A stretch of DNA of 64,000 nucleotides from Cellulomonas sp. (lineage in GTDB: Bacteria; Actinomycetota; Actinomycetes; Actinomycetales; Cellulomonadaceae), in assembly GCF_965229465.1 (NCBI RefSeq), contig NZ_OZ245882.1:2454494-2518493 (forward strand), read 5' to 3'. The position numbers and the translations under genes were made by a program. Under the pieces are notes generated by a model, which was given only the letters and a program-made list of their open reading frames with translations, ran no database searches and had not been told where the DNA came from. Numbering within the stretch: the first letter of the stretch is position 1; every line of letters begins with the position of its first letter. This document shows, one piece after another, positions 1-64,000 of the stretch.

Positions 1-1
1 C

Positions 2-916
2 CCTCTCTACCGTGCATCGTCCAGTCTCATCTCGGTTCTACTGCCGCTCGCCGCTGTTTTTGCTTGGACACAGCGGACCGCGCGATGGACCGCCCTACTC
101 GGCGGGTCGGTCCTTTGCATGATTCTCACGCTCCAACGCGGCCCGGCGGTCGGCGGCGTCCTCCTATTTCTTGGCGTTCTTGCAGCGGGGCGTCGCGCGA
201 GAATGCCGTGGTACTTCCTAGCACTGTTCGCCGTCTACTTCTTGGGAAGCGCAGTGTATGCACTGCTCAACGCTCTCGGTTTCGGCGCGTACGGGCAAGC
301 GAGCTCGATGAACTTCATCGAGAGCGTGGCCGCTGGGGCACCCGACATCGCCGACCAGCTTGCATTCATGACTCGATGGTTGGCCGACCCCGTCTACTCG
401 GACGGCCGGACCTTCGTTGGCGGCCTTGTGCCCGGCAACTATGAATGGAACCCGTCGGTGTGGACGCTATCCATTACAAATCCAGGAGTCGACGTCGCCG
501 CGATCAGCTCGGGTGGATACAGGCTTCCCCCGCAAGTCTGGGGAATGGTGAGTTTTGGTTGGGTCGGTGTTTTCGCCGTCAGCCTGCTGTATGGGTGGGC
601 GCTTGGCCGCCTAACGCGGACCATGCGCCAGGTCATCCCCAGTGACCGCATTGAGAACACGGTCGCGTTGTTCGTCGTCATCGGAGCGGCAATGGACTTG
701 TTCACACGCTTTTATGCGATGTCCTACATCATGCTGGTGCAGCTCGCGGCCGTGCTCTTCGCCGTTGGCGTGGTGGCGGCGGCGGGCGGCAACCTTCCCG
801 GTGATGAGCGCAACCTGACTCAGTCTCAACGTGGGGGCGCTCGGTCAAAGCTCGTCCGGTCGTCACTCGATCGGCAACCGACTGCGGTTCCCATGACCCA
901 CAAGGGTGATTCATGA
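2..916 (+). CDS. Polytopic membrane protein, probable Wzy-type polysaccharide polymerase (5' end outside window)
   Basis: Frame is open from position 2. Multiple TM segments with a periplasmic-type loop. First gene of a GT/flippase cluster; its stop overlaps the next ATG. Confidence 0.55.
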   Translation, partial: PLYRASSSLISVLLPLAAVFAWTQRTARWTALLGGSVLCMILTLQRGPAVGGVLLFLGVLAAGRRARMPWYFLALFAVYFLGSAVYALLNALGFGAYGQASSMNFIESVAAGAPDIADQLAFMTRWLADPVYSDGRTFVGGLVPGNYEWNPSVWTLSITNPGVDVAAISSGGYRLPPQVWGMVSFGWVGVFAVSLLYGWALGRLTRTMRQVIPSDRIENTVALFVVIGAAMDLFTRFYAMSYIMLVQLAAVLFAVGVVAAAGGNLPGDERNLTQSQRGGARSKLVRSSLDRQPTAVPMTHKGDS

Positions 917-1875
917 ACTCGCCCGTGCATGTGTGCATCGTCAACTACCGATCGGCGGGCTACCTGCGAGCATGCGTGGAGTCGATGCTCCTGACGGCGG
1001 TCTCCAGCATCACGATCGTGGACAACGCATCGGGCGCGGATGAGCGCGCGGAACTGCACGCGGTCTCGGCCCTTGACCCGAAGATCTCACTCCTCCTGAA
1101 CGACACCAACCTGGGATTCGCAGGAGGCGTCAACCGTGCGGTGCAAGCGTCACCTGCAGGCGACGACGATCTGATCTGGATCGTGAACCCCGACACCACG
1201 GTCTCCGGCGACGCGCTCGACCGCCTGGCCCAGGTCCTCGACAACGACACCATGGACATTGTGTCGCCCGTCATCTTTACCGGTAGCAGTTCGAATACGA
1301 CCATCTGGTACGCCGGAGGATGGATCGACTACGCAAAGGGCGTGACGTGGCATGACGAGAAGATGCCACAAACGGACCTACAGAGTATCCCCACCGGGTT
1401 CATCACCGGCGCGGCGCCAATGATGCGACTACGGACGTGGCGTCAGCTCGACGGCTTGCGGGAGGAGTTCTTTCTTTACTGGGAGGACGTCGAATTCAGC
1501 GCTCGCGCGCTCAGCGCTGGTCTGCGACTAGGTGTTGTTCCTCAAGCGAAGATCTGGCATGCCCAAGGCGGATCCGTCGGGACTTCAGGCGGCGGCATGA
1601 GCGCCGGGTATTACTACTACGGCCAGAGGAATCGGATCCTTGTTGTACGGCCGCGTGTCGGTCTACTGACGATCCTCGCCGGGTCGGGGTTCAGGGAGAC
1701 GGCACGGCTTATCGTCAAGCCGGCGCTTCTGGAGTCTGCGCCACGTCTGCCCAAGCTCAGGGCATCGATACGCGGCATCCGCGATGGTATCGGTGGTGTG
1801 ACGGGGCCGGTGGTGACCGATGGTCGAACGACGAGGCGCGGTGCCCTCGGCCGGGGGGGTAATGCAAGTGAATGA
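913..1875 (+). CDS. Glycosyltransferase family 2
   Basis: IVNY, IVDNAS, NLGFAGGVN, VNPD and FFLYWEDVEFS motifs of GT2 rhamnosyltransferase-like enzymes. Confidence 0.85.
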   Translation: MNSPVHVCIVNYRSAGYLRACVESMLLTAVSSITIVDNASGADERAELHAVSALDPKISLLLNDTNLGFAGGVNRAVQASPAGDDDLIWIVNPDTTVSGDALDRLAQVLDNDTMDIVSPVIFTGSSSNTTIWYAGGWIDYAKGVTWHDEKMPQTDLQSIPTGFITGAAPMMRLRTWRQLDGLREEFFLYWEDVEFSARALSAGLRLGVVPQAKIWHAQGGSVGTSGGGMSAGYYYYGQRNRILVVRPRVGLLTILAGSGFRETARLIVKPALLESAPRLPKLRASIRGIRDGIGGVTGPVVTDGRTTRRGALGRGGNASE

Positions 1876-3043
1876 CCAGCCCGTCGCAGGGGATGGCGGT
1901 CAAGCCAATCATCCAACTGGTTCCGTCGCCACTCTGGGTGCGTACGACCGTTTCAACTATGGCGACCTGCTCTTCCCGCTGGTTCTGGACGACGCGGCCG
2001 CTCGACTCCGGCTGCGCCCGCTATCGCACTTTTCGGTGCGCGCCGCCGATATGAGCAACTTTGCTGGCTTCACGTGCCACTCGCTCGCGTCGAAGGAGTT
2101 TGCGGGCGCCACCGGTGTCCTTGTCGGAGGTGGTGAGGTGCTCGGCGCGCGTTGGGGCCAAGCTCTGATCTCGCAAACGCCTGCACCATTCGACAAGGCA
2201 CTGCTGGCCCTCAACAAGATCTCCGCTCGTGGGCTCGACCTCTATTCGATGTGGCGGCTTGGTGGCAGTGACTTGTCGCCCTTCATTCCCACCGTCGGAC
2301 CGGACCGTCGACTCGCGACGAACGCAATCGGTGCCTCGTCGATCGCGATGCTGCCACCGCGGTATCGGGCTCATGTGATCGAAGTACTTGCCTCCGCTGC
2401 ATACCTGAGCGTCAGGGATTCGGCCGGACTAGAGCTGCTGCGCGGGGAAGGATTGCGGCCCACGCTGGCGCCCGACAGCGCCTCCGTGCTGGCGAGGTTG
2501 TATCCCGTCCCTCGGGTCGACAACGGAACTCTTGTCGTCCAATGCTCGTGGAGCTGGTTGCGCAGGAACTTGTCGCCGTTTCTTCAGTTCGTGCGCGAGG
2601 CTTCTAGTCAGTACACTCAGATTGCTCTCCTGCCGATTGGCCTTGCGGGCGGTCATGGAGATTCGGAGGCATTGCGACGCGTCCAGAGTGCGGTGCGTCG
2701 AGAGAATGTCCAGGTTGTTCAGGTCCGTCATATTTGGGATATCGCCGAAGCAATCGCACAATCCGCTGCGTTCGTCGGCTCCAGCCTTCACGGCCACGTC
2801 ACTGCGATGGCCTATGGTGTCCCCTCCGTCGCCCTTGCCGGGATATCGAAGCTCACCGCCTACGTGGAGACTTGGGGTGATGACGCAATCCCGGTCGTGG
2901 CGCCCCTTGATCTGTCGGCAGCTGTTGTTCGTGCAAGGTCAGCCAACTTCGCTTTTCTGCTTGAGCGCGCCGACCGTCTCGCCGACCTGGCCGACGTAAG
3001 CACGCGGCGTGCCCTTGCTTCTCTAGCTGAACAGCAATCCTGA
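1862..3043 (+). CDS. Polysaccharide pyruvyl transferase family protein
   Basis: NYGDLLFP, VGGGEV, LSVRD, PDSA and SSLHGHVTAMAYGVP motifs. ATG at 1862 overlaps the GT2 end. Confidence 0.75.
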   Translation: MQVNDQPVAGDGGQANHPTGSVATLGAYDRFNYGDLLFPLVLDDAAARLRLRPLSHFSVRAADMSNFAGFTCHSLASKEFAGATGVLVGGGEVLGARWGQALISQTPAPFDKALLALNKISARGLDLYSMWRLGGSDLSPFIPTVGPDRRLATNAIGASSIAMLPPRYRAHVIEVLASAAYLSVRDSAGLELLRGEGLRPTLAPDSASVLARLYPVPRVDNGTLVVQCSWSWLRRNLSPFLQFVREASSQYTQIALLPIGLAGGHGDSEALRRVQSAVRRENVQVVQVRHIWDIAEAIAQSAAFVGSSLHGHVTAMAYGVPSVALAGISKLTAYVETWGDDAIPVVAPLDLSAAVVRARSANFAFLLERADRLADLADVSTRRALASLAEQQS

Positions 3044-4341
3044 TGGCGGCACCTACGAAATCGCGGTTGATCGCTCTGCTGTCGGGTCCGTCCACCATCG
3101 TCGCCAGCCGTGTAGCTTCCGCTGCACTGGGGCTATTGAGCGCACCGATTCTCGCCAGGTCGCTCGGGACCGAAGGTCGCGGCGAGACGGCCGCTGCTCT
3201 GGCTTTGACCGGACTTCTGCCGATTGCGCTTTCGATGGGCATCCCGATTGTCGCGAGACGACGCGCAGCACACGATGACCGTGTTGCGGAGACTGTTCGC
3301 ACCATTCGTTTGCTCGGTCTCGTGGCTGGGCTCGTCGGGGCCCTAGTCGGCTGGGGCTCGGCGGCCTTGGTGCTGGACTCCCTCGACACTCAGGCGCAGG
3401 TGGCGCTGATCGTTGCGAGTGCAGGCTGCAGTGCCGCCGGGCTCTTGTGGATCTCGGACGTCAATATACTCATGGGGCAGGAACGTCACGGGAGCTTCGC
3501 GGTCGTGAACCTCGTGGCAGCGAGTGTGTTTGTGGCGCTAGTTGCTGTCGCCGCGCTCACCAACTCGATTTCTGTCGCGGTAGTCATTTGGCTGAATCTG
3601 GCCGCAATGGTTGGCACCCTTGTGGTCTCCAGCCTCCTTGTTCGCGCGCCGCTCAGAGGGCCACGGGCGAGCGCGTCCGTACTTCTGCGTGAGTCCCGCC
3701 GGTACTACGGTGCGCAGGTCGCCGAGGCAGCGTCGTATCGGCTCGATCAGTTCTTTGCCTTACCGATCATTGGCGCCCAGGCGGCGGGCCTCTACTCGGT
3801 TGCGGCAACGATCGCGTTGCTTCCGATGGCGGTTGGGCAGGCAATCGGGTCCAGCACATTCCGGTCGTTCATTCGTGCCCACAGCAACGGGACGCTTGAC
3901 GATGTACTCCGGCGAGATGTTCGAGGAGCGATGGTCGCCGGCTGGGCATCCGCGCTCGCTGTCGGCGCCGCGACGCCAGTCATCGTCTTGGTATTCTTCG
4001 GTCAGCAGTTCGCTGGCGCAATCATTCCGGCGTTCATAGCTGCCGCCGGCGCGGTCGCGGTGGTGGCCGGATACGTCGTAAACTCGGGCCTGGTGGCGCT
4101 CAACAAGGGCTGGCAGCAGACCACATCTCAGGTCGCTGGACTCGTAGTGGGTGTGGGGCTTCTCGTTCTGCTGGGCCCACGGCTGGGCGCGATCGGTGCA
4201 GCAATCGCGTCGTCTTGTGGCTACTGGGTCACGTTCCTCGTCGGATGCGGAGCGGCACGGGTACGGGGCCGTGAACTGTTACCGCATCGCGGCGACGTTC
4301 TGGCGGGCGTGCACCTGCTGTGGCCGCAAAGGCGGGTATAG
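3043..4341 (+). CDS. Wzx-type oligosaccharide flippase
   Basis: About 12 hydrophobic segments; ARSLGTEGRG, YRLDQ and AGLYSVA motifs; located in a polysaccharide cluster. Confidence 0.75.
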   Translation: MAAPTKSRLIALLSGPSTIVASRVASAALGLLSAPILARSLGTEGRGETAAALALTGLLPIALSMGIPIVARRRAAHDDRVAETVRTIRLLGLVAGLVGALVGWGSAALVLDSLDTQAQVALIVASAGCSAAGLLWISDVNILMGQERHGSFAVVNLVAASVFVALVAVAALTNSISVAVVIWLNLAAMVGTLVVSSLLVRAPLRGPRASASVLLRESRRYYGAQVAEAASYRLDQFFALPIIGAQAAGLYSVAATIALLPMAVGQAIGSSTFRSFIRAHSNGTLDDVLRRDVRGAMVAGWASALAVGAATPVIVLVFFGQQFAGAIIPAFIAAAGAVAVVAGYVVNSGLVALNKGWQQTTSQVAGLVVGVGLLVLLGPRLGAIGAAIASSCGYWVTFLVGCGAARVRGRELLPHRGDVLAGVHLLWPQRRV

Positions 4342-4540
4342 AGACCGCGACCGGGACGACGGATACGCCGGCGTATCGACCCAAGCTCCGCTCAAGAGTT
4401 CCCTCGGCATCAGACGGATCTGATTGTGTGATGTCGACTCAGGATGTCCCCACCAGATCCGCAGGACGTGCTGCCCGCGCAGCGGGACAGCGGAGTCGTA
4501 GGTAGTGCCCGCAGTTCTTCAACGCAAGGAGTCCACGAGC

Positions 4541-5632
4541 ATGTCTTTTGCTGATGCCGAGAAGATGCGGTCGGCCACTGTTCTGGTGACCGGGGGTGCG
4601 GGGTTCATCGGCGCGGCAATCTCGGGTGGGTTGGCTGATGCCTTCGGCCGGGTAGTTGTGGTCGACAACCTCCATCCACAGGTCCACCCGACTGCAGACC
4701 GACCGGTCGGGTTGGACCCGCGTGCGGACCTTCGTGTCGGCGACGTCACGATGTCGGCGACCTGGGACACGGTGCTGGCCGACGTGCACCCGGACGTTGT
4801 CGTCCATCTGGCGGCCGAAACGGGTACCGGACAGTCCCTGTCCGAAGCTTCGCGCCACGCGATGGTGAACGTTGTTGGGACCACGCAGATGCTCGATGGC
4901 CTGCTACGTCACCAAGCACTGCCAAGGCGAATCGTGCTCACGAGCAGTCGAGCGGTGTATGGCGAGGGCGCTTGGAAGCGCCAAGGCGGTCCACTGTTCT
5001 ACCCCGGGCAGCGGACCAACTCCATCCTCGAGGCGGGGCAGTGGGACTTCCCTGACAGTGCGCCGGTCGCGATGGCGGCCGAAGATGTCATGCCAGCTCC
5101 CGTCAGCGTCTACGGCGCAACGAAACTGGCCCAAGAACATGTTCTTACGTCATGGGCGCAGTCGGTCGATGTAGAGCCGGTGATCCTGCGGCTGCAGAAC
5201 GTCTATGGCCCGGGGCAGTCACTAATCAATCCGTACACGGGCATCATGTCGTTGTTCTGTCGTCTCGCGAAGGCCGGCCGATCCATCCCGCTGTACGAGG
5301 ACGGCGCGGCTCGGCGTGACTTCGTGCTGATCGACGATGTCGCGCGCGCGGTGGTTGCAGGGGTCATGTCGGCAGCTCCAGGGGCAGTTCCGATCGATAT
5401 CGGCTCCGGGGAGCAGCAGACCATCGCCCGGGCCGCAGAACTCATCGCCGCTCGCTACGGCGCGCCCGCGCCGCACGTGACCGGGCAGTTTCGGCAAGGC
5501 GACGTGCGGCACGCATGGGCGGACGTTTCGCGCGCCGGAGAAGTGCTGAGCTGGACGCCAGAGTTCAACCTTGACGCCGGAGTCGAGCGCCTAGCGGCGT
5601 GGATCGACGACCAGCCTGGCGTCAGCATCTAG
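4541..5632 (+). CDS. NAD-dependent nucleotide-sugar epimerase/dehydratase
   Basis: TGGAGFIG Rossmann motif, YGATK catalytic motif, NVYGPGQ; SD AAGGAG upstream. Confidence 0.87.
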   Translation: MSFADAEKMRSATVLVTGGAGFIGAAISGGLADAFGRVVVVDNLHPQVHPTADRPVGLDPRADLRVGDVTMSATWDTVLADVHPDVVVHLAAETGTGQSLSEASRHAMVNVVGTTQMLDGLLRHQALPRRIVLTSSRAVYGEGAWKRQGGPLFYPGQRTNSILEAGQWDFPDSAPVAMAAEDVMPAPVSVYGATKLAQEHVLTSWAQSVDVEPVILRLQNVYGPGQSLINPYTGIMSLFCRLAKAGRSIPLYEDGAARRDFVLIDDVARAVVAGVMSAAPGAVPIDIGSGEQQTIARAAELIAARYGAPAPHVTGQFRQGDVRHAWADVSRAGEVLSWTPEFNLDAGVERLAAWIDDQPGVSI

Positions 5633-5684
5633 CGCCACTCACCGGCGAGAGTCCGGAGGGGGCGAACGAGATTCGGTAGGCGGC

Positions 5685-6149
5685 CTAGTTGCGGCTTCTC
5701 GGCCTCGGCATCACGGGCTCCGGTGGGGGTTCGCCGTTCACTCGCCGGTAGACCAATGAACTCTCGATCAGCCCGAGCGCGACGCCAGCGGTGTTGGCGA
5801 GGAGGTCGCGGACGTCGGGAATCCTCGTCGGCAAGAACGTTCGCTGAGTGCACTCGATCACCAGGGAAGTGCCGAACCCAAGCGCGATGACCTGCCACCA
5901 CGGGACGTCGGGCCACAACCGGCCTACGAACACGCCGAACGGCACGAACATCACCACGTTGGCCGCGAACTCGACGCCCTCGTAGCTGACCCCGACGCCG
6001 TGGGCGTTCAACCAGGTAACCGCGGCCCGCACCACACCGAGCGTCTCGTCGGGCGCGGGCGCGGGTCCGAGGGTGATGGCGGCGACCGCTGCGAGGTAGG
6101 CGATGAACAGCGCGAACACCGCCCGCCGCCCCTGAGGTATCACCCGCAT
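5685..6149 (-). CDS. VanZ family membrane protein
   Basis: ANVVMFVPFG, SLVIECTQ and DLLANTAG motifs. Confidence 0.8.
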   Translation of the reverse strand: MRVIPQGRRAVFALFIAYLAAVAAITLGPAPAPDETLGVVRAAVTWLNAHGVGVSYEGVEFAANVVMFVPFGVFVGRLWPDVPWWQVIALGFGTSLVIECTQRTFLPTRIPDVRDLLANTAGVALGLIESSLVYRRVNGEPPPEPVMPRPRSRN

Positions 6150-6218
6150 CGGGCCAGGTTATGCGACGTTTCGGACGATATAGTCGGCGCTTCCCGATAC
6201 CACTTGGAGTGATATCTC

Positions 6219-7544
6219 GTGCGTCTCTCAGTCATCGGTTGCGGGTACCTCGGAGCCGTTCACGCTGCCAGCATGGCGCAGCTCGGGCACGAGGTCATCG
6301 GCATCGACGTCGACGTCAAGAAGGTCGACGCGCTGCGTGCGGGCCGCGCTCCGTTCTACGAGCCCGGGCTGCCGGAGCTCCTCACGGAGGTCGGCGCGAC
6401 CGGCCGGCTGACGTTCAGCACGGACATCGCCGACGCCGCCGGCGCGGACGTCCACTTCATCTGCGTGGGTACTCCGCAGGTGCACGGGGAGTTCCGGGCG
6501 GACCTGACCTTCGTGAATGCGGCGGTGGAGGCGTTGGTTCCGCACCTTCGCCCCGGGGACGTCGTCGCGGGGAAGTCGACGGTTCCGGTGGGGACCGCGG
6601 AGGCGATCGCGGAAGCGATCTCGGCTACCGGAGCAGTGCTCGTCTGGAATCCCGAGTTCCTCCGGGAGGGGTTCGCGGTCGAGGACACGCTGCACCCGGA
6701 CCGTCTCGTCTACGGTCTGCCGACGGATGACGACGGCGAGCCCACCGCCGAGGGGAGCAAGGCGCGCTCGGTGCTCGACGAGGTCTACGCCACCCCGCTC
6801 TCGGAGGACACCCCGCTCGTCGTCACCGACTACGCGACGGCGCAGCTGGTGAAGGTCGCGGCGAACTCGTTCCTGGCCACCAAGATCTCCTTCATCAACG
6901 CGATGGCCGAGCTGTGCGAGTCCACGGGTGCGGACGTCACGCGTCTGGCTGACGCGATCGGGTACGACGCGCGCATCGGTCGCCGCTTCCTGAACGCGGG
7001 CCTCGGCTTCGGCGGTGGCTGCCTGCCCAAGGACATCCGCGCGTTCATGGCTCGTGCGGGCGAGCTGGGGGTGAGCGACGCGCTCTCGTTCCTGCGGGAG
7101 GTCGACTCCATCAACATGCGTCGCCGTGTGCGGATGGTCGACCTTGCGCGCGAGGTCTGCCACGGGTCGATCGTCGGCAAGCGCATCGCGGTGCTCGGAG
7201 CCGCGTTCAAGCCCGACTCCGACGACGTCCGGGACTCGCCGGCACTGTCCGTCGCCGCGCAGATGCAGCTCCAGGGCGCGCACGTCACGGTGACCGACCC
7301 GCAGGCGGTCGCGAACGCGCGGGCCAAGTGGCCGGACCTGCACTTCGCCGACAGCGCGCTCGAGGCTGCCAAGGACGCTGATGTCGTTCTGCTCGCCACC
7401 GAGTGGGCCGAGTACCGCGAGATCGAGCCCGACGCCCTCGCAGCGGTCGTGGCGCACCGACGGATCCTGGACGGCCGCAACGTGCTGCAGCCCGCCCGCT
7501 GGCGGGCCGCCGGCTGGACCTACCGAGCGCTGGGGCGTCCCTGA
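6219..7544 (+). CDS. ugd: UDP-glucose/GDP-mannose 6-dehydrogenase
   Basis: GCGYLG, ICVGTP, KSTVPVGT, NPEFLREG and GFGGGCLPKD motifs. Confidence 0.92.
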   Translation: MRLSVIGCGYLGAVHAASMAQLGHEVIGIDVDVKKVDALRAGRAPFYEPGLPELLTEVGATGRLTFSTDIADAAGADVHFICVGTPQVHGEFRADLTFVNAAVEALVPHLRPGDVVAGKSTVPVGTAEAIAEAISATGAVLVWNPEFLREGFAVEDTLHPDRLVYGLPTDDDGEPTAEGSKARSVLDEVYATPLSEDTPLVVTDYATAQLVKVAANSFLATKISFINAMAELCESTGADVTRLADAIGYDARIGRRFLNAGLGFGGGCLPKDIRAFMARAGELGVSDALSFLREVDSINMRRRVRMVDLAREVCHGSIVGKRIAVLGAAFKPDSDDVRDSPALSVAAQMQLQGAHVTVTDPQAVANARAKWPDLHFADSALEAAKDADVVLLATEWAEYREIEPDALAAVVAHRRILDGRNVLQPARWRAAGWTYRALGRP

Positions 7545-8041
7545 TCGCGCAGCGCCGGAGCCACCTCGGCTGGTGGCTGGTGGGGATCGGCGTGATCCTC
7601 GCGGGGGTCGCGATCTACCTCGTCGTGCGGCCAACCACGACCGAGCTGCAACCGTGGTCGGCCGAGGGTGCAGACCCGGCGGCGTACGCGGCCGAGCTGG
7701 TAGCCGAGACGAACGCGGTGCGAGTGGACGAAGGTCTGGCGGCGCTCGGCGTCTCGCAGTGCGCGACGGATGAGGCGGCCGAGCGCGCGACGGCGCTCGA
7801 CGGCGACCGACCGCTCGAGCACGCGTTCCTGACTCCGGTGCTCGAGGCGTGCGCGCCGGCAACAGCGGCCGCCGAGAACCTGGTGCGTGCCGCGGCGACG
7901 CCGCACGACGTGGTCGGCGCCTGGCTCGACTCTGCGGGCCATCGCGCCAACCTGCTCGACCCAGACGTGCAGGAGGTCGGCATCGGTTGCCTGCTCGACG
8001 GCGACGAGATGCTCTGCTCGCAGGTCTTCCTCGGCAAGTAG
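7541..8041 (+). CDS. CAP/SCP domain protein with N-terminal TM (start uncertain)
   Basis: TNAVR..GL, AAENL and WLDSAGHRANLLDP..EVGIG motifs of CAP domains. Confidence 0.75.
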   Translation: MIAQRRSHLGWWLVGIGVILAGVAIYLVVRPTTTELQPWSAEGADPAAYAAELVAETNAVRVDEGLAALGVSQCATDEAAERATALDGDRPLEHAFLTPVLEACAPATAAAENLVRAAATPHDVVGAWLDSAGHRANLLDPDVQEVGIGCLLDGDEMLCSQVFLGK

Positions 8042-8047
8042 GTCCCG

Positions 8048-10072
8048 CTACCGGAACAGGAACGCCCCCAGCTCGTCGGCCAGGTCCAGGCTGGCGACGG
8101 TGGTCAGGTGGTGCTCGTCGCGGTAGAGCAGGGTGTTCCCCTCGATCGCGCCGCACGTCGAGGCGTCGCACAGGTAGTCGACGGCGGGGAAGTACAGGGC
8201 GCCGTGCTCGGCGGCCACGGCGGCCTCGTCGGCCAGGCGTTCGGGTTCGATCACGTGGTCGCGGTCGTCGGCGCAGGCGGCGGCGTCGGCCAGGTGCAGG
8301 GACAGGCAGGTGGGGATGGACCCGTCGAAGTTGGGCGTGGTGCCGATGATCGCGGCGGTGCTGGTGGCGGGGAGGGCGTCGAGGGTGGCGGCCAGGCCGT
8401 CGCGCCACTCGGCCTCGGCGGTCGCGGGGTCCCGCCAGTACTGACGGCCGGAGGTGCTCAGCAGCACCAGCTCGGGCGGGTTCTCGGCCAGGTGGGCGAG
8501 CACGAGCCGGCGGAACTGCGCGCACTGGGCGTCGTAGTCGGAGGTCTGCACCACGTCGGCCGACGGGCATCCGGACTTGGCGTACAGGTCCACGCGGAAG
8601 CCCTGCTCGGTGCCGAGGGCGTCCAGGGCGGGCAGCCACTGCGTGGCGTGAGAGTCGCCGAACAGGGCGACCACGCGGTCGGAGGCGGTGTCGCCGTAGG
8701 GGCAGTCGCGCAGCGCGGAGGCGGCGTACTCGAGCTGGCACCTGTCGGCGTACGCGGCGGGGATGTCGGCGTCGACCCCGCGCAGGGACGGGGTCAGGTT
8801 GGCGGGGACAACGTCGGCGAACGCGGGTGGGGCGGTCAGGCCGGTGGTGGCGGCGTCCCGGGAGGTGGCCAGCGGCTTGCTGGCGGACCACTGGCCCATG
8901 CCCACGGCGAGCACGACGAGGGCCAGGGAGCCGGCCAGCCCGGCGAGCAGGGTGGTGCGGGCCGGTCGGCGGGTCAGGGCGCCCAGGTGGCGCATCGGGT
9001 CCTCGACGTACCGGTAGGTCAGCGCGGCCAGAGGCACCGACGCCGCGGCGAGGGAGAGGCTGACCCACAGGGGGACCTTGTTGGCCAGCCGGGACTCCAC
9101 GATGACCAGCAGCGGCCAGTGCCACAGATAGGTGGAGTAGGACAGCCGGCCCAGGTACTGGAACGGACGGGACCGCAGCACGGTGCCGGGTAGTGCGCCC
9201 GTGCCCTGCGCGCCGCCCAGGATGGCCAGCGCGGTGCCGACCACGGGGACCGCGGCGGCGATGCCGGGGAACGCGGTGCTCTCGTCGTAGAGCACGGCCG
9301 AGGCGAGCACCAGCAGCAGGCCGACGCCGACGACGACGGGGGAGCCGGTGAACCGTCGGCCGACCACCTGGGGCAGCAGGAGGGCCACCAGGCCGCCGAC
9401 TCCGAGCTCCCACGCGCGGGTGGGCAGCGAGAAGAACGCCCAGGTGGGCGCGATCGTCATGACCACCAGGTTGAGCGCGAACGAGCCGGCCACCACCACG
9501 GCCAGCGCGGCGACCAGGCGGCTGCGGGACCGCTTGACCAGCAAGGTGACGACGAGCAGCAGCAGCGGCCACAGCAGGTAGAACTGCTCCTCGACCCCGA
9601 GCGACCAGTAGTGCTGCATGGGCGAGGGGGCGGTCTCGGCCAGGTAGTCGGTGCCCTGCCGCGCGAACCACATGTTCGGCACGTACAGCGCGGTGGCGAT
9701 GGCGTCCTTGACCACCCCGGGCATCCGCAGCGGCGGCATGAACAGCGCCGCGGCCACGGTCGAGACGGCCAGCACGACGAACGACGCCGGCAGGATGCGG
9801 CGCATGCGGCGGGCGTAGAACTGCGCGAACCCGATCCGGCCGGTGCGGGTCAGCTCGGCCGCCAGGTGGTTGGTGATGAGGAACCCGGAGATGACGAAGA
9901 AGACGTCGACGCCGACGTACCCGCCGCCCAGCCCCGGCACCCGTGCGTGGTAGAGCACGACGAGGGCCACGGCGATCGCCCGCAGCCCCTCGATGTCCGG
10001 CCGGAACGGAGCCCGACGGACCGTCTCGGTCGCCGCGGGCGCGCTCGCGACGTCCACGCGTGCTCGTTGCAC
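8048..10072 (-). CDS. Acyltransferase family 3 fused to SGNH domain (OafA/OatA-like O-acetyltransferase)
   Basis: RPDIEGLRAIAV, GVDVFFVISGFLIT and HYWSLGVEEQFY motifs; SGNH GDSHA and DEHHL motifs. Confidence 0.88.
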   Translation of the reverse strand: MQRARVDVASAPAATETVRRAPFRPDIEGLRAIAVALVVLYHARVPGLGGGYVGVDVFFVISGFLITNHLAAELTRTGRIGFAQFYARRMRRILPASFVVLAVSTVAAALFMPPLRMPGVVKDAIATALYVPNMWFARQGTDYLAETAPSPMQHYWSLGVEEQFYLLWPLLLLVVTLLVKRSRSRLVAALAVVVAGSFALNLVVMTIAPTWAFFSLPTRAWELGVGGLVALLLPQVVGRRFTGSPVVVGVGLLLVLASAVLYDESTAFPGIAAAVPVVGTALAILGGAQGTGALPGTVLRSRPFQYLGRLSYSTYLWHWPLLVIVESRLANKVPLWVSLSLAAASVPLAALTYRYVEDPMRHLGALTRRPARTTLLAGLAGSLALVVLAVGMGQWSASKPLATSRDAATTGLTAPPAFADVVPANLTPSLRGVDADIPAAYADRCQLEYAASALRDCPYGDTASDRVVALFGDSHATQWLPALDALGTEQGFRVDLYAKSGCPSADVVQTSDYDAQCAQFRRLVLAHLAENPPELVLLSTSGRQYWRDPATAEAEWRDGLAATLDALPATSTAAIIGTTPNFDGSIPTCLSLHLADAAACADDRDHVIEPERLADEAAVAAEHGALYFPAVDYLCDASTCGAIEGNTLLYRDEHHLTTVASLDLADELGAFLFR

Positions 10073-10200
10073 CCGACCTCCCCGTGTGTCGGAGCCCACG
10101 CTAAGGCGCGGGCCGGGGTGGGTGATATGTCCCGATGTGGAGTTCACCCGCGCGGCGGGAGCGAGTGTCGTTACGCAAGGTAATGAGTTAGAGTAAGGAC

Positions 10201-10623
10201 ATGCCCTCAGCCTCCGCCCTCGCCGGCGACCTCCGGATCGCCGTCGGGCGAGCGTCCCGGCGCATCCGGGCGGAGCGCGGCGCGGCCGGGCTGACCGACC
10301 CGCAGTTCACCGTGCTCGCGTGGCTGACCAAGGACGGCCCGCTCACGCCGGGCCAGCTGGCCGAGCGCGAGCGCATCCAGCCGCCGTCCATGACCCGCAC
10401 GGTCAACGGACTGGTGGAGCTGGGCCTTGTCGCCAAGTCGGAGCACCCGACGGACGGCCGGCAGGTCGTCGTCACCCTGACGGACGCGGGTGTCGCCGAG
10501 GTCAAGGAGACCCGCCGACGCCGGGACGCCTGGCTGGCCGGCCGCCTGAGCACCCTGACCCCCGACGAGCGCACGCTGCTCGCCGACGCCGCCGAGCTGC
10601 TGCGGAGGATCGCCGCGTCATGA
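10201..10623 (+). CDS. MarR family transcriptional regulator
   Basis: wHTH with QPPSMTRTVNGL and DGRQVVVTLT. Confidence 0.88.
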   Translation: MPSASALAGDLRIAVGRASRRIRAERGAAGLTDPQFTVLAWLTKDGPLTPGQLAERERIQPPSMTRTVNGLVELGLVAKSEHPTDGRQVVVTLTDAGVAEVKETRRRRDAWLAGRLSTLTPDERTLLADAAELLRRIAAS

Positions 10624-11951
10624 GTCCCACGTTCTCCTCGCTGAAGTTCCGCAACTACCGGCTGTGGTTCGCCGGGGCGCTGGTGGCGAACGTCGGCACC
10701 TGGATGCAGCGCGTCGCCCAGGACTGGCTGGTCCTGACGCAGCTCACCGACGAGTCCGGTGTGGCGGTCGGCATCACCACCGCCCTCCAGTTCGCGCCCG
10801 TGCTCCTGCTCTCCCCGTACGCGGGCCTGCTGGCGGACCGGGTGGACCGCCGCAAGCTGCTCATGGCCACGCAGGTGGGCCAGGGGGTGCTCGCCGCCGG
10901 GCTGGGCGTGCTGGTGCTCAGCGGGCACGCGCAGCTGTGGCACGTGTACCTGTTCGCCCTGACCCTCGGGTGCGTCACCGCCATCGACGGCCCCGTGCGG
11001 CAGACGTTCGTCGCCGAGCTGGTGCCCGCGTCCAAGCTGGCCAACGCGGTGGGCCTGAACAGCGCGTCGTTCAACGCCGCCCGGCTGATCGGTCCCGGCG
11101 TGGCCGGCCTGCTCATCGCGGCCGTCGGCACCGGCTGGGTGTTCCTCATCAACGCGGTGACGTTCTTCGCGACGATCTTCGCGCTCACCCGCATGCGGAC
11201 GTCCGAGCTGAGCCCGATGCCGACCACCGTGCGCGCCAAGGGGCAGCTGCGCGAGGGCATCGCCTACGTGCGCGGCCGCAGCGACATCCTGGTGATCATG
11301 GTGGTCGTCGGCGTCGTGTCCACGTTCGGCCTGAACTTCCAGCTGACCAGCGCCATGATGGCGCGCACCGAGTTCGGCCGCGGCGCGCAGGAGTACGGGA
11401 TCCTCGGGTCGGTGCTGGCCATCGGGTCGCTCACCGGCGCGCTGCTGGCCGCCCGGCGGGAGCGCCCGCGGGTCCGGCTGGTGATCGGCGCGGCCTTCGG
11501 GTTCGGCATCGCCACCGGCGTGATGGCCCTGATGCCCACGTACCTGTCGTTCGTGATCGCCTGCATCCCCGTCGGGCTGGCGTCGCTGACCATGATGACG
11601 GCCGCCAACGCGACCATCCAGCTGAGCACCGACCCCGCTGTACGCGGACGCGTCATGGCCCTGTACATGATGGTGTTCCTCGGCGCGACGCCCATCGGGT
11701 CGCCCATCGTCGGGTGGATCGGTGAGACGTACGGACCCCGCTGGGCCATCGGCATCGGCTCGATCTCTGCGCTGCTCGTCGCCACCGGCGCCGCACTGTG
11801 GGCGTGGAAGAAGTGGGACGTCACCGTCCGCTACCACGTGCGCACCCGGCCCCACCTCGAGGTGGTCTACCCGACCCTGCCCGCCCGCCGCGCGGAGACC
11901 GCCGCCCGGCTCGGAGCCCAGGAGGCCGCGGACCGCCAGACGGCTGCATGA
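10620..11951 (+). CDS. MFS transporter
   Basis: NYRLWFAG...GTWMQRVAQDWLV motif, 12 TM; ATGA overlap with marR. Confidence 0.88.
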   Translation: MSPTFSSLKFRNYRLWFAGALVANVGTWMQRVAQDWLVLTQLTDESGVAVGITTALQFAPVLLLSPYAGLLADRVDRRKLLMATQVGQGVLAAGLGVLVLSGHAQLWHVYLFALTLGCVTAIDGPVRQTFVAELVPASKLANAVGLNSASFNAARLIGPGVAGLLIAAVGTGWVFLINAVTFFATIFALTRMRTSELSPMPTTVRAKGQLREGIAYVRGRSDILVIMVVVGVVSTFGLNFQLTSAMMARTEFGRGAQEYGILGSVLAIGSLTGALLAARRERPRVRLVIGAAFGFGIATGVMALMPTYLSFVIACIPVGLASLTMMTAANATIQLSTDPAVRGRVMALYMMVFLGATPIGSPIVGWIGETYGPRWAIGIGSISALLVATGAALWAWKKWDVTVRYHVRTRPHLEVVYPTLPARRAETAARLGAQEAADRQTAA

Positions 11952-12009
11952 GGGTGAATAGCACCCCCAACCGTGTCGGGTGCTATGTCCCACATGTGAC
12001 GATCGTCCG

Positions 12010-13836
12010 GTGAGCGCAACCGTCGATGGCCCGACCGCGCCGCAGACGCGCCCCGACGACGAGCCCGACCCGGAACCGGACCCCCGTCGTCCGCGCAGCC
12101 GTCGTCGCCGCATCGTGGGCCGCGTCGTCACGGGCGTCTTCGTGGTCCTGGCCGTGCTGGTGGTCGCCGCCTGCTGGCTCGCCTACCGGGGGCTCCAGGC
12201 GTCCGAGGCGCTCTTCTCGGCCAAGTCCGTGTTCACCGACCTCAAGACGCAGCTCGACGAGGGCAGCACCGGCCAGATCGAGGCGAAGCTCCCGCAGGTG
12301 CAGGAGGACCTCGCCACCGCGCGCCGGGCCACCAGCGACCCGGTGTGGCGGGTCGCGGAGATCGTCCCCGGGCTCGGCCCCAACCTGACCGCCCTGCGCG
12401 TGGTCTCGGCGTCGCTGGAGGACGTCACCCGCGACTCCCTACCGGCGGTCGTGCGGCTCAACGACGTGCTCGAGGCGCCGAACGTGCGGGGGGCCGACGG
12501 ACGCGTGGACCTGGCGCCCTTCGTCGCGGCCGGTCCGGAGGTCATCGCCGCGGCCGAGAGTGCTCGGACGGCGCAGACCGCGGTCGCCGAGATCGACGTC
12601 GACCGGCTGGTCGGCCCGCTGGTGGGTCCGATCGGCCAGCTCAAGGACGGGCTGGACCAGGTGACCGGGGCCCTGGACGCGGGCGCGCAGGTGGCCACCC
12701 TGCTGCCGCCGATGCTCGGCGCCGACGGCCCCCGCACCTACCTGCTGGTCTCCCTGAACTCCGCCGAGCTGCGCAGCGCGGGCGGCATCGTCGGCGCCTT
12801 CGCCGTGCTGCACGCCGAGGACGGCGCGGTGACGCTCACCGACCAGCGCTCCACCATCGACCTCCAGGGCATCGACGAGCCGATCCTGCCGCTGTCGCCC
12901 GAGGAGCTGGCGGTCGACACCGACCGGCTGGGCCGGTGGGTGCAGGACGCCGTGATCACCCCCGACTTCCCGCGGACCGCGCAGCTGCTCTCCGCCCGCT
13001 GGGAGCGGGACATGGGCCAGCGCCTGGACGGGGTCGTCGCCGCCGACCCGGTGGGCGCCCGGTACCTGCTCAAGGCCACCGGCCCGGTGACCGAGCCCGG
13101 CGGCACCAAGATCGACGCCGCGGACGTGCTCGAGGTGCTGCTGCGCGACTCGTACCGCAAGATCCCGGACCCGCGGGACGCGGACGCGTTCTACGCGGGC
13201 GTCGCGGCCTCGATCTTCAAGGCGGTCGGCTCCGGGCAGGGTGACCCGCAGGGCCTGGTCAGCGCGCTGGCGCGGGCGGGCACCGAGGGGCGCATCCGGA
13301 TCTGGTCGGCGCACCCCGACGAGCAGGAGACCCTGGCCGGCACCACCGTCGGTGCGGCGTTCCTCACCGGCGACTTCCCCGACGCGGTCGGCGTGTTCCT
13401 CAACGACGGCTCGGCGGGCAAGCTCGACTACTACCTGACCACGACGGTGACGGTCGAGGACCTCCGGTGCAGCGGCGACGACCCGACGGCGACCGTCCGC
13501 CTCGACCTGGACTACCAGCCGCCCGCGGACGTCGCCTCGCTGCCGCAGTACGTGACCGGCACGGCGCAGACCGGCCTGCCGGTCGGGGTGCTGTCCACCA
13601 ACGTCACGGTCTACGCGCCCGTCGGGGCGCCCCTGCAGGCCCTCGGCCTGGACGACGGCTACGTCTCGGGCACCACCGCCACCGTGGCCGGCCGCGACGT
13701 CCAGGTGGTCACCTCCACCCTGGTCCCGGGGGCCACGGAGACCTACCGCATCACGGTCCCCGTGCGCGACGGGATGGTGTCGGCCTGGACCACCCCCACG
13801 CTGACCAGCCCCGGGTTCGTCACCGCCTCCTGCTGA
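12010..13836 (+). CDS. DUF4012 domain membrane-anchored protein
   Basis: N-terminal TM; RTYLLVSLNSAELRSAGG, PDFP and GKLDYYL motifs. Confidence 0.8.
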   Translation: MSATVDGPTAPQTRPDDEPDPEPDPRRPRSRRRRIVGRVVTGVFVVLAVLVVAACWLAYRGLQASEALFSAKSVFTDLKTQLDEGSTGQIEAKLPQVQEDLATARRATSDPVWRVAEIVPGLGPNLTALRVVSASLEDVTRDSLPAVVRLNDVLEAPNVRGADGRVDLAPFVAAGPEVIAAAESARTAQTAVAEIDVDRLVGPLVGPIGQLKDGLDQVTGALDAGAQVATLLPPMLGADGPRTYLLVSLNSAELRSAGGIVGAFAVLHAEDGAVTLTDQRSTIDLQGIDEPILPLSPEELAVDTDRLGRWVQDAVITPDFPRTAQLLSARWERDMGQRLDGVVAADPVGARYLLKATGPVTEPGGTKIDAADVLEVLLRDSYRKIPDPRDADAFYAGVAASIFKAVGSGQGDPQGLVSALARAGTEGRIRIWSAHPDEQETLAGTTVGAAFLTGDFPDAVGVFLNDGSAGKLDYYLTTTVTVEDLRCSGDDPTATVRLDLDYQPPADVASLPQYVTGTAQTGLPVGVLSTNVTVYAPVGAPLQALGLDDGYVSGTTATVAGRDVQVVTSTLVPGATETYRITVPVRDGMVSAWTTPTLTSPGFVTASC

Positions 13837-13918
13837 ATGGGTGAATCGGACAGAACGGGCGAAATCACCCGTTAGGACAGGCTGGAATCGGCTCCCGTCG
13901 AGCAACAATGTGTACGAA

Positions 13919-14650
13919 ATGTCCGAATCCCAGACGGGGGCGAATCCCATCATGGCCACTCTCATCCGCGGCGCGTTCGTCGCGCTCTTCGCGGTCCTCA
14001 TCGGCCTTGGTGGCGCCCTGCCCTCCAACGCCGTCGACGACCCGTCGCCCAAGCCCACCGTCGAGGAGCCCGTGTACGGCTGCCTCGACCCGGTGGACGA
14101 GTACGGCGTCGAGCGCCAGTGCCAGCTCAAGATCCAGATCCTTACGCCGGTGTGCGACAACGACGTCCCGAAGCTCCGGTACAAGGTCGTCGCCATCGGC
14201 AGCCCGAACACCAAGGTCACCATCACCTGGGACAACCCGAGCGGCGCCGACGTCGTGTACCCCGACCTCCCCCTCGAGGGCACGGTCAACTGGCCGGGCG
14301 CGGTCGAGGGTCCTGACGGCAAGGGCATCGACTGGCCGGGCTGGACGCAGCTGCCCGACGGCTCCTGGGTCGAGGGTGACGCGTACGACTGGGTCCGCCC
14401 GACCGTGAAGGTGCTCTTCCAGGTGAACCCTGAGGCCACCGTGACCGTCAGCTACCCGCCGTCCAGCCCGCAGTGCACCACCAACCCGCCGGACGACGAG
14501 GTGCTCGCGGACAACCAGAAGACGGTCGTCCTGTCCGCCACGGGTACTGACGCCGGACCGCTCGTCCTCACGGGTGCCGGACTGGTCGTCGTCGGTGCTC
14601 TGGTCGTCGCAGTGGTGGCGATCGCCCGCCGCCGCCGTCCGACCTACTGA
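13919..14650 (+). CDS. Secreted, sortase-anchored cell-surface protein
   Basis: Signal peptide; C-terminal LSATG (LAXTG-like) followed by a TM segment and RRRR tail. Start may be 13952. Confidence 0.7.
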   Translation: MSESQTGANPIMATLIRGAFVALFAVLIGLGGALPSNAVDDPSPKPTVEEPVYGCLDPVDEYGVERQCQLKIQILTPVCDNDVPKLRYKVVAIGSPNTKVTITWDNPSGADVVYPDLPLEGTVNWPGAVEGPDGKGIDWPGWTQLPDGSWVEGDAYDWVRPTVKVLFQVNPEATVTVSYPPSSPQCTTNPPDDEVLADNQKTVVLSATGTDAGPLVLTGAGLVVVGALVVAVVAIARRRRPTY

Positions 14651-14668
14651 GCAGCGGTACCGACGACA

Positions 14669-14707
14669 GACGCCCGTCCCCCGTGCTGACCACGGGGGGC
14701 GGGCGTC
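14669..14707. terminator. 17-bp hairpin between convergent genes (bidirectional terminator)
   Basis: GACGCCCGTCCCCCGTG-ctgac-CACGGGGGGCGGGCGTC with one G-U pair. Confidence 0.75.
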
Positions 14708-14723
14708 CGTCACGTCCGGGCGG

Positions 14724-16704
<1,981 letters not shown>

Positions 16705-17007
16705 TCCTGTCCGAAAGCCCGTCTGAGTCCGTCTCAGCCCGTGTGAGAGCTCGTCTGGGAGGCCCCTGGGTGCCTCCTGGGGACGGCGTCGTGATCTTTC
16801 ACCGAACTCTCATCAGCGGCTCGTGCGCGCGCTCCCACGCCCCTGATCGGCGTCTTTGCAGGTCACCCGGGAGTTCGGACCACGCGTCCAAGACGCCTGT
16901 CCGACAAGAGCAGAGATTCCCGTGATCGGAACGTGACAATCGCTGCGGACGTCCTGTACGTTCGACCTGCTTCTCCAGAACCCTCCTCCGGAGAAGCCCT
17001 CGAGCGG

Positions 17008-17182
17008 AACGCCTAACCCTGCCGCCGCCACGAGGTCCGCACTGACCGCCGGCAGGGGCGGGGGACCCAATTGCGGGCACCGGAAGTTCGGTGTCCTTGG
17101 GGTGAAGCCGGAGATCCGATCTCGATCGGGGACACGGCCGGGTGTTCTCCCACCCGAACCCGACAGCTGACCTCGTAGGCAT
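17008..17182 (+). ncRNA. c-di-AMP (ydaO/yuaA) riboswitch
   Basis: CCTGCCG...CGGCAGGGGCGGGGGACCCAA, GGGGTGAAGCC and CCCGAACCCGACAGCTGACCTCGTAGGC match the actinobacterial ydaO consensus; lies upstream of a cell-wall hydrolase. Boundaries approximate. Confidence 0.9.
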
Positions 17183-17197
17183 CAGGAGAGGCAACGC

Positions 17198-17968
17198 GTG
17201 ACCGTGAGCACCACTAGCGCCCGCCATCGTGCGGCGCGCCGTCCATCGACGCCCTTGACCGAGTTTGCTGCAGCCGCCTCGGACCAGATGGGCACCGTCG
17301 GACGCCGTACCGCCGTCGTGGCCGCGTCGTCGGGACTCATCGTCTCGATGCTCGGCTCGTCCGCCAGCGCCACCGGTGGTGAAGCAGGCGCACTCCCCGC
17401 GGTCGACACCGCAGCGCTGACGGCCTCGGCCCGCGCCGTGCTGAACACCGCTCCCGTCGTGACCGCCCCGGTCGACGCCGCCTGGACGTTCGACGTCCCG
17501 GTCGTCACGGCAGAGACGCCGCCGCCCCCGCCGCCGCCGGTCAAGGTCAAGGCCGCCGCCTCGCGCAGCACCACGCGCGCTGCTGCCGCTGTCGCCACCA
17601 CCGAGACCACGAACGCCGCGGTGCCGCAGTCGGTCGCCGGCAACGCCGTTCTCGAGGTCGCCGCCCGTTACGTCGGCACCCCGTACGTCTCCGGCGGTTC
17701 GACGCCCGACGGCTTCGACTGCTCCGGCTTCGTCTCCTACGTCTACGCGCAGCTCGGCATCTCCCTGCCGCGCACGTCCAGCGGCATCAAGGCCGCCGGC
17801 ACGGTCATCTCGCGGGCGGACGCCCAGCCTGGTGACCTCATCTGGAGCCCCGGCCACATCTCGATCTACGCGGGTGGCAACGACCAGATCGACTCGCCCC
17901 GCCCGGGCAAGACGATCCAGTTCCGCGCCATCTGGCAGAGCTCGCCCGTCTTCATCCGGATCGGCTGA
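17198..17968 (+). CDS. NlpC/P60 (C40) peptidoglycan endopeptidase
   Basis: GTPYVSGG, FDCSGF and GHISIY motifs; SD GGAGAGG upstream. Confidence 0.92.
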   Translation: MTVSTTSARHRAARRPSTPLTEFAAAASDQMGTVGRRTAVVAASSGLIVSMLGSSASATGGEAGALPAVDTAALTASARAVLNTAPVVTAPVDAAWTFDVPVVTAETPPPPPPPVKVKAAASRSTTRAAAAVATTETTNAAVPQSVAGNAVLEVAARYVGTPYVSGGSTPDGFDCSGFVSYVYAQLGISLPRTSSGIKAAGTVISRADAQPGDLIWSPGHISIYAGGNDQIDSPRPGKTIQFRAIWQSSPVFIRIG

Positions 17969-17983
17969 GCCCAGCCGCCCCTC

Positions 17984-18030
17984 ACGACGAGGCCCCGACG
18001 ACATCGACGTCGTCGGGGCCTCGTCGTTTT
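17984..18030 (+). terminator. Intrinsic terminator
   Basis: Perfect 19-bp stem (17984-18002 / 18009-18027) followed by T residues. Confidence 0.85.
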
Positions 18031-18141
18031 CCTGCGGCCCTCCGGACCGACCGGCGCGTACTCTGGCCGTGCACCACGCTGTTGCTTCGCTTCGCCGGGC
18101 CGGCAGCCAGCCGGTTCGACCCCCGAGGTCGGGAGAACGCC

Positions 18142-18717
18142 GTGCTCTTGAATGCGTCGAAGCTGTCCACCGAGGCCGTCGGTGGGGCAGCCACTGAGGT
18201 CGGCTCACCAGGGCTGATCGCGTCCGGAGCACGCACCCTGCTGCTCAACGCCAGCATGGAACCGCTGTGCATCGTGAGCCTGCGGCGTGCCGTCGTGCTC
18301 GTGATGACCGGCAAGGCGACCGTGCTCGAGACCGACGGTCGCCTGCTGCACTCCGAGCACGTGTCCGTCCCCCTGCCGGTCGTCCTGTGCCTGACGCGCT
18401 ACGTGCACGTCCCCGTCCGCCGGCCCGTGCCCCCCACGCGTCGCACCGTGCTCCAGCGCGACAACCACCGTTGCGCGTACTGCGGCGGGGGAGCGGACAC
18501 CGTCGACCACGTGAACCCGCGCTCGCGCGGCGGCCGGCACGAGTGGACCAACGTCGTGGCCGCCTGCGTGCGGTGCAACCACCGCAAGGCGGACCGGCTG
18601 CTGCACGAGATCGGCTGGGAGCTCCCGTTCGTCCCGCGGGCGCCGCGCTGGTCGGTGGCGTTCGGCACCACCTCGGTCCGGTCCGAGCCGCTGTGGTCGC
18701 AGTACGTCGTCGCCTGA
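18142..18717 (+). CDS. HNH endonuclease (McrA-like)
   Basis: LLNASMEPL, RDNHRCAYCG, TVDHVNPRSRGG and NVVAACVRCNHRK motifs. Confidence 0.88.
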   Translation: MLLNASKLSTEAVGGAATEVGSPGLIASGARTLLLNASMEPLCIVSLRRAVVLVMTGKATVLETDGRLLHSEHVSVPLPVVLCLTRYVHVPVRRPVPPTRRTVLQRDNHRCAYCGGGADTVDHVNPRSRGGRHEWTNVVAACVRCNHRKADRLLHEIGWELPFVPRAPRWSVAFGTTSVRSEPLWSQYVVA

Positions 18718-18844
18718 CCCTCGTCTTCGTCAAGAATCCACCAACGTATGGCATCATTCCGGCTACCGCCGGGTGCATCCGTGCACCGCGGGAGGACACT
18801 GGGACGAGCGCACGGTGGGCTCGGCACGAGCACGGAGGCTCCGG

Positions 18845-19783
18845 ATGACGCGTGACGATGTGGTCCTCGTCGGGGTGGACGGGTCGGCCGCGAGCCTGCA
18901 CGCGCTCGACTGGGCCGCCGCACAGGCCAGGACCCACGGCTGGGGCGTCCGGTTGGTGTGCAGCTACTCGCTCCCGTCGTTCACCGCGGCCTCGCTCGAC
19001 GGCGGCTACGCAGCGCTCGACGACACCGCCATCCAGGAGGGCGCCAAGGCGGTGCTGTCCGAGGCCACGCAGCGGGTGTCCGACATGGGGGTGCCCGTCA
19101 CGGCCAAGGTGCTCACCGGCGACGCCGCGGGGGTGCTCGTCGACCTGTCCCGGTCGGTCCGGCTCGCGGTCGTCGGCACGCGCGGGCGCGGCGGGTTCGC
19201 GGACCGCCTGCTGGGCACCGTCTCGTCGGCCCTGCCGGCGCACGCGTTCAGCCCGACCGTCGTCGTCCCCCTGCGGGAGGCGGGCAAGACCCTGCCCGAC
19301 GACGCCCCCATCCCGGCCCCGCGCCCGGTCAAGCGCATCGTCGTCGGCGTCGACGGCTCCCCCCAGGCCGAGCACGCGCTGCGCTACGCCATCGGGGAGG
19401 CCGAGGCGTGGGGCGCCGAGCTGACCGCCGTCGCGGGCGTGCCCGTGGGGTCCATGACGGGCGTGCTGGCGTGGCTGCCGGCCACGGTGGACCACGAGCA
19501 GGTGCTGCGGGACGTCACCGAGGGCCTGCACGTGGTGGTCGACCGCGCGCTGGCCGACCACCCGGGCGTGACGGTCCGGCGGATCGCCCTGGACGGCACG
19601 GGCGCCGAGCTGCTCACCGAGTTCTCGGTGGCCACCGACCTGATCGTCGTCGGCTCCCGCGGACGCGGCGGGTTCGCCGGGCTGCTGCTGGGTTCCACCA
19701 GCCAGGCCGTGCTGCACCACTCCGACTGCCCCGTCATGGTGGTCACCAACCGGTGCGCCACCGCAGAGGCCATCGCCGGCTGA
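18845..19783 (+). CDS. Tandem-domain universal stress protein
   Basis: Two VVGVDGS domains, each with a G(T/S)RGRGGF..LLG motif. Confidence 0.92.
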   Translation: MTRDDVVLVGVDGSAASLHALDWAAAQARTHGWGVRLVCSYSLPSFTAASLDGGYAALDDTAIQEGAKAVLSEATQRVSDMGVPVTAKVLTGDAAGVLVDLSRSVRLAVVGTRGRGGFADRLLGTVSSALPAHAFSPTVVVPLREAGKTLPDDAPIPAPRPVKRIVVGVDGSPQAEHALRYAIGEAEAWGAELTAVAGVPVGSMTGVLAWLPATVDHEQVLRDVTEGLHVVVDRALADHPGVTVRRIALDGTGAELLTEFSVATDLIVVGSRGRGGFAGLLLGSTSQAVLHHSDCPVMVVTNRCATAEAIAG

Positions 19784-20263
19784 CTAACCCTCGGGCGCCG
19801 GCGGCACGTCCGGTCGGCGCACCAGAGCCGAGAGCACCACGGTCGAGCGCGTGCGCGCCACGAACGGCTCCGCGGCCAGCCTCTCCACCACCCGCTCCAG
19901 GTGCCGCATGTCCCGCGCCCGCACCTGCACCATCAGGTCGACGTCCCCCGTCACGGTGCTCGCCGCGACCACCTCGGGGTAGTGCTCGACCGCCGAGCGC
20001 ATGGTCGCCGGGCTGGTGGAGCCCTGGCAGAACAGCTCGACGAAGGCCTCGGTCTGCCAGCCCATGGCCGCGGGGTCCAGCCGGACCGTGAACCCGCGGA
20101 TCACCCCCCGCTCGCGCAGCCGGTCCACCCGTCGCTTCACGGCCGGTGCCGACAGGGACACCTGCTCTCCCACCTGCGCGAACGTCGCCCGGGCGTCGAG
20201 TGCGAGCACCCGCAGGATCGCGGTGTCGAGCGCGTCCAGGCCGGAGTCGTCGGTCACGGTCAC
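19784..20263 (-). CDS. Lrp/AsnC family regulator
   Basis: LDTAIL..L..DAR, LSAPAVKRRVDRL and VTGDVD motifs. Confidence 0.9.
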   Translation of the reverse strand: MTVTDDSGLDALDTAILRVLALDARATFAQVGEQVSLSAPAVKRRVDRLRERGVIRGFTVRLDPAAMGWQTEAFVELFCQGSTSPATMRSAVEHYPEVVAASTVTGDVDLMVQVRARDMRHLERVVERLAAEPFVARTRSTVVLSALVRRPDVPPAPEG

Positions 20264-20446
20264 ATCATCGCCGTTCTCGGGCGATTGGTGTAACCCGCGG
20301 AAAAATGGCACTCTGCGACACGTACTAGTCCAAACGGGTGATTTACCAAAAGGGGCATCTGGCCTCAAGGCGGACGCTCCGCGTGCCGAGATGAGTGGAA
20401 GCCCCACTCGCGGAACACCTGCAAGGGAATGCCCGAAGGAGAAGAC

Positions 20447-21586
20447 GTGGCCAAGGACACGAAGAAGCTGCTCGACCTCGTGCCGAGCCAGCGACCGTCG
20501 GTCATCAGTGCACCCGTCCCGGTGGTCGACGTGCCCACCCAGGTCGACGTTCCCCACCAGAGGACCGCGCCGTCCCCGCTCGTCGAGGAGACCGCCGCGC
20601 GCATCGTCGCGGTCAGACGATCCGTGTGGGTCGGCCTCGCCGCCGGTGTCGCGCTCGCCGTGGCCGCCGGCGGTGGCGTGTACGCCGCCGACCAGAAGGC
20701 ACAGGCCACCCAGGCCCGGGCGCTCGAGGCCGGCCTCCGGGTGGACCAGTCCGTGCAGGCCGCCGCCCGTGACGCCGTCGTGGCGCGCCAGAGTGATGCG
20801 GTCGTCGCCCAGGCCGCGTACGTGACCAGCCGCGCCGCCGCGACGACCGGCGCCCAGGCGACCGTCGACCATGCGAACGCCACGCTCGCCGCCGTGCCGA
20901 ACGCGGGCGACGCCCCGCGCGCCGCCCTGGTGAGCGCTACCGGCGCCGTGGGCACCGCGATCACCGCTCCCCATGTCAGTCTCACGTCCCTGCGCTCGCT
21001 GGTCGCCGGGGTCGCCGCTCCCGAGAAGGCCGCCGTCGACGCGCAGGCCGCGTGGCAGGCGGCCGAGAACGCCCGCATCGCCGCCGAGCAGGCCGCCGCG
21101 GCCGCAGCTGCCCAGGCGGCCGCCGCAGCCCGGTCCGCCAAGGCGCCCACCCGGTCGGCTGCCCGTGCCGCCGCTCCCCGGGCGGCCGCGGGCGCGGCTC
21201 CCGTGGCACCGTCGGCGGGCATCCCCAGCGGCGGCAAGGTGTGCAGCGGCTCCGGGGGCTCCGGCGCCGGCGAGTCCAGCGTGTCGGCCATCGGCTCCGC
21301 GATCAACGCCTACCGCGCGTCGCTCGGCCTCTCGGAGCTGTCGGTCTCCCGCAGCGGCAGCCTCGTGAGCCACTCGATCAACATGGCCAACGCCGGTGGC
21401 ATCTGGCACTCCGGCGGGGACAACATCGTGGCCTGCGTGAGCAACGGCTCGGCGTCCTCGATGGTCGCCGCCTGGTCGCGGTCCGCCGGGCACGACGCCC
21501 AGATGCGCCGCACCGACGTGTCGAGCATGTCGGTGGGCGGCGCGAGCCTCGGCGGCTGGCTCTTCGGCGCAGTGAAGTTCAGCTGA
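20447..21586 (+). CDS. Membrane-anchored Ala-rich protein with C-terminal CAP-like domain
   Basis: TM, then an Ala/Gln stalk, then AINAYRASLGL...AWSRSAGH; SD AAGGAG. Confidence 0.7.
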   Translation: MAKDTKKLLDLVPSQRPSVISAPVPVVDVPTQVDVPHQRTAPSPLVEETAARIVAVRRSVWVGLAAGVALAVAAGGGVYAADQKAQATQARALEAGLRVDQSVQAAARDAVVARQSDAVVAQAAYVTSRAAATTGAQATVDHANATLAAVPNAGDAPRAALVSATGAVGTAITAPHVSLTSLRSLVAGVAAPEKAAVDAQAAWQAAENARIAAEQAAAAAAAQAAAAARSAKAPTRSAARAAAPRAAAGAAPVAPSAGIPSGGKVCSGSGGSGAGESSVSAIGSAINAYRASLGLSELSVSRSGSLVSHSINMANAGGIWHSGGDNIVACVSNGSASSMVAAWSRSAGHDAQMRRTDVSSMSVGGASLGGWLFGAVKFS

Positions 21587-21594
21587 CACCCGCA

Positions 21595-21701
21595 ACGTCC
21601 GAGCATCTGGTCGCCCTGGCAGCCACATGCTCGGACGTCGCAGTGTGCACTCGCCGAGCGTCCGAGGAAGTGGTCGCTCGAGCAGCCACTTCCTCGGACG
21701 T
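21595..21701. repeat. Two tandem related REP-like palindromes
   Basis: Unit 1 is 21595-21638 (ACGTCCGAGCAT...ATGCTCGGACGT). Unit 2 is 21658-21701 (CGTCCGAGGAAGTGG...CCACTTCCTCGGACG). They share a TGGTCGC...CAGCCAC core. Confidence 0.7.
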
Positions 21702-21706
21702 CCGTG

Positions 21707-22915
21707 TCAGCGCAGGGCGTCCGCCAGACGGTCCGTGGCCAGGTGCAGGTCTTCCGTGCTGATCGTCAGCGGGGGAGCCAGGCGGATGGTGCTGCCGTGG
21801 GTGTCCTTGGCCAGCACGCCGCGGGCCAGCAGGCGCTCGCACAGCTGACGGCCGGTGCCGCGGCCCTCGGCCACGTCGAGCCCCGCCCAGAGGCCCACGC
21901 GTCGCGACGAGGCCAGCAGACCGGCGTCGGCGAGCGCGTCCAGGCGGGTGCCCCACTCGATCCCGAGCGTCGTGGCACGCGCCTGGAGCTCCCCGGTCTC
22001 CAGCAGGCCGACGACCGCCAGGCCGACCGCGCACGCCAGCGGGTTGCCGCCGAACGTGGACCCGTGGGTGCCGGCCGTGAGCACGCCGAGCACGTCGGAG
22101 CGGCCGACGACCGCCGACACGGGGAGCACCCCGCCGCCGAGCGCCTTGCCCAGGGTGACCAGGTCGGGCTTCACGCCCCAGAGCTCGGACGCGAGCGTGG
22201 TGCCCGTGCGGCCGAGCCCGGACTGGATCTCGTCGGCGATGAAGAGCACGTCGTGCTCGGAGCAGAGCGCGCGGACGCCAGGCAGGTAGTCGGCCGGCGG
22301 GACGACGACGCCCTGCTCGCCCTGGATCGGCTCCAGGAGGACGGCCACGGTCGTCTCGTCGATCGCGTCGCGCAGAGCCTCCACCGAGCCGTACGGGACC
22401 ACCCGGAACCCGGGCGTGTACGGGCCGAAGCCGCGGCGCGCGTCGGGGTCGGTGGAGAACGACACGATCGTCGTCGTGCGGCCGTGGAAGTTGCCGTCGG
22501 CCACCAGGATCGTCGCGCGGTCGGCGGGCACGCCCTTGACGTCGTAGCCCCACTTGCGGGCGGCCTTGATGGCGGTCTCGACGGCCTCGGCACCCGTGTT
22601 CATCGGCAGGACCATCGGCGGGCCGGCGACCAGGGGACCGATCAGGGCGGCCAGCCGCGCGGCGAACGGCTCGAGCAGCTCGTGGTCGAACGCGCGGGAC
22701 GTGAGCGTGAGCCTGTCGATCTGCGCGTGCGCCGCGGCCGTGAGCACCGGGTGCCGGTGGCCGAAGTTCAGCGCCGAGTAGCCCGAGAGCAGGTCGAGGT
22801 AGCGGTTGCCCTCGTCGTCGGTGACCCAGGAGCCCAGGCCGTCGACCAGCGTGACCGGGAGCGGGTGGTAGTTGGGGGCCAGGACCGACGCCGGGGCCAC
22901 CTCCACGAGAGTCAT
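21707..22915 (-). CDS. rocD: Ornithine aminotransferase
   Basis: NYHPLPV, YSALNFGH, MNTGAEAVETAIK, EPIQGE, DEIQSGLGRTG and GKALGGG motifs. Confidence 0.92.
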   Translation of the reverse strand: MTLVEVAPASVLAPNYHPLPVTLVDGLGSWVTDDEGNRYLDLLSGYSALNFGHRHPVLTAAAHAQIDRLTLTSRAFDHELLEPFAARLAALIGPLVAGPPMVLPMNTGAEAVETAIKAARKWGYDVKGVPADRATILVADGNFHGRTTTIVSFSTDPDARRGFGPYTPGFRVVPYGSVEALRDAIDETTVAVLLEPIQGEQGVVVPPADYLPGVRALCSEHDVLFIADEIQSGLGRTGTTLASELWGVKPDLVTLGKALGGGVLPVSAVVGRSDVLGVLTAGTHGSTFGGNPLACAVGLAVVGLLETGELQARATTLGIEWGTRLDALADAGLLASSRRVGLWAGLDVAEGRGTGRQLCERLLARGVLAKDTHGSTIRLAPPLTISTEDLHLATDRLADALR

Positions 22916-23757
22916 CGCCCGGAACCGGAGGCGGGCCGGATCTCGAGCGTGCAGCACTTGGCGCCGCCGCCGCCCTTGAGCAGCTCGCTGGTGTCCACGG
23001 GGATGGGGTTGTAGCCACGCTCGGCGATCGCCGCAGCCAGGTCGACGGCACCCGGGGCGACGACCACGTTGTAGCCGTCGGAGACCGCGTTCAGGCCCAG
23101 GGCGACGGCGTCGCGCTCGGTGGCCTCGACCGCGTCGGGGAACAGCTGCTGGAGGACCGCGCGCGAGCCGGCCGAGAACGCCGGCGGGTAGTACGCGATC
23201 TGCGGGTCAGCCGGGTCGCTCGACAGCACGGCCAGCGCGGTGTCCAGGTGGTAGTAGTGCGGGCTGACCAGGTCGAGCGAGATGACCGGGCGGCCGAACA
23301 GCTCCTGGAGCTCGGCGTGCGCGGACCGCTCGGTGCGGAAGCCCGTGCCGGCCAGGACCAGGTCGCCGACGACCAGCAGGTCGCCCTCGCCCTCGTTGGT
23401 CTCGGCGGCGGTGTGCGTGACGTAGCCGCGGTCGGCGAACCACTTCTGGTACGCGGGGCCCTCGGGCTGGCGCTCGGCGTAGCGGAACTTGGCGGAGTAG
23501 ACGACGCCGTCCAGCACGGTGGCGCCGTTGGCCGCGTAGACCATGTCCGGCAGGCCGGGGATCGGGTCGATCGTCTCGACGGTGTGGCCGAGGTCGAGGT
23601 ACGTGTCGCGCAGGGTGCGCCACTGACGGACCGCGAGGTCGGCGTCGGTGAACCGGGTCTTGTCCATCCACGGGTTGATCTCGTAGGACACCGTGTAGTG
23701 GACGGGCTCGCACATCAGGTAGCGGCGATCGGTACGTCCGGGGGCGATCGGGGTCAT
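22912..23757 (-). CDS. ddaH: Dimethylargininase / amidinotransferase family
   Basis: YEINPWM, LPDMVYAAN, EGEGD, YHLDTAL and GGGAKCCTLE motifs; ATGA overlap with rocD. Confidence 0.85.
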   Translation of the reverse strand: MTPIAPGRTDRRYLMCEPVHYTVSYEINPWMDKTRFTDADLAVRQWRTLRDTYLDLGHTVETIDPIPGLPDMVYAANGATVLDGVVYSAKFRYAERQPEGPAYQKWFADRGYVTHTAAETNEGEGDLLVVGDLVLAGTGFRTERSAHAELQELFGRPVISLDLVSPHYYHLDTALAVLSSDPADPQIAYYPPAFSAGSRAVLQQLFPDAVEATERDAVALGLNAVSDGYNVVVAPGAVDLAAAIAERGYNPIPVDTSELLKGGGGAKCCTLEIRPASGSGR

Positions 23758-23862
23758 GAGGGCTCCTCGTGGCGTGTCGTTCCCACGAGGGTACGAGTCG
23801 CTGCGGCCCGTGCCGTTCATCTCGGATTGCGCGCTGGGGCGCGATCCGTTGCGCAGATCCGG

Positions 23863-24330
23863 CTAGGAGTTGCGATCTGTTGCGCGGACCTCGTTGCGCG
23901 CGCGCCTCAGCGCGTACCGGACCATCACGCCGAGGAAGGGTCGGAGCACCGCGCCGGTGAGTCGCCGCGAGAGGGGGCCGGCCAGGTACACCTCCTCGCT
24001 CCAGAACACCCGGCTCGACGACGGTCCGGCGGGCACGACCACGATGCTCGCGTGGCCCTTGAGCACGCGTCCGACCTTGGTGTACGTGGCGATGCCGGGC
24101 TCGTCACCGGTGGGCGGCTCGTACGTGTCGATCGTCATCACGTCCGTCAGCCCGGGGAACCCCCGCTTGGCCAGGGGACCGGAGACCGCCGTCACGGTCG
24201 ACCCGTCCACGGTCACCCGGGTCAGCGGGATCCACCGTTCGTGGTTGCGCAGGTCGGTGACGAGGTCCCACGCCGTCGCCGCGTCGACGGGGAAGGAACG
24301 GACCACGGCGTCGATCGGGATGCTCGTCAC
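23863..24330 (-). CDS. SRPBCC/polyketide cyclase family protein
   Basis: AWDLVTDLRNHERWIPLT N-terminal motif; size fits the family. Confidence 0.7.
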   Translation of the reverse strand: MTSIPIDAVVRSFPVDAATAWDLVTDLRNHERWIPLTRVTVDGSTVTAVSGPLAKRGFPGLTDVMTIDTYEPPTGDEPGIATYTKVGRVLKGHASIVVVPAGPSSSRVFWSEEVYLAGPLSRRLTGAVLRPFLGVMVRYALRRARNEVRATDRNS

Positions 24331-24364
24331 CTGGCCATCGTCCGCGCGGGTAACGTCGCTGTCC

Positions 24365-25354
24365 ATGGAGACGAGGCTTCTGGGACGTACGGGTCGGTCG
24401 GTCGGAGTGGTCGGGCTGGGCTGCTGGCAGCTCGGGGCGGACTGGGGATCGGTCACCGAGGAGGCCGCGCTGGCGGTGCTGGAGGCTGCGGTCGACTCCG
24501 GCGTCACGTTCCTCGACACCGCCGACGTGTACGGCGACGGACGCTCCGAGAAGCTCATCGGCACGTTCCTGCGCTCCCGCGGGCCGGACCACGGCATCAC
24601 GGTGGCGACGAAGATGGGCCGCCGCGCCGACCCGCACACCGCGGAGGCCTACACGCTCTCCTGGTTCCGCGCCTGGACCGACCGCTCGCGCGAGAACCTC
24701 GGCGTCGACACCCTCGACCTGGTGCAGCTGCACTGCCCGCCCACCGAGGTGTTCCGCCGCGAGTCCACCTACGACGCCCTCGACGTGCTGGTCGACGAGG
24801 GCCGGATCGCGTCCTACGGCGTCTCCGTCGAGACCGTCGACGAGGCGCTCGAGGCGATCGTCCGCCCGCACGTCGCGACCGTGCAGATCATCCTCAACGT
24901 GTTCCGTCGCAAGCCGCTCGAGCAGGTGCTCCCGCTGGCAGCCAAGGAGGGCGTCGGGATCATCGCCCGCGTGCCCCTGGCGTCGGGCCTGCTGTCCGGC
25001 AAGTACGACAAGGACACCCAGTTCGCGGCCGACGACCACCGGTCCTACAACCGCGCCGGGGAGGCCTTCGACGTCGGCGAGACGTTCGCCGGGGTGCCCT
25101 TCGAGGTCGGCGTCGCGGCCGCCCGCGAGGTCGCGTCGCTCACCCCTGAGGGCTGGACCACCGCGCAGCTGGCCCTGCGCTGGATCATCGACCAGCCCGG
25201 CGTGTCCGTCGTCATCCCCGGTGCGCGCTCAGCCGCCCAGGCGGTCGGGAACGCCGCGGCCGCGGCGCTGGGGCCGGTCGACGAGGAGACCCTCGGCGGG
25301 TTGCGCGGGATCTACGACGGCCGGATCCGCCAGCACGTGCACGCGCGCTGGTAG
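24365..25354 (+). CDS. Aldo/keto reductase
   Basis: GLGCWQLG, DTADVYGDG, DLVQLH and PLASGLLSGK motifs. Confidence 0.92.
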   Translation: METRLLGRTGRSVGVVGLGCWQLGADWGSVTEEAALAVLEAAVDSGVTFLDTADVYGDGRSEKLIGTFLRSRGPDHGITVATKMGRRADPHTAEAYTLSWFRAWTDRSRENLGVDTLDLVQLHCPPTEVFRRESTYDALDVLVDEGRIASYGVSVETVDEALEAIVRPHVATVQIILNVFRRKPLEQVLPLAAKEGVGIIARVPLASGLLSGKYDKDTQFAADDHRSYNRAGEAFDVGETFAGVPFEVGVAAAREVASLTPEGWTTAQLALRWIIDQPGVSVVIPGARSAAQAVGNAAAAALGPVDEETLGGLRGIYDGRIRQHVHARW

Positions 25355-25357
25355 GAC

Positions 25358-26098
25358 CTACTTCTTCGAGCCGATCCGCTTGAACCTGCCCGTCACCCGC
25401 TTGGGCTCGGCGGGCAGGATCAGAGGCTTGTCGTTCGGCCCTGCGATCTCGATGACCTTCGGGAACGTCAGCGGCGGCGGACCGAAGGCCGTGCGCGCGC
25501 CCTCGATCACGTTCTTGCCGAGCGCCCGAGCCCCCGCGACACCGACCACCAGGCCGATGCCGAACGGGATCAGCCGCCCGATCGCGAGCCCCGTCTGCTT
25601 GGTCAGCTGCGTGCGCACCAGGCGGCGCGTCATCGTCGTGTTCACCTTGCGGACCGTCGCCATCGGCATCCGGGTCAGCAGCGCCCGCGCCACGCTCACG
25701 CTGGTCATCTCCGCGCCGTCGGTGACGATCTTGCCGCCGGAGTCCCCGAGGATCGTCGTGAGCAGGAGCGCGCGACGCCGGTCGTGGTCCTCGACCTCGA
25801 TGCCGTGCACGCTGGCCACCGCGAGCGCGAACGCGGCCGACGCCGCGAAGAACGTCGCCACGTCGCTGGCCGTGAGCGCCAGGGCGACGCCCGTGCCGAC
25901 AGCCGGAGCCGCCGCGGTCGCACCGACCGCGCCGCCCGTGCTCTGCACGACCAGCAGGTACTCCTTCTCCAGGAGCCGCACCAGCTGCTCGGGCGTCGCG
26001 CCCGGATTCCTGCGCCGCAGCGAGTCGACGTGCGCGTGGATCGTGGCCGACGGGATGGTGACGGCCTTGGCCAGCGCCGCCTCGACGAGGGCCGGCAT
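25358..26098 (-). CDS. Conserved actinobacterial hypothetical protein (EcsC-like)
   Basis: Codon pattern typical of host genes; hydrophobic GAVGATAAAP..G core; TGATG overlap with osmC. Confidence 0.6.
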   Translation of the reverse strand: MPALVEAALAKAVTIPSATIHAHVDSLRRRNPGATPEQLVRLLEKEYLLVVQSTGGAVGATAAAPAVGTGVALALTASDVATFFAASAAFALAVASVHGIEVEDHDRRRALLLTTILGDSGGKIVTDGAEMTSVSVARALLTRMPMATVRKVNTTMTRRLVRTQLTKQTGLAIGRLIPFGIGLVVGVAGARALGKNVIEGARTAFGPPPLTFPKVIEIAGPNDKPLILPAEPKRVTGRFKRIGSKK

Positions 26099-26556
26099 CA
26101 GCGCTCCCCGGTGACCGTCAGCTGCACCGCGGCCCCGGCGTCGAGCGTGCGACCGACCGTGCAGTGCGAGTCGATGGCCCGGTGCACCAGGTTGATGAGG
26201 CGCTCGCGGGTGGCCGCGTCCAGCGCGCTGAGGTCGACTACCAGCTCCTCCGCGATCGCGGGGTACCGGTCCTCCTCGACATCGCTCATGCCCGAGGCCT
26301 TGATGGTCACGTCGACGTCGTCGCCCAGGTAGTGACTGAGCTTGGCGTCCGCCGCCAGCCCGCTGCACCCGGCCAGCGCGATCTTCAGCAGCTCACCCGG
26401 GCTGAACACGTTCTCCACGCCCACGCTGCCGATCAGCACCTCGGCGCCGCGCGAGTTGCGGCCCGTGTAGAGGCGCTTGCCCGTGCGTTCGACCCACAGC
26501 TCGGTGTCGCCCGCGTTCTTGGTGATGTCGGGCGCCTGCTTCTGCTCCGTCGTCAT
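26098..26556 (-). CDS. OsmC family protein
   Basis: FSPGELLKIALAGCSG and HCTVGRT two-Cys motifs. Confidence 0.85.
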   Translation of the reverse strand: MTTEQKQAPDITKNAGDTELWVERTGKRLYTGRNSRGAEVLIGSVGVENVFSPGELLKIALAGCSGLAADAKLSHYLGDDVDVTIKASGMSDVEEDRYPAIAEELVVDLSALDAATRERLINLVHRAIDSHCTVGRTLDAGAAVQLTVTGER

Positions 26557-26599
26557 CCCGCGATCCTGCCACGCGAGGCTGACTGTCTCGCGTCGAGCG

Positions 26600-27469
26600 C
26601 TAGACCGCTCCGGCCGCTGCCTCCGCTGCCTTCTTCGCCCGCGCGGGGGAGTCCCAGTTGCGGAACGTCTCGCGCACCCAGAAGACCAGGAACAGCCCGA
26701 CCTCCCACCACTCGGCGATGGCCACGTGGTACCCGCGCACCAGCCAGTACGCCAGCGCGATCACGACGATCCCGCCGAGCGTCATCCCCACCGCGATCCA
26801 CTTGTACAGGGGCTGGTCGGGCAGGTCGTCCTCGCCCGCCGCCTTCGGCCACCCGTTGCACGCGACCGCGACCGCCATGCTGATGATCAGCCCGAACGTC
26901 GCGGCGTAGTGGATCCAGGCGAAGTCCGTGCCCTCCCAGATGCGATAGATCAGCAGCGCGACGAACACGGCGGCCAGCACCCACGAGAGCCGGTAGAACG
27001 CCTTCGCCTTCTTCGGCTTGGCGCCCAGCGCGTCCCCCGGCCAGTTGCCGGTGCGCTTCTCCGCGATGACGAGCACCGCGGCGGCGACGAGCACCGAGAT
27101 GGTGGACACGCGGATGCCGTTGACCATCTGCTCGCGGATCGCCGGGTCCTCGATCCCGCGCAGCGTGTCCTGCAGGTCGGTGGGCACGAACGCCACGAAC
27201 AGCGCGTAGAAGCCCGCCAGGTTCAGCGCGAAGTCCTCGAGCGTCCGACCCCGGTACGCCACCAGGCAGACCGCGATGCCGACGAAGGCGCCGACGAACA
27301 CGTCCCGCAGCGGCCCCAGGTAGTTGGCGCTGATCGACCCCTCGAACTTGCCGAAGAACACGAGCCCGAAGATCGAGCCGATCAGCAGGAACGCCGCCAG
27401 CGCGACGAGGATCATCCTCAGGTGCCGGTACGTCTCCCGGGCGACATCTGACTCACGCAGCGCAGCCAT
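26600..27469 (-). CDS. Multi-pass membrane protein (DUF998-like)
   Basis: SISANY...RDVFVG, HYAA and EWWE motifs; about 7 TM; SD GGAGG. Confidence 0.6.
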   Translation of the reverse strand: MAALRESDVARETYRHLRMILVALAAFLLIGSIFGLVFFGKFEGSISANYLGPLRDVFVGAFVGIAVCLVAYRGRTLEDFALNLAGFYALFVAFVPTDLQDTLRGIEDPAIREQMVNGIRVSTISVLVAAAVLVIAEKRTGNWPGDALGAKPKKAKAFYRLSWVLAAVFVALLIYRIWEGTDFAWIHYAATFGLIISMAVAVACNGWPKAAGEDDLPDQPLYKWIAVGMTLGGIVVIALAYWLVRGYHVAIAEWWEVGLFLVFWVRETFRNWDSPARAKKAAEAAAGAV

Positions 27470-27604
27470 CGCGGTCCCCCTCCGCTGGGCATGTCCCTGT
27501 CGCGATCGTCCCGCGTCCGGTGTGCGCGGGTCCATGGGTGTTTAGGGTGATTCTCTCCCGTCGGGGTCCCACGGCAGCCGCGTGGCTGCGAGGTACGGTG
27601 CCGC

Positions 27605-28930
27605 GTGCGAACGACGCGATCGGCAGGGGCTCCACGGACCGCCGGCGTCGTGTTCACCGCCGCGGTCATCGTGTACTTCGCAGCCGTCGTGCACCGTACG
27701 GCCCTCGGGGTGGCGGGCGTCGACGCCATCGACCGGTTCGGCCTGTCCGCCACCATGCTGGCGCTCTTCTCAGTGGTCCAGCTCACCGCGTACGCGGGCA
27801 TGCAGATCCCCGCGGGGCAGCTGCTCGACCGGTTCGGTGCCCGGTCGGTGCTCGTCGCCGGCTCGCTGGTGATGGCCGCAGGACAGCTGCTGCTGGCACT
27901 CTCCGACCAGGTCGGGTGGGCGCTCGTGGCCCGCGTGCTCATCGGCGCCGGCGACGCCCCGATCTTCATCGGCGCGTGCCGGCTGGTCGCCGAGTGGTTC
28001 CCGCCGCGCCGCATCCCGGTGATGGTGCAGACCACGGGCCTGATCGGGCAGGCGGGCCAGCTGGCGTCGGCGATCCCGGTGGCCTGGCTGCTGCACTCCC
28101 AGGGCTGGACGGTCGCGTTCGCGACGCTGGCCGGGCTCGGGGTCGTGGCGGCGTCCGTCGCGTTCGTCGGCATCCGCTCCGCCGCCTCGTCCGCGTCGCA
28201 CGCACCCGAGCGCTTCCTGTCCGCCGTCCGCTCGGCGGCACGCCCGCACGGCACGCGGCTGGGCTTCTGGAGCCACTTCCTGTGCCCGTTCTCCGCCAAC
28301 GTGGTGGCGCTGCTGTGGGGCGTGCCGTTCTTCGTCACCGCCCAGAACCGCACGCCCGGCGAGGCCAGCCTCCTGCTCATCGTCCTCACCCTGTCCGCCA
28401 TGATCACCGGACCGCTGGCGGGGCAGTTCACGGCCCGGCACCCGCTGCGCCGCAGCTGGGCGGTGCTCGCGACCGCCGGCGCGACGCTGGTGGCCTGGTC
28501 GGTCCTGCTGGCATTCGATACCCCGCGGCCGCTGTGGCAGCTGCTGCTGTTCGTCGTCGTCCTCGGCGCCGGCGCTCCCATCTCGCTCGTCGGCGTGGAC
28601 TTCGCGCGGACCTCGACGCCTCAGGAACGCCTCGGCGCCGCGACGGGGTTCGTGAACATGGGCGGGTTCACCTCGACGATCCTCGGCGTGCTCGCCGTCG
28701 GGCTGGTGCTCCAGCTGGTCTCGCCGCCCGGCGCTTCGATTTACACCCTCGATGCCTACCGAGTCGCGTTCGCCGTGTTGCTCCTGCCGTGGCTCGTCGG
28801 CCTCGTGGGAGTGCTGCACCACCGCCGACGCACCCGCACCGAGCTGGCCGCCGAGGGAGTGCACCTGCGGCCCGTCCGCGACGTGCTCCGGTGGCGCCGG
28901 CCTTCGGTCGTTCGCCCGCGCGTTCGGTAG
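27605..28930 (+). CDS. MFS transporter
   Basis: QLTAYAGMQIPAGQLLDRFGAR motif, 12 TM. Confidence 0.88.
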   Translation: MRTTRSAGAPRTAGVVFTAAVIVYFAAVVHRTALGVAGVDAIDRFGLSATMLALFSVVQLTAYAGMQIPAGQLLDRFGARSVLVAGSLVMAAGQLLLALSDQVGWALVARVLIGAGDAPIFIGACRLVAEWFPPRRIPVMVQTTGLIGQAGQLASAIPVAWLLHSQGWTVAFATLAGLGVVAASVAFVGIRSAASSASHAPERFLSAVRSAARPHGTRLGFWSHFLCPFSANVVALLWGVPFFVTAQNRTPGEASLLLIVLTLSAMITGPLAGQFTARHPLRRSWAVLATAGATLVAWSVLLAFDTPRPLWQLLLFVVVLGAGAPISLVGVDFARTSTPQERLGAATGFVNMGGFTSTILGVLAVGLVLQLVSPPGASIYTLDAYRVAFAVLLLPWLVGLVGVLHHRRRTRTELAAEGVHLRPVRDVLRWRRPSVVRPRVR

Positions 28931-28956
28931 GCTCTGCGGCGTTCCCCGTGGATCGC

Positions 28957-29029
28957 GCGCCTGTAGCTCAGGGGATAGAGCACCGCTCTCCTAAAGCGGG
29001 TGTCGGCAGTTCGAATCTGCCCAGGCGCA
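28957..29029 (+). tRNA. tRNA-Arg(CCT), CCA not encoded
   Basis: Full cloverleaf: GCGCCTG/CAGGCGC, GCTC/GAGC, CCGCT-CTCCTAA-AGCGG, GGCAG-TTCGAAT-CTGCC. Confidence 0.97.
28988..29029 (+). repeat. attL core (3' 42 nt of tRNA-Arg)
   Basis: CTCCTAAAGCGGGTGTCGGCAGTTCGAATCTGCCCAGGCGCA, identical to 38041-38082. Confidence 0.95.
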
Positions 29030-29101
29030 CAAGTGTTCATGCAGGTCAGCGCATTCTTGGGTGCGGCTGGTGTGGTCGGTGCGACCGCAATGTCCGGTTC
29101 G

Positions 29102-29121
29102 TGGTCAGCACGTGGTCAGCA
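29102..29121 (+). repeat. Tandem TGGTCAGCA (11-bp period), putative integrase arm site, left
   Basis: The same pair with the same spacing occurs at 37939-37958. Confidence 0.7.
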
Positions 29122-29143
29122 GTTGCTGGTGAGGTCAGTACGC

Positions 29144-29743
29144 CTAGGTCGCGAAGATCCGAGCGACCGCCGGCCAGATGCCCGGCTCGTCCCCGTCGCC
29201 GCGTCGGTCGACCTGACCAGCGACAGTCCGATGCGCCGGGTTTGCTGTGAGGTCCGGGCTCGGTGGCACACTCGGGACTCGCTTGCGACTCTTCGATGCA
29301 GCTTCCGTGCAACGGCCAACGGCGTCGGCCCGATCGACGCCGAGCCACGGCGGTAGGTCGCCGGCTGCGTCCAGGTCGTTCAACGCCGTCTTGGGGTCGT
29401 TCAGCCGCCTCCACACGATCCAACCTCTGAGCCACCTAAGCGCGGCGCGGTCCTGTGCCCCGGAGATCCAGGCGCCAAGCCCGAGATCGAGCGAGTGGAC
29501 TGCGCTCCGCGGCTGACCCTGGAGCAGCGCTGACACCGCGTACAGGAGCCAGGTGTCCGGCAACCACGCGCCGCCCCCCGAACCAATCCAGCCCTTGGTC
29601 CAGTAGTACACGCCGTGCCAGTCATCATTCTCGAACGCGGCAAGCGCCTCGCGCCGGCAGCGGTTGCCGACCTCGCTCACGTCATAGTTCGAAGTGTTCG
29701 GGTCCACGGCCACGGAGCGAGTCTCCCTGAGTTTGCCGGCCAA
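29144..29743 (-). CDS. Hypothetical Trp-rich helical (TPR-like) cargo protein
   Basis: 199-aa ORF with amphipathic helical pairs; no family recognised. Confidence 0.55.
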   Translation of the reverse strand: MAGKLRETRSVAVDPNTSNYDVSEVGNRCRREALAAFENDDWHGVYYWTKGWIGSGGGAWLPDTWLLYAVSALLQGQPRSAVHSLDLGLGAWISGAQDRAALRWLRGWIVWRRLNDPKTALNDLDAAGDLPPWLGVDRADAVGRCTEAASKSRKRVPSVPPSPDLTANPAHRTVAGQVDRRGDGDEPGIWPAVARIFAT

Positions 29744-29946
29744 GTGGTCTCTACGACCGTGGTGCGCCGACGAATTCTGGACTCCGCCGTGGTGCTGCCT
29801 CGGCTCGTGGCACAGCGATATCTACCTGGGTCCCTATGACGCCGCGCTGCTTGTGCCGGGTTCCAGGCACATCGGCGTCGAAGACTGCGTGCCCCACCTC
29901 AAGAAAGTCCGTCTGAGAGAGGGCGCCGGTCCGGCACGATGTCCTT

Positions 29947-30309
29947 ATGAAGGAGCCGCCACCCGGACTGCCACCGGCGAACTCGCGTAAGTGGCACTCG
30001 CGACAGAAGTGGGACTCGCTCGGCTACTTGCGTGTGAGGTCCTTGGGCAACCCCGATTGGACGCGCGATACTCGGTGGTTGCTCGGAGTGTTGACGCATC
30101 AGCGAAACAAGGCACCCGATAGTGAGCGCGTGCTCTATGACCGGGTCATGGATGCGACAAGGCGCTACCCGAGAACGGCCGCCGGTGCGACCGACGCAGA
30201 CCGGGCTTGGGACGAGGTGCTGACCGTAATCGACGACCTGCTACTCGTGCGACAGGCACGACACCTCGAGGCGGTACGGGCAGCCCAGGCGGAACAAGCG
30301 AGCTCGTAG
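29947..30309 (+). CDS. Hypothetical cargo protein
   Basis: 120-aa ORF with plausible protein composition; no family recognised. Confidence 0.55.
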   Translation: MKEPPPGLPPANSRKWHSRQKWDSLGYLRVRSLGNPDWTRDTRWLLGVLTHQRNKAPDSERVLYDRVMDATRRYPRTAAGATDADRAWDEVLTVIDDLLLVRQARHLEAVRAAQAEQASS

Positions 30310-30388
30310 CGCCGACGTGCGCCGGACAACCCCGGGTGGCGGATGCCGAGCTCGTTCAAGGCGGGACGCCGCACCCGACGTCACCGCC

Positions 30389-31489
30389 TCAGCTGGCCGG
30401 CGGAGGCTCGGGGAAGATGGGCATCCGTTCCATTGCCACCCACGGCGCCTCTGAGAAGAGGTGGCCATAGAGGTCCATCGTCATGGTTGCCGTCGCGTGT
30501 CCGAGGATCATCTGGACCGCCTTCACATCGGCGCCGGCCGCGATCAGCAGCGAGGCGGCGGTGTGACGGAGGTCGTGGATCGTCGTGCCGGCCAGGCCGA
30601 CCGACTGCGTCGTCTCGGTCCAGCGGGAGCGGACTCGGAAGTTGGTGTTGGTCCAGATGCCTCCCGTCGGGCTTGGGAACAGGTACGAGCCCGACGGGGC
30701 GCTGTCGATCCGTTCCCGGACGTAGCTTTCGAGCGTCGGCGGGACCGGCACGGTGCGCGTCTGGTGGGTCTTCGTCGGGCCGAAGATGGCGCCGCTGGTC
30801 TTCTTCGACTGCGGGGCTGCGCGGTGGATCCGGACGCCAAGGCCGTGCGGTGTCTGGACGACGTCGTCGACCCGCAGCGCGCACATCTCCGAGAACCGGC
30901 AGCCGGCCAGGCCGAGGAAGAGCACGACCGGCCGGCAGTTCGGTGGCATGGCGTCGGCGAGCTTGCCCAGCTGCTCCGCACGTAGCCAGTGCGGCTCCCG
31001 TTTGGTCGTGCCCTTGGGGAGCGGGATCGAGCGGGCGACGTTGACGGAGATCCGCCGGTCGCGGACGGCGTAGTCGAGCACCAGCCGGATGACGGACAGG
31101 ACCCGCCGCCGGGTGGCCGTCGCCAGCCCGCGAACCGTCATCGCTGTCAGCACCCGCTCGACGTCCGTCGCCGAGATCACGGCGATCGGGAAGCGCCCGA
31201 GCAGCGGGATGACGTAAGAGTCGAGCAGGAACTGCGTCGTCTCCTGGCTCCGGACGGCGAGGTGCTGTCGTGAGCCCTGCCATTCCTCGGCGAGCATCCC
31301 GAAGGACACTCGGCCGCGGCTCGGGTCGATCCAGGTGCCGCTCTGGAGCTTGACCAGCTGGTCGGCCTCCCAGCGCCTGGCGTCGGTCTTGCGCTGGAAC
31401 GACTTCTCGGCGATGACCCGGTGCTCGAAGAAGACCTTCGCGCGCCAGGTCACCGTGCCCGAGGGAAGCGTCCGCCGGGTGACGGACAT
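30389..31489 (-). CDS. int: Tyrosine recombinase/integrase
   Basis: GCRFSE (R), HDLRH, LGH and MDLYGHL (Y) catalytic residues; N-terminal arm-binding region. Confidence 0.95.
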   Translation of the reverse strand: MSVTRRTLPSGTVTWRAKVFFEHRVIAEKSFQRKTDARRWEADQLVKLQSGTWIDPSRGRVSFGMLAEEWQGSRQHLAVRSQETTQFLLDSYVIPLLGRFPIAVISATDVERVLTAMTVRGLATATRRRVLSVIRLVLDYAVRDRRISVNVARSIPLPKGTTKREPHWLRAEQLGKLADAMPPNCRPVVLFLGLAGCRFSEMCALRVDDVVQTPHGLGVRIHRAAPQSKKTSGAIFGPTKTHQTRTVPVPPTLESYVRERIDSAPSGSYLFPSPTGGIWTNTNFRVRSRWTETTQSVGLAGTTIHDLRHTAASLLIAAGADVKAVQMILGHATATMTMDLYGHLFSEAPWVAMERMPIFPEPPPAS

Positions 31490-31692
31490 CAGCGTCGGCG
31501 CGGCTGCGCGGGCTCCCGATCGACCCACGAGGCCGGGATGAGGATGACGGTCCCGAGCCGGCGGCAGGGGATCTGCTCGGTCTCGGCCAGGTGGTAGAGC
31601 GTCCGCACCGGCACCCCGAGGACGGCGGCGGCGTCCTTAACGCGGTAGTACTGCCGAGCAGCAGTGACGGCGGTCTGCGTGGTTGTCGACAT
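31489..31692 (-). CDS. Excisionase-like HTH protein
   Basis: YRVKDAAAVLGVPVRTLY..IPCRRLG (HTH_17/Xis); SD GAAGGAG; TGATG overlap with int. Confidence 0.85.
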   Translation of the reverse strand: MSTTTQTAVTAARQYYRVKDAAAVLGVPVRTLYHLAETEQIPCRRLGTVILIPASWVDREPAQPRRR

Positions 31693-31721
31693 GGTCGTTC
31701 TCCTTCGGTGGGTTGGGGTGG

Positions 31722-34607
31722 TCACCACCGCTCCAGTACCGGTCCATCGGGGACCGGGCTGGGCGAGGGCGTCAAGGGGCGCGGCGTCATCTGTGGACGC
31801 AGCGGCGAGATGGCGGGCTGTGGACGGGTCGCCTGGAGCGGCGGTTGCGGGTCGTCGGGGTGGTGGGTGGCCCAGGTCTCGGTGGCGGAGGTCTCGGCGT
31901 GGGTGGTGGCGAGGATGCGATCGAGGAGCTCGCGGGCGCTCTCGGGCTCACCTCCCGGCAGGCAGTCCGGGTCGAGGCGGTCAGTGGCCACGTAGAGCCG
32001 GTTCAGGTGGCGGCCGCGGCTGACGGCGACGTAGAGGTCTTCGCGGCCCATGCCGGCGGTGATGACGGTGTGGGTCTCGTCGACGGTCATGCCTTGGCTG
32101 CGGGCGGTGGTGGTGGCGTAGCCGAGCTCGACGGACTCGGCCACGTAGACAGGCGGCAGTCGCAGGGTGCCGCGGGCTGGATCTCCGATGGGCTGGACGC
32201 GCAGGCCTCCGTCGGGCAGGACGTCGGTGATCTGCCAGAGGTCGCCGTTGCGGACGAACCCGTCGGCGGTGCGCAGGCGCCGGTTGTTGCGCCGGGTGAC
32301 GATGCGGTCGCCGATCCCACCGGTCAGTCCGTCGCTCAAGGTGATGCCGGTGGTGCGAACGGTGCCGGTGCGGATGCGTTCGGCGCGGGTGCGGGCGTTG
32401 AGCTCGTTGACGGTGCGCCGGTCGGCGGCCGCGAGCAGGACGATCCGACCCTGCGACTCGGCATCGGTCGCCGTCGAGAGTGCGTCGTCGAGCATGTCGT
32501 CGTGGGTGCCGTGGCTGACCCGGCGGTGCTGGATGTAGGCGTCCAGGGCGGCGGGGTCGCCGTGGCGCAGGTCAAGTGTGGCGCGGGCTTCCCACGGGTG
32601 GCTGAACCGCCACAGGGTGCGCAGCTCGGCGGTGGGGCCGCGGCGGGCGAGCATCCCGAAAGCCCCGCCGGCCTCGACGGCTCCGCGTTGCAGGTGGTCG
32701 CCGACGAGCAGCACCTTCGCGTCGGCGGCGCTCGCCTGCTCGAGGAGGGCGGCCAGGGTGCGGGTGTCGGCCATCGAAGCCTCATCGACGATCACGAGCT
32801 GCCCGCGGCGGAATCGCCACTGGTCCTGCTCAGCGGCGAGGCGGTGACGCCGATCGTTCGCATCCCGACGATCGATGAGGCTCGAGTCGGGGTCGCCAAG
32901 AACGGCCATCTCCGCCTGGTAGCGCAGCGACCGTTGCGCAGCACCGTCGCCCGCGGACTCGTAGATCCACTTGGCTGTCGTCTCGCACCGGGAGTCGAGA
33001 GCGGCGGACAGGGTCGCCGCCGCACTGGCCGAGGGCGCCAGCCCGACGACGTCGCCGCGCGTCAACCTCCAGGTATCGGCCAAGGCCTCCAGGGTCGTCG
33101 TCTTGCCCGAGCCGGCCGGGCCGACCAGGACGTCGAGGCTTCGTCGGGACAGGAGTACCGACTTGGTCGCGTCGCGTTGATCGTCGGCGAGGCCGCACAG
33201 CTCGCGATCGGCGATGCGATCGGCGAGAGGGTGGATCCCGATCGGGAGGTCCGTCTCGGCGGCGTCGAGCAGCGTCCGCTCGGCCTGCAGAAGCTCCGTC
33301 GACGTGAACATCTCCTCGCCCACGCGCCGCCGCTCTGGGTCTGCCTGGTCGTCGATCCGCACGCATGCGCCGCCGGCTTGGATCACCAGCGCGTTCGTCA
33401 GCTCAAGGCGGTCCTCGGGGGAAGCCATGCGGAGCGCGAGCGAGGACCGCAGCGCGGCGGCGCCCAGGTTCCAGGTCGACCACACCGACCGACGCGTCGA
33501 GACGTCGTCGATAACCTGCGCGACGATCGCCGACCGGACCTCCGGACCGACATCGGTCACCCGTAATGGGCGCCCGTAGGTCCCCGACAGCGCCCGAGCG
33601 GCCAGGTCGACGGGCTCGAGCCCGGTCAGTGCGCGTGCGCGGTTGGCCCAATCGGCGATCAGGTCCCGCAACGGGCGGACGACCTTCGGCGGCCGGGTCT
33701 CGCGGGTCAGGTGCTGCCGTGCCCGGGTCGTCTCCGTGCGAGACGGCGCCCGCCCGCGGCGCTCCGTGAAGTCCTCCGCCCAACGCTGCTCGGCACAGTG
33801 GATCTGCTCCGAGCGGGCGGAGAACTCGGCCAACAGATCCTCGCCGGCGCCGTCGAGCTCGAACGCGAGGTTCCGGCGCTCCCCACGGTCGCGCAATGAC
33901 CATGACGCGCCGATCCGCCGGGAGACCTCATCGGCGAGCAGGGCGTCGTAGAGCTCGGAGACGGTCACCACGGCGGCGTGCAGGGTGCGGCCGTCCACGG
34001 AGCGCCACGCGCCGTCGGGGCCCTGAACCTTGTTCGCGACGACGACGTGCGTGTGCAGGTTCGGGTCACCGGCGCGGGAGTCCCAGTGGTCGAACGCGGC
34101 CGCGATCATGCCGCGCGTCCTGACCTGCCGGCACCCGGCCGCGCCGACCCGGGTCCGGATCACCGAGTGCTCCACGAACTGCAACGCCGACATCAGCGCC
34201 GCCCGGTGCGCCTCGTAGAGGGTCGCACGCGTCGACTCGTCGGCCAGACCCCAAACGACGGAGACCGACTTGGGTGCGGTGAACGTCAGGTCGTAGCCGG
34301 CTACCGCGTGACGACCCTCGCCGGGGTCGCTGCTCCGGTGCGGCTTGCCGAGCGGCGTGTGACCGATCGGGTCGCACCCGTCGCGAAAGACCCGGGTCAT
34401 CGCCAGCTCGGTGACGGCGCTTCCGACGGGAAAACGACCCTCACCGAGCGACCCGAGGCCGTTGCCAAGCCAGCGACCCGCGGGGTTGCCGGTCTGCTCG
34501 TAGTACGCGATGAGCGAGTCGCCGGCCGGTAGACCGGCATCGCCGGCGGCAACGTGCCGGGTCAGGTACGCGTAGCCGTCGCCGACCGTCAGCTTGTGCA
34601 TTGACAT
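31722..34607 (-). CDS. MobF (TrwC-like) relaxase with RecD-like helicase domain
   Basis: MSMHKLTVGDGYAYL, DLTFTAPKSVS, HWDSRAGDPNLHTH (HUH), GPAGSGKT and DEASM motifs. Confidence 0.95.
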   Translation of the reverse strand: MSMHKLTVGDGYAYLTRHVAAGDAGLPAGDSLIAYYEQTGNPAGRWLGNGLGSLGEGRFPVGSAVTELAMTRVFRDGCDPIGHTPLGKPHRSSDPGEGRHAVAGYDLTFTAPKSVSVVWGLADESTRATLYEAHRAALMSALQFVEHSVIRTRVGAAGCRQVRTRGMIAAAFDHWDSRAGDPNLHTHVVVANKVQGPDGAWRSVDGRTLHAAVVTVSELYDALLADEVSRRIGASWSLRDRGERRNLAFELDGAGEDLLAEFSARSEQIHCAEQRWAEDFTERRGRAPSRTETTRARQHLTRETRPPKVVRPLRDLIADWANRARALTGLEPVDLAARALSGTYGRPLRVTDVGPEVRSAIVAQVIDDVSTRRSVWSTWNLGAAALRSSLALRMASPEDRLELTNALVIQAGGACVRIDDQADPERRRVGEEMFTSTELLQAERTLLDAAETDLPIGIHPLADRIADRELCGLADDQRDATKSVLLSRRSLDVLVGPAGSGKTTTLEALADTWRLTRGDVVGLAPSASAAATLSAALDSRCETTAKWIYESAGDGAAQRSLRYQAEMAVLGDPDSSLIDRRDANDRRHRLAAEQDQWRFRRGQLVIVDEASMADTRTLAALLEQASAADAKVLLVGDHLQRGAVEAGGAFGMLARRGPTAELRTLWRFSHPWEARATLDLRHGDPAALDAYIQHRRVSHGTHDDMLDDALSTATDAESQGRIVLLAAADRRTVNELNARTRAERIRTGTVRTTGITLSDGLTGGIGDRIVTRRNNRRLRTADGFVRNGDLWQITDVLPDGGLRVQPIGDPARGTLRLPPVYVAESVELGYATTTARSQGMTVDETHTVITAGMGREDLYVAVSRGRHLNRLYVATDRLDPDCLPGGEPESARELLDRILATTHAETSATETWATHHPDDPQPPLQATRPQPAISPLRPQMTPRPLTPSPSPVPDGPVLERW

Positions 34608-34902
34608 CACCAACGCGCCACCTCCTCCCTGCGGCCCGAGCAGCGGTTGCTCCCAGTGATAGGTGCGCCGAGAAGTGCGTAAGACGCGAGGTCGGCCTTC
34701 TCGGGCAGCCGGAGGCGCAGCGTCACGAACTCGAGTCGCGGCCCACTCCTGCAAGCAGGTATGCGGAACTGCGCGCAAGACGCGACATGGCCCGCTGGAT
34801 CGCGAGCAGTACCGCCGGACGAGAGGGTCGGCCGCTCAGATCTGACGAGGAACCTCGCGGGTTGCCCGCCCGCCCCGCGGCGTCGAGTGCGATCCTTCAC
34901 CC

Positions 34903-35610
34903 GTGAGTGGCAACTCGTGGGTCGCAGGCGCCTTCCCCGCTGCACTCCGAGCCGAGGCCACGGTCGTTGCGAAGCTCTTGCCCCGGTCGGATCTGTCGCC
35001 GAGTGGCAGATTCACCGTCGACGTCGAGGGCGAGCGCCTGACGATCCCGTACCGCATCTACAACGGAGTGACACGGGCGACGGCGCAACTGACAGTGCCG
35101 TCCGACGTCTACTGGGGCGGCATTGTGGACGCATGGGAGGCGGAGGGGGCGCTGGTCGCATCGATGGCCGCCGCCGCTCACACTCGCAGCCACGACGGAT
35201 GGGCTAGGCAACGGGCTCTGCGCAGGCTCTTGGCCGGGCCGGTGCTGGCGCCGTGGATGATTCCGTTCATCGTCCAACTAGTTGGCGAGTACGTCGTGCA
35301 GATCGTCGATGACATCGCGGAGGCGCTGCCCGACGTCGGCGTTCCGGGGTCAGTCCATCAGGCCGCGTTCGGCCGATACCTCGGCGAAAACCCAGAGGTT
35401 CTCCGCCTCACACGCGCACGAGTCGCCAGCTACTGGGACTGCTACTACCGCAGGGCCTACCCCGCGATCGAGGACTACCCGGGCCAGCGCCTGGTCGCTG
35501 CCTTCTCCCGCGCGGCGTCCGCGTCGTCGCTCGACCTGACTCCGGCGTTACGCCAAACCGGGCCCAGCAGCCGCGCAACGCACATCGCTGACGGCGAGCC
35601 GGCTGGCTGA
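34903..35610 (+). CDS. Hypothetical helical protein of a sporadic family
   Basis: IPYRIYN, HTRSHDGWARQR, PFIVQLVGEYV and SYWDCYYR conserved-looking blocks. Confidence 0.7.
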   Translation: MSGNSWVAGAFPAALRAEATVVAKLLPRSDLSPSGRFTVDVEGERLTIPYRIYNGVTRATAQLTVPSDVYWGGIVDAWEAEGALVASMAAAAHTRSHDGWARQRALRRLLAGPVLAPWMIPFIVQLVGEYVVQIVDDIAEALPDVGVPGSVHQAAFGRYLGENPEVLRLTRARVASYWDCYYRRAYPAIEDYPGQRLVAAFSRAASASSLDLTPALRQTGPSSRATHIADGEPAG

Positions 35611-35919
35611 CGGCTGGCCGTCGAGACCACGTCACGCGAGACCTGACAGCGAACGATCACACGCCCGACTCTTCTTGCACGGCGTGCCGGGGGCCTGCCG
35701 GTGACGGGGCGCGTGGCACGAGACGACGCGCGGACCGCGATCGGTGACCGAGTTTGAGTCGGAGCACTCCGCCGCTGCAGCGGAGTCGTTTGTGCGAGGG
35801 ATGGAGATCCCGAACCGCCGGCGAGCGACCGTTCTGCTCTCAAGCGTGGAGAGGCTTCGCGGGCCCCGGGGTCTGCGTCCCGCGACCTGCCTCCGCCCCG
35901 CATCGGGCCCCGCCGCGCC

Positions 35920-35960
35920 TTGACAATAGCCAGCGAACTCTCAGGTTCACTCTCTATGGT
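35920..35960 (+). promoter_or_regulatory. Candidate promoter for the TIGR04255 triad
   Basis: TTGACA at 35920-25 with CAGGTT 16 nt later. Also TATGGT (TANNNT) at 35955-60, 6 nt before GTG 35967, which fits a leaderless start. Confidence 0.5.
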
Positions 35961-35966
35961 GGGGGC

Positions 35967-36827
35967 GTGAGCGGACAGCCGAGGCCATCGCCCGTGAGCG
36001 CCACCGGTCCAGACGAGATCATCGCGACCTTCGATCACCCGCCAGTGGCAGAGGTCGTCGCTGCTGTGCGCGTGGCCGAGCTTTCCGACCAGACGTTCAT
36101 GGCTGTCGGAGAATTATGGAAGAGCAAGTTCTCAGAGTTTCCTAAGTTCGAATTGCAGCCGCCTTATGACGTCCCTGTGGAAGCGTTCGAGGCAGGGGTC
36201 CCTCGTGCGCCGTTCTCGGACCTCCGCCTATTTACCCAGCCGCCACTGTCGAGGGTCTGGTTCACCGACGCGTCTGGTCAAGAACTAATCCAGGTCCAGC
36301 ATGATTGGTTCGCCGTGAACTGGCGGAAAGTTGAGCCGGATAACGAGTATGGCAATTGGCCCGCCCGTCGCGCTGCGTTCGAGGGCGCATATGGCAAGTT
36401 CGCGGAATGGGCCGAGGGGAATGGTGACTCGATCACTCCGACGCAATGCGAGGTGACATACATAAATCACGTACTCCCCATTGCTGGCGTCTGGAGCACG
36501 CATGCCGACTCGCCTGGCCTGTTCCGTGGCCGGCCCGGCGATTACGACACGCCGCATCCACTAGAGGAGATTCGCTGGCAGGCGCGATATCTCCTCAACG
36601 GTGAAGACGGGAGCCCTCGGGGTCGCCTCCATGTTTCCGCGCAGCCTGTTTTCCGTGCAAGTGACGCCACGCCAATGATGATCCTCGAGTTAACGGCTCG
36701 AGTGGTACCGTCAGGACCGGGGCTGGAGAGCGCCCTTGAAGCGCTCGACGCCGGGCGGGCGGCGATTGTCAGGACGTTCCTTTCGACTACATCTGACGAA
36801 GCTCAGAAGGCTTGGGGATTGAAGTGA
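35967..36827 (+). CDS. TIGR04255 family protein
   Basis: FDHPPVAEVV, RVWF...ELIQVQHDWFAVNWRK and CEVTYINHV motifs; contains TTA codons. Confidence 0.8.
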   Translation: MSGQPRPSPVSATGPDEIIATFDHPPVAEVVAAVRVAELSDQTFMAVGELWKSKFSEFPKFELQPPYDVPVEAFEAGVPRAPFSDLRLFTQPPLSRVWFTDASGQELIQVQHDWFAVNWRKVEPDNEYGNWPARRAAFEGAYGKFAEWAEGNGDSITPTQCEVTYINHVLPIAGVWSTHADSPGLFRGRPGDYDTPHPLEEIRWQARYLLNGEDGSPRGRLHVSAQPVFRASDATPMMILELTARVVPSGPGLESALEALDAGRAAIVRTFLSTTSDEAQKAWGLK

Positions 36828-37288
36828 TGAGCACCGTTGCCCTGACCAAAGCAGAGTGGTTCGCCCCGGCAGGCCCAGCGGGCCTGCCCACCTCTGCGAC
36901 GATGTCCGCGGCGGGTGTGGTCGACTCCAACTTTCGTCCGTTCAATCGACACAGGCCGGACTGGTTCCTGGACGCGGTTCGAGCTGCTTTCGGCAACTCG
37001 CGCGTTCGCGAGCCGCGGGCGACTCAAAACGCCGCCCATTCACTGCTCAGTTTTCTTTCCGACACCTTCTGGACTGGAGCGCCGCAGCCAACCGTCAGTC
37101 CCACCGAGGAAGGCGGGATTTCGGCGGAATTCCGCTCGCCGACAGTCGAGGTTCACGTCGAATCAGACGCGCGCGGAGCGTTGAGTGTATATGTGGTCCA
37201 CATCGGTTTCATGGAATGGGAAGGTCCTCTCAACTCTGTGCCAGACGGCATTGAAAAGTGGGCTTGGCGCCTGACGCACACCATCTAG
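36827..37288 (+). CDS. Hypothetical protein, putative antitoxin
   Basis: TGATG coupling to the upstream gene; PQPTVSPTEEGGISAEF motif. Confidence 0.65.
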   Translation: MSTVALTKAEWFAPAGPAGLPTSATMSAAGVVDSNFRPFNRHRPDWFLDAVRAAFGNSRVREPRATQNAAHSLLSFLSDTFWTGAPQPTVSPTEEGGISAEFRSPTVEVHVESDARGALSVYVVHIGFMEWEGPLNSVPDGIEKWAWRLTHTI

Positions 37289-37302
37289 AGCCGCTAGCCG
37301 CA

Positions 37303-37779
37303 ATGGTGGTGGATCCGTCCGAAGGTCTTCGTGACCTCGTAGACGCGGGCCTTGACCCGGACGAGGTGTTGTTCCGCATCGTCCAGCCGGGCTTTGTCAA
37401 TTTCGCCGTCGAGCCACCCGAGGCCCAGAGCAACGGGTTTCAAGACCAGAGGCTGGATGTTGCCAATGGGTTCGGCCTAAACGGTCCGTGCGCTTCCGTC
37501 GCGATTAAGTCGATCTGGGTCGCGGAGGGCGCGGACGTCGATCAGCTCCTCGCCGGATTTCCAGCCAACTCGGGTATCGCCCAGTTCACGGTTGGGGCGG
37601 TCCGGGATCTTCTTACGCTTGCCGGCGAACCCTGCCCGCAGAGCGTGATGCCGGATCCCCGCGACGGAAGCCCGTGGCACGCAGTCATGTGGGACGAGAA
37701 GCGAGCCGGTCATACCAAGGCAGTCAAGCGCGCTCGCGCCCAGGTTGCCGAGTGGTTCAGGGAGCCCACCGCCCACTAA
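37303..37779 (+). CDS. Hypothetical protein, putative ART/RES-fold toxin
   Basis: EVLFRIV (R25), SNGF, ASV (S65) and DP..SPWHAV pattern; starts 14 nt after the previous stop. Confidence 0.6.
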   Translation: MVVDPSEGLRDLVDAGLDPDEVLFRIVQPGFVNFAVEPPEAQSNGFQDQRLDVANGFGLNGPCASVAIKSIWVAEGADVDQLLAGFPANSGIAQFTVGAVRDLLTLAGEPCPQSVMPDPRDGSPWHAVMWDEKRAGHTKAVKRARAQVAEWFREPTAH

Positions 37780-37938
37780 GGGGCTGCGTCGGTCCAGAAT
37801 CCCCACGGCTCTGCTGCCTCGCTTCTGTTCGGGCACATATTGGCCTCGCCTGAGTGCCCGGAGGACGCACTGGCGGGTGGGTCCGGCACGGGCGTGGCAG
37901 GGAGACCGCCGACCGGCGCGGATGATTGGGCCCCGGCG

Positions 37939-37958
37939 TGGTCAGCAAATGGTCAGCA
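37939..37958 (+). repeat. Tandem TGGTCAGCA (11-bp period), putative integrase arm site, right
   Basis: Matches 29102-29121. Confidence 0.7.
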
Positions 37959-38040
37959 GTCTGCCCAGAACCTTGTCAGTTGGGGAACTATTTGCATGTA
38001 TTTCCGCAGGTCAGCGCTCTGCAGACTCCTTGAGCTCGAA

Positions 38041-38082
38041 CTCCTAAAGCGGGTGTCGGCAGTTCGAATCTGCCCAGGCGCA
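38041..38082 (+). repeat. attR core (duplicated 3' end of tRNA-Arg)
   Basis: Exact 42-bp copy of 28988-29029. Confidence 0.95.
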
Positions 38083-38220
38083 TAGTGTGTTGCAGGTCAG
38101 GGCTTGGTGGCTGCAGTTGGCAGGGCTTGTAGGGGCCTCGTGGTCAGCATGAGGACAGAAGGCTCCTGCGGGGCATGCGATTCGGCGGTTTCAGCGTGAT
38201 CGGTCTGATGAGATAACGAC

Positions 38221-38856
38221 ATGGAGATTGAGCGCGAGCATCAGCGCTGGCTTGATCACGAGCTTGAGCACGGCTACATCCGCGTGAGGCTGCGGTTGCT
38301 GACCACGGCGGAGGGTGGGCGGCGTACGTCGATCTACTCGGGCTATCGCGCCCACTGGGGATTTCCGCCGGAGGTCCACCGCGAGTCGCATGATGCACCG
38401 CTCGTCCTCGAAGACGCCCTTGAGCTTGAGCTCGGCCAGTCGGCGACTGCTCGCATCCATCCGATGTGGCCCCAGGGTTGGCCTGAGGTCACACCCGGGC
38501 TGAGGCTCGGCATGTTCGAAGGATCTCGGCTGGTTGGCACCGCAGAAGTCCTGAGCCAGATTGGCCCGGAGATCGCCGCGCGCCCCCCGGCCGTGGGCAA
38601 GGGCAAGAAGGTGACGCCCAGTTCGCCGAAGTCGGAGTGGGTCGGTCGCCTTCCTGCCGGACCGCCGATCCGGGACGAGTTGGCTCGTCTCGTCGATTCC
38701 GACGGGGGCCGGGACTCGGCCGAGAACGACTACTTCGAAGCGGCGAACGACCCGCAGTTTGTTGCGCTCGAGACGGCCAAAAGGCGGTTTCGGGCCCAAC
38801 TTCGTCGACGGCTCCGGCATCTTCGGGCCACGGCGCGTGGTAAGCCACGGCAGTAG
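38221..38856 (+). CDS. Standalone EF-Tu domain III-like protein with C-terminal extension
   Basis: LLTTAEGGRRTSIYSGYRAH and GLRLGMFEGSRLVGTAEV parallel EF-Tu L.KEEGGRHTPFF.GYRPQ and G.RF.IREGGRTVG.GVV; no GTPase domain. Confidence 0.65.
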   Translation: MEIEREHQRWLDHELEHGYIRVRLRLLTTAEGGRRTSIYSGYRAHWGFPPEVHRESHDAPLVLEDALELELGQSATARIHPMWPQGWPEVTPGLRLGMFEGSRLVGTAEVLSQIGPEIAARPPAVGKGKKVTPSSPKSEWVGRLPAGPPIRDELARLVDSDGGRDSAENDYFEAANDPQFVALETAKRRFRAQLRRRLRHLRATARGKPRQ

Positions 38857-38867
38857 CCGAATCCTCT

Positions 38868-39700
38868 TCACACTGTCCATTGGCCCGAGCTTGGCCGGCG
38901 CGACTCAGCGGTGACGATTGCGGTTGGTGTCGTCAGCGACGAACGCAGCGCGTCTGCGCCGAGGTTGGGACTCCGGGGCCGGCGACCCACGAACTTCGGG
39001 GCCGACGCCACGCCGCGCGGTGCGCGTCGTAGAGAGCGGTTCGCGTGCGGTCGTCGGCCAGCCCCCAGAGGATCGAGACCGACTTCGGCTACCGACGGAA
39101 GTACCCGTGTGAGATAGCCGCCGGGTGGTACGTCGAGCGGCGGCTGAGCGGCCGGATACGCCTGATCAGGCCGCCTCGGCCACAAGACCTCAACCGTCTC
39201 GGCCGCCGCTTGAAATGCTTCGGCATCCACGGTGAAACTCGACTCGTCCACGCCGACGCCGGGCCGGCGATGACGAGCACCGGGTCTCCGGGCGGCGGAG
39301 CTGGGGTCAACCACAGTGCGCTCGACCACTCGCCGCCACCACCGCCCCAGTGGGTGAGCACCGGCTGGTCTGATGCCGGCCAGTTGTTCCGGATGTGGCG
39401 CCCGGCTACGGCGGCGGTACGTCCCTCGGCGATTTCCACTCCGGCGAAGAGTTCCGCATCGACTGCCGGGTGCACGCGATCGCCGAGGTCGGGATCGAGA
39501 CGACAGCGGACCGCCAGCTCGATCTGGAGTCCGGCGGTGTAGCGAGTGAGGCCGACGAGAAGGATCGACACATCTGCGGACCGCCCGACGCCGCCCCTCG
39601 CGCCGACAGCGGAGGGGGCTCGGTTGTCCGGCGGTCCGAACCGGGATCTCGCCTGCGCGACGTCGTTCGCGTCGCCGGAGACAGCCAGGGTCGAATGCAT
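38868..39700 (-). pseudogene. Frameshifted paralog of the 55158-55799 gene
   Basis: Collinear similarity over the shared region; a 1-nt deletion near 39258 splits it across two frames. Confidence 0.75.
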
Positions 39701-40181
39701 GTGGCCGACCCTCGTCCGCATCCCGTAGGTGGTCAACGCTTTTCGTCCTGGAGCTGTCTGCCCTTGCGAGACGAACTGCGTGGGCCGCCACTCTCTCCAG
39801 CGGCTCCTCGGCGACGGGCAACGCGCTAGCGAAGGATCACGGCCTCGACTCCTCGTGCACCTCGTGCTTTCGTCGGCCGTGTGCTCGGCCCCCTGCGGCC
39901 ACGGATCGCGTCGGGGCGCGTTATGTGGGGGGCGCAAGGGGGCCGAGCCGAGCAGCAGATCGCAACGCGTGCGGGTCCAGTCGTGGCGCGCCAACGCACG
40001 CCGTAGCGTTCGACGACGTCGAGGTACTCGAGCAGGGCGCAGTTCCTGGTCGCCATGTTCTTTGAGGGCCTCGATGACATCACCCCGGCACACGGCTCAC
40101 CGGCGAGCCGGCACCCCGACCGGACGTGTGAAGAGCCACAACTGGGACGCTGTCTCGTCGAGCGTGCCCGAAGGAGACCTC

Positions 40182-41807
40182 ATGACAGAACTCCCCCGCC
40201 TGGAGCGAGCAAGCGCCCACACGAGGCTGATCGTGGACGGCTCACCGTTCCTCTGCCTCGGCGGCGAGCTCCGCAACTCCAGCGCGTCTGATCCCGTGCA
40301 CATGGCACCCATCTGGCGCGCGCTCGGGAGGTCCGGAGTGAACTCGATCATCGCTCCCGTGGGGTGGGACCAGGTGGAGCCGTCCGAGGGTGAGTTCGAC
40401 TTCAGCGTGGTGGACGAGCTGCTCGCGGGTGCACGCTCGGCGGGTGTCCGCCTCGTCCTCATCTGGTTCGGTGCCTACAAGAACGCCCTGTCCACCTATG
40501 CACCGACGTGGGTTCGCCAGGACTCCGCCCGGTTCGAGCGAGCCGACCGGGGACCGTCCCCCGTGAGGGCTCCCTTCACGTACGAGGGATCGATGCCTCG
40601 CCCCACCCTGTCGGTGTTCTCCGGGCCTCTGCGAGAAGCGGACGAGGCAGCCTATGGAGCGCTGATGGAGCACCTCGCTCGGGTGGACGGAGATCACACC
40701 GTCGTCATGATGCAGGTGGAGAACGAGGTCGGGCTCTTGGGATCGAGCCGCGACAGTTCCGCCGCCGCGCAGCTCGCCTGGCAGTCGCCCGTTCCTGAGG
40801 CACTCGTCGAGGCCGTGGCGAACGAGCCCGCCGCCTTCCACGACGACGTCGTCGATCTGTTCGGTCGGTCGCGCCCGGGCGGGGCATCCTGGCAGGAGCG
40901 ATTCGGCGACGACGATCCACTGGCCGATGAGGTCTTCATGGCGTGGGGGTTCGCCAGCTATGTCGGTGCCCTGGCGGCGAAGGGCAAGCAGATCAAGGCG
41001 CTACCTGTGTATGCGAACGCCTGGCTCGGCCCCCAACCGGGTCAGGACATGCCGGGCCAGTATCCCAGCGGTGGTCCGACGGCACGGATGAGCGGGGTGT
41101 GGCGCGTCGCCGGACCGGCTCTCGATTTCGTCGCACCCGACATCTACGTCTCCGACAGCGAGTCGGTCATGCGCGGCTACACGTCGGGGATCAACCCGCT
41201 CTTCATCCCCGAGGCGCGTGTTCTGACCGGTGACGCCTTCCGCGCGTTCGGTGCTTTCCACGCCATGGGGTACCACGTCTTCGGCATCGACGACGTTCGG
41301 GAAGAAAGCCAGCTGTACGACGCGTTCCGGAAGCTTCTCGCGCTCGCCCCGCAGATCCTCGACGCCCAGCGGGACGATCGCGTGATGGGATTCGCGCTGG
41401 ATCCGGGGACGGATGCGGCCACCGCCCGGCTCGGGTCGACGACCGTCACCGTGCGAAGCGCGCCGAAGCTCCTCGCCGACATGCTGCTCGATGCGGGTGT
41501 CCGGCTGCCGGAGCCGGCCCCGCATCCCGACGAGACTCTGCCGAGCGCCCACGCGCCCTCCCCGGGAGACTCGCGACCGTTCGGAATCATCGTGGAAACC
41601 GGAGATCTCGAATACATCGCACTGGGACGGCAGGCGATGATCGACTTCAGCCGGGAGGGTTCTTTGCTCGAGATCGACAGCCTGCGGGAGCTTCGCCTTC
41701 ACGACGGCGCCTGGGTCGAGGGCCGCATCCTCAACGGAGACGAACGGCTGATGATCCTCGGCGCACACGGGGTGTCGGCCGTGAGGATCACGCTGATCGA
41801 GCGGTAA
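40182..41807 (+). CDS. GH35-like beta-galactosidase (DUF5597 type)
   Basis: GGELRNSS, EPSEGEFDFS, WFGAYKN, QVENE, YPSGGP and APDIY motifs; SD GAAGGAG. Confidence 0.8.
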   Translation: MTELPRLERASAHTRLIVDGSPFLCLGGELRNSSASDPVHMAPIWRALGRSGVNSIIAPVGWDQVEPSEGEFDFSVVDELLAGARSAGVRLVLIWFGAYKNALSTYAPTWVRQDSARFERADRGPSPVRAPFTYEGSMPRPTLSVFSGPLREADEAAYGALMEHLARVDGDHTVVMMQVENEVGLLGSSRDSSAAAQLAWQSPVPEALVEAVANEPAAFHDDVVDLFGRSRPGGASWQERFGDDDPLADEVFMAWGFASYVGALAAKGKQIKALPVYANAWLGPQPGQDMPGQYPSGGPTARMSGVWRVAGPALDFVAPDIYVSDSESVMRGYTSGINPLFIPEARVLTGDAFRAFGAFHAMGYHVFGIDDVREESQLYDAFRKLLALAPQILDAQRDDRVMGFALDPGTDAATARLGSTTVTVRSAPKLLADMLLDAGVRLPEPAPHPDETLPSAHAPSPGDSRPFGIIVETGDLEYIALGRQAMIDFSREGSLLEIDSLRELRLHDGAWVEGRILNGDERLMILGAHGVSAVRITLIER

Positions 41808-41933
41808 GTGGGCTTCGGCACGACGTGGTGAACGCTCCTGGAGCCGACACTGGCCGGTCGCTCCTGATCCTTGGGACCGCGACGACATCACCCCGGCACT
41901 CGGGTCCACGTCACGAGCCGTCGCGCGGCACCC

Positions 41934-44225
41934 TCACGGGCGCAGGGCGTAGATGGTTCCGCTTGCCACGATGACGTCCGTCCACGTCGTGCCCGGAGCG
42001 AGGACCTCTGGTGCGACGTTCCCGCTGATCGTCCCGACCCATAGGGAGCTGTCCGAGCGCAGCCCCACCCAGTACGGCCACGAGATCACGACCTTGTTCC
42101 AGCTGACCGGGCTCGTGATCTTCCTGGGCAGCCAGGCGTTCGGGAGGTCGCCACCGTTGTGGACCGAGGACCAGAGCCAGAGCTCCCCGGTCGTGGTGAG
42201 CGCCGAGTAGAAGTAGTCGTCGGAGTCGACGCTCGCCCAGTTGGTGGCAGTGCCGATCTGCTCCGGGCCGCCGAAGTCGGCGCCGGATACCGAGCTCAGG
42301 CGCTGGCCCCACTGCCACAGGGTTCCGTCCTCCCGGACGCCGACCCCCGTGTTCCAGCCGGCAGTGACGGACTTCCACAGGCTCGTGCCCACTCTCACGG
42401 GGACGGAGCCGCTCTCCCTGCTCGGGTCACCCAGGACGCCGGAGTAGCCGTTGCTTCCCCACGACCAGAGTGCGCCTTCGGCGGTGAGTCCGTACGTGTA
42501 GCCCGATCCGCCCTCGATGTCCTGCCAGGTGCTGCCCTGCGGTGCAGGGACGGCCGTGGGGGTCCAGACGTCGCGGTCGGCGCTGGGGCCACCGTTGCCC
42601 AGCTGACCGCTCCCGTTGTCTCCCCAGCCGTGCAGGCCGCCGGGCTCGAACATCGCGAACGAGTTGTTGGGCGCGGCGAAGATCGATGACACGGCGTGCT
42701 TCGTCCCGGTCCCGGGAACCCACGTCGGCGTCTGCGTCGTCTCGGTCGCGCCGGTGCCCAGCAGGAACCCGGTACCCCAGGTCCACAGGGAGCCGTCCGA
42801 CCGACGAGCCAGCGCGTGCTGCGATCGTGCGTCGACCGAGGTCCACCACGACTCGGTGCCGACCTGGACCGGGCCGCTGCGCTGCGCGACGGTGTCACCC
42901 CAGGTCTCGAACCAGAAGTCCCACCGGAAGACCCGGTTGCCGGCGGTGGTGGGGTTCGTGGCGACGACGGTCGCCGGCGACGGTGCCGGTAGCCCAGCCC
43001 CGGGCTTCGACGCCGCGGTCACGGTGTGCGTCCCTACCGTGAACGGACCGCACACCGCCGCGCACGCGGTTCCGTCGAGCGCAGCGGTCATCGATCCGGT
43101 CACGTCGAACGGGTTCCCGTACGCGTCCGAGGCGGAGACCGTCACGGACGTCGAGGCCCCGGCCGGGATGGCACCCCCGCCGGGAGAGGTCAGACCGGTC
43201 ACCTGGAGGTGCGTGGCGGTGGCCGGGCCGTGCTCGACCAGGAGGGAGGTCGAGCTGGTGAACCCTGCCCAGGCCGCCGTGACGGTGTGGTTGCCGACGG
43301 CGGGCGCCGAGCAGGCGCTCGCCGCGCACGTGCCGCCCGTGATCGTGAACGTCGTCTGCGCCGTGACGTCCATGAGGCTGACCCCGTCGAAGACCCCGGT
43401 CGCGGTGAACGGGACGGGCGCCCCCGCCGTGGTCACCGCGCCGCCGGAGATCCGAACCTCCGAGGGCTTCGGCTGCGCCTTCGCGATGACGAGGGCCCAG
43501 TACTCGTCGCTGGCGACGATGCCGCCGATGATCTCCTCGTCGTGCGTGCCACGCTGCAGCAGGCCGACCCACGTCCCCTGCCCGGTGGGGTCGAGGCCAC
43601 GACCCAGCAGGTCCCGGTAGTACCCGTCGACGACCGCCGACAGATGCTCGGTCGACAGCAGGATCCCCAGAGCGGTCGACGCCCGCGTCACGCCGTTGTG
43701 GCCCAACCGGGCGGCCCACCACTGTGCCTCGGAGTCCGCCGCCGACCGGCCGAGCACGTCCCGGTACATCGACCGCACCCACCGGACCGGGTCGTTCCCG
43801 TTGGCCGCGTAGTACTCCTCCGAGGAGATGAACCCCGAGTCGATCTGCGCGATCGTGGCACCGCGCGCCATCTGATCCACCCAGAACCGCAACCCCGCCG
43901 GTTCCGGCCCACGCCCCAGGTAGGACACATAGGCCTGGGCGACCAGCCCGGAACGGAACTCCACGCTGTGCGTGATCGCGTTGGCCACCGCCTGGCGCGG
44001 GGCACCGTTGCGCAGCTGTGCCGTCCACATCGCCAAGCCTTCCGGGTCCGGGTCCCGGTGGAAGAGCGAGTGGTAGACGCCGGTCACGTAGTCCCGCAGC
44101 GCGAAGTCGTCCGCGGCCGCCGCCGGCTCGGTCGCGACCGAGCCGAGACCGAGCACACACGCCACAGCACCCAACGACGCGACGGCACGCACCCAGGCGC
44201 GCCGCGAGACCTGGCGGATCGACAC
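41934..44225 (-). CDS. Secreted surface protein: DUF4214 repeats, Ig-like linker, RCC1-like propeller
   Basis: Signal peptide; three Y..L.R.PD..GL..W repeats; RSDGSLWTWG, WGDNGSGQLG and LTAEGALWSWG repeats. Confidence 0.8.
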   Translation of the reverse strand: MSIRQVSRRAWVRAVASLGAVACVLGLGSVATEPAAAADDFALRDYVTGVYHSLFHRDPDPEGLAMWTAQLRNGAPRQAVANAITHSVEFRSGLVAQAYVSYLGRGPEPAGLRFWVDQMARGATIAQIDSGFISSEEYYAANGNDPVRWVRSMYRDVLGRSAADSEAQWWAARLGHNGVTRASTALGILLSTEHLSAVVDGYYRDLLGRGLDPTGQGTWVGLLQRGTHDEEIIGGIVASDEYWALVIAKAQPKPSEVRISGGAVTTAGAPVPFTATGVFDGVSLMDVTAQTTFTITGGTCAASACSAPAVGNHTVTAAWAGFTSSTSLLVEHGPATATHLQVTGLTSPGGGAIPAGASTSVTVSASDAYGNPFDVTGSMTAALDGTACAAVCGPFTVGTHTVTAASKPGAGLPAPSPATVVATNPTTAGNRVFRWDFWFETWGDTVAQRSGPVQVGTESWWTSVDARSQHALARRSDGSLWTWGTGFLLGTGATETTQTPTWVPGTGTKHAVSSIFAAPNNSFAMFEPGGLHGWGDNGSGQLGNGGPSADRDVWTPTAVPAPQGSTWQDIEGGSGYTYGLTAEGALWSWGSNGYSGVLGDPSRESGSVPVRVGTSLWKSVTAGWNTGVGVREDGTLWQWGQRLSSVSGADFGGPEQIGTATNWASVDSDDYFYSALTTTGELWLWSSVHNGGDLPNAWLPRKITSPVSWNKVVISWPYWVGLRSDSSLWVGTISGNVAPEVLAPGTTWTDVIVASGTIYALRP

Positions 44226-44395
44226 AACTGCCCCCTGCGACGTCGGTGCGCTGAAGATAGCGCTCGCTACCGGCGATCACGCAGCCCCGAAAGGGTGACG
44301 GCGCCGCGGTCCTGAACCTTGTCCGTCGTGCAACGCTCGGCAGTCGGCCGGACATGTGGGCAGCATCGGGTCTCGTCGTCGTCGGAAAGGGCCTC

Positions 44396-44959
44396 ATGAC
44401 CTCGCCGGAGGAGCGCTTCGCAGCGCTGTTCGACGCCACGCACCGCGCACTGCTCGCCTACGCCGTCCGACGCGTCGCGGACCCGGCCGACGCAGCCGAC
44501 GTCGTCGCCGAGACCTATCTCGTCGCCTGGAGACGGCTCGAGGACGTCCCGCCCGACGACCAGGCGCGGCCGTGGCTGTTCGGAGTCGCGCGCCGGGTGC
44601 TGGCGAACTACTACCGAGGCGAGCGCCGGCGGCACGCTCTCGCCGACAGGCTCCGCGACAGCCTCACCGCCATCGCGCCTCCGCCCGTCGACCTCAGCGA
44701 CGTGACCGCCGCGCTGGATCGGCTCGGTGACGATGACCGCGAGCTGCTGCGCCTCGTCGCGTGGGAAGACCTGGCGCGCGACGAGATCGCGGTCGCCCTC
44801 GGCGTCTCGCGCGCCACGGTCCGGGTCCGACTGCACCGAGCCCGCCAGCGGCTCCTCCGTGAGATGAGCGCCCTCGCGGACGAGCAACGAGTGGCGCCAT
44901 CCGGACACGTAGGGGATGGATGGGCACCCGCCCGTCCCGAGGTGGAGGAGGTCCGATGA
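44396..44959 (+). CDS. ECF sigma factor
   Basis: AADVVAETYLVAWRR, PWLFGVARRVLAN and EIAVALGVSRATVRVRLHRAR motifs. Confidence 0.92.
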   Translation: MTSPEERFAALFDATHRALLAYAVRRVADPADAADVVAETYLVAWRRLEDVPPDDQARPWLFGVARRVLANYYRGERRRHALADRLRDSLTAIAPPPVDLSDVTAALDRLGDDDRELLRLVAWEDLARDEIAVALGVSRATVRVRLHRARQRLLREMSALADEQRVAPSGHVGDGWAPARPEVEEVR

Positions 44960-45930
44960 CACACGACGACGTGATCGCGCAGCTGCGCAGCGCCGACCCG
45001 GTCGCCGGGCTGGACCTGTCGCACCTCGACCCAGGCGCCGTCCGCGCCCTGCGTCAAGGAATCACGATGACCGAACGAGACTCCTCCTCCACCGCGCGTC
45101 GGCGCCGCCTCGGCCGTCGCGGCACGCTCATCGCGGGCCTGAGCATCGCGCTCGTCGGCGGCGGCTCCGCCTACGCCGTGCACCAGCAGTGGTTCGGCGG
45201 CCTCGTGGACGGCCCGAACTGTCAGAGCGTCTGGAACGAGACCGCGGCCGGCGTCGCGATGGTCTCCGGACCGGACCTCACCGGCGACCCCGTCGCCGAC
45301 TGCGACATCTACCGTGGCCAGGCGGGCCTTCCACCCCTCACGGATCCCGTCGCGTTCGAGTACGGCGACGTGGTCTTCGTGACCCCACGCGACCAGGTTC
45401 CCGAGGGTGCCGAGCCGCTCGAGGTGTCCCCGACCGCCGGCGCCGAGCGGGAGCTGCGGGCCTCCATGAGGGACTGGGTCGACGGCGGCTCGTCCCACTG
45501 CTTCTCGACGTCCGAGGCGGAGGAGTTCGCGCACGCCGAGCTCGACCGTCTGGACCTGACCGGGTGGACTGTCGTCACCGACGACGTCCCCGACGCCGAC
45601 GAGCTCCCTCCCGGCATGGAGTGCGCCGCGCTCGACATGCTCGACCCCGCCAGCCACACCATCGATGTGCTGCCCCTCCGCGCCGAGGACTGGGAAGTCA
45701 CCGCCGGTCCGATCACGTCCGGCATCCGCACCGCGCTTCGCGTGGGCATTGCTCAGACGTGCGTGAGCCTGGGGGATGCCCTCGCGGTCGCGGAGGCTGC
45801 CCTCGGCACCGAGCACCACTGGCCGACGACCGGCGTCCCCGACGAGGGCGTGGACTGCGCCCGGGTCGACATGGAGGTCGGAGGCAGCATGCAGATCACG
45901 ATCCACGGACCAGCCATCGCGCGCCCCTGA
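44956..45930 (+). CDS. Putative membrane-anchored anti-sigma factor
   Basis: ATGA overlap with the sigma gene; LRSADP N-terminus, single TM, Cys-containing extracellular domain. Confidence 0.7.
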   Translation: MTHDDVIAQLRSADPVAGLDLSHLDPGAVRALRQGITMTERDSSSTARRRRLGRRGTLIAGLSIALVGGGSAYAVHQQWFGGLVDGPNCQSVWNETAAGVAMVSGPDLTGDPVADCDIYRGQAGLPPLTDPVAFEYGDVVFVTPRDQVPEGAEPLEVSPTAGAERELRASMRDWVDGGSSHCFSTSEAEEFAHAELDRLDLTGWTVVTDDVPDADELPPGMECAALDMLDPASHTIDVLPLRAEDWEVTAGPITSGIRTALRVGIAQTCVSLGDALAVAEAALGTEHHWPTTGVPDEGVDCARVDMEVGGSMQITIHGPAIARP

Positions 45931-45957
45931 CGGCTCGCCGGCGCGGATCGGTCGCTG

Positions 45958-46368
45958 CTACGCGAGGAAGTCGCCCCAGCGGACGGACTCCTCGACGAGC
46001 AGGAGGACCCGCCCGTCCTCGCTGCGGTACTCAGCGATGCTGCCGTAGGCCTTCTTCGTCCGTCGGATCTGCGGACGGCCCTCGGCGACCATGCGCGCCA
46101 CCTCGGCCTCGTCGAACCAGGTGAGCCCGCAGTAGCCGTTGCAGCCGCAGGGGTCCCAGGCGACCTGCGCGCCCGCGGCTGCGGCGTCGAAGGCGGCAGC
46201 GGACGAGATGTCGTGCGCGGCGACGGTGTAGGCGCGTCCGCCCGGGGCGACCACCGTGCCGTCGGCGTGCACGCCGGGCTTGTCTGCCCCGGGGTCAGGG
46301 GTCGCCGGCGTCGCCTTGACCGCGTCCACGATCTCGCTGAACGAGGGCTGACGGCGCCGCGTGACCAT
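45958..46368 (-). CDS. Hypothetical protein with CxCxxxC motif
   Basis: DPCGCNGYCG; host-like codon usage. Confidence 0.6.
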   Translation of the reverse strand: MVTRRRQPSFSEIVDAVKATPATPDPGADKPGVHADGTVVAPGGRAYTVAAHDISSAAAFDAAAAGAQVAWDPCGCNGYCGLTWFDEAEVARMVAEGRPQIRRTKKAYGSIAEYRSEDGRVLLLVEESVRWGDFLA

Positions 46369-46652
46369 GCCGCCAGTATCCCCGGGCGGTCGCGGCGAGG
46401 CTGCTCCGTTGTCGAGCATGGGCGGGTCGATGGGCCTGTGCGATGAACTCGGGACACCGCCGCGGAGACTGGTGTGTTGGCCACCGTTGCCGGGCAGGCG
46501 TACCGGAATGAGCTGATGTCCGAGGCGTCGAGGCCGACCAAGTCGGAGGTTCCGTCGTGCGGACCCGACAACCGCGACCGTCGAAAAGGTCTGGCCCCGG
46601 ACTCAGGCGTCGGCTCGCACGGCTCAGCTGAACGGGGTCTAGGCTCCGCTTT

Positions 46653-47135
46653 GTGGATCCCGCGCTGGCAGGCCTGATCGGTGTGATTGTCGGTGCCGCC
46701 GTTACTGGGGGAACCAGTTTCTACTTGGCGCGAAGAAATGAGCGCTCCGAGCTCCGAGCAGCGATGCGGCTGATCTGCACCGACCTGTACAAGGTTTCCG
46801 CTGTGACTCTGGAGGTGCGCACCACGGGCGAATGGGGACCCGAACGAGGTCCACTGCCCACCAGGGCATTCGACGTCTATGACGCAGCCCTGGCCCGAGC
46901 CCTCCCGCCCAAATTGTGGAAGCGGGTGGAGGGCTCGGTTCTCGGCGTTCTGCGGCTTGATGCGATTCGCGCGTCCCTGCTCGAGGAGGATCGTGATGCG
47001 ACCGCCAAGGAGAAGGCGGACGCCGTCCGGATCTGCGGATTCATCGAGATGACTCTCGCGCAGCTCGACGGCGAAGCCTGGGCGATCGACCGGTCGGATC
47101 GTGCAGAGCAGGCGTCGGTCGGATCCGAGACATGA
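46653..47135 (+). CDS. Hypothetical single-pass membrane protein
   Basis: N-terminal TM (AGLIGVIVGAAVTGG) followed by a helical domain. Confidence 0.65.
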   Translation: MDPALAGLIGVIVGAAVTGGTSFYLARRNERSELRAAMRLICTDLYKVSAVTLEVRTTGEWGPERGPLPTRAFDVYDAALARALPPKLWKRVEGSVLGVLRLDAIRASLLEEDRDATAKEKADAVRICGFIEMTLAQLDGEAWAIDRSDRAEQASVGSET

Positions 47136-47575
47136 GTCCGCTCAGGCTCGGTGAGCTGCATGACCTGCTTACCAGCGACATCCGAGTTCATCTCGATCGG
47201 GAGCAGGTGCTGGCACTCGATCCGGAGGTCACGCTCTCGGCCGGGCAGGCAGGCCGGCTGGCCGCGTCCGTCGTCCCTCCGTGGTTCTTCGATGGCCGAG
47301 AATGCGTCGACTTCGATGTGCCTGGCAGCGTGAGCCACACATTTGAGTGGGTAGCGAGGCACTCCAGCATCGACGCTTCTGTCGACCGCGTTCCCCCCGG
47401 GCCGCTGGCAGTGCCGTGCTATCGGATTGACGAGCGCATTCTTTGCCTGGACGGGAACCATCGGCTCCTCGCTCTGGTGCGACGACGACCGCAAGCAGTC
47501 GTCGTCACGCTGACCATTGAGGGACCGACCGACCCGAGACTGCTTCCCGACCTCGTCCACTTCGCCGCCGCCTAG
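47132..47575 (+). CDS. Hypothetical protein with ParB/sulfiredoxin-like motif
   Basis: CLDGNHRLLAL; ATGA overlap with the upstream gene. Confidence 0.55.
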   Translation: MSPLRLGELHDLLTSDIRVHLDREQVLALDPEVTLSAGQAGRLAASVVPPWFFDGRECVDFDVPGSVSHTFEWVARHSSIDASVDRVPPGPLAVPCYRIDERILCLDGNHRLLALVRRRPQAVVVTLTIEGPTDPRLLPDLVHFAAA

Positions 47576-47931
47576 GGACTACCTCGCCTGCGCACCGCGC
47601 CCCGTAGAAACGCTCGACCAAGTCTGCCCGAGCCGGAATCGAAAGCCTGCGGCACCGAACACACGCGTCACCGTCTGCCCGTGCGAGGTACTCGGCGGTA
47701 GGCTCCCAAATGCTCCGGCGATCACGCCGGACCATGACCGTGCCGCGCGGTGTTCACGAGGAAGCCCGGCGGCGTGTCACCGTCGGCGTCGGTGCCGGAC
47801 CGCGTGCCCCGCACGCGGGGATGCTGCGCGGTGACCGATCCGAGCGCCCCGGCCCGAGCCTGTGGCCCGGCGCTCGTTGCACGACGCTCGGCGCCGCAGT
47901 CGCGGTGCGCGATGCTGGCGAAGGAGGAGAC

Positions 47932-50079
47932 GTGGCTCGACCAGGCCAACGCGGGTCCGGTCGCGCGCGCACGGATCCCGGCGCTCAGCGCCGCCGCGCC
48001 CCGCGTCCCACCGAGCAGGGCATGATCCCGGTGCTCGCCGAGGTTGCCCGCGAGGTCGACCGCGCGGTGCAGCGACCGCCGACGCGCCCGGTGGTGCGCA
48101 CGAAGTTCCAGGTGGTGGCGCTGCTGGTGCGCGAGGAGCGCGCCAAGGTCAGGGCCGACGCCGACCTGACGGCGTCGCGGCGCGTCGAGCAGCTGAAGCG
48201 GCTGGACGGGGTGGCGACGATGCTGGCCAAGATCGCCGCCCGGGACACCTCGCTGCTCGCGCTGCTGGCCGAGGATGCCAAGGTCTCCGACGCGGCGCAC
48301 GCCTACAAGGCCACCCTCATGCGCGAGGGAGGGTTGGAGCCCCCGGAGGCTCCCGCGCCCGTCGCGCCTGCCGCGCCCGCGCCCGGCGTCGAGAACCGCG
48401 TGGTCCCGCGGTCGGTCATCTCGCGCCAGCTGTCGAACCCCTTCCTCGCCCCGGACTTCGAGGCGGCGGCTGCCCGGACCGCTCCGCGGACCCACCGACT
48501 GGCCGGCTGGGAGCTGCTCGAACCGCTCTTCCGGTCCTTCGAGGTCGCCGCAACCGGCGCACCCGCCTGCATGGAGCTGCCCGAGCCTCGCCCGGTGTCC
48601 GTCCCCGCGGGCCGGGCGCTGATGCCCCACCAGGCCCAGGTCGTCACCGCTGCGGCCGGCGGCCATCGCACGTTCCTGCTCGCCGACGAGCCGGGCCTCG
48701 GCAAGACCGCGCAGGCGCTGCTCGCGGCCCAGGCCGCCGACGCCTACCCGCTGCTGGTCGTCGTGCCCAACGTCGTGAAGACCAACTGGGCGCACGAGGT
48801 CGGGATGTGGACGCCGTTCCGCCGGTCCACCGTGGTCCATGGCGACGGCGACCGGATGGACGGGTTCGCGGACGTCGTGATCGTCAACTACGAGCTGCTG
48901 GACCGGCATGCCGGTTGGCTCGGCGACCACGGGTTCCGCGGGATGGTCGTCGACGAGGCGCACTTCATCAAGAACAAGACCTCCCAGCGCTCGAAGCACG
49001 TCCTCGCGATCGCCGACCGGATCCGTGCCCGCACTGCGCGGCCGCTGATGATGGCTCTCACCGGCACGCCGCTGATCAACGACATCGAGGACTTCCGGGC
49101 CATCTGGCAGTTCCTCGGCTGGATCGACGACGCCAAGCCGCTCGGCGCGCTGGTGACCGCCCTCGAGGAGTCCGGGCTCACCCCGGCCGACCGCGGGTTC
49201 TCCGCCGCAGCGCGGGCCAGCGTCATCGACATGGGCATCGTGCGTCGTCGCAAGATCGACGTGGTCGCCGACATCCCCGCCCGCCGGGTGGCGGACCTGC
49301 CGGTCGAGCTCGACGGAGCGGTCGGCCGCTCGATCCGCGCCGCCGAGGCCGCCCTGGCGACCCGGTTGGTCGAGCGCTACCGGGCTGCCGTGGAGTGGCA
49401 CACCAGCGGCGGGGCCGTGGTGGAGGGCATCGACGACCAGCTCGTCCGCCGCGTTGCCGCCGCCGAGCTCAAGGAGTCGAGCTCGCAGACCGGTGGCGAG
49501 AACGTGTTCACGATGGTCCGTCGGATCGGTCAGGCGAAGGCCGGGCTGGCCGCCGACTACGCCGCGCAGCTGGTCCGCAACGTCGGCAAGGTGGTGTTCT
49601 TCGCGAAGCACGTCGACGTGATGGACCAGGCCGAGCAGACCTTCGCCGACCGCGGGATCAAGTACGCGTCGATCCGCGGCGACCAGACGACTCGGATGCG
49701 CAACAAGAACATCGCCGCGTTCACCGACGACCCCGAGGTGCAGATCGTCGTGTGCTCCCTGATGGCCGCCGGCGTCGGGCTGAACCTCCAGGTGGCGTCC
49801 AACCTGGTGCTGGCCGAGCTGTCCTGGACCGCCGCCGAGCAGACCCAGGCCATCGACCGGATCCACCGCATCGGCCAGGACGAACCCGTCACGGCGTGGC
49901 GGATCATCGCCGCGCAGACTATCGACGCCAAGATCGCCGAGCTGATCGACAGCAAGGCGGGGCTCGCCGCTCGGGCTCTGGACGGCGCGCTCGACGAGGA
50001 CGGCGCCTCCACGGACGTGCAGCTCGAGGCGCTGGTGGGCCTGCTCACCGACGCGCTCGTCGCCGACGGCGTGGGCTGA
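47932..50079 (+). CDS. SNF2-like DEAD/DEAH helicase (HARP/SMARCAL1-type)
   Basis: LLADEPGLGKT, VVDEAHFIKN, LTGTPLIND, GVGLNL and QAIDRIHRIGQ motifs; SD AAGGAGG. Confidence 0.9.
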   Translation: MARPGQRGSGRARTDPGAQRRRAPRPTEQGMIPVLAEVAREVDRAVQRPPTRPVVRTKFQVVALLVREERAKVRADADLTASRRVEQLKRLDGVATMLAKIAARDTSLLALLAEDAKVSDAAHAYKATLMREGGLEPPEAPAPVAPAAPAPGVENRVVPRSVISRQLSNPFLAPDFEAAAARTAPRTHRLAGWELLEPLFRSFEVAATGAPACMELPEPRPVSVPAGRALMPHQAQVVTAAAGGHRTFLLADEPGLGKTAQALLAAQAADAYPLLVVVPNVVKTNWAHEVGMWTPFRRSTVVHGDGDRMDGFADVVIVNYELLDRHAGWLGDHGFRGMVVDEAHFIKNKTSQRSKHVLAIADRIRARTARPLMMALTGTPLINDIEDFRAIWQFLGWIDDAKPLGALVTALEESGLTPADRGFSAAARASVIDMGIVRRRKIDVVADIPARRVADLPVELDGAVGRSIRAAEAALATRLVERYRAAVEWHTSGGAVVEGIDDQLVRRVAAAELKESSSQTGGENVFTMVRRIGQAKAGLAADYAAQLVRNVGKVVFFAKHVDVMDQAEQTFADRGIKYASIRGDQTTRMRNKNIAAFTDDPEVQIVVCSLMAAGVGLNLQVASNLVLAELSWTAAEQTQAIDRIHRIGQDEPVTAWRIIAAQTIDAKIAELIDSKAGLAARALDGALDEDGASTDVQLEALVGLLTDALVADGVG

Positions 50080-50163
50080 GAGGCGAGAGTCCGACCGTGG
50101 GCTGACTGACGGTCCGGCTGTCGGGGGACGCGCCGGCCCACGTCGCGCGGTGACGCTGGTGCG

Positions 50164-50985
50164 GTGACCGATCAGCGCGCTCCCGCCCTCCGCCGTGCGG
50201 CCACGGTGACGTTCGTCGTGTACCTGGTGGTGCTCGCCGGTGCCGCGTTCCTGCCCTTGCCGTCCATGCAGCTCGAGCGCGGCACCGGCCCGTCCTACGA
50301 CCTCGCGCTGCGGCGGCCCGACCTGCTCGGCGGGTGGGAGGTGCAGCGGAACGTCCTCATGACGATCCCGTTCGGCGTCCTGCTGCCGCTGGTCGTGCGG
50401 TGGCGCTACGAGGCGCTCGTGCTCGCGTGCGTCGGCGTGACGCTCCTGATCGAGACCGTGCAGCTTCTGGTGTCCGCGGCGGTCGGGTGGTCGTGGCGCG
50501 CGTTCGACGTGAACGACCTGCTGCTCAACACGGTCGGAGGTCTGCTCGGGCTCGCACTCGCGGCCCTCGTGCTGGCGGTCGTGCGCCGCCCGGCTGTTCC
50601 GCCCGCGCGACGGCTGGTGCCCGCCGCCATGGCTGCGGCGCTGGTCGGGTGGGCGGTCGTCGCGACGCTGACCCCGCCTCCCACGCGCCCGGTCGTGTAC
50701 GCGTGCGACGAGCCGCCGGCCGGGACGATCACCGTGCTGCCGGGCGGCGCCAGCGCGTACGCCGGCCGCGACGGGTCGGTGTGCCTGCGGGCCGACGACG
50801 GCACGGCATCGCTGCCGTACGACGCCGGACCGGGACCCGCGTTCACCTACGACCGGCCCGACGGGACGTGGGAGGTCGGCACTGCGCAGCCGGGTGACGT
50901 GCTGACGGCGGGCGTCGGCGGTCCGGTCGTGGACCTGCATGCGGTTGACGGGTCCGACGTCCTGGTCTGGGCCGCGCGTCGGTAG
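50164..50985 (+). CDS. VanZ family protein with C-terminal extracellular domain
   Basis: NVLMTIPFG, IETVQ and FDVNDLLLNTVG motifs. Confidence 0.8.
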   Translation: MTDQRAPALRRAATVTFVVYLVVLAGAAFLPLPSMQLERGTGPSYDLALRRPDLLGGWEVQRNVLMTIPFGVLLPLVVRWRYEALVLACVGVTLLIETVQLLVSAAVGWSWRAFDVNDLLLNTVGGLLGLALAALVLAVVRRPAVPPARRLVPAAMAAALVGWAVVATLTPPPTRPVVYACDEPPAGTITVLPGGASAYAGRDGSVCLRADDGTASLPYDAGPGPAFTYDRPDGTWEVGTAQPGDVLTAGVGGPVVDLHAVDGSDVLVWAARR

Positions 50986-51051
50986 CCGGAGACGATGCGG
51001 GCATGGTGCGCGGTGCCGCGTCCGTCGGCGACCGTCGATACGGTGGGCGTC

Positions 51052-51723
51052 GTGAAGCTTCTCCTCACCTCCGGTGGCGTCACCAACCCGAGCATCCGCG
51101 AGGCGCTGGTGGACCTGCTCGGCAAGCCCATCGCCGAGTCCACCGCCCTGTGCATCCCCACCGCGCAGTACGGGCACCCCTGGGTCGGTCCCGGCGTCAA
51201 GGCGTGGGAGTTCATCAGCGGCAAGGCCCAGAACCCGATGGTCGACCTGGGCTGGAAATCCGTCGGCGTGCTGGAGCTCACCGCCCTGCCCAGCATCGAC
51301 GAGGAACGCTGGGTGCCGCTGGTCCGGGAGACGGACGTGCTGCTGGTGGCCGGCGGCGACGCCCTCTACCTGTGCCACTGGATGCGGGAGTCCGGCCTGG
51401 TCGACCTGCTCCCGTCGCTGAGCGAGACGGTCTGGGTGGGGCTGAGCGCCGGGAGCATGGTGATGACACCGAGGATCGGCGCCGACTTCGTGGGGTGGAC
51501 ACCGCCGACGGGCGACGACAGCACGCTGGGCCTCGTCGACTTCTCGATCTGCCCGCACCTGGCTCCGGACGGCATGCCGGGCAACCCCATGGCGGCGGCG
51601 GAACGGTGGGCCGCGCGCATCGGGGTGCCGGCGTACGCGATGGACGACCAGACGGCGATCACGGTGGTCGACGGCGCTGTCGAGGTCGTCTCCGAGGGGC
51701 ACTGGCGGCACTTCCCCGCCTGA
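51052..51723 (+). CDS. Peptidase S51 (dipeptidase E) / class I GATase-like protein
   Basis: LLLTSGG, VAGGD, GLSAGS nucleophile elbow and PHL motifs. Confidence 0.85.
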   Translation: MKLLLTSGGVTNPSIREALVDLLGKPIAESTALCIPTAQYGHPWVGPGVKAWEFISGKAQNPMVDLGWKSVGVLELTALPSIDEERWVPLVRETDVLLVAGGDALYLCHWMRESGLVDLLPSLSETVWVGLSAGSMVMTPRIGADFVGWTPPTGDDSTLGLVDFSICPHLAPDGMPGNPMAAAERWAARIGVPAYAMDDQTAITVVDGAVEVVSEGHWRHFPA

Positions 51724-51781
51724 GTCCACGCGACCGCTGCTGGTAGCGTGGACTGCTTTCCGCAGCACGCTGGGGGGTGTC

Positions 51782-53377
51782 ATGACCCGCACCACGCACC
51801 CGGGCCGACGTCGCGTTCCGCCCGACGTGCCCTCCACCACGTCCGCCGAGGCGGCCCCGAGCGTCACTCCGGTTGCGCCGGCCGCGCGGATCGCCTCGCT
51901 CCAGCGCACGGCCGGGAACCGGGCGACGGCTCGACTGCTGGCCCCGGCCGCGCCGACGAGGACAGCGGAGGAGGCCGAGGCGCCGCACCGCACCGGAGCG
52001 CCGGCCCCGATCACGCTCCAGCGCGATCCGAAGGCTCCCGCGCCGCCGGCCGCCTTCGTCGGCGACCCCAAGAAGGCGGAGGACGCCAAGTACGCCGGCA
52101 CGCTCGGCAAGGACGACGCCGCTCGCCTGCAGGGGGCCGGCACGCTGTCGGACGGCGACAAGACGGAGATCAAGGCGAAGCTCGCCTTCTTCAAGGGCAA
52201 GGCTCGGGACGTCTACCTGCGCACTCTCATGCCCGTCCTCGCCGAGCTCGCGCTCAGCGCGCAGAGCGTGGACCGGGCGCAGGCCGGCAAGGCGGACTAC
52301 GTCGGCACGCTGCTCGACGTCATCCAGAAGCTCAAGGCCGAACGCATCAACAGCTGGAAGCTGATCGCCGACGTCGAGCAGACCGAGGTCGCGATGGATC
52401 TGCTGCACGCCGTGGTCGCCTCCGTCGCCCTGGGCATCGGCGGGATCGTCGGCGATCTGGCCAGCGCGTCCCTCCAGAAGGGGCTCTACAAGATCTTCGT
52501 GGACCTCTCCGCCCTGGAGGCCGGCGACATCGCCGTGGAGGCGGCGTTCAAGGCAGGTGTGGCGACGACGGCCACCGCGCTCACCATGGGCACCAGGGAC
52601 GGAGTGGTCTTCGCCGAGCAGAACTGCAAGACCGCGCTCAGCAGCAAGAACCAGCCGAGCGAGAGCGGCAAGTTCAACGTCTTCGCCGAGGCGATGCGAC
52701 TCCAGACCATCTCGGAACAGCTCACCACGGCGAAGGCGTTCCAGACCGGCGCCTCGACGACCTACGACAGCGTGTCGCTGGCCGGCAAGGTCATGTCCCT
52801 GGAGGCGGTGCACAAGGAGCTGGCCGCACGGCCGGAGATCATCCAGCGGACTCTGACCGAGGGATTCATGCGCCTCCTCGCGGCCGTTCGGGCGACCAGC
52901 TCGAGGCCGAACGAGCTCGGACCGCAGCAGGGCAGGATCTTCCTGCTCCCCGACATCGGCGCCAGGAACCGGCTCGGGGAGTGGTCCGCGCCGGGCATCG
53001 AGAGCTTCACCCATTTCAACGGGTCCACCCGAGGGCTGAACGCCGCCACCCTGATGTCGTTGGACAACGCGAAGATCGAGGACCTGAAGGTCGACCTCGA
53101 GTTCGCCGTCGACGTCACGAACGCCTACTCCGGGTGGTTCCAGTCGCCGTTCAGCCGGATCTGGATCGACCGCGACGCCTCCGGTGGAGTCACGCTCCGG
53201 AACGCGGACGACGACACCAAGGAGTGGTTGGGTTCCTACTACTCCAGGATCAGCCGGGAGCTGACCAGCACCGAGCGGGACGTGTACGCGCCGCTGGGCG
53301 CGATCAAGCTGTACCAGGCCATCAAAGGCAAGCAGATCCATCGGCCCAAGAACGCCGACAAGCTCGTCCCGGACTGA
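51782..53377 (+). CDS. Hypothetical protein with eCIS-associated N-terminal motif
   Basis: SLQRTAGNRATARLL and ITLQR followed by a long helical domain; no HExxH DUF4157 core seen. Confidence 0.6.
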   Translation: MTRTTHPGRRRVPPDVPSTTSAEAAPSVTPVAPAARIASLQRTAGNRATARLLAPAAPTRTAEEAEAPHRTGAPAPITLQRDPKAPAPPAAFVGDPKKAEDAKYAGTLGKDDAARLQGAGTLSDGDKTEIKAKLAFFKGKARDVYLRTLMPVLAELALSAQSVDRAQAGKADYVGTLLDVIQKLKAERINSWKLIADVEQTEVAMDLLHAVVASVALGIGGIVGDLASASLQKGLYKIFVDLSALEAGDIAVEAAFKAGVATTATALTMGTRDGVVFAEQNCKTALSSKNQPSESGKFNVFAEAMRLQTISEQLTTAKAFQTGASTTYDSVSLAGKVMSLEAVHKELAARPEIIQRTLTEGFMRLLAAVRATSSRPNELGPQQGRIFLLPDIGARNRLGEWSAPGIESFTHFNGSTRGLNAATLMSLDNAKIEDLKVDLEFAVDVTNAYSGWFQSPFSRIWIDRDASGGVTLRNADDDTKEWLGSYYSRISRELTSTERDVYAPLGAIKLYQAIKGKQIHRPKNADKLVPD

Positions 53378-53428
53378 CCGCGCGGCGCTGAGGGCGCTCT
53401 CACGTCGCAGGGGTGCGGGGCGTGGCGT

Positions 53429-54529
53429 TCACCGCAGCGTGCGAACGAACCGTCGCACCCGTTCCGCCATCGCGCCCGGTATCTCGGCGACGGCGAAGTG
53501 GCCCCCCTCGGGCAGCCGCTCGAACACCCGCAGGTCGCGGTAGAACCGCCGCGCCACCGATTCCGGGTTGTCGTGCTCGTGCCGCTGGACGAAGACGGCG
53601 GCCGGCACCTCGACCGGGGGGATCTGGGCGTCCGCGCCGTCGAAGTAGGTGGTGAACGACGAGGCGATGGTCTGCGTCGCCCAGTACAGGGTCGCCTCGG
53701 TGAGGATGCGCTCGCGCGAGATGCGCCCCTCCAGCCGGGCGGGTTCGCCGGCCGGGGTGTCGCTCCACTCCACGAGCTTCTCGGTGATCCACGCGAGGAG
53801 TCCGGCGGGGGAGTCGTTCAGGCCGGCGGCGAGGGTGTCGGGTCGGGTGCCCTGCACGTGCGCGTAGCCCGCCTGGTCGTACCAGCCGGCCGCCATGCGG
53901 TCGTAGAAGGCGCGCTCGGTGGGGTCGCTCGTCGACTCCCGCTCGGCCGCCGACAGGAAGTGCGCGTGCGTGACGACGATCCCGACGACCGCCTCGGGGT
54001 GCGTCGCCGCGATCAGGTCGCTGACGTTCGCGGTGAAGTCCTCGCCGTAGGTGAGGTAGCCGGAGTAGCCGAGTACGTCGGTCATGAGCGTGTGCATCAG
54101 CGCGGCGAGGCGCTGCTCGGTGGGCGGCTCGTCGAGCGGCGGGGAGAACGCGAAGCCGGGCATGCTCACGACGACCACGTCGAGGTCCGGCAGCAGGTCG
54201 GCGAAGTCCAGCTGGAGCGCGAACGAGTGCGGCCAGCCGTGCATCACCAGGAGCGCCGGGGCGTCCGGGTTCGTCGACCGCAGGTGGGCGAAGTGCAGCG
54301 TGGTGCCGTCGACGTCGGCGAGGAACTGCGGGTGCCGGTTCAGCCGGGCCTCGCGGGCGCGCCAGTCGAACGTCTGCCACGACGCGACGAGCTCCCGCAG
54401 GTACGCCGCGCTCATGCCCGATGCGGGCCGCCGGGGGGAGTCGTCGAGGAAGCGCGTGCGCGCCAGGCGGTCGCGCAGGTCGTCGAGGACCGGCTGCGGG
54501 ACGTCGACGGCGAACGGTCGAACGGTCAT
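53429..54529 (-). CDS. Epoxide hydrolase (EHN + alpha/beta hydrolase)
   Basis: LDDLRDRL..TR, HGWPHS, GLNDSPAGL and GGHFA motifs. Confidence 0.9.
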   Translation of the reverse strand: MTVRPFAVDVPQPVLDDLRDRLARTRFLDDSPRRPASGMSAAYLRELVASWQTFDWRAREARLNRHPQFLADVDGTTLHFAHLRSTNPDAPALLVMHGWPHSFALQLDFADLLPDLDVVVVSMPGFAFSPPLDEPPTEQRLAALMHTLMTDVLGYSGYLTYGEDFTANVSDLIAATHPEAVVGIVVTHAHFLSAAERESTSDPTERAFYDRMAAGWYDQAGYAHVQGTRPDTLAAGLNDSPAGLLAWITEKLVEWSDTPAGEPARLEGRISRERILTEATLYWATQTIASSFTTYFDGADAQIPPVEVPAAVFVQRHEHDNPESVARRFYRDLRVFERLPEGGHFAVAEIPGAMAERVRRFVRTLR

Positions 54530-54641
54530 GCCCACACGGTAGGAGGCACCTCCGACACGCGGCCGCGGTGGACGAGAGTCCGACCCGGAGAGTGGACCAA
54601 GGTCCACCCTCGTGCCCCGGCGCCGAGGCCAGGCTGGTCTC

Positions 54642-55184
54642 GTGATCACAGTGCAGGGCGCCGGCGCCCTCGAGAAGATCCGCACCGACAGGCTGACGAT
54701 CCGCCGCTTCACCGCGACGGACGGCGACGCGCTGCACGGCTACCTGTCGCAGCCGGAGGCCGTCCGCTTCGAGCCGTACGGCGTCCAGACCCGCCTGCAG
54801 TGCCACGAGCTCGCGCTCGACCGCGAGGGGGACGAGGCGTTCTGGGCCGTGTGCCGTGCCGGTGACGAGCGGCTCATCGGCAACCTGTACCTGCACCGCG
54901 ACGACCCACGCACGTACACCCTGGGGTACGTCTTCGACCCCGCGCAGTGGGGTCAGGGCTACGCGACCGAGGCGGCCGCCGCGCTGGTGGACGTCTGCTT
55001 CCGCAGCTGGGGCGCGCACCGCGTGACCGCGGGATGCAGCCCCGACAACACCCGGTCGTGGCGGCTGCTCGAGCGGCTCGGGATGCGACGGGAAGACGCA
55101 CCGCAGCTGCGCGACGCCTACCAGTACGCCGTGCTCGAGGACGAGTGGTCGGCCGGTTCAGTCGGCCGGCTCGTCGGTCCGTAG
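54642..55184 (+). CDS. GNAT (RimJ/RimL-type) acetyltransferase
   Basis: TDRLTIRRF, WGQGYATEA and NTRSWRLLERLGM motifs. Confidence 0.88.
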   Translation: MITVQGAGALEKIRTDRLTIRRFTATDGDALHGYLSQPEAVRFEPYGVQTRLQCHELALDREGDEAFWAVCRAGDERLIGNLYLHRDDPRTYTLGYVFDPAQWGQGYATEAAAALVDVCFRSWGAHRVTAGCSPDNTRSWRLLERLGMRREDAPQLRDAYQYAVLEDEWSAGSVGRLVGP

Positions 55185-55799
55185 GGCGGCGAACGCCCTC
55201 TCGAACCAGCCGCCGGGCGGCACGTCGATCGGGTTCTGCCGGACCGCATGCTGCACCTGGTCCGGCTCGCGGGCCCACAGCACCTCGGCCTTGCCAGCCG
55301 CGGCTCGGAGCGCCTCGGCGTCCACCGTGAACCTCGACTCGTCGACGCCGAGGGACGGGCAGGCGACGACGACCACCAGGTCCCCGGGCGGTGGCGCAGG
55401 CGTCAGCCAGAGGGTGCTCGACCACTCCCGACCGCCGCCACCGCCGCCGCGGTGGGTGAGCACCGGCTCGTCCGCACCGGGCAGGTTGCTCCAGTCGTCG
55501 TAGCCGGCGACGACGGTGCGACCGTCGGCGAGCTCGAGGCCGACGAGCAGCCCCGCGTTGAACGTGGCATGCAGGTGGTCGTCCGGGCCGGGGTCGAGGC
55601 GGCGGCGGATCCCCAGGTCGATGTGCAGCCCGCCGGTGTAGCGCGAGATGCCGACCAGCAGGATCGCGGTGTCGGCGCCCCGCCCGATGACGCCGCTCAC
55701 GCCGACGGCGGCCGGAGCCTCGTTGTCGGGAGGGGCGAACCGGAGCCGCATCTGGGAGACGTCGTCCGCGTCGTCGGAGGACACCATCACCGAGTGCAT
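55158..55799 (-). CDS. Hypothetical protein (intact paralog of 38868-39700)
   Basis: GGGGGGREWSSTLWLTPAPPPGDL motif. Confidence 0.7.
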   Translation of the reverse strand: MHSVMVSSDDADDVSQMRLRFAPPDNEAPAAVGVSGVIGRGADTAILLVGISRYTGGLHIDLGIRRRLDPGPDDHLHATFNAGLLVGLELADGRTVVAGYDDWSNLPGADEPVLTHRGGGGGGREWSSTLWLTPAPPPGDLVVVVACPSLGVDESRFTVDAEALRAAAGKAEVLWAREPDQVQHAVRQNPIDVPPGGWFERAFAALRTDEPAD

Positions 55800-55842
55800 C
55801 GCCCGACCGTGGGGGACATCCACCACCCGCGTCAAGGGCTCG

Positions 55843-56511
55843 TCAGACGAGAGCTTGCCGCCGCACGATCTCGTTGATCCAGATCGGCGCGTACGGGGAC
55901 GTGCACCCGGGCGGGGTCGGGTAGTCCTTGAGGACCTCGAGCCGTTCGCCGATCGCGAGCGCGCGGTCGCGGTGCTCCGGGTGGTGGATCCCGATCCCGG
56001 CCAGGCACTCGTTCATCGCCCACTGGAGCCGGTCCGGCGCGTCCTTCATCTGCGCCTCGATGAGGTCCAGGAGTCCGGGCAGGTCCAGGCCGTCGGGCGA
56101 CTTCGCGACGCGGTCGTTGGTCAGCGCCCAGCCGGCGCTCGCCACCACCGGGTCCGGGTCGGCGAACCACGCGGTGCGCAGCTCCTCGACGTGCGGGCTC
56201 TTCTTGACGATGTAGCTGACCAGCCAGTCGTGGACCTTGGGCACCCGGGCGTCGCGCAGCATCGCGTCCAGCTCGGCGGCGCTGTACAGCTTCGGGCGGC
56301 TGATCAGGATCGCGACCAGTCGGGCAGCGGTGTCGCCGGTCGCCCAGAGCTGGACGGCGAGGTCCTGCTGGATCTTGAGGTCCTTGGCGACCGCGCGCAG
56401 CTTCGTGAGGTTGACCCCGTGGTCCTCGCCGTGGCGCTCGTTCACCGCCCGGATCTTGGGGTCCTCCAACGCCGCGAGCTCGGCAAGCACTCCGCTGACA
56501 GTCGACTCCAC
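55843..56511 (-). CDS. DNA alkylation repair protein (AlkD-like HEAT repeats)
   Basis: GVNLTKLRAVAK, LQWAMNECL and CTSPYAPIWI motifs. Confidence 0.85.
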   Translation of the reverse strand: MESTVSGVLAELAALEDPKIRAVNERHGEDHGVNLTKLRAVAKDLKIQQDLAVQLWATGDTAARLVAILISRPKLYSAAELDAMLRDARVPKVHDWLVSYIVKKSPHVEELRTAWFADPDPVVASAGWALTNDRVAKSPDGLDLPGLLDLIEAQMKDAPDRLQWAMNECLAGIGIHHPEHRDRALAIGERLEVLKDYPTPPGCTSPYAPIWINEIVRRQALV

Positions 56512-56565
56512 CCGATCAGCGTAGGTCGTGGACAGCCCCGATCGGGCGCCGCGACACTGGAGCCC

Positions 56566-57324
56566 ATGGCCACCTTCACCGGGTCCGACGACCTTCAGGG
56601 CGCTCAGTTCCGCGGTGCGGACCTCAGGGGTGCCCGGTTCGTCGGGAGCGACCTGGGCGGCGTGGTGATGCGCGGGGTCGACGTCGCGGGGGCGGACATC
56701 GACGCGCCGTGGCTGCTGGAGACCGGCGGCGTGCTGCTCGTCAACGGCGTGAACGTCGTCCCGTTCGTCGAGGCGGAGCTCAACCGCCGGTTCCCCGGCC
56801 GCGCCGACCAGCGCGCCGGCGACCCCGAGGGCCTGCGCGCAGCGTGGGAGGTGCTCCAGCGCACCTGGGCGACGACGCTCGCGCGGGTCGACGCGATGCC
56901 GGCCGGCACGGTCGACGTGTCCGTGGACGGGGAGTGGTCGTTCGCGCAGACGCTGCGGCACCTGGTCATGGCCACCGACACGTGGCTGCGCCGGGCGATC
57001 CAGCAGGTCGAGCAGCCGTACCACCCGATCGGTCAACCGAACACGGCGGCCGACGGCGACGGGCTCGACCTGTCGATCTTCGTCACCGAGCTGCCGTCGT
57101 ACGACGAGGTGCTCGCGGTCCGGGCGGAGCGCGTCGCGATGGTGCGCGACTTCCTGGCGACCGTCACGCCGCAGGAGCTGGCCGCGCCGCGCACGAATCC
57201 GTGGGCGCCGCAGTACCCGGAGACCGTCCTGTCGTGCCTGCACACGATCCTCGAGGAGGAGTGGGAGCACCACCGGTACGCCGTCCGCGACCTCGACACG
57301 CTGGCGGCAGCGGCCGCCGACTGA
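56566..57324 (+). CDS. Pentapeptide repeat + DinB family protein
   Basis: FRGADLRGARF repeats; EWSFAQTLRHL and EEWEHHRYA motifs. Confidence 0.85.
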   Translation: MATFTGSDDLQGAQFRGADLRGARFVGSDLGGVVMRGVDVAGADIDAPWLLETGGVLLVNGVNVVPFVEAELNRRFPGRADQRAGDPEGLRAAWEVLQRTWATTLARVDAMPAGTVDVSVDGEWSFAQTLRHLVMATDTWLRRAIQQVEQPYHPIGQPNTAADGDGLDLSIFVTELPSYDEVLAVRAERVAMVRDFLATVTPQELAAPRTNPWAPQYPETVLSCLHTILEEEWEHHRYAVRDLDTLAAAAAD

Positions 57325-57349
57325 CGTATCTGGGCCACCCAGGTCCCCC

Positions 57350-57399
57350 CTTCCCTTTCAACGCACGCGTCGCAACGGCGCGCGACTCTGGAAGGGAAG
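57350..57399 (+). promoter_or_regulatory. Leader hairpin sequestering the RBS
   Basis: CTTCCCTTTC (57350-59) pairs with GGAAGGGAAG (57390-99); inner stem 57366-82. Confidence 0.5.
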
Positions 57400-57407
57400 A
57401 ACCTCTG

Positions 57408-58097
57408 ATGGCACTCGGCACTCAGCTGTCTCCCACGCAGACGCTCGTGACGTTCTGCTTGTGGGCCCAGCGCAACGGCTACTCGGTCGGCGAGATGCAC
57501 GGCTTCGCCACCGTCCACGATGTGCACACGCACGGGTCGTGGCACTTCGACTCCGATGGCGGCTTCGGCAAGGCGGCCGACATCAACAAGAACGGTCCCG
57601 ACGAGCGCGAGCAGCTCATCGCGGCCCTCGACCGGGCGCAGGAGCTCGGGCTCGCCGTCATCTACGCACGCGACGGCGTCAACGGCATCGCCGGCCAGCA
57701 CAAGAACCACCTCCACGTGGACGTCGGACCGTTCAGCCACCTGGGGCTGGACTCGTTCGTGCCGCGGGGCGGCGGCGACGTCCTGACCGCGGCACTCCAG
57801 CGCGCGGTCCGTACGGGCGACGACCAGGTGTGGGGTGCGGACACCGACCAGCGCGCCGAGGCGGTGAAGGCGGCGAGCATGATCATGGGCGTCACCTTCC
57901 CGTTCGGGATCGAGTTCACCCAGCGGGTGGTCGGCGTCGCGGACGACGGCGTGTGGGGCAACCAGTCCCGCGCGGCCCACGACCAGACCACAGCGGCGAT
58001 CCAGCAGGCGATCGGTCGCCCGGCGACGGGGATCTGGGACCAGGCGACGGTCGACGCGTACACCAACGCACGGAGCCTTCGGAACCGCGCGGTGTAG
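57408..58097 (+). CDS. Putative Zn peptidoglycan peptidase (M15/LAS-type) with PG-binding-like C-terminus
   Basis: SWHF...AADIN and HKNHLHVD motifs; repeated DDQVWG / DDGVWG / TGIWD. Confidence 0.6.
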   Translation: MALGTQLSPTQTLVTFCLWAQRNGYSVGEMHGFATVHDVHTHGSWHFDSDGGFGKAADINKNGPDEREQLIAALDRAQELGLAVIYARDGVNGIAGQHKNHLHVDVGPFSHLGLDSFVPRGGGDVLTAALQRAVRTGDDQVWGADTDQRAEAVKAASMIMGVTFPFGIEFTQRVVGVADDGVWGNQSRAAHDQTTAAIQQAIGRPATGIWDQATVDAYTNARSLRNRAV

Positions 58098-58115
58098 GCA
58101 CGGCACGTCTCAGCA

Positions 58116-58150
58116 CTGCGGGCGTCGGCGAGCATCGCCGACGCCCGCAG
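58116..58150 (+). terminator. 16-bp perfect hairpin
   Basis: CTGCGGGCGTCGGCGA-gca-TCGCCGACGCCCGCAG. Confidence 0.7.
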
Positions 58151-58325
58151 CCGTGTGCGGGTCCGGGATGCCCGAGTCCTCCGGATCCGGTTGCTCACGC
58201 CCTGTGACCTGCATCAATTAGCGTCGACCGTGCGGGATCGTATCGATACGATCGACGTGCGACGCGACCCGGAACCCCGACCCCCGCGGACGTATCACCC
58301 CGCCCCTCCGTCTCAAGGTTCCGCT

Positions 58326-59756
58326 GTGCCCAAGGTCCTCACCGCCGGTCGTCCCTGGCGCGTCATCCTCCTGTTCGCCGTCCCCCTGCTCGTCGGCAAC
58401 GTCGTCCAGCAGCTCTACCAAGCGGCCGACGCCGTCGTCGTCGGCCGGGTGCTCGGCGTGGACTCGCTGGCCGCGGTCGGTGCCACGGGCGCGCTGCTGT
58501 TCCTCCTGCTCGGCTTCGCGTGGGGCATGACGAACGGCTTCGCGATCCCGACCGCGCACGCGTTCGGCGCGGGGGACCACGCGGCGGTCCGCAGGTCGGT
58601 CGCGGCCGGGGCGGTCCTGTCGGCGGCGACGAGCGTGGTGCTCACCGTGGCGGCGCCGCTGCTCGCGGGTCCGGCGCTGCGCCTGATGCACACGCCGGAG
58701 GAGCTGCTGCCGGAGGCGACGACCTTCGCGGTCATCAGCTTCCTGGGCGCCAGCACGATGATGTTCTTCAACTTCCTGTCGGCGGTCATCCGGGCCATCG
58801 GCGACTCGCGCACACCCCTGATCTTCCTCACGCTCAGCTGCGTGCTGAACATCGCGCTGGTGGTGGGTGCGGTGGCCGGTCTGGGCATGGGCGTGGCCGG
58901 AGCGGCGTGGTCGACAGTGGTCTCGCAGGGCGTCTCGGTGGCGCTCTGCCTCGAGTTCGTCCGGCGTCGGGTGCCGGTCCTGCACGTGCACCGCGACGAC
59001 TGGCGGGTCAGCGGCGCCGAGCTGCGCAAGCACCTGCGGCTCGGGCTGCCGATGGGGTTCCAGGCGTCGATCATCGCGATCGGCACGCTGGCCGTGCAGG
59101 TGCGCCTGAACGCGCTGGGTTCCGACGCGGTCGCCGCCTACACGACGGCCGCCCGCGTGGACGGGCTCGCGGTCGCGCTGCTGGCGTCGCTCGGCCTGGC
59201 GGTGTCGATGTTCGTCGCGCAGAACCTGGGTGCCGGCCGGCAAGACCGCATCCGGCACGGCGTCGTGCAGGCCATGGCGATCTCGGTGGTCGGCTCGGCG
59301 GTGCTCGGGGTCGTGCTCGTGGCCGGCGGCTCGGCGATCATCGGCGTCTTCGTGGGTGAGGGGGAGCAGCGCGTCGTCGACATGGCCGCGCACTACCTGC
59401 TGGTCAACGGGGTGCTCTACGTGGTGCTCGGGGTCCTCTTCGTGCTGCGCGGTGCCCTCCAGGGCCTCGGGCAGACGGTGGTCCCCACGCTGACCGGCGT
59501 GATCGAGCTGGTCTGCCGGGTCGGCGCCGCGGGCGTGCTCGGCGCGGCCTACGGGTACGGCGGCGTGGTCTGGGGCAACCCGCTGGCGTGGATCGGCGCG
59601 GTCATCCTCCTGGTGCCGGCGTACGCGGCCGCGCAGCGACGGCTCTTGGGGGCGGACGCCACGGAGGCGCCGGCCGCGGTGGTCCGCAGGCGGATCACGC
59701 GGGTGCGGCGCCGCGGGGTGCCCCGACGCGTCAAGCGGCGGGTCCCCACCGCCTGA
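58326..59756 (+). CDS. MATE family efflux transporter
   Basis: PLLVGNVVQQLY, DSLAAVG, IGDSRTPL and AQNLGAG motifs. Confidence 0.92.
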   Translation: MPKVLTAGRPWRVILLFAVPLLVGNVVQQLYQAADAVVVGRVLGVDSLAAVGATGALLFLLLGFAWGMTNGFAIPTAHAFGAGDHAAVRRSVAAGAVLSAATSVVLTVAAPLLAGPALRLMHTPEELLPEATTFAVISFLGASTMMFFNFLSAVIRAIGDSRTPLIFLTLSCVLNIALVVGAVAGLGMGVAGAAWSTVVSQGVSVALCLEFVRRRVPVLHVHRDDWRVSGAELRKHLRLGLPMGFQASIIAIGTLAVQVRLNALGSDAVAAYTTAARVDGLAVALLASLGLAVSMFVAQNLGAGRQDRIRHGVVQAMAISVVGSAVLGVVLVAGGSAIIGVFVGEGEQRVVDMAAHYLLVNGVLYVVLGVLFVLRGALQGLGQTVVPTLTGVIELVCRVGAAGVLGAAYGYGGVVWGNPLAWIGAVILLVPAYAAAQRRLLGADATEAPAAVVRRRITRVRRRGVPRRVKRRVPTA

Positions 59757-59759
59757 CCT

Positions 59760-59803
59760 GCCTCGCGCGATCCCTCCGGGATGACGGAGGGATCGCGCGA
59801 GGC
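59760..59803. terminator. 19-bp hairpin between convergent genes
   Basis: GCCTCGCGCGATCCCTCCG-ggatga-CGGAGGGATCGCGCGAGGC. Confidence 0.8.
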
Positions 59804-59806
59804 CGT

Positions 59807-60022
59807 TCAGGACCGGGCGGTCAGGGTCGTGCCCCCGGGCCTGGCCACGAGCTGGGCCACGGCCCGCGAGACCTCCGCCTCGGCATCCGGGCCGGAGAGG
59901 CTGGGGAAGCCGGCGGGGAGCTCGAACTCCCCGGAGGTCGACTCGTCGTCGGCCAGGAGGCCGCCCCCGAGGCCGATCGAGAGGATCGTGCCGTCGTCGG
60001 CGTACGTGACGTGCGCTTTCAT
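59807..60022 (-). CDS. Small hypothetical protein (71 aa)
   Basis: SD GGAG upstream; third gene of a compact operon. Confidence 0.6.
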   Translation of the reverse strand: MKAHVTYADDGTILSIGLGGGLLADDESTSGEFELPAGFPSLSGPDAEAEVSRAVAQLVARPGGTTLTARS

Positions 60023-60036
60023 GGTCGGTCTCCGTC

Positions 60037-60351
60037 CTACGGCTCGATGAAGCTGAGGTTGAGGTACCAGATGAGGGGCGCGTCCGGACCGATGCTCTCC
60101 ACCTTCACCCGGACGGTGGGGAGGTTGTTGGTGTTGGGGTTCGGGTCGTCCGACTTGATGGACAGGGTGGTGACCCGCAGCTGACGGTTCTCGTTGGACG
60201 CGTGGAACGGGCTGGCGCTCGCCGCGACCGCGGTCTGCACGTACGAGCCGGCGGCTCGGACGGGCAGGAAGAGCCTCATGGTGCGGGTGTCGCCCGCCAC
60301 GAAGCCGTTGGCCTCGAAGAACTCGAAGTGCGCGTGCCTGACGGTGGCCAT
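60037..60351 (-). CDS. Hypothetical beta-rich protein (104 aa)
   Basis: Alternating hydrophobic strands; SD GAGGG. Confidence 0.65.
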   Translation of the reverse strand: MATVRHAHFEFFEANGFVAGDTRTMRLFLPVRAAGSYVQTAVAASASPFHASNENRQLRVTTLSIKSDDPNPNTNNLPTVRVKVESIGPDAPLIWYLNLSFIEP

Positions 60352-60361
60352 CGGACGGCCC

Positions 60362-60841
60362 TCACTGCACCGCGACGGCACTGCTGTAGCTGCCCCGCAG
60401 GTCGGGGTCCGCCTCCGTGTGGTTGGTGAGCATGTGGTCCCAGGTCGTCTGCCAGCCGGCGACCGAGACCCGGACGAGCTCGCGGGGCGTCGTGAACGCG
60501 TCGGTGGCTCGGAAGAGGAACGGATCGCCCGTCCAGGTCACCGCGGTCGTCCCAGCGTGCGCGGGCAGGTCGGGGAACCAGCCGGGTCGTGTCTCGTGCC
60601 AGTCCTCCCACTGCGCGGCCGCGCCGTTGACCTTGATCTCCGTGCCGTTGCGCCCCTCGACCTTGAAGGAGAGGTCGGTCATCGTGAAGGGGCCGCTGTT
60701 GGTGACCTGGAACCGGAACTCCACCTCCTCGCCGTCGTTGATGGCCACGCCCGGCCAGTTCACGTCGATGATCTCGATGGTCAGGTAGTTCGTGGGGTAG
60801 TTCTTGACTGCGTCGTTGATGTCGTCCAAGACGGTGGTCAT
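60362..60841 (-). CDS. Hypothetical Ig-like beta-sandwich protein
   Basis: GEEVEFRFQVTNSG (DUF11/CARDB-like); no signal peptide. Confidence 0.65.
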   Translation of the reverse strand: MTTVLDDINDAVKNYPTNYLTIEIIDVNWPGVAINDGEEVEFRFQVTNSGPFTMTDLSFKVEGRNGTEIKVNGAAAQWEDWHETRPGWFPDLPAHAGTTAVTWTGDPFLFRATDAFTTPRELVRVSVAGWQTTWDHMLTNHTEADPDLRGSYSSAVAVQ

Positions 60842-60970
60842 GATCGTGCCCTTCATGGTGGGTCAGGCCGCGTGCCGGCCTGGTTGCCATGAACGAGTGC
60901 CCAGGGGTGTCGCAGATCGGTGGGGAAACCCCAGGCCGACCCCAGGGAACGCCGGCCGTACGATCCGGGC

Positions 60971-61660
60971 ATGGGAGTGGTGGCGTCGTCGAGGTCGGAG
61001 CAGCGGCTCCCGCTCAGCCGCGAGCGCGTGCTGCGGACCGCGGTCGCGATCGCCGACGAGCACGGCATCGAGACCGTGACGATGCGCCGGGTCGGCGACG
61101 AGCTCGGCGCCGAGGCGATGTCGCTCTACCACCACGTCGCCAACAAGGACGCTCTGCTCGACGGTGCCGTGGATCTCGTCGTGCGGGAGATCAACGAGGC
61201 GGTCGACGAGCTGGACGCCGGCACTGACTGGCAGGTCGCCGTGCGGACGCGGATCCTCGCCGCCCGCGCCGTGCTGCTGCGGCACCGGTGGGCGTCGCGG
61301 CTGTTGTCCACCCGGGCGGCCACGAGCCCGGAGGTGGTGCGCTACCACGACCGCCTCGTCGGCCTCCTGCGCGCGGGTGGCTTCTCCTTCGACCTCGCCC
61401 ACCACGCGCTGCACGCGCTGGGCAGCCGCGCCCTGGGGTTCTCGCAGGAGCTGTTCGACCCGGGTGACGGGGCGTCCGCCGACTCGCTGCCGCCGGAGGT
61501 CGCCGCCGAGCTGCCGAACCTCGTGGCGATGCTGTCCGAGATCGCGCACGACGACCCCGCGTCGACGCTGGGCTGGTGCGACGACCAGACCGAGTTCGAG
61601 TTCGGGCTCGACCTGCTGCTCGACGGCCTCGACCGGCGGCGGGCGGCCGAGACCCCTTGA
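60971..61660 (+). CDS. TetR family regulator with TetR_C domain
   Basis: LSRERVLRTAV..AD, TMRRVGDELG..AMSLYHHVANK and FEFGLDLLLDG motifs. Confidence 0.92.
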   Translation: MGVVASSRSEQRLPLSRERVLRTAVAIADEHGIETVTMRRVGDELGAEAMSLYHHVANKDALLDGAVDLVVREINEAVDELDAGTDWQVAVRTRILAARAVLLRHRWASRLLSTRAATSPEVVRYHDRLVGLLRAGGFSFDLAHHALHALGSRALGFSQELFDPGDGASADSLPPEVAAELPNLVAMLSEIAHDDPASTLGWCDDQTEFEFGLDLLLDGLDRRRAAETP

Positions 61661-61664
61661 CCGT

Positions 61665-61701
61665 CCTTACGTTGTAAGGCAGGCTGCCTTACAACGTAAG
61701 G
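61665..61701. promoter_or_regulatory. Double TetR-type operator
   Basis: Perfect 18-bp inverted repeat with a 1-nt spacer; each arm contains CCTTAC-N3-GTAAGG; abuts the SD of the ADH gene. Confidence 0.8.
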
Positions 61702-61709
61702 GAGGCGCC

Positions 61710-62696
61710 ATGAAGGCGATCGTGCAGCATCGGTACGGCTCACCCGACGAGCTCACGCTCGCCGACGTCGACACCCCCGTCCCGGCTGCGGACGCGGTCC
61801 TGGTCCGGGTGCGGGCCGCGTCGCTGAACGCGCGCGACTGGCACCTGATGCGCGGCGACCCGTACATCGCGCGGCTCTCGCCGGACTTCGGCCGACGCGG
61901 CCCCAAGGCCCCGGTCCGCGGCTCGGACTTCGCCGGCACGGTCGAGGCGGTCGGCAGCGACGTGACCCGCCTGCGTCCGGGCGACGAGGTCTACGGAGAG
62001 TCCGACGGTGCGCTCGCGGAGTACGTCAGCGCGCCGGAGCGGCGGGTCGCCCGCAAGCCCGCCCACCTGACCTTCGAGCAGGCTGCCGCGATGCCGTTGG
62101 CGGCGACGACGGCCCTGCAGGGGCTGCGAGGCCGCGTCGGTCCCGGTCAGAGCCTCCTGATCAACGGCGCGTCCGGGGGAGTGGGGACGTTCGCGGTGCA
62201 GCTGGCCCACGCGTACGGCGCCCAGGTGACCGGCGTGTGCAGCACCCGCAACGCCGAGCTCGTGCGGTCGCTCGGCGCCGACCACGTCGTCGACTACACG
62301 CGCGACGACGCGTTCCGTGCCGGCCGCCGGTACGACGTCGTCCTCGACCTCGTCGGCAACCGCTCCCTGCGCGACCTGCGTCGCGCCCTCACGCCCGACG
62401 GGACCCTCGTCCTGTCCGGCGGCGGGGTCTCCGAGGGTGGCTCGCTGTTCGGCCCGATCGGTCTGCTGCTGCGCAGCAAGCTGGCGGCGCCGTTCGTGCG
62501 GCACCGGATCGTCGCCCTGTCGACGAGTCCCGGCGCCGAGCACCTCGACGCCCTCCGGGAGCTGGCGGAGGCCGGGACGATCGTGCCCGCCGTCGACCGG
62601 ACCTACCCGCTACCGGCGGCCGCGGACGCCCTGCGCTACCTCGAGGGCGAGCACGCCCGGGCGAAGGTGGTCATCACCGTTCATGCGGGAGGCTAG
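61710..62696 (+). CDS. NAD(P)-dependent alcohol dehydrogenase / quinone oxidoreductase (MDR family)
   Basis: ASLNARD, GSDFAG, INGASGGVGTFAVQLA and VVDY motifs. Confidence 0.9.
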   Translation: MKAIVQHRYGSPDELTLADVDTPVPAADAVLVRVRAASLNARDWHLMRGDPYIARLSPDFGRRGPKAPVRGSDFAGTVEAVGSDVTRLRPGDEVYGESDGALAEYVSAPERRVARKPAHLTFEQAAAMPLAATTALQGLRGRVGPGQSLLINGASGGVGTFAVQLAHAYGAQVTGVCSTRNAELVRSLGADHVVDYTRDDAFRAGRRYDVVLDLVGNRSLRDLRRALTPDGTLVLSGGGVSEGGSLFGPIGLLLRSKLAAPFVRHRIVALSTSPGAEHLDALRELAEAGTIVPAVDRTYPLPAAADALRYLEGEHARAKVVITVHAGG

Positions 62697-64000
62697 CCGC
62701 CGGCGTCCAGGTGCTCGTCGAGCGTGTCGGTCCGCAGCGCGTCCATGAGGCTGCCGAACGGCACGGCGTCCGGCACCAGCACGGGCTGCTCGCCGGCCGC
62801 GGAGACGGTCGTCGGGGCGCCGACCACCTCCACTTCGCCGGGTCCGAGGGCGCGGATGCTCGTGAGCAGGCCCACCATCTCGGCGCGGTCGAAGCTCTCG
62901 TCCACCGCCACCGAGCCGGAGACCACGCCGAGCAGCCGCAGCCAGGTGATCGGGTTGCCCCGCACGTCGCTGTCGCCCAGCCGGTCCAGGATCGCCTGCA
63001 GCCACACCGCCGACCGCTCGGCCCGCGCCACGTCGTCGTCGCCGGTCCCGCGCACCCACGCCAGCGCCTGCGCCCCGGTGAGGCGGCGCTCGCCCGCCGC
63101 GGCGGCCACGCGACCGTTCACCACCAGGTCGGACGTGAGGTCGAGGTCCACACCGCCGAGCTCCTGCGTGACCCGGGCGAACGTCTCGGAGTCGGTGAGC
63201 GCCACGTGGTCCAGCCGGACGTCGGTGAGGTGCTCGACCGTCTCCACGGCACCCGGGGGGCCGCCGGCGGCGAACGCGGAGCGCAGGGTGCCCGGACCGG
63301 TGCCTGGCACCTCCACCCACAGGTCCGGCGGCATCGCGACCACCTGGGCGCTGGAGCGGTCCGCGGAGACGTGCGCGAGCATCACGACGTCGGTCTGCGC
63401 AGCCGCCGCGGCCCAGTCGTCGGTGTCCTCGGTGCGCACGTCGTCGGTCGAGCCGAGCACGAGGATCGTCACCGGCGCCGCCTCGCCCGGACCGGACGCG
63501 AACGGGGCCGGGCGGTCGGTCAGACCGGCGAACGGGTCGGGGAAGCGGTCGACCCGGCTGTCGAGCACACCGGCCACGAGCAGGGCGCCGCACGTGGCGA
63601 CGAGGAGCAGGAGCAGGAAGGACCCGAGGATCGCGATCGCAGTGTTCCGGAGACGGTGGCTGGGCCGCACCGGCGCCACGACGGGCTCGGGTGGGGCGGG
63701 GACCGGCTGGCTCGGGTCCGACAGCACCGCCCACGCGATGGCGTCGACCGCGCCCCGGACCTGGTCGAACGACCGCTGGTAGGCGCCCTTGCCCAGGGCG
63801 GCGGGGTCCAGCAGGTCGTCGTCGGCGGGATCCGCGGGCGCGGTGGGCCCGCGTCGCGCCGGCGCCGCACGGACCAGAGCCGACAGCCGCGCCGCCACGT
63901 CGCCCTCCGGGAGGGCAGCCGGACCGAGAGAACCGGCGACGCGGGCGAGCTCGCGCAGGGTGAATGTGCGTCCGACGGCCGCCGGGACCTGCCGGACCAC
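62693..64000 (-). CDS. LMW protein-tyrosine-phosphatase-like domain fused via a TM to an LCP domain (5' end outside window)
   Basis: RTFTLREL...DDLLDP...Y (LMW-PTP C-half), then a TM, then TILVLGS...TDVVML...ELGGVD (LCP). Confidence 0.7.
   Translation of the reverse strand: MVRQVPAAVGRTFTLRELARVAGSLGPAALPEGDVAARLSALVRAAPARRGPTAPADPADDDLLDPAALGKGAYQRSFDQVRGAVDAIAWAVLSDPSQPVPAPPEPVVAPVRPSHRLRNTAIAILGSFLLLLLVATCGALLVAGVLDSRVDRFPDPFAGLTDRPAPFASGPGEAAPVTILVLGSTDDVRTEDTDDWAAAAAQTDVVMLAHVSADRSSAQVVAMPPDLWVEVPGTGPGTLRSAFAAGGPPGAVETVEHLTDVRLDHVALTDSETFARVTQELGGVDLDLTSDLVVNGRVAAAAGERRLTGAQALAWVRGTGDDDVARAERSAVWLQAILDRLGDSDVRGNPITWLRLLGVVSGSVAVDESFDRAEMVGLLTSIRALGPGEVEVVGAPTTVSAAGEQPVLVPDAVPFGSLMDALRTDTLDEHLDAGG

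Follow-up and report, generated by a model that had tools for sequence, protein, structure and literature searches.

Proteins of the family TIGR04255 are listed in NCBIfam as "sporadically distributed" uncharacterised proteins, and the literature searched holds no mention of the family. The phage-defence candidate PDC-M32 of PADLOC, which comprises the genes A and B, comes from Payne et al. The PDC systems were defined by lying within BREX, DISARM and type I RM loci, and PDC-M32 is one of 145 PDC candidates and is experimentally uncharacterised (bioRxiv 10.1101/2024.01.29.577857). In the anti-phage toxin RnlA, TBP-like domains serve substrate binding and the TBP1 domain is required (PMC8266594). 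Here we describe three adjacent genes of a Cellulomonas sp., called g1, g2 and g3, and we judge the chances to be about even that they constitute a three-gene relative of the candidate conflict system PDC-M32, with an adaptor, an effector and a sensor that varies.

The window, that is, the whole stretch of DNA analysed, has 64,000 nt and corresponds to positions 2,454,494-2,518,493 (forward strand) of contig NZ_OZ245882.1 in assembly GCF_965229465.1. It contains an element of about 9 kb integrated in a tRNA-Arg(CCT) gene (28957-29030, + strand), which was identified with ARAGORN and is the integration target. The 3' 42 nt of this tRNA gene (28988-29029) form attL and are one copy of a perfect 42-bp direct repeat, whose right copy, attR (38041-38082, + strand), is 100% identical. 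A tyrosine recombinase, the integrase of the element, is encoded at 30389-31528 on the minus strand and matches XerA, XerC, XerD and Int in phmmer searches against PDB, with E values down to 4e-11. It is accompanied by a MOBF-type relaxase with a helicase domain of the TraI/TrwC kind (31722-34607, minus strand), which in the same searches matches the relaxase domains of TraI and TrwC (E 3e-20 to 1e-14) and shows a Pif1-like helicase stretch; the element is mobilizable because this relaxase is present. Upstream of the triad, and outside the conserved cassette, lies an ORF of 235 aa (34903-35610, + strand) without a Pfam family, and the ORF list shows no other large ORF in the element beyond the genes named here. 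In the source run, the element was a separate contig of 9,069 nt whose terminus is the 42-bp repeat. With recombinase, relaxase and flanking repeats and no conjugative apparatus, it is an integrative mobilizable element (IME).

The preliminary description of this DNA had placed three tightly packed, same-strand genes, AT-richer than the host, on an IME just inside attR, and this layout was borne out. The end of g3 is 262 nt from the right repeat, the TGA stop codon of g1 (36825-36827) and the ATG of g2 (36827-36829) overlap as TGATG, and the gap between g2 and g3 is 14 nt (37289-37302). The spot GC values given for 36121-36180 (0.50) and 12301-12360 (0.80) were exact; furthermore, the triad has 62.1% GC versus 70.8% in the window outside the element, where none of 256 segments of equal size showed GC as low. 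Coding is supported in the three genes by codon-position GC, GC1 and GC3 both being higher than GC2. The TTA codons announced for the triad occur in g1 (codons 50 and 242) but not in g2 or g3. The start codon of g1 is GTG, with an alternative in-frame GTG at 35994. The intergenic region 5' of g1 (35611-35966, + strand, 356 nt) is presumed to hold the promoter; however, the promoter-like signals attributed to the triad were not recovered by a consensus scan of positions 35500-38100, which found neither a sigma-70-type promoter nor an intrinsic terminator. A TTGACA hexamer at 35920-35925 has no -10 hexamer 16-18 nt away, and a TANNNT-type TATGGT at 35955-35960, 6 nt 5' of the g1 GTG, would fit a leaderless g1 transcript. 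The search for operator-like repeats upstream of g1 yielded nothing convincing, only short palindromes. Sequences with 100% identity to g2 and to the g2/g3 junction occur on environmental metatranscriptome contigs, and DNA carry-over could be the source of these matches.

The first gene, g1 (35967-36827, + strand), encodes a protein of 286 aa. In the preliminary description it was a TIGR04255 protein and a chaperone or sensor; taken literally, this amounts to a tripartite toxin-antitoxin-chaperone system in which g1, as a SecB-like chaperone, would stabilise a labile antitoxin, g2, which neutralises an NAD+-consuming ART/RES toxin, g3. We consider this tripartite reading improbable. The family assignment was confirmed with the NCBIfam profile (46.6 bits for a curated cutoff of 30, E 3.8e-12, model positions 2-252 of 252), but a SecB-like fold was not supported. 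The AF2 model of g1 (pLDDT 91.5) is confidently predicted as a two-repeat TBP-like alpha/beta fold and not a SecB-like one, and g1 has no Pfam match at all, hence none to the SecB family. Foldseek ranks the TBP core first (E 3.6e-3, probability 0.96), ahead of SRPBCC/START proteins, none of the fold matches being significant at 1e-3. The di-domain aromatase/cyclase StfQ (E 6.6e-3) and McsB and phosphagen kinase domains (TM 0.29-0.34) were also reported, and EspG chaperones appear among the weak matches, which would favour a chaperone, but with a TM-score of about 0.15. No internal sequence repeat was detectable in g1. The g1 family alignment shows 17 invariant residues, mostly charged or polar and located on beta strands, along which they alternate (Q109/Q111, N118/R120 and E162/T164). 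A g1 relative of 492 aa (P0008) was considered as a possible g1-g2 fusion and turned out to be merely an over-extended high-GC ORF call. We propose g1 as a recognition or sensor subunit.

The second gene, g2 (36827-37288, + strand), encodes a protein of 153 aa. Its N-terminal part is variable; its C-terminal domain, about 110 aa long, is conserved and homologous to that of PDC-M32A. Among the 52 g2 family members, 49 match the PADLOC model of PDC-M32A (best E 1e-14), at model positions 260-375 only, and the comparison of the g2 family with residues 265-375 of bona fide PDC-M32A by hhalign gave 98.2% and an E value of 5.6e-14. The window's own g2 matches this model with an E value of 3.7e-4 at about positions 282-340 only. 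Conservation is poor in the N-terminal half of g2, which looks unstructured, like the tails of chaperone-addicted antitoxins; together with the tight packing of the three genes in an operon on a mobile element, this speaks for the toxin-antitoxin-chaperone reading. Against it, a DNA-binding antitoxin domain (HTH, RHH, AbrB or Phd) was found neither in g1, g2 and g3 nor in the 52 g2 relatives, and the g2 domain of PDC-M32 is part of a protein with a further 260-residue domain, which does not suit a small labile antitoxin. A weak match of g2 to influenza NS1 was confined to this single sequence and was discarded. We propose g2 as an adaptor or regulator of g3.

The third gene, g3 (37303-37779, + strand), encodes a compact alpha/beta protein of 158 aa, characterised by family alignments, AF2, hhalign and Foldseek. 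The residues R25, S43, F46, S65-V66 and H126 are all at the positions claimed for them, and in the alignment of the g3 family (77 representatives; 57 members in the Pfam and PADLOC checks) no column other than R25, S65 and H126 is invariant. In the AF2 model (pLDDT 95) these three residues are on predicted strands 1, 2 and 5, with the Ser at the start of strand 2. Of the proposed ART/RES core, therefore, the arrangement of R, S and H fits an ART-type active-site pattern, but the fold match is nowhere significant. ART catalytic signatures are R-S-E, H-Y-E, R-E-S or an R-H-R-R tetrad; none of them was found in g3, in which R25, S65 and H126 are invariant instead and which has a His, and no conserved Glu, at the strand-5 position. 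Foldseek against PDB gave no match with an E value below 0.33. Two matches favour the toxin of the tripartite reading, as does the position of R, S and H on strands 1, 2 and 5: the ART toxin ParT has the highest TM-score among the PDB matches listed (TM 0.30, E 2.8), and the second BFVD match is a phage "putative RNA 2'-phosphotransferase" (Tpt1), sub-threshold at a probability of 0.75, TM 0.41-0.50 and E 0.079. Against this toxin stand the His at the catalytic Glu position, the ART-like structural matches, which are all below significance, and Pfam, NCBIfam and PADLOC, which gave no ART, RES or SecB match for the triad. None of the 57 g3 family members matches the Pfam ART, RES or PTS_2-RNA families, profile searches of g3 against PDB sequences found no link to ART, RES or Tpt1, and hhalign of g3 with E. 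coli KptA gave a probability of 0.1%. The PaBG "RNA 2'-phosphotransferase" gene, sought in order to see which Tpt1 lobe it represents, was not named in the first 50 kb and was not among the best 25 of the 98 phage matches to E. coli KptA. In addition, sequence and profile searches of g1, g2 and g3 against solved structures in PDB gave no link. We propose g3 as an effector enzyme.

The comparison with PDC-M32 supports the reading that we favour, the three-gene relative of this candidate. The C-terminal domain of g2 is homologous to that of PDC-M32A and g3 distantly to PDC-M32B, with the same gene order and start/stop overlap, and both units are found on plasmids, phages and other mobile elements. 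The homology of g3 with PDC-M32B is seen only in profile-profile alignment by hhalign, which gave 89.1% and an E value of 2.2e-6, with R, F, S and H aligned. One PDC-M32B model is matched by 4 of the 57 g3 family members, at E 0.01 or weaker, and a second model by one member; the window's g1 and g3 have no match to the PADLOC models. Whereas genuine PDC-M32A matches its model (about 375 aa) with an E value of 1.7e-168 over positions 1-371, g2 gives no full-length match, and instead of two adjacent same-strand genes, A then B, three genes make up the unit both here and in 80 further loci. The triad lacks the N-terminal 260 residues of PDC-M32A and has a separate upstream TIGR04255 protein instead. 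A fusion of a TIGR04255 protein with the g2 domain was considered for PDC-M32A and rejected, as g1 shows no similarity to the N-terminal part of that protein; the module swap thus rests on position only. The R/S/H set is strictly invariant in the g3-type proteins of triads, of PDC-M32 and of a phage variant; in phage MagicMan, the third module may be the upstream gp30 and/or the N-terminal part of gp31. Genuine PDC-M32 pairs adjoin VapBC and RelE/ParE, a type I restriction subunit and a BrnT toxin. The arrangement, earlier presented as lacking any functional description, still lacks one, but its g2/g3 core was already a PADLOC-listed candidate.

There is only a small chance that g1 is the catalytic or signal-producing part, the polar face of its TBP-like/SRPBCC-like sheet being an active site or a tight ligand pocket, and g3 a regulator or accessory. 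In favour of a catalytic g1, the triad protein with the highest median identity is g1 (40%, versus 32% for g3 and 27% for g2), its Foldseek list includes the related-fold enzymes mentioned above, and its 17 invariant, mostly charged or polar residues alternate on strands. Such conservation suits an enzyme better than a sensor that evolves fast and thus also counts against the favoured relationship with PDC-M32. Nevertheless, what triads, PDC-M32 and the phage variant all retain is g2 plus g3 and not g1, the invariant R/S/H set of g3 is the signature of a catalytic core, and none of the fold matches of g1 reaches the significance level given above.

The triad is a strongly conserved, horizontally mobile cassette. 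The g1 profile found 84 loci, 80 of them with g1-g2-g3; three exceptions are contig ends, and in the remaining one (L061) the third ORF is unrecognisable. The order g1-g2-g3 is therefore present in 80 of the 81 informative loci, those with enough sequence, and this co-occurrence shows the three genes to be one unit. The same architecture was found starting from distant g3 relatives, as well as on Logan and JGI contigs. Putative g2 starts, taken as the most upstream ATG or GTG no more than 30 nt from the g1 stop, in most cases overlap this stop by 4-26 nt in related loci, and the g2-g3 gaps range between -8 and +34 nt in all loci but one. Pairwise identities of g1, g2 and g3 correlate (r 0.81-0.86), a level reached in none of 300 permutations, which indicates co-divergence. 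The spread is patchy, over at least seven phyla, and the cassette stays intact amid unrelated neighbours; the neighbour genes belong to 124 different Pfam families, integrase being the commonest, and no conserved fourth gene adjoins the triads in the loci compared, which fits an autonomous mobile module. The cassette is also present on IMG/VR viral contigs, one genome has two divergent copies side by side, and one cassette adjoins a methylase/Vsr/HNH cluster. Among the 113 nearest large neighbours only a handful match defence models and the neighbours are mostly housekeeping genes, so that defence-island enrichment is not apparent among these loci. These neighbours, and g1 and g3 without a direct match to a toxin, antitoxin or defence model, would suit an operon for stress, metabolism or nucleic-acid processing that is transferred sporadically, or an accessory of element transfer, with no conflict function, but this is hardly probable given the patchy distribution of an intact cassette, the two adjoining divergent copies, the presence of the cassette on an IME and on viral contigs and of a relative in a temperate phage, the definition of its relatives by embedding in BREX, DISARM and RM loci, and a GC content far below that of the host.

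In the favoured relationship with PDC-M32, the invariant core would be the g2-type domain, which is also the C-terminal domain of PDC-M32A, plus a g3/PDC-M32B-type protein with Arg-Ser-His, and this core pair would be linked to a third module that varies, being residues 1-260 of PDC-M32A there and the TBP-like TIGR04255 protein here. The three proteins may form a complex in which g1 would recognise a nucleic acid or a small ligand via its conserved polar sheet, and g3 would be tethered and controlled by g2. The catalytic effector would be g3, possibly NAD+-using or ART-like and presumably toxic; phage infection or loss of the element would activate it, leading to cell arrest or to a blocked invader. 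A more far-reaching version, which we regard as unlikely, is that g3/PDC-M32B founds a new enzyme family, either ART-like with an Arg-Ser-His site or of a new fold, and is the effector of a widespread three-component anti-phage or addiction system, in which the stand-alone TBP-like TIGR04255 protein senses a nucleic-acid or nucleotide cue, the adaptor couples sensing to effector release and the sensor is exchangeable between variants. The analysis defines an invariant core, the g2-type domain with the R/S/H protein, and a swappable third module, and it ties TIGR04255, uncharacterised in annotation pipelines, to two obligate partners and via them to the PDC-M32 candidate. With its three genes in about 1.8 kb, the cassette is a compact target for the study of an effector chemistry that may be new and of a possible TBP-like sensor, in phage defence or mobile-element stabilisation; if it were inert or housekeeping, PDC-M32 would be less credible as a defence candidate.

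Compared with other known systems, the triad resembles HigBA-SecB and CmdTAC in having three co-transcribed small genes on mobile DNA and possibly an effector/controller/helper logic, but it has no SecB-like protein, another gene order and no homology to any component. Like the ART toxins (ParT/ParS, RES-Xre/MbcT, DarT and CmdT of CmdTAC) and Tpt1/KptA, g3 is a small alpha/beta protein with a conserved Arg on strand 1 and a Ser at the start of strand 2; it differs from the ART toxins in the third position, His and not Glu, and has no significant structural or sequence match to them, and ParS, Xre, DarG and CmdA/CmdC are unrelated to its partner proteins. With RnlA and LsoA, which are not among the best 50 Foldseek matches of g1, the triad shares, at the level of fold class only, a tandem TBP-like module tied to a conflict-system effector; in those toxins the TBP-like domains are followed by a HEPN RNase, whereas the triad has a separate TBP-like protein and a non-HEPN effector. 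Finally, g1 passes the curated cutoff of the TIGR04255 family, and its obligate partners g2 and g3, as well as its TBP-like fold, are new findings for this family.

The three cassette genes, g1 (35967-36827, 286 aa from a GTG, with an in-frame GTG at 35994 as another possible start), g2 (36827-37288, 153 aa) and g3 (37303-37779, 158 aa), lie on the + strand of the window, which is high-GC actinobacterial DNA of about 71% GC overall. Their packing is as tight as the preliminary description stated: in TGATG one A is common to the g1 stop and the g2 start, and 14 nt separate g2 and g3. The g1 protein passes the curated NCBIfam threshold for TIGR04255, the family to which it had been assigned, and GC by codon position shows a coding pattern in all three genes. 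The triad has 62.1% GC versus 70.8% outside the element, and a GC this low does not occur in any of 256 windows of the same size outside it; the earlier spot counts of 50% and 80% were both exact on recount. TTA codons, ascribed to the triad as a whole, are found only in g1 (codons 50 and 242). A consensus scan found neither a sigma-70 promoter nor an intrinsic terminator, so the promoter-like signals described earlier were not recovered. As a TANNNT-like TATGGT is located 6 nt upstream of the g1 GTG, this spacing would fit a leaderless g1 mRNA. Elsewhere in the window, GC is 62-65%, below that of the rest, at 1-5000 and 38100-39000; directly outside attR, overlapping ORFs of about 210-230 aa are present on both strands (38191-38880), the + strand one showing no Pfam match. 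ARAGORN predicted a tRNA-Arg(ACG) at 24782-24876 whose 95 nt are unusually long for a bacterial tRNA.

The triad is carried by an integrative mobilizable element. The 3' end of tRNA-Arg(CCT) (28988-29029) is repeated perfectly at 38041-38082 as a 42-bp direct repeat, and the 9 kb between the repeats contain a tyrosine recombinase, a TraI/TrwC-type relaxase-helicase, three unassigned ORFs and the triad, which ends 262 nt from attR, just inside it as had been noticed. In the sequencing run of the source genome the element assembles as its own 9,069-nt contig with the repeat at both ends. Its depth is 357, versus 240 and 387 for the flanks (window 34800-38200, runs X1-X4); a 4.1-kb contig of depth 28 reaches the attR repeat, with a single mismatch to it. 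In a run of another organism, 34800-36427 and a junction of attL type are present at depth 2; they could represent the same element or carry-over, and contigs of two environmental metatranscriptomes are 100% identical to g2 (36787-37080) and the g2/g3 junction (37273-37424). Imperfect direct repeats with a GGTCAGC core (families D2 and D3; 29030-29122, 37936-38017 and 38138-38161) are located just inside both element ends and once outside attR, and may be arm-type integrase binding sites. The backbone of a JGI 3300047160 contig (P0005 locus) resembles the element: a reverse-transcriptase gene, an integrase, an HTH_17 excisionase and a TrwC relaxase, with phage portal and protease genes also nearby, adjoin a truncated g2 (88 aa) with no g1 upstream and a downstream 154-aa gene that occupies the g3 position.

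The triad is a conserved cassette. A search of species-representative genomes with the g1 profile yielded 300 relatives, and the 80 best loci were retrieved. Analysis with g2 and g3 profiles shows that in 80 of 84 loci the genes follow one another as g1-g2-g3 on the same strand, so that they do co-occur in other genomes; three exceptions are cut by contig ends, and in the other (L061) the third place is taken by a 131-aa ORF that is unrecognisable. The fetched loci belong to Actinomycetota, Planctomycetota, Acidobacteriota, Chloroflexota, NC10, Gamma- and Betaproteobacteria and SAR324. Putative g2 starts, for which the ATG/GTG farthest upstream but no more than 30 nt from the g1 stop was taken, overlap that stop in most loci, and g2-g3 gaps range from -8 to +34 nt with one locus excepted. 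Pairwise identities of g1, g2 and g3 correlate strongly (r 0.81-0.86; 0 of 300 permutations as high), to which shared species phylogeny also contributes. The g3 side gives the same picture: among 1.84 billion proteins g3 has 77 cluster representatives, and two distant members (28-29% identity) again show genes of 264-273 aa and 163-164 aa upstream. No fourth conserved gene was found around the triads. The 113 nearest large neighbours contain 124 mostly housekeeping Pfam families, the commonest being phage integrase (four), and few match defence models; two of four IMG/VR viral contigs with g1 hold full triads. A Bryobacteraceae MAG locus (L043) contains two complete divergent triads on one strand, 3.7 kb apart (4902-6787 and 8674-10567; identities of 48% for g1, 24% for g2 and 34% for g3), one of them identical to a triad on another contig of this MAG (L054).

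The preliminary description proposed a SecB-like chaperone for g1. The g1 model is confident (pLDDT 91.5) and shows two beta-alpha-beta4-alpha repeats. Foldseek ranked the TBP core domain first (E 3.6e-3, probability 0.96); di-domain SRPBCC cyclases and START/PYL proteins came next, EspG matched weakly, and none of the matches resembles SecB. Its 17 invariant columns are mostly polar and alternate along the strands, which points to one conserved sheet face.

For g3, the proposal was an ART/RES toxin. The six-stranded g3 model has very high confidence (pLDDT 95.3). Foldseek against PDB gave no match below E 0.33, the highest TM-score being 0.30 (ParT). In BFVD, an unnamed phage protein of 149 aa (probability 0.96, TM about 0.4) and a phage PaBG 'putative RNA 2'-phosphotransferase' (probability 0.75, TM 0.41/0.50) rank highest, both above E 0.01. 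None of 57 family members matched Pfam ART/RES families, profile searches against PDB sequences gave no match, and hhalign with E. coli KptA was null. The residues singled out earlier were well chosen: invariance is confined to R25, S65 and H126, with F46 nearly invariant, also after PDC-M32B proteins were added. In the model, R25 is on strand 1, S65 starts strand 2 and H126 starts strand 5. Active sites of ARTs have their residues in these positions, with Glu at the place of the g3 His. This agreement speaks for an ART-like, NAD+-using activity, which we nevertheless regard as rather unlikely.

Among known systems, g2 and g3 are related to PDC-M32, a PADLOC phage-defence candidate. The N-terminal half of g2 is poorly conserved and its C-terminal domain conserved; 49 of 52 g2 relatives match the PDC-M32A model (best E 1e-14), always at model positions 260-375 approximately. 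A Rhodococcus plasmid encodes a genuine PDC-M32A (E 1.7e-168), and residues 265-375 of this protein align with the g2 profile at 98.2% probability (hhalign). Likewise, the g3 profile aligns with five PDC-M32B proteins over 125 columns (89.1%, E 2.2e-6), with R, F, S and H in register. Gordonia phage MagicMan (L095:1154-2938, gp30-gp32) shows a g2-type domain in gp31 (E 8.5e-5) and a PDC-M32B-like gp32 (E 5e-65 with an M32B profile whose five sequences include gp32 itself; independent tblastn E 1e-7), adjoining a BrnT-like toxin and an RHH protein. This temperate phage may thus present the core in a third architecture, and these relationships together point to a recurring core of g2 domain and g3 with varied third modules. 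On Acetobacter persici plasmid pAC1084_1 (L089:3944-5249), a 297-aa protein has two tandem g2-type domains (31-111 and 159-253), and the gene that overlaps its end, in the place of a g3-type gene, belongs to the SspB family (PF04386, E 2.5e-11); another SspB-annotated gene is located some 3 kb upstream. This locus hints at a link of the g2 domain to ClpXP adaptor proteins. On a Segatella copri plasmid (L091:2237-4318), a Panacea-domain protein gene and a 156-aa gene form a pair, and 0.5 kb downstream of this pair is a g2-type protein of 158 aa that stands alone; in PanAT systems, Panacea is an antitoxin domain.

The preliminary observation is largely right, with its labels of SecB-like chaperone, antitoxin and ART toxin unsupported or unproven. 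We favour a conflict module, for defence or addiction, on the basis of the PDC-M32 neighbours and the definition of PDC systems, together with the mobility of the cassette, its patchy distribution in variable surroundings and the divergent copies found in tandem. PDC systems are 145 candidates defined by embedding inside BREX, DISARM or type I RM loci (bioRxiv 10.1101/2024.01.29.577857), and genuine PDC-M32 pairs adjoin VapBC with RelE/ParE, a type I restriction subunit, and a BrnT toxin. We infer that g3 would act as the effector, that the g2 domain would dock with it or control it, and that g1 would be an exchangeable recognition module. The main internal tension is that the most conserved protein is g1, not g3. 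The cassette is clearly delimited, occurs widely and lends itself to testing, and its predicted effector has a confident fold without a solved relative; it is still one among many such candidates.

PADLOC 2.0 does not recognise the triad as such, TIGR04255 has no mention in the literature searched, and the sole other paper there mentioning PDC-M32 lists PADLOC matches in Sinorhizobium prophages. For the proposed g1 role RnlA offers a precedent, since its TBP-like domains serve to bind the substrate (PMC8266594). The triad is best described as a three-gene variant, not previously described, of the known candidate kind PDC-M32: the g2 C-terminal domain corresponds to PDC-M32A 265-375 and g3 to PDC-M32B, whereas between g1 and the PDC-M32A N-terminal part no similarity was seen.
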